A DNA stretch of 64,000 nucleotides, from assembly GCA_964016885.1 (NCBI GenBank), contig OZ024740.1, positions 179,862,001-179,926,000 on the forward strand, given 5' to 3'. This stretch comes from Eledone cirrhosa. Lineage: Eukaryota. Below the pieces are notes generated by a model. It saw only the letters and a program-made list of their open reading frames with translations, did not search any database and was not told the DNA's origin. How positions within the stretch are numbered: position 1 is the first letter of the stretch; each line of letters opens with the position of its first letter. A program made the position numbers and the translations under genes. Below are positions 1 through 64,000 of this stretch, piece after piece.

Positions 1-465
1 AAATATAAAATCCGTTTCCATAGTCTAAATGTAGAACTTACTGAAGCGATTACTTGAATTTAATTTGAATAGTTTTGATAGATTATATGCAATCTAAAGG
101 GAGATATTAACAATAAATTTCAATGCATCATTGCATTTCTCTCAGACGCACGAGATAGTACAAATATAAAACAGAAATCGTTCAAATAAATATCTAAAAT
201 ATTTCTAAACATACAAGATACACACTGGACAAATATAGAAATGAAATTCTTACATTACTTTGACACATATAACTCCCTGCCATTGGAAAATATTTGTGTA
301 ATTTAATTAAGTAAGTAATATTACTATTGACTCATATTGTCCTTTAATTGATTCTATAAAAAATATAAAATAAAACATACGTAGTAAAATGCATTTGATC
401 AATAATAATAATAATTTTAATGGTTTCTGATTTAGCTACAAGACTAAACAGAATCTGAAGAGGAG

Positions 466-968
466 CCGCTCCAATTTGGTGAGGCACAAATCGGGGCAAG
501 GCACGACAGACAGGCGGTAGAAGATGTGAAAGTGAAAGTGGCTACCCTGATCGTAAACTCCTCCCAATTCTTATCAGTCTGGAGGACTGGTTCGAATCAG
601 ACACCGAGAAAATTTACCGGTCTGTCCGTCCAGCGCTCAAGGACGCTGTTGGACTGCATTGACTTGCCTCTCCAGGTGCCGAGTTGCAAGCCCACCGACT
701 TTGTCCGTGTTAGATTCGCTCCCAACCTTTCATTTTACTTCAAGAAAGTGCCGACCCCCTCGATTTCCGAAGTGGCCGACACCATCCCGGTGATCACGTC
801 GCATAAGACGACACAAACTTTCCGGGTTCAGGTTTGAGCGGGATGTAATTCATCAGATCCAGCTTTCGCAGTAAAGGCTCGAGAGTCAATACGTACAGAA
901 GGGAGGTGAGAGAGGACAATTGACAGACCAATCCAGGATATGAAACGGTTCCAAAAGATGTCCATTAA
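466..968 (-). mobile_element. Degenerate L1/Tx1-like reverse transcriptase fragment
   Basis: Minus-strand translation across frameshifts gives VNGHLLEPF..., a (QG)CPLS-like segment, LLYVLTLEPLLRKL, a decayed YADD region and KSVGLQLGTWRGK...FLGV: RT motifs of L1/Tx1 ORF2. Confidence 0.7.
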
Positions 969-1480
969 CTGTCATTAAAGGCTTTTTTCAGCACATGAAT
1001 ATATAATGTAATCATTTACATTTATTCAACAATCTACCAAACTATCTGTCCGTTTAGTAGTCAGTGTTTCTGTCTCCCTGCTTGTCTGCATCTCTTTGTA
1101 TAGTGGTCAAGCTAACTACTAATCTTTCAATATATTTATCTATTTACCTCTCTCTATAACTATCTCTAAATATCTGTATAGCCATCCGATGATAAACGCC
1201 GATCTCTCTATCAACCTACATTTTAATATATAGATGTTTATGTGTTCAAGTACTACAATAACAACAACAACAAAAAAATTTGTTTTATAAAGTACCTTTG
1301 CTAGAGCCGGAATTTTAAAATTTATTCTTATTATCTTCCTTTAACGCCTCATGTGGGAACATTTATTTTAAATATTTTATGCTAACCGCCATTGAAATGT
1401 GTATCTAATTCCATTTTACTATAACTGGTCTAAAACTTTGGCACATTTATTAGCTAATACATTTGATATGAATACTGTTG

Positions 1481-1604
1481 GAAGAAGAAGAAGAAGAAGA
1501 AGAAGAAGAAGAAGAAGAAGAAGAAGAAGAAGAAGAAGAAGAAGAAGAAGAAGAAGAAGAAGAAGAAGAAGAAGAAGAAGAAGAAGAAGAAGAAGAAGAA
1601 GAAG
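1481..1604 (+). repeat. (GAA)n microsatellite
   Basis: Perfect GAA run seen directly. Confidence 0.98.
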
Positions 1605-3084
1605 ATTATAAGTATTTTAGAACGGGGTTTTATAATTTTGTGATAATTTATTTTATGGAGAGTTCCAAAACACGACTGTCATAGGTGCAAGATTACAACC
1701 ACTGTATTCACGTAGTGTAGCATAGCCAAGATAAGTTTGTCGAACACATATTTTCTAAGAATTGTTATTTTGTGTCGTTTTACCTCAGCTTCCTCGAGTA
1801 GTTAAACATACGTAGTTTATATTATCATAGATCGATTGTTATGTATGTCTAATTGCTGGATGTGAGCAATTAACGTTTGCGGCATGTTGATAGGCTTAGT
1901 TATTTCCTAAATTTGAATTATTACTTCTCCTCTTTGAGGATACTCAAACGTGATATACGAGAGGTATCTATTTCTCTCAAACAGATCGTTAGTTATTTAT
2001 TGCAGGCACGTTAAGCTGATGCATATATTTTCCTTGGAGTTCTATAAGTCTAAAATTCTCTAGCTAATATCGAGCTCACTTATGATGCTCCGTAGGTCAT
2101 TCTTCATATCATATATTACTTGTTTAATTGCCCTTTCTTGAAACACAATTCTGTTAATAGTTATGGAATGGATATGTAGTCTTTGACGGTTATGTGGAGT
2201 CTATGACGATATGATCATTGAATCCGCACAAGCCATTTTTTTTTATCTCAGCACATATTTTCTAGACATATTGCTTTTAACATATAAAATATAAAAGTTC
2301 GCACGCGAAAATGTCTTCATAATGGTTGCCAACGAACCTTGTAACTATTCCCTCGCTGATACATGTCATACTTCTATATCCCCAGTAAAACAGACATATG
2401 TGATGTCTTCCAATTCTAGCTCCCTTCTAAAGTTACTAGGAAGATTAATGACTGCTATTCCGTCTCTATTCAGAGTTTCTTTGTGACTAGCTGTTCAAGA
2501 AAGCTAAAGAAATCAGAAATTCAACATCTTTGCTCTGTGAACAATCGTTTTTTCTGTGTGTTCCGCGTAAAAAAAAGTATTAGTTAATCATTTATTTTGA
2601 TAAAAGGTCTGCATTTTCAATATTTTATGTTCACTGGCTGTTGATATAGACGCTAGTAGTTAGAATAACTACAATTAAAACACAACTGCCAGCAACAATG
2701 CACACTCCATATATATATTGGTGGAAAATAAATTACAAATTGTTTAAACAAATGAAGGAAATATTTTTCATTCACTTTGAAATCTTTCAGGCACTAAAAA
2801 AACAAAAAACAAAAAACAAAACAGTTTGTCTACGAAAGAATCAATTCAAACCAATAAAGCCACTAATGATAACAAAAGCAAATAAACAAAGAACAGGTGT
2901 GTATTAACAACTGAATCGGAAACAGATTTACGAAAGACATGTCGAGGAAGAACTGCTTATATTGGATATATGTGACAATGTGTTTAGAATCTAAACAAAT
3001 GCGAAAGTATGAGGCTAACAATAGCAATAACATCAGATTGGGGAATAGATCACCTTGAGTAGCAATATATATATATATATATAT

Positions 3085-3494
3085 ATTCAGTTATTAGGAG
3101 TATTCCAAAGCTTGGTAGAACAAGTTGTGAGGAAAGTTCTCAACATACGTTAAGGTGACTCGACAGGTTGGTAGGGATTCTGTAGTGGAAACACGAACAA
3201 ACGAGGAGTGTAATCAAAGAAGAGAAATAGGACGAAGGTAAACAGTTACAAAAGAATTTAATCCACGTATTAACAATTGTTTCATCAGAATTTCAGTCCA
3301 TTATTGCTACACTATGTTATAATAGGCAATCAAGAAAGATACTGTAGCATCCTAATTTTCAAAATACAAAGTTGTATTTTGAAAATTCTGATGCTACAGT
3401 ATCTTTCTTGATTGCCTATTATAACATAGTGTAGCAATAATGGACTGAAATTCTGATGAAACAATTGTTAATATGTGGATTCAATTCTTTTGTA
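3085..3494. mobile_element. Foldback element with ~123 bp arms (palindrome 3247-3494), PLE pLTR-like remnant between (TA)n tracts
   Basis: 3247-3369 is the near-perfect reverse complement of 3372-3494, with a 2-nt loop; flanked by (TA)n. Confidence 0.75.
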
Positions 3495-3503
3495 TGTATA
3501 TAT

Positions 3504-3943
3504 ATATTATTCAGAATATTAATAAATGAAGACATTCACATAACCAAAATATATATTTTAATGAGTATATTTCGAAGGTACTGTGCTGTTTTTTCAGTAC
3601 GTCCTCGTCAGATAAAATACATGAATTGATGTATGACATACCTCAACGGTTTTGATGTTTCAATTCCAGTATTGGAAGTCAATACTGGAATTGAACCATC
3701 AAGACCGTTGGGGTATGTCATACATCAATTCATGTATTTTATCTGACGATGACGTACTGAAGAAACAGCACAGTACCTTCGAAATATATTCATTAAAATA
3801 TATATTTTGGTTATGTGAATGTCTTCATTTATTAATATTCTGAATAATATTAATAACTCCAGAAACATTCTTTGTAGAGTGCTTTTAATCTATTTTGAAA
3901 CTATATTCATTGAGTAATCAATGGACCATATTAATCTTTGGTC

Positions 3944-3945
<2 letters not shown>
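3504..3945. mobile_element. Foldback element with ~170 bp arms (palindrome 3504-3850) carrying a hammerhead motif in each arm
   Basis: Arms are reverse complements around the loop gaagt at 3675-3679; TA tracts on both sides. Confidence 0.8.
3735..3800 (+). ncRNA. Minimal type I hammerhead ribozyme candidate (mirror copy on - strand at ~3554-3619)
   Basis: tattttat-CTGACGA-tgacgtactg-(loop)-cagtaccttc-GAAA-tata-TTC-attaaaata; stem II gtactg/cagtac; short palindromic stem III as in PLE minimal HHRs. Confidence 0.65.
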
Positions 3946-3980
<35 letters not shown>

Positions 3981-4001
3981 GATGCATATATATATATATA
4001 T

Positions 4002-4140
4002 ATAGGAACAAGTAAGACCCCGACGGCTGAGCTCAAGCCGTCGGGGTCTTACTTGTTCCTATTACCCACTCTACTACCCTAAGTATTGAGTACTTTGGTG
4101 CGTTATGGTCCACCTGGTTCCTTACCACATTTCCTTCGTT
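4002..4140. mobile_element. Short foldback element (hairpin 4002-4062), same family as 16835-17028 and 51056-51116
   Basis: ataggaacaagtaagaccccgacggct / agccgtcggggtcttacttgttcctat; shared tail ...ggtgcgttatggtcc...ccttcgtt(TA)n. Confidence 0.75.
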
Positions 4141-6710
4141 ATATATATATATATATATATGTACGAACGTATAAAACTGACACGATGAAGTAGCAGTGGG
4201 TAAGTGAGACTGCCTTACTAACACCAATATTAAAGATATTATTGTTTCTTCTGCAAATAAAATACCATACTAAAACTATTCATGACAATTATTCAACTAC
4301 TTTATAGACGATAAATTGTAATTTTGATTAAATATTAATTAAATTCTACAAGCGTAACATTCCAACATACCATATATGCAGGAACAGAATAATCCTTTTA
4401 TTATTTATTCAAAATCAGCAAAAATTCCGTAGCTCTATTTATTTGAATGATAATATCACTCGCTCTTGGTCTTTCGATGCTGGAGGGTATACAATAAGAT
4501 CTTTGTTAAACTCTAACAAGTAATTGAAAGTATTAGTAAAAAGGGAAACAAAAAAGGACATGAAACAAAGTCTGTTGAACTAAAGGTTTGATGCACAGAT
4601 GAATACATTCCATGTAGTTTATGAATAGAAGCAATTTTATACCTTGTCAAAACACGCGAATTTGTATGATTTGCTTTATCTATTCAAATAAATCTTACTT
4701 ATACATATAACGAATCATGAAAGTAATAATTAAGTATGTTACTTATAATGCAATGTTTATGTTACGTTGCCTGTTCTGAGACGTGGTGGTCTAGAGCTGT
4801 GATTAAACGTGTTCTAACCATTGATAGTTATATCCCTTTTTTGTTAAACGCAATGAATATACGTTATATTAATTTCCGATGATATTACCCCAACGACATG
4901 CAAAATAAATGAAACTGCAATCAACTATATATTGTTCTGAAATGTTTAGAATTAGTTACCAGCAATGAAATACCCATCACAATTACATAAGAACAATTAG
5001 GTGTAGGGCGTTATGGAAAGGTGAATATTTTAAACATTTTCCCAATAATTTTATTAGGCTAATGACGTTACATTCACTTGTAGATAAAAATCGAAAAGTA
5101 AATTTAGTCTATTCACATTTTGACAAAATAGAATAACAAAGCAAATGTCCAAAAATCAGCTAAACTATTTTCCTTTCACATCAAAAAGGGCTACCCAGAT
5201 TTTGCATCAGTGGAAAATATCTTGTACTATCTATTGACCCATAAGTTAAACCATCTGTATTATGCTGCAGTCGAGTGAGATGAACTGATCCGGTCCTTAA
5301 TTCACGTCTCAACACAGAAATACAGCATTAAAACATGTTTCGTAATTACATGTTGGTTCGAATATTTCTACCTTCTCATAGAACGTACAAATCTATTTGA
5401 GTATTCAACTAAAGAATAATACTAAAAATATGAAAACAAACTCTTTAATGACAATGAAATATTATTGGAAAATAATACTTTGTAAAGTAACGATGACACT
5501 TGTACACGTTTGAAGTAAATACGCGTTTGTTAGATATTATTTTGCTACAAGGTTAACACTAATGGAGCGAACATATGATCAATAATTTTCAGGGCTGGAG
5601 ATTGTGTAGGGTCCGATGTATATGTAGCTGTTATGTATAGTAGTTTGAGCATCCACGTTGACGTTACCCAGTTGGTTAGAATTACAAAATTGTTAGCGCA
5701 TGTGGATTATACTGAATATACATATGATATTTGAAGAACATGCAAATAGAAAATACTCGGCACATCTTACCAGATGTATACAGCTAGGAAGTAATTGAAA
5801 AGGATGTGAAAATACGTCAAGTGGGAATTAAACGTTTCTTCTACGATTGCATTTTCTTCTTAATTGAATGAGGAAGTGATGTATCCATGGCACTTTGAAT
5901 GTCTTCTGAGATTGGTGGGAGAGAGGAAGGTTACATCAAATTTGATTTACCTGCACCGAATGCTAAATGTATTACCAATTACAGAAGTTCAACACATCTC
6001 TTTAAAATCAGTCGTATATTTGTGTCATGTCCCAACATAATTGTATCAAGGCAATTTGTCATGTTTTCAAAAGGATTTTCTTTAAATTCAGAACGATTTG
6101 TTGTCAGGAATGTTTCTGTAAAATACATTAACACAAATCAATAAGAACTTTCCTTTGAGGAATAGAGTAAGTCAATAAACTGATGAAAGTTTATCCTGGC
6201 ACTCCATAACGGTGGAAATAAAATAACCATATTGTAAAGATGTAAACGAAAGATCGTAAAAGCAAACGATAACACAAGTTTAATGAAACAATGTGAATGC
6301 CATACAAATGGAATTTCATGATATTTTAAGAATACGTATTCAGTCTCTTAAGTGTCTATCCTTATAATGTGAAAGGAAAAACAACTAAATGACGATTCAA
6401 AAATTAAATTAGAATAAAACTAGCAATAAAAATATGAGAATGAAAAATAATTTATTATCAATAAAGTAACTATTAATTGGAAACAAACGAGACATTTCTT
6501 TTGTCAGACACTGAGAAACGCCTGATATGCATGAGTACAGTTGAAACTTAGAGAAGTAATCGCATTAAAAAAAAATTATATTCAGCGTCAAAGGAAATTT
6601 TTCGAAGTTATAGTGTCCCACTCAATGTATTGTTTCTGGTTCACAACCAACGAAAGGTCACTCCTTTCAGGACATTTTTACATCGATGCTGACCAACAGT
6701 ATATATATAT

Positions 6711-7899
6711 CAGGTCACGGGGGTAGCCATGGGTACAAGAATGGGCCCAAACTATGCCAACCTTTTTGTTGGCCATGTTGAGGCCCAAATCTTTGCCCAG
6801 TACACCGGACCCACGCCCGAACTGTACGGTCGTTACATCGACGACTGTATCGGAGCCACGACCCTCACCCGAGAACAGCTCGACTCCTTTCTCTCCTTCT
6901 TCTGCTCCTTCCACCTCTCCCTCCACTTCACCACCTCTATCTCCACCACCCACGTCCACTTCTTAGACATCTCCGTCGCCTTCGACCCCTCCCACCACTC
7001 CCTCGTCACCTCCGCCTTCTACAAACCCACCGACTCCCACTCTTACCCCGACTTCAACTCTTCCTACCCCACACACTAAACACTGTATTCCCTACTCTCA
7101 ACTCCTCAGGATCCGCCGCCTCTGTAGCCGAGATGCCGACTTTGAGTCCCAGGCCCTTTCCCTAGTCAGCCATTTCATCCACATAGGTTACCTCCCCTCT
7201 CTCGTCCACACCGCTCTCACCCGCGCCCGTGAAGTCCACCGCTCCACCACCCTCACCCCACGCCACCGCACACCCACCCACTGTCTCCCCTTCCGCGTCA
7301 CCTACCACCCCTCTACCATACCCCTCCACCGCACCATCCTCCGCCTCTTCCGACGCCTCCAGTCCGACCCCTCCACCTCCCACATCTTCCCAGCCCCACC
7401 ACTCCCTCATTCAAACGCGCCCGCAATCTCCGCACCCTCCTCGTCCACAGCTGCCTACCCCCCCAATCCACGCCCCCCCCCCGGTTCCTTTCCCTGTTCT
7501 AGACCCCGCTGCAACGCCTGTCCCCACATCACCAACACCACCACCTTCCAGGGTCCCAACGGCCACTCTCTCTCTGTCCGGCATGCCTTCCGCTGCACCT
7601 CCGCCAAACTAGTCTACGGGCTTCGCTGCACGGAGTGCAGCGTGACTTACGTCGGACAGACTGGACGTCGCTTGGCGGACAGATTTACTGAGCACCTCCG
7701 GGATATTCGTCTCGGTGGTAGTTCCCCCATCGCCCGCCACTTTGGTGCCCCTGGACATTTCGCACGCCATCTCACAGTCTGTGGCCTACTCCAATGCCAC
7801 GGAACACCCGCCAATCCCCTAAGAGTTGAACAACGAACCATCTTCATCTTACAGACCCACACTCCCCCCGTCCTGAACTCCCCACCCTTATTCCTTTAG
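6711..7899 (+). pseudogene. PLE RT C-terminus, Cys-rich linker and GIY-YIG endonuclease (frameshifted)
   Basis: GVAMGTRMGPNYANLFVG, YGRYIDD, FLDI, YKPTDSHSY; CSRPRCNAC linker (Neptune hallmark); VYGLRCTECSVTYVGQTGRRLADRFTEH. Confidence 0.9.
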
Positions 7900-9324
7900 C
7901 CTTCGACCGCCCCCCTCCCCCCACACATATCCCCCACTAACACCACTAACACACCCCTCCTTTTCACCGCCCACCCCACAACTAACAATACTAACACCTC
8001 CACCCCACATCCGACCACCCTTCCCCAACTAACATACTAACATCCCTCCCTTCTTCTCCTCCCTCCTCCTTATCCCACGCACACACCCACCGGCACATAT
8101 ATACACGCGCTCACACTAAACACACACCCTACTATCACCACTAACCCTCACCCCCACACATCCACCCCATCACCCCGCAATTAACATCACTAACACTCCC
8201 TGACCCCAAGCACACGAACACACACACCCACTTACACCATCCACCCTACACGCAACTAACACCCCCAACCCTACGCACACGTACACACACACCCTCTTAC
8301 ACCACCCACTCTACACACCCTACCACCATTGACCCCCACTCACACCCGCATTCAACCCTTTCTCCACCTCCTGTATACTAACACCCACTAACACCCCCTT
8401 CACCAAACACACACACCAGTACACTACACTCCCTCCATCGGCCCCACACCCTTCTCTCCCCGCTCAACCCACACCCTTTCTCAAACACTCACTCATCCCA
8501 CTAACACCTCTACTAATACCCCCCTTCTCACTCCAACTTTCACACCTACCCATCCTCTCCCCTGTCCACCGCACACACTTACCATTCCACCCTACTGCTG
8601 TTATGCCCTCTGACCACCTCCCCGCACACACAGACACACAACACTCCTCCTGCCTTGACCCTCTGACCACTTCCTGTTGCGCGCGCACCCCACATCTTGC
8701 CTCTTCCGAACAATCTCTTCACGGATTACACGTATGTGAACCTTGATCCCGGAATCGACCACATCCATGGATTTTACTAAGCATTCCACCACATCTTTTT
8801 ACGGAATTACCTTTAACACTCACCCCACACACACACCCAAACAAATTTGTTTTCCCACACGCCACCTACACCCACAACACGCATAAACACCACGCACTCA
8901 CGTGCGTACCACCACATATTTACACATTCAGTCTTCGGAATCCTCTCCCCCCACCCCTCTATCCACACACGCACACACACTCCGACCTACACCCCAACCC
9001 ATACACACCTCTTCCTGAACATGCAACCCCGTTCTTCCACCAACCCTTGCTTTCACATACACACACACACACGTACACCTACACACACACACACCAGCTT
9101 CGGTCCTCCCCGCTCGGAGACCCCGTGTCCCTCTCCCCACTGCACTCGCCACCACCCCTACACGCCCCACATCCTTCTACCACCTGTTTTACCCCATTTT
9201 AATTTTATTTTGATCATGCCTTTATTTTTAATTTCATTTGCACCGTTTCCTCTCACCCTCTTTTTGCTATATGTCTCTCCACCACTCCCTTACACACCCT
9301 TTGAACTCTATTCCCACACACTTT

Positions 9325-9362
9325 GCATCTGAAGAAGGGCTTATGCCCGAAACGTCGTTCGC
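9325..9362 (+). ncRNA. Minimal hammerhead ribozyme of the Neptune pLTR
   Basis: CTGAAGA-a-gggc-ttat-gccc-GAAA-cg-TC (GUC triplet); stem I weak. Confidence 0.7.
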
Positions 9363-9445
9363 CACCACCACCCCACTCTTAAGAGCGTGAAATTAATAAA
9401 CATTTGTTTGTACTGCCTCTCTGTTTTGTTCCCGTTCAATTTTTC

Positions 9446-9483
<38 letters not shown>

Positions 9484-10088
9484 AGAAAGTAAGTCCATAG
9501 AATCATTTGATAAAATATATACAGTATTTCTCCTCCCAATCAACATAATTAACCCCATAAAAAAATCAATTAAACGAGGCTGTAATTTGAAAATGTACCT
9601 ATGAAGAAACAATGGATAAATAAATGATAGCTATTTTATCCGTACTCCACAGCCACAGTATAGTTACCTAGTATTTCTAATATCCCGTAGAAATTGACTA
9701 GACATATAGCTAACCATACACAATTAGGTACACAATCAAAGTTAGAAAAAGAAATGTACATAAACATAACAAAATTATGTTTCTACCCTATGAGGTTTCA
9801 TTCGCTTTTTGGAAATATCCGATCATGGATGAATCAACGAGTTTCGAAATCAGCAGGAAACAAACTCAATTGGACAAAATTGTTCTTAAATGATCCCAGC
9901 CAGAAACGAATTCAAAATGGCTAAGAATTGTCACATGACCAGTGGTCAAGTCAGAAAGCTTGTGATTGGTGCCTGACGGCGAGTAGGCTGGTTGCTAGAA
10001 AGCGCAGCCGAATACAGCCTAAAGCTTTGCGAAAACCTTACGGGAGTATATAAAATATGGAGGTTTACATATGCATAAATTAGACAGA

Positions 10089-10131
<43 letters not shown>

Positions 10132-10489
10132 TTTTTGGCAACCATTCACGGTGTGGCTCAATGACGAGTTAATTAATTAAATAATCAACAATCAGAGCAT
10201 TATAAAAGAAAGGAAGTACATAGAATCATTTGATAAAATATATACAGTATTTCTCCTCCCAATCAACATAATCAACCACATAAAAAATCAATTAAACGAG
10301 GCTATAAGTTTAAAATGTACCTATGAAGAAACAATGGATAAATAAATGATAGCTATTTTATCCGCGATCCGCAGCCACAGAAGACTAATTAATTCATCAT
10401 TGAGCCACACCGTGAATGGTTGCCAAAACACACACATATATATATATATATATATATGGCTCTGTCTAGTTTATGTATATGTAAACCTC

Positions 10490-10500
<11 letters not shown>
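9484..10500. mobile_element. Non-coding tandem-plus-inverted element (pLTR-like)
   Basis: 9484-9657 is repeated directly at 10207-10380 (period ~723); 10046-10178 is repeated inverted at 10385-10500; degenerate HHR core on - strand at ~9830-9895. Confidence 0.65.
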
Positions 10501-10562
<62 letters not shown>

Positions 10563-11003
10563 TGAGTATGTGTTTGTCGTTAACCGACACTTCAGTATGC
10601 AGGTTAGAACACTCAACGAAGTGCGCAGGTATGTCTGTTTACTCCGGAGTAATGTAAAAACAAGAGGTCTAAATGAAGAGGTAAAAATTAACTTCGTTTA
10701 TTCATATTCGCTGTTATATATATTTCAGTGATAGCCATTATTCAAGAGCTATGGCCTCAACAGGCAGTTATAACTTGAACCGAAAAGACAGGAAAACATA
10801 ATGTTGGAATAGATCATACTTTGTTAGTTCGTTGATATGTTCAGATCCTGAGTGTGGTGGTAATCCTCTAAGGAACTGAAAGCAAAATGCTTCGAGCCCT
10901 TGGCGGTAGCAGATGGTCAGCGTGTGATTGTGTAAAGCTGGTGAAGGAATGTTACTGCGAGGTAAGACAGATGACTCACTCTCTACATCTCTCTCTCTCT
11001 CAC

Positions 11004-11048
<45 letters not shown>

Positions 11049-11110
11049 ATGTGTGTGTGTCTGTGTGTGTATATATATATAGAATAAAGGAACAAGTCTT
11101 TTAATAACAA

Positions 11111-11217
11111 TTGTTTCTACGTTAGGCACAAGGCCAGCAATTAACCAGTGCATTACTGGTACTTTATTTTATCGACCCCGTAAGGATGAAAGGTAAAGTT
11201 AACCTCGGCGGGATTTG
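11111..11217 (-). mobile_element. tRNA-derived SINE fragment (same family as 63835-64000)
   Basis: Near-exact reverse complement of 63910-64000, including the core cctttcatccttacggggtcgataaaataaagtaccag. Confidence 0.8.
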
Positions 11218-11291
11218 TCTTTTAATAATAATGCTGTGATATATATTTCAAGGGCGACAGTGGTCACACAGTTCCGTGCGCCAGTGTCGCG

Positions 11292-11324
<33 letters not shown>

Positions 11325-11561
11325 ATAAAAGGAAAGCCCAAATAAGAGTCCGTCCCTCTTAAGCTGTCTGCTGGAGGTCGCCGACATTTCAACGCATTAA
11401 GTACAATATGTCTATCTCCAGTGCTTCAATAACTTTTGAAAGGAAGGAATAAAGTGGGAAGAAAATATAAATTAAACAGAAGGGAAAAAAGAAAAAAAAA
11501 CGCAGATAACATACCGATAAAAGTGATGAACATGAGAAGAAGCACATATATGAAAGTAACC

Positions 11562-11575
11562 GAGAGAGAGAGAGA

Positions 11576-11670
<95 letters not shown>
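11562..11670 (+). repeat. (GA)n microsatellite
   Basis: Seen directly. Confidence 0.97.
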
Positions 11671-11674
<4 letters not shown>

Positions 11675-12190
11675 CAAACCAGCGGCTGAACATATATCTT
11701 AGGCCTTATTGACAGTGAGATAGGGAGAGTGATGAAAAGCAAGTCTAACCTCGGCGGGAATAGGCGAAAAGAAGCAGAAACGAGGGAAAACGGAACTAGA
11801 AAGGGAGCAGAGAGAAAGAGAATATAAGTGTGAGGGGGAGGGAGAGGATGGGGGAGATAGAGAGAGAGAGAGAAAGAAAGAATGAAAGGTGAAGAAAGAA
11901 AGGGAAAGAGTTTATAATAACAACAAGGAATATAGAGAGAAAAAAGAAAAAAACAGGTCACAACAAAAAATTAATAAACCTTTAGAAGAAACAAGGGGCT
12001 GTGTAGTTACTTGATAAAGTGTATTTAGTAAAAAAAGGACAGCATAAAAAAGGGATAGCCCTTCTTCATGTGTCTGCTGGAGGTTGCCAACATTTCAACG
12101 CATTAAAGAGGAGACTGGCCTTGTTTGTAGTTTCCTTTTATTTCTAAATTCACTTTATCTAGTAACCCCACAGCCCCTTGTTTCTTCTAA

Positions 12191-12287
<97 letters not shown>

Positions 12288-13107
12288 GCAAAGACAAACC
12301 TTCTGTTAAGAGTGCATAGCAAATAGGTTTGGAGATAATAAAACGATATATATAAATAAAAATGATTCATTAGTAGGCAAACAGTGCAGAAATATTATAT
12401 GAAATTTTAGGGAAACAAATAGAAGTGGATGAAAACCGTCAACATCTAAAGAACATTAAATGTTTCTACGTGATATGAGCATGGTAGGTATAAATATAGA
12501 GATATTCACATAGATATTTTCATTCCCTATAAAATGCAAAATAATTTCTTTTCATTCTAGTCCTTGATTGAACACTATAATTGAAGCTTCTACAAACAAA
12601 AACGTGATTAGATCAGTGACGCGGTGTAATCAATGTTTATGTCAAAGAATATAAACGAATCGGTTGTAAAAATGCAAACAATTGAAAGATTCTTATGTGT
12701 CTACTCTTGACAGAAATATTCAAGTCATACTAAATTTAAGATTTACTGACAGTAATTAGGAAATAAAAAGAATCCGCGTTTTCATTTTACATGATGAAAA
12801 GAATGCGGAGAATTAGATGAAATTATGAAAAGGATTATTGAAAAGGAAATAAAGTAGAAACATGATGAACCTGGTAGATTGTTGTTTCTTGAAAGATAAA
12901 GGAAAAAGAAATGTGAGAGGATGGCATTTTTAAGCAACCCTGCCAAAGCAGCGGAACCATTTCAATATTATGTTTCAAATAATATACACACATCACGTTG
13001 TTTAGTTTACACAATAAGGATGAAATTATGTATATGACAAAAATCATGTCCAGCTCATATATAACAACATAGGTTTGGGGAAAATTCCCTGATCTCTGCA
13101 ATAACTG

Positions 13108-13213
<106 letters not shown>

Positions 13214-13832
13214 TACAATAACAGAGATAGTTTAAAGCTAAACTCTGACTGGTAACCATCTCACTCAACAAACATTAGGTTATATTTAAATATAAACCCA
13301 ATTTAAGTGTTTGGGGTGCTAACAATATGTATAATGTGGAAAAACCAGTTGTATTATTTTATGAGATATAATTACAGTTAAAGTATATCTCTTTCCAAAC
13401 AATTGTTTCATTATAAGTTTTCTACAAGTTGGGGGAATGTTTCCAGTTTATGTAGAAGCCTAATATATATTCATGTAAGAATATATTTAGGTAGGCACTT
13501 ATAAATCATCAGTGGAAGCCCGTTAAACTTTGATATAAGAAAATAATTTCTTACCGCTGTCAAAAATCGTGTCCGTAAAGTTACTCTCTCTCGCCTCGAA
13601 TGACCGCCAAATTTGAAATTCCAGCAGTTTTGGGCTGAGGAAGTATCATAGCGACACGAAGCGGGAAGGGGAGACAACCAGCGATCCACGAAATGAGGAA
13701 AACAAATAATAATATACACGCGGGTTAATTAGTTTTTTTGAAAACATTATTAAATATATATATATACATTAAAATAACAGATTAAAGTTTAAGCAAAGAA
13801 TCGGAGCTTTCACACTTCACGGGATCTTATAT

Positions 13833-13924
<92 letters not shown>

Positions 13925-14071
13925 CGTAGTTAAGAAAGCCACAACAATGCAGAGCGAAATCTCGAGGTAGGAATTGAATGATAGATAGGAGAAACAGGTG
14001 AAAGTGAAAATTGAGAGAGACAAAGATGAAAACAAAACAAAGGTATAAGGGTTACCGTAGTGGAGATTTAA

Positions 14072-14107
14072 TCCCAATATTTCGGGCTCACGCCCATCAA
14101 CGGGGGA
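14072..14107 (-). ncRNA. Degenerate minimal hammerhead in a pLTR-like remnant (~13920-14155) between (TA)n tracts
   Basis: Minus strand: ccc-CCGTTGA-t-gggc-gtga-gccc-GAAA-ta-TT-ggg; the core is mutated from CTGATGA; same gggc/gccc stem II as the 9329 motif. Confidence 0.5.
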
Positions 14108-14170
14108 AAGTTCCACAAGGGGGGGGCACAGGCCAAGCGGAGAAAGTTGTGATATATTGTGTATATACTG

Positions 14171-14204
<34 letters not shown>

Positions 14205-14248
14205 CAGTATATATGTATATACATATATATGTATATACAGTATATATG

Positions 14249-14324
<76 letters not shown>

Positions 14325-14834
14325 TATATGTGTGTGTATATAAAACATGTCGTACACAGGAATGAATAGTGAACACAGTTCCTAAGCTATATAGAATAGC
14401 TTGGAAAATAGCGTAAAATACCCGTTTTTTTTGGTATGTTACCCGGTTTTCTAAATTATTATTTATAACAAATAACTGTATAACACACACTCAGAAACAT
14501 ACTCATATATATCTAAACTTATCGAAGGATAATATTATGTCAGTGTAAGAAAATTACTTGATTTATTTTTCAATAATGTAATTTAGTATTTGGCTCTGAA
14601 ACAGGAAATATAATAATTCATTTTTATTATCTCATCTACCACGTAGATGCTTATTAGTTGGCTTTTTTTCGTTTGTTATATTTAAAACAAAACTGTATTT
14701 AATGATGTTTTTCCGACAGAGAGAAACTATTTCACTGGTGTAAAATATAATTCTAATACATTAAAGCTCTGGTACATATGTCAAAAGATCACTGTAAAGA
14801 GGATAGTATAAGCGTGTCAGCAAGATATACAGAG

Positions 14835-14918
<84 letters not shown>

Positions 14919-14973
14919 CGTTTCAGAATTTGTTTAGCAAGATTCTTTATCTGAAAACGTGTGTTGAAACCGA

Positions 14974-15632
14974 TATTGTTATACTTTGGGAGGGTCATGT
15001 TGCCAATAAGAAACACACGCACCATATACTTTCGCTTCAATTTATTATAATAAATTTATAGATTGAGGAATTTATAAATTTCCGGTTGGTTGGTTGGTTC
15101 CACAACCGGATGGTTGTTTATATATTGTCAAAGTTCTTTCATCACACATTATGTGACCTCTTCAGTGACTGGGGATTCTTTTCTTTGTTTTTGTGCCTCT
15201 CCTTTGTTCTGTCCTACGCCATTTTGTTTCTGTGTGTGTGTTGTGTGCTCCGTCTGCGCATGCGCCACATCCGGGTGTCTGTGTGTGTTTATATTCGTTT
15301 ATTTATTTGTTTATTTACATGTTACAGGTTGGTTGTTTGTTCTATGTGCGTGTGTGTTTTCATTTTGTCCTTAATTGTAAGTTGTGATGTTGCTGTTCCA
15401 CTCATGTTTTCTATTTAATTTTGGTTGTAATTCTTTTGTTTTTTGCCTCTGTGATTTGTCTAAACATTGCGTCTTTTCTGTGTGTAGATTCTATTTTTAT
15501 TTCTATGTTCTCTAATTTACCCTTATGTTCTATTTTAGCATGTTGGTAAAAAAACATGTATTTATAATTTAATTGGAGTGAAAGCATCCAGTGCGTGTGT
15601 ATCTTTTTGGCCACATGACCCTCCCAAAGTAT

Positions 15633-15640
<8 letters not shown>
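14974..15640 (-). mobile_element. Non-coding element with ~50 bp inverted ends and an internal hammerhead motif (15127-15169); related copy at ~45184-45600
   Basis: tattgttatactttgggagggtcatgt...aaacacacgcac versus gtgcgtgtgt...acatgaccctcccaaagtataacaata; minus strand gtca-CTGAAGA-g-gtcacat-aat-gtgtgat-GAAA-gaac-TT-tgac. Confidence 0.65.
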
Positions 15641-15691
<51 letters not shown>

Positions 15692-16834
15692 CATATATAT
15701 ATATACATCTTTGATAACGTTGATATATTTCGGCCACCTATACATATGTGTGTGTGTGTATGGGGCTTTGTGTATGTATGAATACAGAGTGTGTAACAGA
15801 CTGCATCAACGCGTGTAAATATATACATATATATAATATATAGGTATGCATACATGCCAGAAAATACCAATTTCGCTGTAAATTGATGAAAACGATAAAT
15901 ATCTTTAATCGATTTTCGGATCTAATTGGACACTTATCAAAATACATGTATATTATTTAATAAAATACAAAGAAGCGGTAACGTGAAGACACAAACAAGA
16001 GGTTAATATTTAGGTGAATATATTAAGCAGATGAAGAACGTTACGTGAATGTAGGTGTATCTATATATTTATAATTTCTGTTTAAATTCTCTTTATATTA
16101 TTGTGTTAATTTAGTACTTTGATAATGGGTTACAGATTATAATGTTCTGATACAAACATTAGGTTGTCTTGCCATAGACAATGCATTTGGAATCTTTAAA
16201 CACAAGACTGAATATGGATTATTGAAAAAAATTGTAAGATGGAAAAGTATATTAAATTATGCTCATACATACATATCGTTCACATAGCAACGAACAAAAA
16301 ATCAATGGGTGTAATTTGGAATTTAAGTAACCATGTATATATATAGAAATGTCATTTCGCAAAAGGTTCGCAAAAAAATCTCAAAATCGTAAATGCCTTA
16401 CATTGTAATACAATAATAATCCCTCTTTAAAATAAATAATATATATTTCGAGTTCCACAACTTGTAAATAGGAACCAAAATATATTGGATATATGGGAGT
16501 AAATATTTGCATTCGTACACAATTGTCTTTCCTTTTTCTTTCTTTCTCCATATTTTCTTTCTATTCTCCATACTTTTTTGATGGGGACGTAAATACCAAA
16601 ATCTATATATACAACTATGGCTGATGAATATTCTTTTATATCTTAAATCTGAATGATATTTAGAATTCTCTGCTGTTGTACTCAACATGAAGCCACCTAT
16701 TAGTATATTATAGATCTTTATTCTTCGCAATGAAATAAAACAAATATAACTAAGCCACATAGAGCTTGGCTCCTGAGAAAAAAAGGTTTGATTCCCCTCA
16801 CCCCACATAAACACATACACGTGTATATATATAT

Positions 16835-17147
<313 letters not shown>

Positions 17148-17571
17148 TATATATATATAATATATACCCACTCTCTGTTTCTCCCCTTTTCACTTCCTCC
17201 TGTTTGGTTAATAGTGGGGTCCTTTCTTGCTTACATCTCACTCACGTCGGACGGTCTGTATTCTGATCGCTCATGAAATTCACCTAGCTTATGCTGACCG
17301 GATAACCATGTTGCTTGTTTTTTTCCTATCTTCGATTTGCTTTTATCCTTCTATGTTGTTTACTTGTCGCACTCGCTTTACGCGACTCACTTGTCCCAAT
17401 AGCTTTTTTTAGTTATTGCTCGCACCAACCTGAGGTATATGATTTAAATTTAATGCGATGAAATACCAATGATGGTTGGCAAATCACTGACGAGGGACTA
17501 ATTTTATAATATGTAACCCATGTGCAACCACGCAGTATTCCTCTTTCTTCTCATGTATTTTATATATATAT

Positions 17572-17630
<59 letters not shown>

Positions 17631-17641
17631 ATGTGTGTGTA

Positions 17642-17923
<282 letters not shown>

Positions 17924-18313
17924 ATAATGTAATGGCAGCTTAGTAGATTACATAATCATATAGAATTATTAGGTATATTTAAAAGAGTAAATTTGATGTG
18001 CATCTCATATAATCTTATTATATATCAACTCTTGTATATCAGTATGCATGAATTCATAATCTACTATTTGTGTTTTTTCAACTTGTCATTTAAGGCTTGC
18101 GTATTTTAAAAGTCATATTTCAGCATTTTGAAAATACTGACTTCTTCCAATATTTCTCATGGGTAGAGATATGTTTATCTATGTAGGTACATTCGTATTT
18201 ACACACGCAGGCGCCTACACTTATATGAGCACACATACATACATATTTGTATCTACCAGTACATACATCTATATATATATATATATGCATGAATGTGCAT
18301 ATACATACATATA

Positions 18314-18402
<89 letters not shown>

Positions 18403-20276
18403 ACAAACACATACATACACACACACACATATATATATATATACATATATATATAGATATATATAATATATATTAAATACACCAAATGGATATTCATAAG
18501 AATGTGGCGGATTAAGTATATCGATATAGCAGTGGATGCTAAAAATAATAGATACGCCATAGGCATCTGTAAAAGACACTTAGAAATGCTAAATAAATGT
18601 GTTATATATTGATGTTATTTGTTATATATATATTGATAGGGGACAGAATATTAGCAGAGCTTTTATGTAAAGCGATAAATAGAATACGGAATATGTTGAA
18701 AAATGTCAATATATTTACATTCTTTCTGGATTATTGAAGTAATGTTTATGTATTCTTTCGAGAGTGTAATTTTCTTTTCTTCTCACAATCGGAACAAGAT
18801 AGAAATTAAAATAAATAATAGAGGAGAATTTGGCAATGAAGAAATGCTCATATAACTACATACTTATTTTTGAATTCTGGTTAGATGACATTAATATAAA
18901 AAATAAAACTTTTGCTTATATTTTTGGCTGATATGCAATAAGCAATCGGATGCCTTACTAAATAAATGTGTAAGTAAATATATCTGGGTAATGGCAGTGT
19001 GAGCGATGGGTGTCGTACAAATGGGCAACTTTATTTCGCAGCAAAACCTTAAATCCTCTTTCTATATATCTCCAGTTTATCAGTTCAACCCTATTTACAT
19101 CTGTCACATGTGTACGAACAATTTGCACCCGGACGTCAAGCGATATTAAAACAGTATGTAAGATCTTAGTCGAAAGAGCAATCCTGATGCCATAGAAGAT
19201 GTTATATTGGATTCACATAGTCTTTCTTCAATATTTCTCGTATGAAGTCATGAAATTAAAATGATATTCCCTTTATGAATAATACAGAAGTTATAATTAT
19301 ATCATACTTTGAAAAAATTACAATGTGCGTCTTATTCTCAATTAATTATACACGAGTACATTAATTAAAATTAAACAATTTGGAAAATCATCCTTCCGTT
19401 TTCAACGTCCCCAATCTTGTAATCCAACAAACCCCTCAACAATTATTTTCTTACTAACACAAATTTTCCCCTATTGATCCAGAAACAACTCACCCATCAA
19501 GCTGTATTAATTCTAAATATATCAGACCTTTAATGGCAAACGGCTACAATATTGATTCTAAAGTTTGGCCTCTCAACTGATTGGTATGAAGTCGCTCGTT
19601 CAAACATTTTCACACCAGGCGTACTTTCTTCATCCACCCTTATTCCTAATCTAACGATACGAGAGATACATCTGAATTTCCTGACTGGTTAAACCTGTCA
19701 CCTTCGTTCAAATACTAAATCGTCTGTCATCGTATCGTGAAACATCTTAGGCTCTCCGAACATGCAAAGACAATGACAGTTTGTTGTCTACCCCCAGAAT
19801 CTCTATATTGAATTCCTTCACTGCTTATGCATTTATGGGAGCTGTTCTCTCACATGTTTGCCGAAAGGCGACGGGCGCAACTTTCTTCACATCGAATGAA
19901 TAAAATATATTGAAAGTAAAATAAAACATGAATTGGTCATATTGATCAAAATGCAAAATAGATCCATATAATCCGATATCATGTTTTCTGGGAATCGCAA
20001 CACATTCTAGGTCTTAAAATGGATCCTTATGTCACGGTTACACATGCAAATTATTCTGATAGGATTTTGAATCTATCAACTAAATCGTTTCGTCCTTATA
20101 TCTTCTGTTCATATGCAAGTGCCAACTTGATAAACTATTTAACTAAAAATCAAAATAATTTTATAATCGAATATCACCGCTTCCTTGGAACACTGTTTTA
20201 CAGGCATTAATAGTTTCTTGATAGCTTTTTCTAAAACATTTACATTTAAAATGGGGGTGTACATGTTTTATAGATA

Positions 20277-20625
20277 CATTCTTGTCTATTGGAACGGACA
20301 TATCAATTAGCAGGCATACTCCCTTTTAAAAGTCCTTCAGTATTATATCAGGTCAATTTGCATCTATATTTTGGTCTGTTTGGATGCTAAAGTTCCACAA
20401 GCTTGTGATGCGATCTTTTTCCAGTCCGGGAAGTGGTTGTGGCTCCCACCAATTCTTTTGATGGGGCAGGTCAAAATGCTTACACATTATCCAATATATG
20501 TATTGTGCAGCTCTGTCATGCCTGTTTAGGTATTTGGTTGGAGCTATAGGTCTGCACATTGAAATTATATGATCAATGGTCTCTGGTTGTTTTTTACATA
20601 CACGGCATAATGGGTTGCATCCATT
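20277..20625 (-). mobile_element. R4/Dong family B fragment (CCHC/RLE region)
   Basis: Aligns by eye to 35640-36005; encodes APTKYLNRHDRAAQYIYWIMCKHFDLP...LWNFSIQTD; abuts (TTA)n. Confidence 0.85.
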
Positions 20626-20639
20626 TATTATTATTATTA

Positions 20640-23600
20640 ACCCACCTAAAGATTTTCTCCCCTCAAGCTAAAAAGTTGAGGCCACCACTCCTACCCACAC
20701 CAGTGACTCAACCATCAAAGCCAGCAACAGAAATGGCAGCAACTGTAGCAGCAACAACATAAGCAACTGTAGCAGCAACAACCCCAGCAACTGTAGCAGC
20801 AACGGTAGCAAAACCAACACCACCACCACCCACCGCGCCAGAATTAGCACCAGCGCATCCACCATCCACCACGCCACAAACTAAACCAACGCCTGTGGAA
20901 GACTTTCCACTCCCCGGCCTATCGCAACTGGGGACAGATTGTGCCGACGAGGAGGAGTGGGAAACCGTATCTGTAAAAATAAAAAATAAAATTAAAATTA
21001 AAAATAAAATTAAAAATAAAATTAAAAATAAAATTAAAAACAAAATTCGTCTTCCTTCGCCCTCCAAAAACAAAATGCAGGGTGAAACAAACAAACTAAC
21101 AAAAAAGTTAAGACAGCTATGCCACCACCCACACCAGCATCACCAGCGCCATCACCACAAACACCAACACCATCACCATTATTAAACCCAACACCACAAA
21201 AATCACCAACAACCGAAACAGAAACAAACCCACAACAAACGCAAACAAAAAAAGCAACCAACACGATACACACTATACACATTAAATTTGAACAACAACC
21301 AATTATTACACTACATCCAACACAACATCAGCATCACAGAAAAAGACTACACAACACCCCAAAAATTCATACCACCCCCACACATGCAAATCACACGTAT
21401 CACGCAGAAAACGTACACAACACTAAAATTAAAATTCCCGAAGGACATCGGCGACTTCCGACAAAAACCCACCAGGAGGATTTATAAAGACATCCTTCCA
21501 GAGAGGGCCACAAGCAGTGAGAAGGACGGAAAAACCATCCTTCCTCCACAAGAAGAGAGGTATGTGGTCTTTCCCGTCTTTTTCCAATCCTTTTCAACAT
21601 GACCTCACTCAGAATAGGCAGCATAAATGCGCGTGGCCTGCGGTCGTCATGGAAGCAGAGCCACCTGCTAAACGACCTCAGGTCACTAAACATGGATGTG
21701 GTGGCCATCAGCAAAACCAGAATCTCCGAAGCACGAGCCTTCGCACCGATCTTCGGCGGTTACGAATTATACGCATCTCCCAGCCGTCCTGGATCGTGGG
21801 GAGGAGTTGTGCTTTTTCGGAGAGGCTTGGATTCGCCATACTGGCCATCTTCCTGGACCCAGAAGGAATGTAGGTAGCGCTGGACGTGATCAGCGGAGAT
21901 GGGCAAGCTTTGAGGCTAGTGGTCATCTTTTGCCCTACAGGAGCAGGGCGACCTGATTTCTTCCGGCGTCTGGAAACCTTTCCTGGAACGTTCCGCTCTT
22001 TAGTGTTAGTGGGAGACTGGAACGGGATCTTAGATGCACACTGAGACTGTGTGAGATTAACGGATAGGAGAGGAGGGTGCAAAAGCCTCGCAAACCTGCT
22101 CAGACTGTCTCAACTGTCTGACAGGTACCGTCTGGATTTACCGAATGTGCCAATGTGGACATGGACAAACCGCATAGGGTCATGCAGATCATATCTAGAT
22201 AGAGTATTTTGTAGGGAAATAGATAGGTCTAGCATAAGCTGGCCACATTTAAAAATAGTTGACTACATGGACCACACATTTTTGATCTGTGAGGTCGACT
22301 TATATATGCTTCATAGACAGGGAGCCGGCTACTGGAAGCTAAACGCCTCCTTACCAGCGCGCAAGGCCTACAGAGACCGGATTAGCGAACTAGTTAAGCG
22401 GGCGTTGACGGAGGCCATGGTCAACAACAAGTTGTGCTTTGCTCTGAAAAGAACGAGTAGAATACAGTCCATTAGGTTTAGTAAGGCTTTAGCAATAGAG
22501 AACAATAGAGCAGAGGGAGAACTAGTTAGAAAATTAGACGAGGCGCTTTGCAAAGGCATCGCGACCGACGTACTTGCGGCGAAATTGGCCCTTAACCAAT
22601 TATTCAAACAAAGCACGAAGGCTGCGTTGTTAGAGTTAGGGTGCGTGCTCTCAGACACGAGGGGACGAAAGCAGTTCAATGGGCCCTAGTAGCAGAGGGG
22701 CGTCTTGGCAAGACAGCCACGATCCGGTATTTGGTGGACCAAGACGGGCGCATGCTACTCGATCCCGCGAAAATGTGTGAAGCTTTTCAGCGACACTTCG
22801 CACAGCTGTTCGCGGGCAGCGGCGGGCCGGACCGAGGGATGGACTTTAGTGTCTACCTCGACAGACTGCCGCGGCTCTCGGCCACTGAGGCGGAATGTTG
22901 TGAAAAGCCGATAACAGCCGCTGAAGTACCGGAGGCAATTACTGGCTGCACAAGGAGTAAATCGGCTGGTTTGGACGGTCTGTCCTATGAACTTTACGTA
23001 CAAATGCCAGACTTGTTCGGAGGCCTCTTGACAGAGCTGTAGTCCTGGATCAAGCGAAGACCGAGAGGGTGCGCTTGGAGACTGGAATGTCTTCAGGCGC
23101 TGACAGCCCTCGACCAATCGGGCAATGTGATCGGTGGAAACTCCATTTTGTCGTTCTATAGAGGATTAGTGGAGGGGAAGAGCGACGACGTACTTGGAGA
23201 AACTCTAGGCGTCGACGAAAATCAACTAGCCAATCTCTACGGAAGAACTTTCGGGCCGGGGCCTATGTACAACTTCCAGAAATACCTGGCCTGGAAGTGC
23301 TACCAAGGAATTTGCCAGTTCGGGATAAACTCTACAGGCATGGAGGTGCCGTCAGCAGGGCATGTCTGAGATGCGCGCAGAACGACGAAACCGTCCTGCA
23401 TGCACTCGTCCTGTGTCCGAGCATTGCTGACTTGTGGGTTTATGTCGAACACCTGCTGTCGCTTGTAGGACGAATGCAGCTATCAGCTCAGTCCATCGTG
23501 AGGATTGCCCCGCCCACTTCCTTTAGCCGGGAAGGGCAGGCAGTTTTTTATCTGTCTGGTGGCCATGGCGAAAGAGATAGTATGGTGGACACGTTGTGAA

Positions 23601-24036
23601 AGGGCTGAAGATGAGCACTTAGCTCTTCGGTGATGCCCTGATTAACTTTTTCAAATTTCATTTGAAAAGGAAAATCAGGGTAGAGAGGGAAGTGCTCTCT
23701 TCCCAGCATTTTGTTGAAAGATGGGTGAGAGAAGCAAGTATGGCCCGAGTGAATGGGCCTCCTCTGAGTATGTGTCCGTAAATTAAAGGTGGAAAACTAG
23801 GAGAGGGCACTTGCCCTGGTGGTCAGGTTCACTGTGGCTTTTTAATGGGCTTTCTCCACAAATGTCCCTCGGAAGTCTCCCCCTTATTGGGGAATTTTTT
23901 ATTGTTTTGTTTTTTTGTTACATCCTCTGTTTTTGTTTTTTTTACACGCAGAAATGCCCATTTGTACCGTCCTGTATTGTCCTGTACTGTCCTTAATGTC
24001 TACTTTATGTAAACCCTTGTGGTTAATAAAGAAAGC
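20640..24036 (+). mobile_element. Tx1/L1-like non-LTR retrotransposon, 5'-truncated, RT core deleted, ending in AATAAA and (ATT)n
   Basis: Pro/Thr/Lys-rich ORF1-like tail, then ORF2 remnants; AATAAA at 24025 followed by (ATT)n from 24037. Confidence 0.8.
21599..23781 (+). pseudogene. Tx1/L1 ORF2 remnant (APE endonuclease, linker, C-terminal CCHC)
   Basis: SINARGL, VAISKT, GDWNGILD, WTWTN..SYLDR, WKLNASL, KSAGLDGLSYELY; jump at ~23040; LPVRDKL...CLRCAQNDETVLHALVLC. Confidence 0.85.
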
Positions 24037-24065
24037 ATTATTATTATTATTATTATTATTATTGT

Positions 24066-25256
24066 TCTTTGAGTCTCAGTCATTGATGTTAGTTAACTGG
24101 AAAGTTTGTTGAAATGAATATCAAGCCACTACCTGCAGCCTCATATATTCAGGACGTATCGGAGGGTTCTTGGTGTTCACAGCAAGCATGCCTTTTGAAG
24201 CGTTCCAAAAAGCGTGGGGGGGGGGGGGGGCATTTTTCTTTAACCATCCATCCCTGGAAACTTTTTGAGATAGTACCTATTTCGCCTATGACAATCGGGA
24301 CCACTTTGATTTCATGGCAGTTCCAAATCCTTTTTACCTCCCACTTTAAGTTCTAGTATCGGTTAATTTTCTTCCTCTCCTTCTCTTGCACTCTCGTGTC
24401 GAATGGGCAGGCCACATTCACAATCAGGCACGATCTTTTCCCTTGTCCAAAACTACCAGGTCAGGTCTATTGTGTTCCAGTTTCTTGTCCGTCTCTATCC
24501 TAAACTCTCACAGCACCTTCACCTGATGTGCTTGTTGACACTGTCCGTATTCTCAGCAATGATATATGTATGCAATTTGGAATTAGTAAGTGTGGAGTCC
24601 TTGTGATGAAGAGGGCTAAATTGAGCAGAAGCAACGGAATCCAGGTACCAACAGGTGAGATGATAAAGGAAATTGACACTGAAGAAGGATACAAGTATTT
24701 GGGTGTTCTGGAGGCTGATTACATCAAGAACAAAAAAATGATCTGAATACATTCGGAGAATAAGGAGCGTATTAAAGTCACATCTGAACAGTATGAATGC
24801 CATAAGTGCAGTACATTCCCGAGCTGTGTCTATTATTAGGTACAGTGCGGGAATTCTGAGATGGAATGTTGCTGAACAAAACGAAATGGATAGGAAGACT
24901 AGGAAGCTATTGACTATCTACAACATGTTCCACAAGAGGAGTGATGTCGATAGACACTACTTAAGGAGATCTGAATGTGGAAGAGGTCTTATCAGCATAG
25001 AGAACTGTGTTCAGATGGAGAAAAACAACCTACACATATACGTGACTGATAGTAAGGAGCCAATGCTCAGAATTGTACTGAAGGAGAGGAAAATAGACCA
25101 GGGGATGTCCAAGGAGGAAGTAACAACAAGGAGAAAGAGCAGCCTTCATGAAAAATCCCTTCATAGTACCTTCTTTGAGAAAACTGAATTCAGAGATCCA
25201 CAGACATGGAACTGGTTGAAAAGATGAGACCTTAAAAAGGCTACAGAAGGAATGCG
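24066..25256 (-). mobile_element. R4/Dong family A copy A0: 3' end (24066-24525, -) joined to an inverted internal segment (24526-25256, +)
   Basis: 3' UTR and RLE C-terminus match 30247-30697; the + strand segment encodes LVDTVRI...YKYLGV...GRGL...KKATEGM. Confidence 0.85.
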
Positions 25257-25262
25257 ATTATG

Positions 25263-25322
<60 letters not shown>

Positions 25323-25408
25323 GTTATTGTTATTCCTTGAATCTCAGTCATTGATGTTGGTTAACTGGAAAGTCCGTTGGATTGAATATCAAGCCACTAC
25401 CTGCAGCC

Positions 25409-28400
25409 TCAGATATTCAGGACGTATCGGAGGGTTCTTGCCGTTCCAAGCAAGCATGCCTTTTGAAGCGTTCCAAAAAGCGTGAAGGGGCCGATTTTCT
25501 TTAACCATCCCTGGAAACCTTTGGAGATAGTCCCCAGTGCGCCTATGACAATCGGGATCACTTTGACTTCATGGCAGTTCCAAATCCTTTTCACCTCCCA
25601 CTTTAGGTCCTGGTATCGGTTAATTTTCTCCCTCTCCTTCTCTTGCACTCTCGTGTCGAACGGGCAGGCCACATCCACAATCAGGCACGATCTTTTTTCT
25701 TTGTCCACAACCACCAGGTCAGGTCTATTGTGTTCCAGTTTTTTGTCCGTCTGTATCCTAAAATCCCACAGCACCTTCACCTGACTGTTCTCCATCACCG
25801 CCTCTGGCCTATGCTCATACCATTTCTCAGAATGTGGTAGATTGTTTACTTTGCACAGGTGCCAGTGGATCACCCTGCCCATCACATCGTGTCTCCAGCC
25901 CTTATAGTGGGTCTGGGCTAGGTGTTTACACTCGGACACAATGTGAGCCACAGTCTCCTCTCTCTCTCCACAGATCCTGCACAGTGGGCTAGCCTCCTCC
26001 TTGTAGATATGGTGCTTCAACCACTTCGTTTTGAGGGCCTGCTCCTGCGCAGCCATTAGCATTCCTTCTGTAGCCTTTTTGAGGTCTCCTCTTCTCAACC
26101 AGTTCCATGTCTGTGGATCTCTAAATTCAGTTTTCTCAAAGAAGGTACTATGAAGGGATTTTCCCTTAAGGCTGCTCTTCCTCCTTGATGTTATTTCCTC
26201 CTTGGGTATCCCCTGGCCTACTGTCCTCTCCTTCAGTACAGCTCTGAGCATTGGCTCCTTACTATAGGTCACGTATTTGTATAGGTTGTTTTTCTCCATC
26301 TGAACACAGTCCTCTATGCTGATAAGACCTCTTCCACCCTCAGACCTCCTTAGGTAGAGTCTATCGACATCACTCCTCTTGTGGAACATGTTGTAGATAG
26401 TCAATAGCTTCCTAGTCTTCCTATCCATTTCTTTTTGTTCAGCAACATTCCATCTCAGAATTCCCGCACTGTACCTAATAATAGACACAGCTCGGGAATT
26501 TACTGCGCTTATGGCATTTCTGCTGTTCAGATGTGACTTCAATACGCTCCTTACTCTCCGAATGTATTCAGTTCTTAACAATTCCTTCATTTTTTTGTTC
26601 TTTATGCCATCAGCCTCCAGAACGCCCAAATACTTGTATCCTTCCTCAGAGTCAATTTCCTTTATCATCTCACCTGTTGGTATCTGGATCCCGTTACTTC
26701 TGCTCAACCTACCCCTCCTCATCACAATGACTCCACATTTACCAATACCAAACTGCATACATATATCACTGCTGAAAATACGGACAGTGTCAACAAGCAC
26801 ATCCAACTCCTTCTCACTTTTCCCGAAGAGCTTAAGATCGTCCATGAAGAGGAGGTGATTGATGGTAAGCTCTCCCCTTCCCAACTTGTATCCTGCTCTC
26901 ACTTTTCGCAGCATAATGGTCAAGGGCATCAGGGCAAGGACAAACAACAGAGAGGACAGGCTATCTCCCTGGAAGATACCTCTCTTGATCTTCACGCTTC
27001 CCAAGGATACTCCAGTTGATGTCAACTCTGTCTCCCAGGACCCCATACTCCTGCCCAGCAACTGTCTGATGTTATCTGCCACCCTGAAGATCTCCAGGCT
27101 TTTGGTGATCCAGGAATGAGGCACCATGTCAAATGCCTTTCTGTAGTCTATCCATCCCATGGCAAGATCAGTGTGTCTCCTCCTGCAATTCCCCATTACC
27201 ATCTTATCAATAAGCAACTGGTCCTTTGTACCACGTGACTTCTTTCGGCATCCTTTCTGTTCGTCCGGCAACAAGTTGTGTGTGTGGAGGTGATGGTAGA
27301 TTTCCTCAGACACAATGCTCGTCAACAGTTTCAACATTACGGGCAGACATGTGATAGGTCTATAGTTGGTAACATCATTACCCTTGATTCGGTCTTTCAT
27401 TATCAGAACTGTGGTACCTTTTGTCAACCACTCTGTCACCTCACCCGACACCAAGCAGTCATTGAACATGGCCGTCAGCTTCGGGTGGAGGGATGTTAAA
27501 TGTTTAATCCAATACCCCTGCACACCATCTGGGCCTGGTGATTTCCAGTTGGTTAGTTTTTTGGCTTGCCCCTTAAGAGTTTCAACTGTGATACTCAAAT
27601 CAGTCTGTTGCTGTGCCTGCTCACCGATCTCCCTCTGTACTGTCTCAATCCACCCTGCCTGGGCATTGTGTCTAACATCCTGCTCCCATATTCCTCTCCA
27701 GAATGTTTTAGCTTGTTCCGCCCCAGGGATCAAGTCGGTGCCTCTTTCTTTCCCCTCAAGCTGTCCAAACAGTATCTTCTGGTTGTTGTCGAACATGCGG
27801 TTCTGTTTATACTGACTGACTCTGTTCTCGTATCGCCTGATTTTGGCACTCTTTGCTACAATGCGTTGCTTCAATTCCTCTATGATAATATTTAGCTTTT
27901 TACTCCTAGTTTTGTATTTTATTTCCAGTCTATTTTTAGTGCCTATGTTTTTTAGTGTCCCATTCAGTAGTGACTCAAGCTTTCCTATGTCATTTCTCAT
28001 TTCCCCGATTTGCCCACTCAGTCGCTTCTTCCACCACGGCTCTGCTCTTTCTTGTCTGTTGTTTCCTCTCGCTTTTATACCAAGTAGTTTCCTCACTGTA
28101 TTTGCTGTTGCTTTGAGGATATTGTTGCACTGGTGAAGACTCCTCGCCTCAAGGTATGGGATGACTTTGTTTACCTTAGCTGTTGTTTCTTTTAACTTTT
28201 TCCTGTCTACAAATCTTAGGTTCATAGGTCTCCCACTATCATTGTTCAACTCATCTACCACTAAATTTAGGATGTCAACCGAATCTTGTCCTAGCCCGTC
28301 AGCATTCATCTCCTCAGTGGCCGTATCTCTGTTCCAGGTATTATTTATCTCAGTATTCAGATCATTGTCTGCTTCGGGTGGTTCCTCCGCTCTCAGGACC

Positions 28401-28801
28401 TCCTCACCTTCATTTCCCGCCGGCTCGCTTGTCTGGCATACTACACCCGCCATCTCCAAGCCATTCTCTCTGCTCAGTTCCTCCAGTTCCAGCTCGCTTA
28501 TCCACCCATTAGTTCTTATTACCCGAGCCTGTCCGGCCAATTTTTGTTCATCTAATTTAAATAAACCAATCTCGTTCCAGATGTTATGCATCCGTCTCCT
28601 GTAGCCCCTCTCCTTGGGGTTACTTTTCAGGTAGCATTGCATAACAGTTCTATTCAATTCTTTCGTCCAGTTGGTTCTGGCCCCTTTCCTTCTTCTTCTT
28701 CCTCCAACATCAGCAGTATTTCGTTGACAGTCAGGTTCCTGCTGCTGAGCCAGGGGGCACCTGTTGGGTGAGAGTCTGTCACATGACGTTCTAGTCTCCA
28801 T
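25409..28801 (-). CDS. R4/Dong-clade protein, 1130 aa (N-terminal domain, RT, CCHC, PD-(D/E)xK restriction-like endonuclease)
   Basis: WTKELNRTVMQCY...GYRRRMHNIW; KSPGPDG, YRPITCL, EQKG, IDYRKAFD, GIFQGDSLS, FMDD, YKYLG, GGRGL; CRICGEREETVAHIVSEC; RHD; PDLVVVD...VDVACP; KINRYQDL. Confidence 0.95.
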   Translation of the reverse strand: METRTSCDRLSPNRCPLAQQQEPDCQRNTADVGGRRRRKGARTNWTKELNRTVMQCYLKSNPKERGYRRRMHNIWNEIGLFKLDEQKLAGQARVIRTNGWISELELEELSRENGLEMAGVVCQTSEPAGNEGEEVLRAEEPPEADNDLNTEINNTWNRDTATEEMNADGLGQDSVDILNLVVDELNNDSGRPMNLRFVDRKKLKETTAKVNKVIPYLEARSLHQCNNILKATANTVRKLLGIKARGNNRQERAEPWWKKRLSGQIGEMRNDIGKLESLLNGTLKNIGTKNRLEIKYKTRSKKLNIIIEELKQRIVAKSAKIRRYENRVSQYKQNRMFDNNQKILFGQLEGKERGTDLIPGAEQAKTFWRGIWEQDVRHNAQAGWIETVQREIGEQAQQQTDLSITVETLKGQAKKLTNWKSPGPDGVQGYWIKHLTSLHPKLTAMFNDCLVSGEVTEWLTKGTTVLIMKDRIKGNDVTNYRPITCLPVMLKLLTSIVSEEIYHHLHTHNLLPDEQKGCRKKSRGTKDQLLIDKMVMGNCRRRHTDLAMGWIDYRKAFDMVPHSWITKSLEIFRVADNIRQLLGRSMGSWETELTSTGVSLGSVKIKRGIFQGDSLSSLLFVLALMPLTIMLRKVRAGYKLGRGELTINHLLFMDDLKLFGKSEKELDVLVDTVRIFSSDICMQFGIGKCGVIVMRRGRLSRSNGIQIPTGEMIKEIDSEEGYKYLGVLEADGIKNKKMKELLRTEYIRRVRSVLKSHLNSRNAISAVNSRAVSIIRYSAGILRWNVAEQKEMDRKTRKLLTIYNMFHKRSDVDRLYLRRSEGGRGLISIEDCVQMEKNNLYKYVTYSKEPMLRAVLKERTVGQGIPKEEITSRRKSSLKGKSLHSTFFEKTEFRDPQTWNWLRRGDLKKATEGMLMAAQEQALKTKWLKHHIYKEEASPLCRICGEREETVAHIVSECKHLAQTHYKGWRHDVMGRVIHWHLCKVNNLPHSEKWYEHRPEAVMENSQVKVLWDFRIQTDKKLEHNRPDLVVVDKEKRSCLIVDVACPFDTRVQEKEREKINRYQDLKWEVKRIWNCHEVKVIPIVIGALGTISKGFQGWLKKIGPFTLFGTLQKACLLGTARTLRYVLNI

Positions 28802-29370
28802 TTCACCGTTATTCGAACTGTTTATGTTCGATATTTAAACACTCTTATCGAGGATTGGCGAATGTATGTTTACATAGCCATCTGTGGATCCGCCATCCCA
28901 CTTGGCCCTTGTGTGGCATTATCACCACGCTGTATACGGACACACATAAACAAACAAACACACGGGCAGAAAGGGCCCCAAAAATGAATAAGCATAAGTT
29001 TCATTGTAATGTAGTATTCGAATGTCTGACTTAGTTTTTGTTTTTTAAGTTTTACTTTTTCCCCCCTCTTCTCTGTCTGTCCGCCTGCTTCTCTCTTCAT
29101 TCTTATTTTCTTTACGTTTTTGGGGTTTCTTTTTTTGTTTTTGTTTTTCTCTGTTTTTCTCGTTTTTTACTGTTGTTGCTGTGCTGCTTTTGTTGTTTGT
29201 TTTTTCTTTTTTCTTTTGAGTCTATCTATATATTTTGATGCCTTCCTCTTTGTTAGTAGTAGGAATTCTATAATGTGGAAGTGGTAGCCAGCAGAGACTA
29301 GCGGCGTTGGCGATACTGAGACAGTGGTGGCGGTGATGTCGATACTGAGGCAGTGGTGGCGGTGATGCGA

Positions 29371-30018
29371 CCGTATTACTGTAGTGATGGTGCTGTAGCG
29401 GTGGCAGCAGCAGTGAAGGAGTCAGGGGGTGGTGGCGGCGGTGATGGGATAGTGGTGGTAATGATGGCCGTAGTGAGCGGTGGCGGTGAAGGTGAAAATG
29501 CTGTTGTGTTTAGTGTACACAGATGATGGGGTGGGTGGTGTATCTAGTTTCTGGTGTTGGTGAGTTTCGCTGTCCTATATAGTGTAGCCAGAGGAGAGGA
29601 GGGGGGGGGGTTCTTCTTCTTCCATTTATAGCCATTTTTTTTTTTTTTTTTTTTTGGATATACAGTGTACAATACAAAGTTGAATATTTGAATATTTGAG
29701 CCGTATTACTGTAGTGATGGTGCTGTAGCGGTGGCAGCAGCAGTGAAGGAGTCAAGGGGTGGTGGCGGCGGTGATGGGATAGTGGTGGTAATGATGGCCG
29801 TAGTGAGCGGTGGCGGTGAAGGTGAAAATGCTGTTGTGTTTAGTGTACACAGATGATGGGGTGGGCGGTGTATCTAGTTTCTGGTGTTGGTGAGTTTAGC
29901 TGTCCTATATAGTGTAGCCAGAGGAGAGGAGGGGGGGGGTTCTTCTTCTTCCATTTATAGCCATTTTTTTTTGGATATACAGTGTACAATACAAAGTTGA
30001 ATATTTGAATATTTGAGC
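29371..30018. repeat. Tandem duplication (period 330 bp) in the 5' region of A1
   Basis: ccgtattactgtagtgatgg... starts at 29371 and 29701; copy A3 has a single unit (42032-42350). Confidence 0.9.
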
Positions 30019-30186
30019 CTTATAACAATATATTTTGGGTCCGAATTTTTTGGGGCTCAAGCCGGGTGCTTTACGTAGCATTTGTACTAAGAGTTGTTAT
30101 TTCACAAATTATTTAAATATGTTAAAAATTCAAAACTTACGGGAGCGATTTCATGACCTCCGTCACCTCGTGCGTCTTCTTCCCTC

Positions 30187-30234
<48 letters not shown>

Positions 30235-30246
30235 CATTGTTATTAC

Positions 30247-33200
30247 TCTTTGAGTCTCAGTCATTGATGTTAGTTAACTGGAAAGTTTGTTGAGATGAAT
30301 ATCAAGCCACTACCTGCAGCCTCAGATATTCAGGACGTATCGGAGGGTTCTTGCTGTTCCCAGCAAGCATGCCTTTTGAAGCTTTCCAAAAAGCGTGAAG
30401 GGGCCAATTTTCTTTAACCATCCCTGGAAACTTTTTGAGATAGTCCCTAGTGCGCCTATGACAATCGGGATCACTCTGAATTCATGGTAGTTCCAAATCC
30501 TTTTTACCTCCCACTTTAAGTCCTGGTATCGGTTAATTTTCTCCCTCTCTTTCTCTTGCACTCTCGTGTCGAAAGGGCAGGTCACATCCACAATCAGGCA
30601 CTATCATTTTTCTTTGTCCACAACCACCAGGTCAAGTCTATTGTGTTCCAGTTTCTTGTCCGTCTGTATCCTAAAATCCCACAGCAACTTCACCTGATCG
30701 TTTTCTATCACCGCCTCTGGATTATGCTCATACCACTTCTCAGAATGTGGTAAATTGTTTACTTTGCATAGTTGCCAGTGGAACACCCTGCCCATCACAT
30801 CATGTCTCCAGCTCTTATAGTGAGTCTGGGCTAGGTGTTTACACTCGGATACAATGTGAGTCACAGTCTCCTCTCTCTCTCCACAGATCCTGCACTGTGG
30901 GCTAGCCTCCTACTTGTAAATGTGGTGTTTCAACCACTTCGTTTTGAGGGCCTGCTCCTGCGCAGCCATTAACATTCCTTCTGTAGCCTTTTTAAGGTCT
31001 CTTCTTTTCAAACAGTTCTATTAATTGGATCTCTAAATTCAGTTTTTTCAAAGAAGGTACTATGAAGGGATTTTTTCTGAAGGCTGCTCTTTCCCCTTAT
31101 CTGCTCTTTCTCCTCTGCTCAACTTACCCCTCCCCATCACAATGACTCCACACTTACTAATACCAAATTGCATACATATTTCATTGCTGAAAATACGGAC
31201 AGTGTCAACAAGCACATCCAACTCCTTCTCACTCTTCCAGAAGAGTTTAAGATGGTCCATGAAGAGGAGGTGATTGATGGCAAGCCCTCCCTTTCCCAAC
31301 CTGTATCCTGCTCTCACTTTTCGCAGTACACTGGTCAGGGGCATCAGGGCAAGGACAAACAACAGAGTGGACAGACTATCTCCCTGGAAGATACCTCTCT
31401 TGATCTTCACGCTTCCCAAGGATTCTCCAGTTGATGTTAACTCTGTTTCCCAGGACTTCATACTTTTTCTCAACAACTGCCTGATGTTATCTGCCACCTT
31501 GAAGATCTCCAGGCTTTTGGTGATCCAAGAATGAGGCACCATGTCAAATGCATTTTGTAGTCTATCCATCCCATGGCAAGACCAGTGTGTCTCCTCTTGC
31601 AATTCCTCATTACCATCTTATCAATAAGTAACTGGTCCTTTGTACCACGTGACTTCTTTCGGCATCCTTTCTGTTCGTCCGGTAACAAGTTGTTTGTGTG
31701 GAGGTGATGGTAGATTTCCTCAGACATAATGCTTGTCAACAGTTTCCACATTACGGACAGACATGTGATAGGTGTATAGTTGGTAACATCATTACCCTTG
31801 GTTCGGTCTTTCATTATCAGAACTCTGGTACCTTTTGTCAACCACTCTGGTACCTCACCTGACATCAAGCAGTCATTGAACATGGTTGTCAGTTTCGGGT
31901 GGAGGGATGTTATTTTTTTAATCCAATACCCCTGCACACCATCTGGGTCTGATGATTTCCAGTTGGTTAGTTTTTTGGCCTGCCCCTTAAGAGTTTCAAC
32001 CGTGATACTCAAATCAGTTTGTTGGCGTGTCTTGTCTGTTCACTGATCTCCTTCTGTACTGTCTCAATCCACACTGCCTGGTCATTATGTTTAACATCCT
32101 GCTCCCATATTCCTCTCCAGAATGTTTTAGTTTGTTCCGCGTCAGGGATCAAGTCGTTGCCTCTTTCTTTCCCTTCAAGCTGTCCAAACAGCATCTTCTG
32201 GTTGTTGTCGAACATGCGGTTCTGTCTATACTGGCTGACTCTGTTCTCGTATCGCCTGATTTTTGCACTCTTTGCTACAATGCGTTGCTTCAGTTCCTCT
32301 ATGATAATATTTAGCTTTTTCCTCCTAGTTTTGTACTTTATTTCCAGTCTATTTTTAGTGTCTATGTTTTTTAGTGTCCCATTCAGTAGGGACTCAAGCT
32401 TTCCAATGTCATTTCTCATTTCCCTGATGTGACCACTCAGTCGTTTCTTCCACCAGGGCTCTGCTCTTTCTTGTCTGTTGTTTCCTATCGCTTTTATACC
32501 AAGTAGTTTCCTCACCGTATTTGCTGTTGCTTTGAGGATATTGTTGCACTGGTGAAGGCTCCTCGCCTCAAGGTATGGGATGACTTTGTTTACCTTAGCT
32601 GTTGTTTCTTTTAACTTTTTCCTGTCTACAAATCTTAGGTTCATAGGTCTCTCACTATCATTGTTCAATTCATCTACCACTAAGTTTAGGATATCTACCA
32701 AATCTTGTCCTAGCCCGTCAGCATTCATCTCCACAGTGGCCGTATCTCTGTTCCAGGTATTATTTATCTCAGCATTCAGATCATTGTCTGTTACGGGTGG
32801 TTCCTCCGTTCTCTCGACCTCTTCACCTTCATTTCCCACTGGCTCGTTTGCCTGGCATACTCCACCCTCCATCTCCAAGCTAATCTCTCTGCCCAGTTCC
32901 TCCAGTTCCAACTCGCTTATCCACCCATTAGTTCTTATTACCCGAGCCTGCCCGGCCAGTTTTTGTTCATCTAATTTAAATAAACCAATCTCGTTCCAGA
33001 TGTTATGCATCCTTTTCCTGTAGCCTTTCTCCTTAGGGTTACTCTTCAGGTAACATTGCATAACAGTTCTATTCAATTCTTTCGTCCAGTTGTTCTGGTC
33101 CCTTTCCTTCTTCTTCTTCCTCCGACACCAGCAGTATTTGGTTAACAGCCAGGTCCCTGCTGCTGAGCCAGGAAGCACCTGTTGGGTGAGAGTCTGTCAC

Positions 33201-35250
33201 ATGACATTCTAGTCTCCATTTCACCGTTATTCGAACTGTTTAGGTTCGACATTTAAACACTCTTATCGAGGATTGGCGAAGGTATGGTTACATAACCACC
33301 GGTGTATTACTTGTCTCCGGTGGATTCGTCACTCCACGTGACTTTTGTGTGGCATTATCACGCTGTAGACGAACCCAAACAAACAGACAAACAAACAGGC
33401 AGAAAAAACCCCCAAAATGAATAAGCATAAGTTCCATTGTAATGTAGTGTTTGAATGTCTGACTTAGTTTTTCCCTTCCCTTCTCTGTCCGTCCGTTTGT
33501 TTTTCTCTTCATTTTTATTTCCTTTACGTTTATCGTTGTTGCTGTGCTGCTTTGATTTTGATTTTTTTTTTTTTAGTCTATTTATATATTTTGATGTTTT
33601 CCTCTTTTAGTGGGAATTCTACAATGTAGCAGGGGATAGCGGGAGAGAATAGCGGCGGTAGTGATATTGAGGCAGCGGCGGTGGTGGCGGTGCTGTGCTA
33701 GCAGCAACTAGCAGGAGGTAGTGGGAGAGAATGGCGGCGGTAGCGATAGTGAGGCAGCCGTGGTGGTGATGTGGTCGTATTACTGTGGTGATGATGTTAA
33801 AGTTGGAGTAGAAATTTGAGTCGACTTGATCAGAGTTTTCATCGTGGTAGTGGTGGTGGTATTGGTGGTGAAATTATCTTTAGTGAAATTATCGTTAGTC
33901 GCGTATATGTGTTAACATTTACCCATAATATTGGAATTAAACATTTTGTTAAAACTAAAACTCGATTTTGATTATTGTTTTTTTTATTTTGATCGGGTCA
34001 TCAATTCAGTCTATTTATATATTTCGATGTTTTCCTCTTTTAGTGAGAATTCTACAATGTAGCAGGGGGTAGCGGGAGAGAATAGCGGCGGTAGTGATAT
34101 TGAGGCAGCGGTGGCAGTGCTGTGCTAGCAGCAACTAGCAGGAGGTAGTGGGAGAGAATAGCAGCGGTAGCGATAGTGAGGCAGCGGTGGTGGTGATGTG
34201 GTCGTATTACTGTGGTGATGGTGTTAAAGTTGGAGTAGAAATTTGAGTCGACTTGATCAGAGTTTTCATCGTGGTAGTGGTGGTATTGGTGGTGAAATTA
34301 TTTTTAGTGAAATTATCGTTAGTCGCGTATATGTGTTGACATTTACCCATAATATTGGAATTAAACATTTTGTTAAAACTAAAACTTGATTTTTATTTTA
34401 ATTTTTAATTTTTTAAAATTTTAACCAGGTCATCAATTCAGTCTATTTATATATTTTGATGTTTTCCTCTTTCAGTGGGAATTCTACAATGTAGCAGGGG
34501 GCAGCGGGAAAGAATAGCGGCGGTAGTGATATTGAGGCAGCGGCGGCGGTGGCGGTGCTGTGCTAGCAGCAACTAGCAGGAGGTAGTGAGAGAGAATAGC
34601 AGCGCTAGCGATAGTGAGGTAGCGGTGGTGGTGATGTGGTCGTATTACTGTAGTGATGGTGTTGAAGTTGGAGTAGAAATTTGAGTCGACTTGACCAGGG
34701 TTTTCATCGTGGTAGTGGTGGTGGTATTGGTGGTGAAATTATCTTTAGTGAAATTATCGTTAGTCGCGTATATGTGTTGACATTTACCCATAATATTGGA
34801 ATTAAACATTTTCTTAAAACTAAAACTTGAGGCAATAGTAATAGTAATTATTATTATTATTCTGAGATTGGTGGTGGTGGTGGTGAAATTGCCGTTATCG
34901 GGCTGTTGTATTTAGTGTACACAGAGGGGTCATGGGGTAGGTGGTGTATCTGGTTTCTGATGTTGGTTAAATTGCTGTTATTTGGCTGTTCTATATAGTG
35001 TAGACAGAGGGGGTTTCCTTCCATTTATAACCATTTTCTTTTTGAATATAAAATGTATAATACAAAATTGAATATTTGAGCGATATAACAATATATTGTG
35101 GATTCGAATTTTTTGGGACTCAAGCTGGATGTTTTATGCAACATTTGTACTAAGAATAGTTATTTCATAATTGACTTAAATATGTTAACAAATCTAAACT
35201 TACGGGAGCGATTTCTCGACCTTCTATCCACCATGTGTGTCTTCTTCCCT
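30247..35250 (-). mobile_element. R4/Dong family A subfamily copy A2, full extent but frameshifted and internally deleted
   Basis: ORF pieces 32009-33178, 31470-32012, 31060-31602, 30604-30864 and 30322-30591 match A1; the segment from ..LSRSNG to ..RRKSS is missing at ~31105. Confidence 0.92.
33575..34830. repeat. Three ~432 bp tandem monomers in the 5' region of A2
   Basis: agtctatttatatattt... starts at 33575, 34008 and 34440. Confidence 0.9.
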
Positions 35251-35270
35251 TATTATTATTATTATTATTA

Positions 35271-37926
35271 CAGTTGCATCTATCTTGCTTTATGTTCATA
35301 CGAGTTATCACCAAGTCACAACCAGTGACCTCAAGAGACAACAAGGTCCGCCATGTTCAAGAAAGAACATACATACTCACCCATGCATATTTAGTGTTTA
35401 GACTTGTGATGTACTTATATTGACAGAATCTTCCTTAGTATATGGGCAGTTCCCATTAGTACTATCTTTTGTATTTCTCCTATACGCGGGTTTCCTGGGA
35501 TTTGCGATAAGTAATCATTAGACCCCTTAGGTATCATTCCCAGAGCGCCTACAACCACTGGTATTGTTTTAGTTCTCAATTTCCACATGTTTCCAATTTC
35601 TATCTCCAGGTCCTTATACTTGCTCAATTTTTCAAATGTTTTTATAGATACATTCTTGTCTATTGGAACAGACATATCAATTAGCAGGCATACCCTCTTT
35701 TTAAAGTCCTTCAATATTATATCAGGTCTATTTGCATCTATTTTTCGGTCTGTTTGGATGCTAAAGTTCCACAAGATTGAGATGTGATCTTTTTCAAGTA
35801 TGGGAGGTGGTTGATGCTCCCACCAATTCTTTTGATGGGGCAGGTCAAAATGCTTACACATTATCCAATGTATGTATTGTGCAGCTCTTTCATGCCTGTT
35901 TAGGTATTCAGTTGGAGCTATAGGACTGCACATTGAAATTATATGGTCAATGGTCTCTGGTTGTTTTTTGCATACACAGCATAATGGGCTGCATCCTTTT
36001 TTTATTATCTTGGCTTGGTAATTTTTTGTTGGCAGACACTGATCTTGTGCTGATATAATCAGTCCTTCAGTCTCCGATTTCAGTCCAGAGGATGCCAACC
36101 ACTGATGGGTTAAAGTGTTGTCAACATCAGGATTGTTAACTCGCTCTGGGTATTTTCCATACAGAGGCTTTTCTTGCCATTTCTGAGCCAGTTTCTGTAG
36201 CAGTTCTTTCTTTGCAGTTACTTTTACCTGCTTTGCTTTTTCTGTGTTTTCCACTTCAGCAGTAAATGGGACTTCTGAAATTTGTAGTCCATTACTGTAT
36301 CTTTGTGCATCTTTTGTAATGGAATATGATCTTTTCATGCTTTCGTGTTTCAAAACGAGTTTGATCATCCAATAATGTGATTCCCTTAGATATGTAGATA
36401 ATCCAATTGTTGCAGTTTTCAACGCAATGTCTAACTGGATTAACCCACGTCCTCCTTCTTTCCTAGGGAGATATATTCTATCTATATCTGCCTTAGGGTG
36501 ATGCATTCTGTGCATGGTTAAGAATTGTCGAATTTTTGTATCGAGCCTACGGATCTCTGTGCTTGACCAGTTGATGACATTGTAACTGTTGGTTACTACT
36601 GGTATGGCAAGCGTGCTTTTGGCATCGATCCTATTCCTTGCATTCAATTCCGTTCTTAAGATTGCTCTTACTCTGCGGTAACATTCCTTCCTTATCCTTT
36701 CCCTCATTGTCGAGTGCTTGATTCCGTCTCCTTCACAAACACCTAGATATTGTAAGTTTTTTTCTTGATCAAGTTCTCTTATCACGTTCCCCCGATCAAG
36801 ATTAATGTCTGAACTCTTCAGCAGCTTTCCTCTGGTGAACGTTGCTTTGGCGCATTTATCTAGTCCAAACTCCATTTTAATGTCATCACTGAACTGCTCC
36901 ACAGTGGATAATAGTCCTTGCAATTGTTCATCATTTTTTGCAAATAATTTCAGGTCATCCATGTAGAACAGGTGATTAATAGTTTTGTCATAGACTTTAT
37001 ATCCATGTTTTGTTTCATTGAGTTTTTTACTTAATGGTATAAGTACGATGCAGAATAAAAGCGGTGATAAAGAGTCACCCTGAAAAATTCCACAATTAAT
37101 ATTAACTTCTCCAGCTTCCAGTGATTTTGTTTCACTATTCAAAAGGAGTGTCGTTTTCCATGTCTTCATACTGAATGACAAAAACCTCCTGACAACGGGG
37201 GATATTTTGAAGATCTCTAAACATTTTTCAATCCAACTGTGTGGCAAACTATCGAATGCTTTTTTATAATCTATCCAAGCAATCGATAGATTTTTGTGTC
37301 TATTATGACAATCTTCCAGTATCATTTTGTTAACCAGAAGCTGATCCTTACAGCCATATGAGCCTCGTTTACACCCTTTCTGCTCAATGGGAAATAGGGC
37401 ATTTGTTATCAGGTGGTCATATGTGTATTCAGTTATGACTGATGTTAACATTTTATACATTGTGGTCAAGCAAGTTATCGGTCTGTAATTTTTGGGATTG
37501 TTTGTCTCATCATTCTTCGGAAGCAGGAATGTAATGCCGTTAACTAACCATGATGGTATCTTTTCTGACTCCTTAACTATTTCATTGTAAATTTGGGCTA
37601 ACAGCTCATGGGACTCTGTGAAGGCATTTATCCAAAAGTTTTGTATTTTGTCTTTTCCTGGGGATTTCCCTTTGCTGGTTTTTCTTAGAGCCAAGCGCAA
37701 CTGTTCAACTGTTATATTTTCCCATATTTGTTCCTCAAGGTGAGCTGTATCTTTCATGTGTCTGTCTATCCATGGGGCATGTATGTTATGAACTTTTTCT
37801 TCGGCCCAGATCTTTTCCCAGAATTCTTGCACTTCCTCCTTGGGTGGTATTGATTTAGCAGTTATTGTTGACTTACCAATTTTTCTGTAGAAGTTTCTTT
37901 GGTTGTTTTTGAACACATTATTGTCC
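35271..37926 (-). mobile_element. R4/Dong family B element, 5'-truncated, in (TAA)n
   Basis: 3' UTR (35271-35414) differs from family A; open RT-RLE frame; (TAA)n on both sides. Confidence 0.92.
35415..37916 (-). CDS. R4/Dong RT-CCHC-RLE protein, N-terminally truncated (833 aa open)
   Basis: KSPGKD, YRPITCL, IDYKKAFD, GIFQGDSLSP, YMDD, GGRGL, CCVCKKQPETIDHIISMC, RHE, PDIILKD...IDMSVP, KLSKYKDL. Confidence 0.9.
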   Translation of the reverse strand: MFKNNQRNFYRKIGKSTITAKSIPPKEEVQEFWEKIWAEEKVHNIHAPWIDRHMKDTAHLEEQIWENITVEQLRLALRKTSKGKSPGKDKIQNFWINAFTESHELLAQIYNEIVKESEKIPSWLVNGITFLLPKNDETNNPKNYRPITCLTTMYKMLTSVITEYTYDHLITNALFPIEQKGCKRGSYGCKDQLLVNKMILEDCHNRHKNLSIAWIDYKKAFDSLPHSWIEKCLEIFKISPVVRRFLSFSMKTWKTTLLLNSETKSLEAGEVNINCGIFQGDSLSPLLFCIVLIPLSKKLNETKHGYKVYDKTINHLFYMDDLKLFAKNDEQLQGLLSTVEQFSDDIKMEFGLDKCAKATFTRGKLLKSSDINLDRGNVIRELDQEKNLQYLGVCEGDGIKHSTMRERIRKECYRRVRAILRTELNARNRIDAKSTLAIPVVTNSYNVINWSSTEIRRLDTKIRQFLTMHRMHHPKADIDRIYLPRKEGGRGLIQLDIALKTATIGLSTYLRESHYWMIKLVLKHESMKRSYSITKDAQRYSNGLQISEVPFTAEVENTEKAKQVKVTAKKELLQKLAQKWQEKPLYGKYPERVNNPDVDNTLTHQWLASSGLKSETEGLIISAQDQCLPTKNYQAKIIKKGCSPLCCVCKKQPETIDHIISMCSPIAPTEYLNRHERAAQYIHWIMCKHFDLPHQKNWWEHQPPPILEKDHISILWNFSIQTDRKIDANRPDIILKDFKKRVCLLIDMSVPIDKNVSIKTFEKLSKYKDLEIEIGNMWKLRTKTIPVVVGALGMIPKGSNDYLSQIPGNPRIGEIQKIVLMGTAHILRKILSI

Positions 37927-37976
<50 letters not shown>

Positions 37977-37988
37977 GTTATTGTTATT

Positions 37989-40900
37989 CCTTGAATCTCA
38001 GTCATTGATGTTGGTTAACTGGAAAGTCCGTTGGATTGAATATCAAGCCACTACCTGCAGCCTCAGATATTCAGGACGTATCGGAGGGTTCTTGCTGTTC
38101 CAAGCAAGCATGCCTTTTGAAGCGTTCCAAAAAGCGTGAAGGAGCCGATTTTCTTCAACCATCCCTGGAAACCTTTGGAGATAGTCCCCAGTGCGCCTAT
38201 GACAATCGGGATCACTTTGACTTCATGGTAGTTCCAAATCCTTTTCACCTCCCACTTTAGGTCCTGGTATCGGTTAATTTTCTCCCTCTCCTTCTCTTGC
38301 ACTCTCGTGTCGAACGGGCAGGCCACATCCACAATCAGGCACGATCTTTTTTCTTTGTCCACAACCACCAGGTCAGGTCTATTGTGTTCCAGTTTTTTGT
38401 CCGTCTGTATCCTAAAATCCCACAGCACCTTCACCTGACTGTTCTCCATCACCGCCTCTGGCCTATGCTCATACCATTTCTCAGAATGTGGTAGATTGTT
38501 TACTTTGCACAGGTGCCAGTGGATCACCCTGCCCATCACATCGTGTCTCCAGCCCTTATAGTGGGTCTGGGCTAGGTGTTTACACTCGGACACAATGTGA
38601 GCCACAGTCTCCTCTCTCTTTCCACAGATCCTGCACAGTGGGCTAGCCTCCTCCTTGCAGATATGGTGCTTCAACCACTTCGTTTTGAGGGCCTGCTCCT
38701 GCGCAGCCATTAGCATTCCTTCTGTAGCCTTTTTGAGGTCTCCTCTTCTCAACCAGTTCCATGTCTGTGGATCTCTAAATTCAGTTTTCTCAAAGAAGGT
38801 ACTATGAAGGGATTTTCCCTTAAGGCTGCTCTTCCTCCTTGATGTTATTTCCTCCTTGGATATCCCCTGGCCTACTGTCCCCTCCTTCAGTACAGCTCTG
38901 AGCATTGGCTCCTTACTATAGGTCACGTATTTGTATAGGTTGTTTTTCTCCATCTGAACACAGTCCTCTATGCTGATAAGACCTCTTCCACCCTCAGATC
39001 TCCTTAGGTAGAGTCTATCGACATCACTCCTCTTGTGGAACATGTTGTAGGTAGTCAATAGCTTCCTAGTCTTCCTATCCATTTCTTTTTGTTCAGCAAC
39101 ATTCCATCTCAGAATTCCCGCACTGTGCCTAATAATAGACACAGCTCGGGAATTTACTGCGCTTATGGCATTTCTGCTGTTCAGATGTGACTTCAGTACG
39201 CTCCTTACTCTCCGAATGTATTCAGTTCTTAACAATTCCTTCATTTTTTTGTTCTTTATGCCATCAGCCTCCAGAACGCCCAAATACTTGTATCCTTCCT
39301 CAGAGTCAATTTCCTTTATCATCTCACCTGTTGGTATCTGGATCCCCTTACTTCTGCTCAACCTACCCCTCTTCATCACAATGACTCCACATTTACCAAT
39401 ACCAAACTGCATGCATATATCACTGCTGAAAATACGGACAGTGTCAACAAGCACATCCAACTCCTTCTCACTTTTCCCGAAGAGCTTAAGATCGTCCATG
39501 AAGAGGAGGTGATTGATGGTAAGCTCTCCCCTTCCCAACTTGTATCCTGCTCTCACTTTTCGCAGCATAATGGTCAAGGGCATCAGGGCAAGGACAAACA
39601 ACAGAGGGGACAGGCTATCTCCCTGGAAGATACCTCTCTTGATCTTCACGCTTTCCAAGGATACTCCAGTTGATGTCAACTCTGTCTCCCAGGACCCCAT
39701 ACTCCTGCCCAGCAACTGTCTGATGTTATCTGCCACCCTGAAGATCTCCAGGCTTTTGGTGATCCAGGAATGAGGCACCATGTCAAATGCCTTTCTGTAG
39801 TCTATCCATCCCATGGCAAGATCAGTGTGTCTCCTCCTGCAATTCCCCATTACCATCTTATCAATAAGCAACTGGTCCTTTGTACCACGTGACTTCTTTC
39901 GGCATCCTTTCTGTTCGTCCGGTAACAAGTTGTTTGTGTGGAGGTGATGGTAGATTTCCCCAGACACAATGCTCGTCAACAGTTTCCACATTACGGGCAG
40001 ACATGTGATAGGTCTATAGTTGGTAACATCATTACCCTTGATTCGGTCTTTCATTATCAGAACTGTGGTACCTTTTGTCAACCACTCTGTCACCTCACCC
40101 GACACCAAGCAGTCATTGAACATGGCCGTCAGCTTCGGGTGGAGGGATGTTAAATGTTTAATCCAATACCCCTGCACACCATCTGGGCCTGGTGATTTCC
40201 AGTTGGTAATTTTTGGCTTGCCCCCTAAGAGTTTCAACTGTGATACTCAAATCAGTCTGTTGCTGTGCCTGCTCACCGATCTCCCTCTGTACTGTCTCAA
40301 TCCACCCTGCCTGGGCATTGTGTCTAACATCCTGCTCCCATATTCCTCTCCAGAATGTTTTAGCTTGTTCCGCCCCAGGGATCAAGTCGTTGCCTCTTTC
40401 TTTCCCCTCAAGCTGTCCAAACAGCATCTTCTGGTTGTTGTCGAACATGCGGTTCTGTTTATACTGACTGACTCTGTTCTCGTATCGCCTGATTTTGGCA
40501 CACTTTGCTACAATGCGTTGCTTCAATTCCTCTATGATAATATTTAGCTTTTTACTCCTAGTTTTGTATTTTATTTCCAGTCTATTTTTAGTGCCTATGT
40601 TTTTTAGTGTCCCATTCAGTAGTGACTCAAGCTTTCCTATGTCATTTCTCATTTCCCCGATTTGCCCACTCAGTCGCTTCTTCCACCACGGCTCTGCTCT
40701 TTCTTGTCTGTTGTTTCCTCTCGCTTTTATACCAAGTAGTTTCCTCACCGTATTTGCTGTTGCTTTGAGGATATTGTTGCACTGGTGAAGACTCCTCGCA
40801 ACAAGGTATGGGATGACTTTGTTTACCTTAGCTGTTGTTTCTTTTAACTTTTTCCTGTCTACAAATCTTAGGTTCATAGGTCTCCCACTATCATTGTTCA

Positions 40901-42508
40901 ACTCATCTACCACTAAATTTAGGATGTCAACCGAATCTTGTCCTAGCCCGTCAGCATTCATCTCCTCAGTGGCCGTATCTCTGTTCCAGGTATTATTTAT
41001 CTCAGTATTCAGATCATTGTCTGCTTCGGGTGGTTCCTCCGTTCTCAGGACCTCCTCACCTTCATTTCGCGCCGGCTCGCTTGTCTGGCATACTACACCC
41101 GCCATCTCCAAGCCATTCTCTCTGCTCAGTTCCTCCAGTTCCAGCTCGCTTATCCACCCATTAGTTCTTATTACCCGAGCCTGCCCGGCCAATTTTTGTT
41201 CATCTAATTTAAATAAACCAATCTCGTTCCAGATGTTATGCATCCGTCTCCTGTAGCCCCTCTCCTTGGGGTTACTTTTCAGGTAGCATTGCATAACAGT
41301 TCTATTCAATTCTTTCGTCCAGTTGGTTCTGGCCCCTTTCCTTCTTATTCTTCCTCCAACATCAGCAGTATTTGGTTGACAGTCAGGTTCCTGCTGCTGA
41401 GCCAGGGGGCACCTGTTGGGTGAGAGTCTGTCACATGACGTTCTAGTCTCCATTTCACCGTTATTCGAACTGTTTATGTTCGATATTTAAACACTCTTAT
41501 CGAGGATTGGCGAATGTATGTTTACATAGCCATCTGTGGATCCGCCATCCCACTTGGCCCTTGTGTGGCATTATCACCACGCTGTATACGAACACACATA
41601 AACAAACAAACACACGGGCAGAAAGGGCCCCAAAAATGAATAAGCATAAGTTTCATTGTAATGTAGTATTCGAATGTCTGACTTAGTTTTTGTTTTTTAA
41701 GTTTTACTTTTTCCCCCCTCTTCTCTGTCCGTCCGCCTGCTTCTCTCTTCATTCTTATTTTCTTTACGTTTTGGGGGTTTCTTTTTTTTTTTTTGTTTTT
41801 CTCTGTTTGTTTTTCTCGTTTTTTGCTGTTGTTGCTGTGCTGCTTTGGTTTTGTTGTTTGTTTTTTCTTTTTTCTTTTGAGTCTATCTATATATTTTGAT
41901 GCCTTCCTCTTTGTTAGTAGTAGGAATTCTATAATGTGGAAGTGGCAGCCAGCAGAGACTGGCGGCGTTGGCGATACTGAGACAGTGGTGGTGGTGATGT
42001 CGATACCGAGGCAGTGGTGGCGGTGATGCGACCGTATTACTGTAGTGATGGTGCTGTAGCGGTGGCAGCAGCAGTGAAGGAGTCAAGGGGTGGTGGCGGC
42101 GGTGATGGGATAGTGGTGGTAATGATGGCCGTAGTGAGCGGTGGCGGTGAAGGTGAAAATGCTGTTGTGTTTAGTGTACACAGATGATAGGGTGGGTGGT
42201 GTATCTAGTTTCTGGTGTTGGTGAGTTTAGCTGTCCTATATAGTGTAGCCAGAGGAGAGGAGGGGGGGTTTCTTCTTCTTCCATTTATAGCCATTTTTTT
42301 TTTTGGATATACAGTGTACAATACAAAGTTGAATATTTGAATATTTGAGCCTTATAACAATATATTTTGGGTCCGAATTTTTTGGGGCTCAAGCCGGGTG
42401 CTTTACGTAGCATTTGTACTAAGAGTTGTTATTTCACAAATGATTTAAATATGTTAAAAATTCAAAACTTACGGGAGCGATTTCATGACCTCCGTCACCT
42501 CTTGCGTC

Positions 42509-42510
<2 letters not shown>
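37989..42510 (-). mobile_element. R4/Dong family A copy A3, near-identical to A1, essentially full length
   Basis: Collinear with 25335-30180 except for the 330 bp duplication; (TAA)n on both sides. Confidence 0.93.
38063..41453 (-). pseudogene. R4/Dong ORF split by one frameshift near 40210 (431 + 724 aa)
   Basis: A1 has agttggttagttttttggc where A3 has agttggtaatttttggc; otherwise the same protein. A sequencing indel cannot be excluded. Confidence 0.85.
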
Positions 42511-42576
<66 letters not shown>

Positions 42577-43636
42577 CATGCATGACACGGTGTATGATCA
42601 CACATTTTGATGTAGGTGACATGAAGCTTATCATGTCAACACTGGCCAAAAGAAAATAAATATTTGAAAATAAGAAAAAGAAATCTTTTTAGTTAGCCTT
42701 TGTAATATTTCAGCTTACACGACACAACTCTGTTTCTGAACTAGATTTATAAAACACAATACTTTTGACGTACACCATAGTCTAGGAAACATATATCAAT
42801 ATGATAAATGAATTAAATCACACCGACTGCATGCATATAAGGCCTGTTTTCATGTTTTTATCTAGAATGTCGTTACTTGGCAAACATATAAACAACTATA
42901 TTTTAAAGACTTAATATCCACAAATCAAACATCTGCTGAAAACTACTTCCAAGATTTTAGTATTGATAAATTACTAGCTAATCGAGACACAAAAGCAACA
43001 TATTTTTGCTGATAGTTTCATTGAAACTCTGAATAAAAGAGACGTGTTTATGCATTCATTTTTGAATGCTGTTTTAAAATAAAGAAATGATTATTGCATT
43101 ATACCATGTCTAGGATTATCAAGGATGATTAATGAAATGTTACTTAGATGTTCTATGATATGCATTCATAGTAACAGGAATTAATCTAAAGATTCTCTGA
43201 AAAGCAGATATTCGTAAGTTTTAAGGGGAGATATATGCTAATATAGCATAGACAATGAAACTAGCTGAAAAATGTACTATTGAAGACTGACAAACTAATG
43301 AGAGAGTATATTATAATAATACAAACAAAATTATATACCAGTAGTAGCCAGTTATATTTCAGATATTCATCACGAGAAAGGGAAAGAAACACATAATTAT
43401 AGTATTAACTTAGGTAGAAAATTTAATGAGATTACAACTTAGAATAAGTTTTCTGCATTCTCAAGCGGATTGTAGATCTGCAAAATTATGCTCGAGTTAG
43501 AATTCATTAAATGGCAAGATTAACTACCATTCGCGGAAACTCGGTGTCTTGCAGATTTGCCATGTTTCAAAGGTTTTTCCATATCGTAACAGGCATAGAT
43601 AAAGAAAAGAGTAGGACTGGCCGACAGACTGACAAT

Positions 43637-43704
<68 letters not shown>

Positions 43705-45133
43705 ATAAATGTAATGTGATTTTTCGAATATTAATAATAACATTCGATTCATGTGCAATTATGCAAACAAGCCTCATTTTTAAAGCCATGTTAGTAGAAT
43801 GAGCCCTTCATTCTTGCTCTTGTGTTTGCATGTAAACAGAACTGCAGACACTAATGTTTCTGGGTATCACCCTACATCAGTATCGCTCACTGTTCACCTG
43901 CCAACTGTCAGAGTTCGTGAAAATATATGCTATTTTCTAAAATATACAGTGACTGTCTGGCAGATCTGCATATTAGCAGATCCACTGATCAGTCAGATTT
44001 GCATATCAGCAGACAGTTTCCTGTATACGAGCGATAATTGGCCGGCTTTCCCCCATTCAAAAAAAAAAAATGTTCGCTCTATTTATATATATATATATAT
44101 CATTGTGAATCATAATAGTTAGTTAGAGAAAATGATTCCTCGATATTTAATGAAGGAGGTACATCATATTACATAAATCATTGACAAATCTTTTCATCAA
44201 TGCTCAAATTTCAATATGGAATACCACCAATCGTAGCAGATAAATCTCGCATGTATCATCAAGCTTCAGCCATTATGAAACCTTCATATGCTTCCAGAAA
44301 CGTGTCTTCTTGTGATGAATAATTTTGAAAACCCTTGCTTTTGAGAGAAAATATATTTTTTTGTGGAATGCATTCCCTTTTTGTCTAATATAGCATTTTG
44401 ATGCGATCGGGAAATTTTCACTCGATATCGAATCGTTTTTTTTTTGCTGCCAATTGGGCGACAGTATTGTAGCTGCTCACCATTAGTTGCGGGGTGGGGC
44501 TCCTTGTGGTGCGTAGTGGCTCTCGTGTTACATGGAAGCCATGAGGAAAGGATGAATTTTGTGCAGTGTGGGCAAAGTTTCCATTACTGTCAGATAAGAA
44601 GTTGGAAAATCTAAATATGATGGGACTAGATTTTGCACAATATTATGAAAGGGGATGGTATGATCTAAATTTCATATAAAACATTTACAGTAGACATGTT
44701 AGCCAATACGTACCTATACACGCAAAGCACACCACTTCCAATAGATAGTTGCTACAACAGCGATGCTTGTTAAGTTGGCGGGAAAGTCGATTGGATATCG
44801 AGTAAATGCATTTGATATAAAACATGTCACTCTGCGTATTTCCTCACCTTCTTCATTGGAAGTTAACTAAATACAGGAAGTTTTACTATTTTAACTTATC
44901 CAGCCATCCAGCTGAGGCCATGCTGGGGCACCGTGCTTCTTGCTTCACTTTGGCAGGCCATTGATTTAGAAGGGAGGTCGTTGCTGCTGCCCCATGGTTA
45001 TCTTCATTCCGTGCTCTGCGTTCATCTAGGATCCTGGATACCAGTGTCAAGATGTATCTCAAAAACATCCATGTCTACAGCATGCAGATATCTCAATTAT
45101 ATATATATATATGCACTCACACACACACACACA

Positions 45134-45183
<50 letters not shown>

Positions 45184-45190
<7 letters not shown>

Positions 45191-45600
45191 ATACTGGGGA
45201 ATGTCATATTGTTATAATATTGCCAGAAATAATAACAGAACATACTGTTTGGTTTGGGTTCGCTTTCGTTTCTGTATCTTTTATATCTCCATAGTTAATT
45301 TATTTGGCAATCAATGTTTATCATTGATTGACCAACGGTTAAAAATACAGATATAAATATATATATATATAGTTTATCAAATTCTTTAGTCACACATCTG
45401 CAACATCATCAGTGATAACTGTTTCCTCCCGTTGTAATGTTAAGTCTACGCCATTTTTATTTAATTTGTTTATTTATTTCTTCTTGACTCTGTCTCTGCG
45501 CATGCGTTTGCGTGTGTGTTTAATGTTTGCTGTGTGTGTTCGCGTTTGAGTCTATGTGTTTTTGGTTTAGTATTCTATGTTTGCTCACTTGTGTGTCTTT
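45184..45600 (-). mobile_element. Diverged relative of the 14974 element with a degenerate HHR (45375-45418)
   Basis: Starts tattgttatactgggga..tgtcat; minus strand tatca-CTGATGA...gtgtgac-TAAA-gaat-t-tgata; shares tctgcgcatgcg. Confidence 0.5.
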
Positions 45601-45763
45601 ATATACATATATAGCCGGTATCTGGGAGGTGTGGGGTTCTATGTTGCACAAATCCTCATAGTGGCCGATGGCAGTTCCTTTTTCCGTCTTTTAAGGTTCT
45701 TCACCCTACTTTATAAGCTATTTTAATAGCATCCCTGCGCTTCAGCACATCATGTCCGTTATA

Positions 45764-45804
<41 letters not shown>

Positions 45805-45959
45805 CTGTCATTACAACAGCAAAGCTCCGACGAGATTTTGATTCCAGTATTATTATATTTTTAGCCTCCGTCCAGCTCTACACCTCGCAACAGACGTGAA
45901 TCTAAACATCGAGTGCTCACCTGGGTGAACCTACAGTACCCTCACGTTACACTCCTCGG

Positions 45960-45984
<25 letters not shown>

Positions 45985-45991
<7 letters not shown>

Positions 45992-46342
45992 GTGAGGTTT
46001 TTTTTACAAAATGAAAAATAACCGAGGTGTCCTACACGAGTGAAAGTATAAAGAAAAGAAAATGAAATCGAAAATGCAACTGGAGTCTTATTTTTAAAAA
46101 AATATATATATTTATTTGGTTCCATTACCGGTTTCGCAGTTCTTCTGCTTTTCAAAAGTAGAGTTGAGATGGAGGGTCATGGTTTTTCTCACATCTTTGA
46201 GAAACACCACAGACCCTCCATCTCAACTCTACTTTGGAAAAGCAGAAGAACTGCGAAACCGGTAAAGGAACCAAATAAATATATATATTTTTTTAAAAAT
46301 AAGACTCCAGTTGCATTTTCGATTTCATCTTTTTTCTTTATA
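45985..46342. mobile_element. Foldback element (arms ~46048-46190 / 46198-46342) with a degenerate HHR
   Basis: Inverted arms; a-gcag-aagaa-ctgc-GAAA-ccg-GTA preceded by a decayed core; near-identical copy at 54590-55269. Confidence 0.75.
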
Positions 46343-46366
46343 TATATTATATTTATATATTTATAC

Positions 46367-46398
<32 letters not shown>

Positions 46399-46399
46399 A

Positions 46400-46501
<102 letters not shown>

Positions 46502-46958
46502 AGACATATTTAATAACATTTTCAAATACTGAAGTGTGTGGTCACGAGCTGTATTATTCATAAATGTATATTATTAAATTTTCCGATTTTGAATTTAATA
46601 CATACATTGAAAAGCTATAAAAAATACAAAACAGCTGAAAATAGGAAGAATTCATGCTTTCAAAATTTGAAATCAATACAAATATTTTGGCATAGAAATA
46701 TTTCTGAATGTTACATTTTTTCATCGTTGGATTTTACTTATTATTTTCCACTTCCCTAAACATATTTCATGTTTAGTTAGGTGTTATTTTTAAGTAAGGA
46801 CATTATTTTCTTTGTTTAATTGTTTAAACTATATTGGATATGAGAGATATTTACAATTATTACAATATTTGTTTACATGAACGTTACAAACACACACTGA
46901 CACAAACACAAATACACACACAAACACACCAGCACACAGACACACACACGCACGCACA

Positions 46959-46998
<40 letters not shown>

Positions 46999-47113
46999 TA
47001 GAACACTGTAAGGTAATATCCTGAGTGGTAGAGCACTCAGTCCATGGGACGAGTTAGGTAGAAGGTGAAACAATTGTTCTCGGCGGTATGGTGAACTAAC
47101 TGTTGTGTAACCA

Positions 47114-47153
<40 letters not shown>

Positions 47154-47157
<4 letters not shown>

Positions 47158-48282
47158 ACGTGTTGAACAGGCAACACAACAGAGACAGACCCCGTGCCAT
47201 CAATAAAACAGGAAAAAACCACCAGTGTATGGAATCTATAACTTATGAAAGGCAGGGTAGACACACAATAATTAAAAATATAAGTTAAAATGCATATACG
47301 CACCTCTATAACTATATAACTCACGCGTACAAATCCAAAGAGATGTGTTTCGCCAGGAAGTTGTTGACTGAAATGGAATAGCCTATGGTTCATCAGCGCG
47401 TGCAAGACTAAACATTCCAGCCAACTCTAAGAGAATCTAAAGCGACCGTCCAGCTACACGCGGCAGAGAGTTGTCACAGCGTGTTTAGGGCAGTGAACCA
47501 GTGGTATCTGATGGACGAGCTCCTACAAAGGGCAGCCCCAAAAATCACTCAGAGAAGTGTGCTCAACCAAACAGAGAGAGAGGAAAGACTGTTATAAGGA
47601 GCGAAATATCACGATAAATTAATGGAGCCACAGTCTCTCGGTACTCCCTGTCAACAACGTGCTCAAAGAAAAAGGAACACCGAGCTCCCCAAAGTACATG
47701 TTGAAAAGGTAACACAGCAGAGAGAGACATGGAGTAGCGAGAGACTGTGGCTCCGTTAATTTATCGTGATATTTCGCTCCTTATAACAGTCTTTCTTCTC
47801 TCTCTTTTTGGTTGAGCATACTTCTCTGAGTGGTTTTTGGGCTGCCCTTTCTAGCAGCACGTCCCTCAGAGGCCACAGATTCACTGCCCTAAACACGCTG
47901 TGACATCTCTCTCCCACGTGTAGCTGGACGGTCGCTTTAGATTATCTTAGAGTTGTCTGGAATGTATAGCCTTGCACGCGCTGATGAACAATGGGCTATT
48001 CCATTTCAGTCAAACACTTCCTGGCGAAACAGATATCTTATAGAGGTGCGTATATACATTTTAATTCATATTTTTAATTATTGTGTGTCTACCCTGCCTT
48101 CCATAGGTTATAGATTCCATACACTGGTGTTTTTTTCCTGTTTTCTTGATGGCGCGCGGTGTCACTCTCTGGTGTGTTGCCTTTTCAGCATATTGTATTT
48201 TGGGGAGCCCTGGGTTCCTTTTCCTTCGAGCACGTTGTTGACAGGGAGTAGCGAGAGTCTGTGGCTCCGTTATTTTATTGTG
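47154..48282. mobile_element. 1.1 kb inverted dimer of ~540/514 bp permuted non-coding monomers, in (TA)n
   Basis: The left arm 47154-~47730 is the reverse complement of the right arm 47731-48282; each arm repeats its own start at its end. Confidence 0.8.
47322..47402 (-). ncRNA. Complete type I hammerhead ribozyme candidate
   Basis: cacgcg-CTGATGA-accatagg...cctggc-GAAA-cacatct-cttt-ggattt-GTA-cgcgtg: 6 bp stem I, paired stem III with a tetraloop, GUA triplet. Confidence 0.75.
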
Positions 48283-48655
48283 ATATATATATACATACAT
48301 TATTTAGGCATATATGCATATATCTTTGTGAATATGTGGGTGTAAGTTTGTATGATTTCAATGAATATTTACTAGAATGGTATACAATAATCAATATTTA
48401 TTTTCTGTTGACTAAAATAGGATGAAATCTGCAAATAATAGATAATTTCAAGATAGAATCTTACGGCACACCTGGTAAAATAAAAAATATAAAAAAAAGT
48501 ACAAATTGAAATTGTTTTTTGTTTCGCTCCGTAAACGGATGCATGGATACCCGTATTCTTCTACAAGAAATGTTGATGATAGGGAGACGATATAGATGCT
48601 AAGACTTATGAAACTCAATGTTCTAGGAATCTATAAATAATGATACGTTATAAAG

Positions 48656-49335
48656 CAGGGGTCGGCAACCTTTTGGAGAGAGAGCGCCAAACAACTATGC
48701 AGTGTCATGGAGGAGGGCCATGTTATTAAATATGTAAATACATTTTCTGGAGGTTTAAAGCAAAAGAAGGAATTTAATATAATTTTATTTTACTGCAGGA
48801 ATAACAAAAAAAAAAAGAAAAAAAACTACAAACACCTTCAACAAAAAAAGAAGCAAATTCTTTATTTTACTGCAGGAATAACAGAAAAAACAACTACTAT
48901 CACAATCAACAAAAAAATAAAAGGCAAATTCATTGTTACAAACGAAATACAGTTAGAAATAGTAAATGATTTAATGAGACACTTGTTTCTGCTTATTGTG
49001 CGATAACATCTCCACACCAGGTGAAATTTTTGTCGATGACAGGAGCAAAACATCATCCACGTGGTCGTCACGCACCCTTGTTCTTAAATGATTTTTAGTA
49101 TATTTCATTTTGGAAAAAAGTTGTTCACAAGCATATGTACTTCCAAATAACGATATCATCAGTTTCGCATTAGTCAAGATGTTTTTATATTTTCCGCTTG
49201 GCAATATATAGAAGAAGTCAGCAGTTTATTGTAGAAGTCAGCAGTGGATTAGAACTGAAATTTCGATTTCAAAGATTCGTCGCACTGTAAGTCAATTAAC
49301 TCCAACTGATATTATTCTGCCACTTGCTCCACACC
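48656..49335 (-). mobile_element. hAT (Charlie/SPIN-like) DNA transposon 3' end
   Basis: TIR caggggtcggcaacctt at 48656; transposase C-terminus YQLELIDLQCD and SLFGSTYACEQLFSKMKYTKNHLRTR...QKQVSH*. Confidence 0.85.
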
Positions 49336-50720
49336 TCTTTCGTTTTGTAGTGTTGTTTAATAATTGCTTTAAGTTAAGTTTTTTTTATGTATGCTTGAAG
49401 GTTTGGTGCAGTGGAGTATGATAGCTTAACAGTCTTAGAGTTTAGAATTTTACTGTATTTATGGGAATTAGGGAAATGCTTGTGAATTAACTTAAAGTAT
49501 GACAGAGATAGTCTCGTACAATTCTAAGCCTTAAAATGGGATTATACCAGATATACTTTCTACAACGTAATTTATTTGAGTTTGGTGATTATTTTCTAAT
49601 ATTAGTATGGCTGGTGGTACTGCGTCTGTGCGCTTGTATTTCTGTACTCCGGTTACATATTCTTTGATTTTGTGTGTTGCTATGTGTGCTATGGAGATTC
49701 CTATCAATGTATTCAATTGTATCCCGGTGGTCTGCATTCCTTAATGCGTTTTTATAGTATTCCGCATGTTCACTGAAAATCTGAGAGTTAGACGTTAGGC
49801 GAGAGATTCTGAGAGAAATACTACGAGGAACCGATTTGATCATGGAAAGTGGGTGATTCGAGTTAGAATTAATATAGGTAAGGTTCTCGTTTATCTTGTG
49901 GAAGGGTCGTATCAGTCCTGTATTCAAATTAAGAGTTACGTCTAGAAAATTTACTATTTTAAGTTTGTATTCGTACGTTATTTTTAGACCCAGTTCACTA
50001 AAAGATTTCCTAATATTTTTCCGTAGCCTTTCAAGATTTTGGTTATTTAAGTTATTAACTAATCGAAGCGCGTCGTCTCTATATATTCCCCCTATAGATT
50101 ATTACATTTTCCATGTAGTATGTGGGCTATGTAAATTCCCACAAGAACCGTGACCTCCGCTGGATCATTGGAGCCCATGGTGAAGTCGAAGTTAGTGGGT
50201 CTCTCCTTACGCTCCCATTAGCAGTCATCAAACTTGATAATAGTTTTTCTAGCCTCTAGAATAATATTAATTTCCTCTTCCGTGAGATCAGAATTGACCT
50301 TGGCAAACGATAGGGCCTTATGTAAAGTACTGGGTGAGATTGAAGAGTAGTATTAGTCTATATCGAATTGTATAAACTTAGACTTACTCTCGTTCTTAAC
50401 GTTATTAAACCAGCGAATTGCTTCGCTAGTATTGCCCCATTATTTAATTTCTATTCTCTTTTTTACAATTAAGTTATTACCCTGTCAAGTATATGTTTGC
50501 TAATTTTTCCTATGTCTGATTTAGAAGGGCATATAAGTCTACTCTTAGGGTTAGAGTCAAAATTTACCTTCTGGTCCTTCAGGTTAAAGGTGGGGGTTGC
50601 GGGTATAATCGGCTCGGTTCTATCGTCTATCTTGAGATTTTTCACTACTTTATATGCTTCGTTGTTAATGTTCGTTAGTGTAGTTCACTTGTTTTTCTAT
50701 ATTTCTTATGTAGTTCCTTG
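49336..50720 (-). mobile_element. Decayed Penelope-like element, Naiad-type RT
   Basis: LKDQK..F...RLICPSKSDIGKISK, FIQFDID, FDFTMGSND.AEV..LVG, GIYRDDAL, YINSNSNHP, IWYNP, TVKLSYS; many stops and frameshifts. Confidence 0.75.
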
Positions 50721-50986
50721 CTGTTGTTATGTAGTTCCTTGCTGTTGTATGTATCGAATTCCATGGTATACACATTAGCGGTCTTATAAGGTTTTGATGA
50801 TGTCTACCTGCTTTATTATTCATTCTTTATCTACACTCCGGAATACAGAAGAATCCGAAACTGAGTTTCTTTAACTATTCTTTCACAACTCATTGAGTAA
50901 CCCCTCACAGTACGTCGACCCTATCTAGTGTAGTAATTAACCATTACTGCATTCCGGATAATCCTAAGCATTTCTTGCATAACCTA

Positions 50987-51055
<69 letters not shown>

Positions 51056-51058
<3 letters not shown>

Positions 51059-51116
51059 CGAAGGAAATGTGGTAAGGAACCAGGTGGACCATAACGCACC
51101 AAAGTACTCAATACTT
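51056..51116. mobile_element. Third copy of the 4002-4140 family terminus
   Basis: (TA)n-aacgaaggaaatgtggtaaggaaccaggtggaccataacgcaccaaagtactcaatactt is the exact reverse complement of 4081-4140. Confidence 0.8.
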
Positions 51117-52026
51117 GAGAATTCCATATGGCACATATCCCCGTTAACGATATCTAATCCCTTTATAAAATACCGCAGTCTTTCCTCTCATATGATCCAC
51201 AGCCCACCACTACAACCACACCACACATGGCACCTCACCCTCACCACCTACACGTTGACGTTTATAGGATTAGACAAAACACCACACCCCGCTACTCGCA
51301 TCAAACTTTGCTCCTCACCAGTATCACGTCACCTCCATCACGCCCCACCCATCTTACAGGCAAAAGCATTGATCATAATTAACCCACCAATCCAAATAAC
51401 AGAAACTGACCGACATAAGAACGTTTGGCTTTTTATGCCATGTATATTCATTATGTCATTACTACTACAGAGGTCCAACGAGGTTTTGATTCCAGATTCG
51501 AGCCAGGTCGATACAGATCGAACCTCGAATTGATCCGTAGCGCCACGCCCGCCACCAACCAATAAATGTAATGAAGGCGTAACCATTCGTCCTTGCTTTT
51601 GCACACGGTACCAGGCAGAATTGTTTCATCTCTCATTCACTCTCATTCAGGAACAATTGTGTGTGGCACCAGTGTGTGATTTGAACTCGAGAATTTTATA
51701 TTATCCGAGTGAGAAAAGCCTTCTGACGACGATCTCTTTCTGAATGGAATCCGCTTGGATTATCTGTTTATTTTGGGATCAGACACCGCGGTAAAGGCAC
51801 ATATAGTAAGTACAGTAACATTTTAAAAACTTTTACAGTAACATTTTTTAAATCTTTTCTCTATTTGCTTCACATTGATTTTATATATATATATATATAT
51901 ATGTATATACATATATATATATATATATATATTACATAATTAAATAGCTCTGTAGTATACATAGAGCACTCTCCATTCATTTACCCTTTCTACGGAAATA
52001 CTTCATATATATATATATATATATTA

Positions 52027-52195
52027 TCTCATGGAGCAAGAAACGCTGGTCGTCCCAAGAAGACATACGTCAAGCAACTTGATGACGATACTGGATGCAC
52101 TGCGGAAGAACTGGCAAACGCTATGAGAGACAGGGATGGATGGAGGATACGTGTCGTAGAAAGCCGAGCAAGCTCGACCTGATGATTATGATGAT
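52027..52195 (+). mobile_element. RTE-clade LINE 3' terminus
   Basis: HGARNAGRPKKTYVKQLDDDTG...LANAMRDRDGWRIRV...* followed by a (TGA)n-like tail. Confidence 0.75.
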
Positions 52196-52372
52196 ACATA
52201 TTACTATTGGTGTACATATATATATATATTAGTATTGGTGTATATATATATTAGTATTGGTGCTCTGAAATAGCGACGTATACATGCATGTATGTATAGT
52301 ATATTTGAAAATATACCGTATGTTTAATTAAAAACATTTAGAAGACCATTCGCTATTAGATTTAAAATAGTG

Positions 52373-52375
<3 letters not shown>

Positions 52376-52458
<83 letters not shown>

Positions 52459-52473
52459 TGCGCGTATGTGTGT

Positions 52474-52507
<34 letters not shown>

Positions 52508-52530
52508 CTGTGTGTGTTTGTGTGTTTGTT
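52376..52530 (+). repeat. (TG)n microsatellite
   Basis: Seen directly. Confidence 0.95.
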
Positions 52531-54389
52531 TGTTTTGCCAGTGGCAACATTTGAAATTTAGGTTTCAATCATAATATTAATCTTCTAACATTATTCAAAC
52601 TTTAATCTGTTCTCGTTTGCTTTCTCTTATTTTTAGAAATTCATACTGATTGTCAAAATATTTCCCTGATTTCACGTTTCATGTATGGCGGTAATTGCCC
52701 TGTTATGACTAAAAATTAAACATTTTGAGATGTTGATGTACCGTGCAATACCGGATCAATCATGATATTTGCTAGTACAATTTATTAAATATTTAGGTCA
52801 AATCTCAACAAGGATATATTTCTGTGAAATACAAGTGCTTCTTAATTTTATGAATTGTACGTAACTTTCAGAATGAATTAAAATATGCTTCCAGGTAAGG
52901 GAAATACAATAAAATGTAGTGATTATGCATATTTGATACGATTGTCGGAGTTAATATATTGCACAAATGAAAGATGTAATTGCCATAGCTGGAACACTTC
53001 TGGCATGGTAAATGGCTGAAATAGATTTGACCATAGCTGTTCCAGTCCACATCTGACATGGGTATGAAGAGAAAAAAACATACAACTATTGCACAAGGGA
53101 TTTTATGCAGCACAATAGAGGAAATATAATACCTAACGAGGTGAAACTTTGAGCTAACTATAGTTCGGTTACATACAATAACCACATACATATGTAAATA
53201 TTGTATGTTCTACATACACAGGTCTTGTGATAATATGCTTAAATGTTTTTCATTTCAATATTCCGTATTCTATCTTGTAAAAGCAACTGTTTAAAACGTC
53301 TATTTCTCTTCCCTTTCATTACTTATCAGTGTATATTACATTGACTTTCTAGTATTGATCGTTATAGATTGTTGTCGTTTTGTTCGTTCATTTTTGTGCG
53401 CGTCATAACTGTGATCTATATGGTCTGTAAAAAAAAAAAAAGAACAAAAACACAACAAAAATACAGCAACAACAAAGCATGGCAGCACAAGATAAACAAC
53501 ATTGAAAGTAACAGAGAATTTGCTATTCATTCTATGTAATATATAAACTTGCTAACATTTTCCTATGAGTAGATATTGCAAAGAATTAAAATAATTAATG
53601 TAGCTTTCAAAGGGCTTCAGAAAGTTTTTAACTTATAATGCTTAATGTCATTTCCTTTCACAAATATGTTAAATATGGCTAAATACTACATGTTGTTTTG
53701 CATATCTGTGTTTGTCATCTATGAATGCGGAAAATGATTTCAATTTTCTTTTTATTATCGCAGTGAATATTTTGTGTTTTTACTTTTGCTGGGTTTTGAT
53801 ATATGATTTGATTATAGTATGGACAAAACTTTACGAAAGCATTAGCAACTGTGAAGTTTGTGATGCTATCTATGTTCTGCAAATCATGCTATCAAAGAAA
53901 TTTATTCATCAAATGTATACATGTTTTTATTCCTCTTCATAATATCAACCAACGTAATACAAATTATTGATTGACTCTTAAGCAGACTCGATAAAGAAAC
54001 AAGTGAAATAAACGTCTTGACATTTATTGCTTTAAATGTATTCTTCTATAATATGTTTTTGTTTTATTATATGTGATGAGTGTTGATGGTGGATATGGGG
54101 CTTCACGGTGGCATGTACCCTTATAAAAGGTAGGAACTAAATGTCAGGCATGATTAGTTATTTTGTTTTAATTAAAGAAAAATATATAATGAAACAACGG
54201 AATATTTAAAATCGACTAGCCACATAAAAACCGCAGTCTTGTATGAGAACAAAACGAAGGAACCAAATACAATATCCATACGTATTTATATGAAGTATAT
54301 GTAGGTTATATAGACTTATGTATCCATCTACCTATCTATCCAACCATCTGCCGCTCTCTCGCTTTATTTCTTCCTCCCTATCTCTCTCT

Positions 54390-56059
<1,670 letters not shown>

Positions 56060-56100
56060 AGAACATTTTAAAAATTAAAAATCAACTTACTAAAATTTTC

Positions 56101-56203
56101 ACTCCAACTAATTAGTTTCTGTAAGGGGATAAATATAGTTACATAATATAACTATAGATAATTCCTTACGTCATCAGGTAATTCCTTACGTCATCAGGGA
56201 GTC
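56101..56203 (-). ncRNA. Type I hammerhead candidate with a duplicated CTGATGA arm
   Basis: actcc-CTGATGA-cgtaaggaattac-CTGATGA-cgtaagg...ccttaca-GAAA-ctaattag-TT-ggagt. Confidence 0.6.
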
Positions 56204-56661
56204 TATTCTCAGCTAAGTTCCCAGGCGATGCGCGGACACTAGGAACCCATATAAAAATAATAATAATTCAGTGGATGGAATAACGCTAGCGAAGACTAAA
56301 TTCCGGAGCACTGAAAAAATTCACTGCCTCTGGTCAATGGCAGATTCTAAGGAATCGATCACGTGACACTGAGGTTAATCAGTTAGGAGCGGGGTGGTAT
56401 TATGACAAGAGCCTACTACTACCATGAATCAGCAGTAAATTTTGGCAAGTTTTGCTCAACAAATAATTTGGAGATAAATATAGAGAATTAGTACATTTAC
56501 CAACATATGTGTACAGATGTTCACATATGCTAGCAAATATATATGTTATGTCTTAGTACCTTTGTGGTTCTATGCAGGGGGATGCAGAACAATTATATGA
56601 AAGACGTAAAAGAAGAAAATTTTAAAAATTAAAAATCAACTTACTTACTTACTAAAATTTT

Positions 56662-56743
56662 CCTCCAACTAATTAGTTTCTGTAAGGGATAACTATAGTT
56701 ACATAATATAACTATAGAGAATTCCTTACGTCATCAGGGAGTC
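56662..56743 (-). ncRNA. Type I hammerhead candidate
   Basis: ctcc-CTGATGA-c-gtaagg...ctatagtta/taactatag...ccttac-a-GAAA-ctaattag-TT-ggag: long stem II, palindromic stem III, GUU triplet. Confidence 0.7.
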
Positions 56744-57022
56744 TATTCTCAGCTAAGTTCCCAGGCGATGCGCGGACACTAGGAACCCATATAAAAATAA
56801 TAATAATGCAGTGGATGGAATAAAGCTACCGTGGACTAAATTCCTGAGCACTGAAAAAATTCACTGCCTCTGGTCAGTGGCAGATTCTAAAGAATCAATC
56901 ACGTGACACTGAGGTTAATCAGTTAGGAGCGGGGTGGTATTATGACAAGAGCCTACTACTACCATGAATCAGCATTAAATTTTGGCAAGTTTTGCTCAAC
57001 AAATAATTTGGAGATAAATATA

Positions 57023-60000
57023 TGTTCGGGGTACGCACGTGTGTGTGGTGTTTATACGTATTGTAGATGTATGTGGCGTCGTTCAAAAAACAATTTTTTG
57101 TGTGTGTATGTCCGTGGGTAAGTTCCTAAGGTAGTTCCGTAGAGGGTGGGATAAGTTGCCGGATATTTTCCTTGTGATGGAGTTGATGGTGGGAACGATG
57201 GCCAATGGTGTGTAATCCGTGGTTGTGTTGTTCGGAAGAGGGGAGATGTGGGGTGCGTTTGCAACAGGAAGTGGTCAGAGGTTCAAGGCAGGATGAGGGT
57301 AGAGGAGAATGACAGGTGGAGAGGGCTGTGTGTCTGTGTGTGCGGAGAAGTGGTCAGCAGTAGAGGAGAATGGCAGGTGGAGAAAGTCAGTGTGTCAATG
57401 AGTGCGGAGGTGTGGTGGACAGGGGAGAGTATGGGTAGGTGTGAATGGTGGAGTGGGCAGGTGGTGTATTAGTAGAGGTGTTAGTGGGATGTATGTGTGT
57501 GTGTCAAAGGGTGTGGATGGAGCGGGGAGAGGGAGAGAAATGTGTGGGGGAAGGTGAGGGAGTGTTGTGTACTGGTGTGTGCGTGCGTGTTTGGATGAGC
57601 GTGTGTGTGGTGAATGGGGGTGTTAGTGGGTGTTAGTATACTGGTGGTGGAGAAAGGGTTGAATGCGGGTGTGTTAGTGGGGGTCAGTGGTTGTATGGTG
57701 TGTATAGTGGGTGATGTAAGTGGATGTGGGTGGATGTGTGCGTTCTTGTGCGTTTTGTCGGGGGTATGTTAGTGGTATAAGTTGTGGGGTGGTGGGAGTG
57801 GATGTGTGGGTGAGGGTTAGTTGTGGTAGTAAGGTGTGTGGATAGTGTGAGTGCGTGTATTTATATACCGGTGGATCTGTGCGTGATAGGGGGGAGGGGG
57901 TGTTAGTATTGTTAGTTGTGGGGTGGGCGGTGAAAAGGAGGAGTGTGTTAGTGGTGTTAGTGGGGGATATTAGTGTGGGAGGGAAAAACAGGGCGGTCGA
58001 TGGCTAAAGGAAAAGGGGTGGGGAGTTCTAGCCAGGGGGAGTGTGGGTCTGTAGGGTGAAGATGGTGCGTTGTTCGACCCCGAGGCGCGTGGCGGGTGTT
58101 CCGTGGCATTGGTGTAGGCCACAGACTGGGAGGTGGTGCGCGGAATGTCTAGGGGATCCAAAGTGGCGGACGATGGGGGAACACCCGCCGAGACGAATAT
58201 CCCGGAAGTATTCGGTGAAACGGTCCGCCAGGCGACCTCCAGTCTGTCCGACCTAGTTTGCGCTACACTCCGTGCAGCGAAGTCCATAGACTAGGTTGGA
58301 GGAGGTGCAGCGGAAGGCGTGCCGGACTGAGGGAGAGTGGCCGTTGGGACCCTGGAAGGTGGTGGTGTTGGTGATGTGGGGGCAGGTGTTGCACCGAGGC
58401 CTGGAACAGGGAAGGGAACCGGGGGTGGGAAGAGAGCGTGGGTTGGGGGGTAGGGAGCTGCGGACGAGGAAGGTGCGGAGATTACGAGCGCGTTTGAAGG
58501 AGGGGAGTCGTGGGGATGGGAAGATGTGGGATGTGGAGGGGTTGGACTGTAGGCGTCGGAAGAGGCGGAGGATGGTGCGGTGCAGGGTTGGGTGGAGGGA
58601 TGGTAGGTGATGGGGGAGGGGAGACGGTGGTTGGGTGTGCAGTGGGGTGGGGTGAGGATGGTGGAGCGGTGGACAGCACGGGCACGAATGAGGGTGATGT
58701 GGACGAGAGAGGGGGCTTAACCACTGCGGATGAAATGGCCTGCTAGGGAAAGGGCCTGGGACTCAAACTCAGCATCTCCACTTAGAGGCGGCGTCTCCTG
58801 AGGAGTTGCGAGTAGCGAATAGAGTGTTTAGTGTGTGTAGGGTGGGATGAGGTGAAGTCGAGGTAGGAGTGGGAGGAGGTGGGTTTCAAGAAGGCGGAGG
58901 TGACGAGGGAGTGGTGGGAGGGCTTGATGGCGACGGAGATGTCTAAGAAGTGGACGCGGGTGGTGGAGATAGAGGTGGTGAAGTAGAGGGAGGGGTGTAA
59001 GGAGGGGTGTAAGGAGCAGAAGAAGGAGCGAAAGTATGATTGTCGGGTGATTGTCGTGTCTCCGATACAGTCGTCGATGTAATGACCGTACAGTTCGGGC
59101 GCGGAACCGGTGTACTAGGCAAACATTTGGGCCTCAACATGGCCAACGCAAAGGTTGGCATAGTTTGGGCCTCTTCTTTTGCCCATGGCTACACCCGTGA
59201 CCTATTGGTAAAACATAACCGAGAAGGAGAAACAGTTGAGGGGGAGGCCCAGCTTGGCAAGGCGAAGGAGGGTGGGGGTGGATGGGATGGTGGAGGAGCG
59301 AAGGTCGAGGTAGTGCATGAGAGCACGTAGGCCGTCGGCGTGGGGGTTGACAGTATAAAGCGACTTGATATCTAGGGTGAAGAGGAAGGGCTTTGGGCCG
59401 GGTGTGATTGGTGTCGGAGATGTGGGAGGGGAGGGTGGTGACGAGGTGGGCGAGGATGGAGTCAAGAAAGGCGGAGATGAGTTCGGTGGGGCAGTTGCAA
59501 GCGGAGACGATGGGGCGGTCGGGGTTGTCGGGTTTGTGCAGTTTGGGGAGGTAGTAGATAGTGGAGGTGCGCACGGTCAGGTGGGAAGCGGTGGGGAAGA
59601 GGAGGGAGGAGGAGACAAGGTGTTGGATGGTGAAGGAAACTTGTTGTTGGTAGAGGGTGTGGGGTCGCAGGGTAGAGGGCGGTAGAAGAGGGGGTTATGG
59701 AGCTTCCTGAGGGCTTCAACCGTGTAGAGGTCAGCGCGCTACACCACCACAGCACCTTGACCGCCTGTTTGATGACGATGTCATCTTGGCTACGGGGGGA
59801 GCGGAGAGCGAGGAGTTCGCCCCGTGAGACGTTATGCCGTTTGGACCGGTGGCGGAAGTCGAAGCGATTTCCTGCGCTAGCGTCGACGAACGCGTCCAGG
59901 GTGCTAAATATCCCTGGGGCCGGCGTCCAAGAAGATGGTCGTCGGCCCAGGGCGAGAAACGGGTCTGGGGCGTTCGGAGCTGGTGGCGTTTGATCGAAAT

Positions 60001-60027
60001 GTGCCTGTAGCTTCGTGCCGCGCAGAA
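57023..60027 (-). mobile_element. Second Neptune-type PLE (relative of 6711-9447), decayed, with longer 5' RT region and no own pLTR
   Basis: IYYLPKLHKPDNPDRPIVSACNCPTELISAFLDSIL, FTLDIKSLYT, GIY-YIG region ~58000-58300; 3' region matches 7900-8910. Confidence 0.88.
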
Positions 60028-60035
60028 TGTATGTA

Positions 60036-60150
60036 TAGAAGATCATACGCTATCAGTTTTAAGTTCGTGACTATGTCAATTACTTATTTTCGGCGAAAAT
60101 AAGTAAGTGACATAGTCACTGCTTTAAAGCTGATAGGGTATGGTCTTCTA
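60036..60150. repeat. 115 bp palindrome at the 5' junction of the second Neptune
   Basis: tagaagatcatac...ttacttattttcg-g-cgaaaataagtaa...gtatggtcttcta. Confidence 0.8.
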
Positions 60151-60234
60151 AATGTTTCTAATTACACATACGGTATATTGCCAAATATACTATACATACA
60201 TTCATGTATACATCGCTATTTCAGAGAACCAATG

Positions 60235-60274
<40 letters not shown>

Positions 60275-60630
60275 TGTGTGGGTGGGGGTGTATATATATA
60301 TATACATGTGTGTGTGTGTGTGCATGTGCACGTGCGCGTGTGTGTGTGTGTGATTATGAACACACTGCGGGACGAAAGGTAAAATCCCTCAACAGGCATC
60401 GCTTGAAATCGCTTGATATGTTTGCGATGCATATTGCTGGCCGTAGGCCTGTTCCTAAAAGGACTAAAAGCCACGTCCGTGATGTACATGCTGAAATATC
60501 AACCGATGGCATTACTCTACAACGAGTTGCAGCCATCATAATGGACGTATTTATGTATGTATGTATGTATGTATGTATGTATGTATGTATGTATGTATGT
60601 ATGTATGTATGTATGTATGTATGTATGTAT

Positions 60631-61332
60631 GGTGAGGAGGGTGATTTTGGACACCCTGCAGGACAAAAAACAAAACCTCACAAAGGGCGGAAGAACTCAT
60701 AATAGTCAACGACCATCCGAAAAAGTGCAAATATGTATATACACATGTACCGCGCGGTTAAACCACTGGGAGTGAAGGACCCCTAGCCTTTGTCAGGGCA
60801 TTTTTCTAGGAGAAGGCAACTCAGGAAACTGTGATAACTCCGATATAAAACCTGCGGCTCAGTAGTTACCGATGATGTTGATCTTTTCTTCTTTTCAGGT
60901 TATAGCTACAGTCGTTCAGAGAGTGGTATTGGCTCAGTGCACAGTCTTTCCTCACTTTAAAAATATCTTCACGCACAGGCACTGCACGACAGAATTAATT
61001 AATAATTATTAATAATGGTATATCGTGCAAAGGCCATACTCGATAACGAGGGGGCAGCTATCATCATGTATGTATGTATGTATGTATCTTAAGAGTCAAT
61101 GGCCATCCTAAATCACCGGGAGAGATGACCCCCTTAGCCTTTGTCAAGTCAGAATTCTAGGAGAAGGAAAACTCTGGTATAACACCTGCAATCCTGATGG
61201 TATCCAATGATGTCTGTCCTGACTTTTAAAAAATCTTCACGCACAGGTATTGCACGATATGATTAATTAATAATTATTAATAATGGTATATCGTGCAATG
61301 GCCATATTCCATAATGAGGGTGTAGCCATCAT
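60631..61332 (+). mobile_element. Two partial tandem copies of a non-coding repeat in (TATG)n, with an RTE 5'UTR-like motif
   Basis: 60631-61066 and ~61090-61332 share ctaggagaagg..aactc and aatcttcacgcacagg...atcgtgcaa...atcatg; TATG tracts on both sides. Confidence 0.55.
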
Positions 61333-63834
61333 GTATGTATGTATGATTGTATGTTTGTATTAATGTATATATGTATGCATGTATAAATAGGACATACATG
61401 TTTTATGTACGCTTGTATGTATATATATATATATTTCTGTATATATACCCATAGAAATGGAAGTTTTCACCGTAAATTGAGAATTTAAAATACTTCCAAA
61501 TTAGGGCAGAATAATATTTGGCATTAGCGTGTAAGGTAATCAAATCCAAAACTTACTTTTATCGGGAAATATGCTAACCCCAATACACCCATACTATTTT
61601 CCCGTTAGATGTCGAAGCTATAGAGTAAATAATGGTAAATAGGAAAGCATCTTTGGATTCGATGCTGACTGTGGTGGGCAATTGTTACGGCGGTCTCCAA
61701 GAGATCCTACCCCTCCTTAGGAAAAACAAGCTATCCAGTTCCTGTCTGGAGAACTTTGCCATATCCTGAAATACCTGCCTTTGTAGTGCCACGGGCGGGG
61801 GGGGGGGCGGTTCTGCCAGTTCAAGAAAAACTTTACTCTCATGGAAGAGCTGTCATACGCGTGTAGTTAGATGAAACCGTTCTGTAAGCAATCTTCCAAT
61901 ACCTGGATATTGCGGACTTGTGGAGTTATATCGAACAGCTCTCGTCGCATGTAGGACGTATCCAGCTATCAACTCACGTCCTATTGAAGATGCACCCACA
62001 GCCTTCGTTTGCCTAGGAAGGGTAGACAGCCTCCCCTGTCTGGTGCCTGTAACGAAAGAAGTTACGTGGTGGACGTGAATGAAATGACTGAAGACCGACA
62101 GTTTTCTATTCAACATAACACGCCTCAAATATTCCAAGTTCCACTTGAAAAGGAAGAAGGTGAAGACGGAACAGCTGCCGTACAGTTACATTTGTTAAAA
62201 GCTGGGAGAACGTAGCGAGGATGACTCGATTGACTGGGTCTACACTGAATATGCCCCTGTAAGCTGGAAAGTTTTGAGAGGTGATGGGCATCTTCCTAGG
62301 GTGATCTTGGAGGTTAAGGTACGGGTCCTTATTGACCACTCGGTGGTTCTCTCTCTTTCGGGGACACTTTATTGTTATCAATTTATTGTTTATTATCTGT
62401 TTCATTCTTCACCTTTTCCAACGTGTTTGTAAATCCGCACTGTCTCTATCTTTTATATTGTACATGTTTGGGCTCTTTAGTGAAATAGATAAAGAATCGT
62501 TTTAATTGCTATTGTTTATATTATTCTTGTTGTTATTTAAATTGATGATTTATTCTGTAAATTTCCCAAAGAGAATTCCTGACTGAATCGTGTCAGCTCT
62601 ACACTGATCTCCGATTTGTTTTGCATTAACATGCCTAGAAAATACCATGATGAAAACCAAAGCCTCCCCATCACTAGCTCAGAATCTGATTGATAAATAG
62701 TGATCTTTATTTAAATGTCCATGACAACAAATATTATAAATAAAACATTATTTTTGTCCATGCTGTGCTAGATATAGGATGAATCACAGTTCTCATTACA
62801 AGCTGTCACTATCTATTCTCATTAAATATCCTTATCAATACAGCTGTCTCTTGTTTGTGCATGAATCAATCAAATTCTTGTAATGCTTAGCCATTATCTA
62901 GGTTTCTTCACTTTACCATCACAAATTTCTTCTATCTCTCTATCTCTGCCCGATTCTTCTGAAATAAAAGTGAACTCCTACCCCAAATTCCATTACCCAT
63001 CCACCGACTGTATTCAATAAAGTGTTTGACATATTTTATTTCAAATTCATGATAGCTACATGCTTATCGGTTTATATAACTTATAGTAACAAGATAATTA
63101 CATTTCAAATTAATTAAACTGCTGTACAAATTAATGTACACCACGAAAGTCAGTGTGAAAAAAGACATAACTTAGTCATGGTAAACGCCTTACAACGTAC
63201 ATCGTTTTAGTCATTTGCCTTCTCAGGTTCAAATATCGTCATTACATGTAAATTTAGATATTGATAATTGGAATCCTTATTGCTGTTTGCTAGTCGACAT
63301 AAGGTGAAGACAATTGAAAAGTCTACATCACACTGTTTTCCAACCATTTCGATATCTTACTTTCAGATAATAAATATTTACAAGGTAACCATAATTTACA
63401 TAACATCAATATAGAATGTGTTTAATGCATAACATGAGTTTCTGGTTTAATGTTTTAATATTTTAGAGATAAAGTTTGAAGACGATAAGATTATTAATAT
63501 ATATCCATAATATCAATTTCTAAACGCAAGTAAATTTCACAAAATGTGATTTGGAAAAATGACATTTAACAATATATAATTTTAATTCCATTATGTATAA
63601 TTATATTGCTAAGAATTGAAATATCATGAGAGAAGTTAAAACGTGGGGTAAATGAGGTTCTAGTTTTAATTGTAGAACCTTCACATAATTATTTCTTTAT
63701 GATTGTTTTGTCAACGAAATAAGTATTTGTAAAGTAAGGGAGTGAATTGAATGGAAAAAGTAAATACAATATTAACATCTATGAATTCTGCCTAGAGATG
63801 CCAACAACAGCAACAACAAACATTATTTTCAATA

Positions 63835-64000
63835 AGTGGATTGGGAGTATCGGTAGAGGGTCGGACGCCATGCTTTCCAGCATAGTTACGTCCCTTTATG
63901 ATCTGAGTTCAAATCCCGCCGAGGTTGACTTTGCCTTTCATCCTTACGGGGTCGATAAAATAAAGTACCAGTAATGCACTGGGTGATTGCTGGCCTTGTG
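63835..64000 (+). mobile_element. tRNA-derived SINE with a Meta-like core (runs off the window)
   Basis: A-box-like gggagtatcggtag, B-box gagttcaaatccc, then gcctttcatccttacggggtcgataaaataaagtacc. Confidence 0.8.

Follow-up and report, generated by a model that had tools for sequence, protein, structure and literature searches.

A non-coding hammerhead unit with Penelope-like insertion anatomy as an abundant dispersed repeat in Eledone cirrhosa

Introduction

Two described systems come closest to the repeat reported here, the non-LTR retrozymes of animals and the EN+ Penelope-like elements (PLEs). The standard insertion of a PLE is described as combining a partial tandem, an arm that is inverted and truncated at its 5' end, and a tail on one of the two arms (PMC3846280, PMC8557442), and the Hydra clade is characterised in PMC8557442 by canonical hammerheads and a (TA)n target. 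The tail has been traced to two internal start sites of the reverse transcriptase (RT) on an RNA that needs no cutting; in vitro, the Poseidon PLE mainly used RNA that had not been processed, and its own hammerhead was dispensable (PMC11167929). A circle model for PLE tandems was proposed by Cervera and de la Pena (PMC4209133). For retrozymes, two complete tandem hammerheads are the working definition of an active element given by Li et al. 2026 (bioRxiv 10.64898/2026.07.22.740005), and 8/9 frog retrozyme dimers are reported to lack cleavage in vitro (bioRxiv 2026.07.22.740005). A pseudoknot bracing stems I and II is described for many natural hammerheads (Perreault et al. 2011, PMC3088659). 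The formation of tandem and inverted PLE inserts, the role of the hammerhead, and the mobilisation of animal retrozymes by PLEs are stated as open in PMC8557442, PMC11167929 and bioRxiv 2026.07.22.740005.

The window analysed here is a stretch of 64,000 nucleotides of the Eledone cirrhosa genome (GCA_964016885.1, contig OZ024740.1, positions 179,862,001 to 179,926,000 of the forward strand). It contains one old insertion of a non-coding ~540-nt hammerhead-bearing unit in a (TA)n tract. The locus is one decayed member of an abundant repeat family, and each part of its story has precedent.

Sequence sets

Copies were mapped to a natural copy of 538 nt (L004), which serves as the reference and whose coordinates are marked U. 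Set 1 comprises 116 loci picked by similarity or by hammerhead patterns, and leaves out repeats of one place, 5 segmental duplicates, 20 PLE loci and 6 loci of a divergent lineage. Set 2 comprises 80 loci from the first 100 of 1,031 matches to a junction motif, all on contig 1.

Results

The insertion (47153-48286) is an inverted pair whose arms are joined 5' to 5', with TA repeats at both outer ends (Table 1); the target-site duplication is unreadable here, since both ends are embedded in these repeats. Read outwards from the junction, the left arm holds a 29-nt remainder of the previous lap (47729-47701), a complete lap (47700-47161) and the 3' end A (47160-47153). A preliminary description of this DNA had proposed an inverted pair of arms longer than one unit, each repeating its own start. 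The pair was borne out, with the arms overlapping by 4 nt, and so were the self-repeats, of 33 nt at 85% on the left (47158-47190 versus 47696-47728, period 538) and of 47 nt at 91% on the right (47726-47772 versus 48240-48286, period 514). The shorter period of the right arm is mostly due to a 28-bp deletion in its hammerhead, between 48037 and 48038. Of 455 columns compared between the arms, 42 differ (9% of sites), which marks the insertion as old. The arms also have 10 minor variants in common where 1.7 are expected; both arms are therefore derived from one template. The longest ATG frame in the element, of 108 codons, spans the deletion.

Table 1. Features of the inserted element, in positions of the window
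Feature	Position	Strand	Basis
TA target tract, (TA)20	47116..47155	.	sequence, left edge of element
Left arm	47153..47729	-	alignment to copy L004 (U510-538 then U4-538, 89%)
Type I hammerhead, predicted	47321..47403	-	
Conserved long helix, 5' flank (47425-47405) with loop II (47384-47363)	47363..47425	-	
Inversion junction: 5'-truncated arms overlapping by 4 nt	47726..47729	.	
Right arm main lap, U50-538	47726..48190	+	
Right hammerhead remnant	47975..48037	+	
Right arm tail, U1-96, up to family 3' end B, then TA repeats	48191..48286	+	

The unit is an abundant dispersed genomic repeat of more than 1,000 copies, and a first similarity look gave 2,642 candidates. Exact matches genome-wide numbered 1,031 for a 30-nt junction motif, 359 for an intact-core hammerhead pattern and 96 for a 29-nt hammerhead pattern; every reversed control gave 0 matches, and the family patterns are therefore not due to chance. 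Subfamilies are 84-95% identical, lineage B lies near 75%, and lineage C has 62-66% identity across the full length of the unit, its period being close to 512 nt. The layout and the ends are common to all of these, and the copies are old, with a divergence within loci of mostly 2-9%. No description of the unit was found in the literature on retrozymes, hammerheads, Penelope elements and octopus; Repbase, Dfam or the supplements of papers may list the family. Two irregular arrangements were also seen among the copies. One and the same SINE-like sequence stands at closely matching unit positions (U38-56) in three loci (L050, L168 and L180), and in L246 (1106-1995) alternating inverted 24-29-nt stubs of the A end of the unit form a run that is repeated four times.

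The unit, which measures 510-545 nt over its copies, resembles the animal non-LTR retrozymes as described in PMC7229834: it is a non-coding, head-to-tail type I hammerhead unit with a GC content of 40-44%, found alongside coding PLEs. It is larger than the retrozyme circles of 170-400 nt given there, and lies inside the 51-972 bp range of the retrozymes of Li et al. (bioRxiv 10.64898/2026.07.22.740005), with which it shares the occurrence of some copies with two complete tandem hammerheads. The copies are dispersed, 5'-truncated and mostly inverted with two fixed ends, whereas retrozymes are described as arrays in PMC7229834, where the word 'inverted' has 0 occurrences. The hammerhead variant differs as well; no parent pseudo-LTR was found for the unit. 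At the level of sequence it displays the features of a retrozyme, namely a predicted hammerhead per unit, tandem dimers, no protein and no LTRs.

The arms end at two fixed 3' ends ~88 nt apart, one (A) just beyond the unit junction and the other (B) at U96. Of the 153 arm ends in set 2, 133 fall on A (68) or B (65) and 20 elsewhere; in set 1 the figure is 164 of 224 (A 86, B 78, elsewhere 60). Many of these other ends are, by eye, alignment breaks at expanded microsatellites. The A and B ends adjoin TA repeats in the listed copies. The 5' ends are scattered by variable truncation, and a microsatellite adjoins 49 of the 80 free 5' ends. A 5'-to-5' pair is present in 133/196 loci; convergent pairs were limited to 2 cases in 116 loci. 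Both ends could be classed in 88 of the 146 inverted pairs, the other 58 having at least one unclassed end, and these 88 comprise 83 A+B, 5 A+A and 0 B+B pairs (P=2.7e-19). The element in the window follows the same rule, with A on the left arm and B on the right.

These ends bear on two further claims of the preliminary description, which had taken the registers of the arms for permutations of one unit and the whole for a signature of circular RNA. Mapping of the 196 loci gives a different account of the registers, which are due to two fixed 3' ends and two 5' truncation points. The A and B ends and the tail on one arm thus appear as PLE-type insertion anatomy, not as free permutations. A partial tandem with an inverted arm and a tail is the standard insertion of a PLE (PMC3846280, PMC8557442), so the supposed signature is not diagnostic of a circle and points to PLE machinery, not to circularity. 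The likeness to EN+ PLEs (PMC3846280, PMC8557442, PMC11167929), notably to the Hydra clade, includes the partial tandem, the head-to-head truncated arm, the one-arm tail, the (TA)n target and a hammerhead upstream of two 3' ends. The unit differs from them in having no ORF, in a tail of ~88 nt versus 30-40 nt, and in the absence of a significant match to the three local families. The Chlamys non-autonomous elements such as MRC1, as described in PMC8557442, are comparable non-coding PLE partners with pseudo-LTRs and multicopy head-to-tail insertions.

The hammerhead of the left arm was described as complete, and it does have three stems and a GUA site. Stem I has 6 bp (47403-47397 with 47327-47321), and the core consists of CUGAUGA (47396-47390), A10.1 (47389), GAAA (47351-47348) and GUA (47330-47328), with the predicted cut between 47328 and 47327. 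The completeness needs qualification in that stem II (CCA/UGG) has only 3 Watson-Crick pairs and is closed by A10.1.C11.1, and that stem III carries a private C.U mismatch (47345). The minimum free energy (MFE) fold of the 81-nt piece 47322-47402 is not a hammerhead (z -0.84), and an Rfam scan of 61 matches, mostly microsatellite-driven miRNA models, contained no hammerhead family at E<=1. A construct of 47322-47402 leaves out the flank strand (47405-47425) that pairs with loop II. The right hammerhead has indeed lost the 3' strand of stem I, as had been noted; the 28-bp deletion also took away the GUA site and, in stem III, the 3' strand.

Over the family, the core is intact in 131/182 family-A hammerheads. 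Of these 182, 137 have A.C and 19 have G-C at position 10.1/11.1; this pair is C.C in 16/19 lineage-C copies, and G-C in 5/5 lineage-B copies, which were picked by a pattern demanding G. With such a non-canonical pair the predicted ribozyme may have low activity. A mismatch at this position has a natural precedent, U.U (PMC3088659); unlike in the hammerheads described there, 10.1 varies here (A, C, G) opposite a fixed C. The hammerheads of three coding PLE families of this genome (L066, L258 and L296), inspected by eye, likewise have no G10.1-C11.1 and show A-U, C.A and A.G.

The 5' flank of the hammerhead and its loop II form a helix of 13-19 bp. They pair in every lineage, with means of -21.0, -18.6, -13.7 and -16.4 kcal/mol, where shuffled loops reach -7 to -9; the partners are specific to the lineage (A/A -22.7 and C/C -19.8 versus -5.7 and -5.4 kcal/mol when crossed). 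In a hand-drawn structure of stems I-III and this helix, 91.9% of cells are paired versus 26-42% when the structure is slid. Covariation was assessed over 43 distinct copies of four lineages, which are related and from which the structure was drawn, and 10 pairs were changed on both sides; one pair of stem I is G-C in 20 copies and A-U in 20. The hammerhead and the helix are thus kept, with compensatory change, across lineages that are 62-66% identical, and compensatory change in a non-coding unit implies selection on the ribozyme. The helix itself has been kept by selection whether it forms a pseudoknot or an inhibitory hairpin. It could be a predicted pseudoknot bracing stems I and II, or a hairpin that blocks folding of the hammerhead; of the nested folds that include the flank, the one of lowest energy (-31.5) is incompatible with the hammerhead, whose fold has -17.5 when the pseudoknot is left out. 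The predicted bridging helix between stems I and II and the very short stem II recall the pseudoknotted hammerheads of PMC3088659; the helix there has 4-6 bp, whereas the longer one here is enough for an alternative inhibitory hairpin.

Three coding PLE families of this genome also have two 3' ends that adjoin TA and lie downstream of hammerheads of their own, and in PLE-3 the complete inverted pairs are A+B in 4/4 cases, among 20 loci picked by an A-ending query. Their coding sequences carry the motifs DKT, CxCX5C and CxxC..CxH. Pfam named none of the PLE fragments; Atlas clusters were of GIY-YIG type for the PLE-3 fragment and HTH_animal for the PLE-1 fragment. The local coding PLEs probably match the Hydra clade, by motif match to the published description and not by a tree; a reading of the neighbouring PLEs as Nematis was rejected in favour of Hydra on the description in PMC8557442.

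No recurrent junction between unit and ORF was found in 196 family-A or 25 family-C loci, and no RT/GIY-YIG ORF was seen between two unit copies in 202 loci and the 25 family-C loci, with flanks of 1.5-4 kb. Because no copy family runs into an ORF, the unit is regarded, from its sequence, as non-autonomous and retrozyme-like. This agrees with the proposal of the preliminary description, in that a non-coding ~540-nt type I hammerhead unit recurs head-to-tail in these 196 and 25 loci. The case that had been set against that proposal, a unit that is always the pseudo-LTR of a coding PLE, was not seen in the 202 loci or in the 25 family-C loci. PLE-like coding sequence lies within 3-8 kb of 40/202 loci, and only two arms (L015 and L203) touch it directly. 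Apart from a SINE, simple repeats and a single local duplication, the 80 free 5' ends have no non-unit junction in common.

Several candidate parents were considered and rejected. A pair of units spaced by 2.7 kb (L214) turned out to be a local duplication without an ORF. The neighbour of the insertion (49330-50985) is a decayed Hydra-like PLE with a minus-strand RT and linker and an inverted 3' end at ~50790-50985; it is cut off at ~49330 by the 3' part of a transposon (48657-49330), which is probably hAT-like by its motifs. The family of this PLE, with 1,535 candidates, has a hammerhead and two 3' ends of its own, and 0/19 other loci of that family match the unit. The PLE joined at L015 has an unrelated 3' untranslated region (UTR) in 29/29 other loci searched. 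The chimera in that locus (L015:560-2030) consists of an inverted B-arm of PLE-2, a piece of the PLE-2 ORF up to the stop codon, and the unit from U20 to end A; it may be a single hint of shared machinery, and could represent two insertions and a deletion. PLE-3 gave no significant alignment to the unit, and no alignment of the unit to any of the three PLE families was better than those of shuffles. A word-chain test favoured PLE-3 for 1/5 unit variants (4/1000, in 15 comparisons and designed after the motifs had been seen), a weak hint that does not suffice for naming a partner. A pattern of motifs shared by the unit and PLE-3 was discarded as evidence, since both families had gone into its making.

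Monomers and partial tandems make up most of the loci. Arms longer than one unit number 66/377, the longest being 1,257 nt (up to 2.3 units), and two whole hammerheads in one arm were found in 5/196 loci (L019, L087, L192, L209 and L231). The 5' ends do not pile up at the cleavage site: 0/62 arms of set 2, and 0/121 arms of set 1, which is biased by selection, stop within 3 nt of it. Moreover, 13/14 arms that reach the next upstream cleavage site pass it. A cut linear monomer that is read once is therefore excluded as the usual template. Different laps diverge by 6.95% versus 6.82% for same-position arms (27 loci, P=0.57), the odd-one-out test on laps gave 60:127 versus 1:2 expected, and 47 minor variants are common to different laps versus 13 expected. 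Comparison of tail and head over the 96 columns of U1-96 gave no fixed difference at P<0.05. When four natural units were folded as circles, 57-64% of the bases were paired (z -1.2, -1.4, -2.4 and -4.1), so that the circular folds are only modestly stable.

Discussion

The preferred reading, to which a probability of about 0.55 is given, is that a non-coding hammerhead unit is copied in trans by the RT-endonuclease of a PLE, probably of the Hydra clade, and most likely from a monomer that has been cut, re-joined and re-read. That the unit is a non-autonomous, PLE-mobilised hammerhead unit is in itself highly probable. The copies lie in (TA)n, with their ends at the fixed sites A or B. The PLE protein would nick both strands of the TA tract, with one strand primed at A and the other at B; both cDNAs would then extend variably over the unit junction and the cleavage site, and their 5' ends would be joined by a few overlapping bases. 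The product observed consists of two head-to-head arms, one of which bears a tail. Rare insertions with an arm that carries two complete hammerheads might release a monomer, which would circularise and start a new cycle. The copy in the window has decayed since its insertion, as its arms are now 9% different and its right ribozyme is deleted.

A lineage that is truncated at each step must regenerate its laps, and the conserved hammerhead together with the seamless passage over the junction would most simply suggest a cut and re-joined monomer. Against a circle stand, among other points, the modest stability of the circular folds and the failure of 8/9 frog retrozyme dimers to cleave. Given the identity as a non-autonomous PLE-mobilised hammerhead unit, the chance that the template is a circle is a little over one half. 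A bolder version is rather unlikely, in which an old, independently evolving circular-RNA retrozyme lineage (35% divergence) parasitises Hydra-clade PLEs, with a hammerhead that the 13-19-bp helix switches from an active, pseudoknotted form to an inhibitory hairpin and back, and a PLE dimer priming the two target strands at separate fixed sites of the circle.

The main competitor keeps the PLE-mobilised unit and the same priming sites and dispenses with the circle; a partial tandem would be read through into a linear RNA that serves uncut as the template, extra laps would arise by strand transfer (for example, in U1-96), and the role of the hammerhead would be limited to trimming or terminating transcripts. 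This is a serious possibility, of clearly less than even probability. The sole PLE tested in vitro worked mainly on unprocessed RNA (PMC11167929), and the absence of 5' ends at the cleavage site fits an uncut RNA. Seamless and identical laps are equally expected from a fresh uncut tandem source or from strand transfer in U1-96; the non-canonical 10.1/11.1 and the strong competing hairpin point the same way, as does the fact that the two hammerheads needed for excision of a monomer are found only in 5/196 loci. By itself, however, an uncut RNA leaves the compensatory upkeep of the stems and the flank-loop helix over 35% divergence unexplained. A purely linear, jump-free lineage would also shrink, and its head and tail copies would diverge, whereas U1-96 has no position-specific difference. 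Moreover, no source array was seen, with 1 tandem pair among the 96 listed hammerhead-pattern matches and no more than 3 junctions in a row in the first 100 of the 1,031 junction-motif matches.

It is improbable that some coding PLE has the unit as its pseudo-LTR (3' UTR, hammerhead and tail) and that the copies are truncated stumps of it. The anatomy is identical to that of the coding PLEs of this genome, PLE-like coding sequence stands near 40/202 loci and directly adjoins the arms of L015 and L203, and the similarity searches cover the best 40 candidates each. The arms, however, continue upstream into the previous lap, up to 2.3 units, and their free 5' ends meet a microsatellite (49/80) without a shared junction beyond the SINE, simple repeats and local duplication. 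In 29/29 other loci, the PLE of L015 ends in a 3' UTR unrelated to the unit, and the most divergent lineage is likewise a ~512-nt tandem unit. An inversion made at the DNA level after insertion, by fold-back or inverted duplication of a satellite-like repeat and without reverse transcription, is very improbable indeed. The whole element can fold back on itself (85% paired) and its arms share minor variants (10 versus 1.7 expected), as such an origin would have it; yet pairs are found in 133/196 loci, nearly always 5'-to-5' (2 convergent in 116) and A+B. Neither rule is expected of a DNA fold-back, which the A+B rule contradicts.

In this unit family, a retrozyme-like unit and the full insertion anatomy of PLEs come together. 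The family offers countable rules that constrain models, namely A+B in each inverted pair, no stop at the ribozyme site, and laps that are identical at insertion. The unit is also a 540-nt candidate substrate for an in vitro PLE assay.

Other repeats in the window

Immediately to the left of the element lies a 120-bp stub of another TA-targeting repeat family (46996-47115). It consists of two short pieces in opposite orientation, one of which starts at a GAAAC hammerhead-like motif, and it has matches in ~14 other loci among the loci compared. Two copies of another PLE, with an RT motif and a GIY-YIG-like end, are found at 6693-7899 and 58253-60049, and are presumably Neptune-like; a minimal hammerhead motif lies at ~9329 (9329-9355).

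In the region 24742-41486, non-LTR elements of one strand are clustered next to (TAA)n tracts, together with broken copies. Stop-free frames there include 1,141 aa (25409-28834; RVT_1 E=5.5e-22) and 860 aa (35415-37997), and by their motifs the elements are probably R4/Dong-like. Fragments of an endonuclease-RT non-LTR element, presumably L1/Tx1-like, are located at 22045-23599. At 46055-46335 there is a 124-bp inverted repeat (97%) with a 33-nt spacer, which might be MITE-like or another fold-back insertion.
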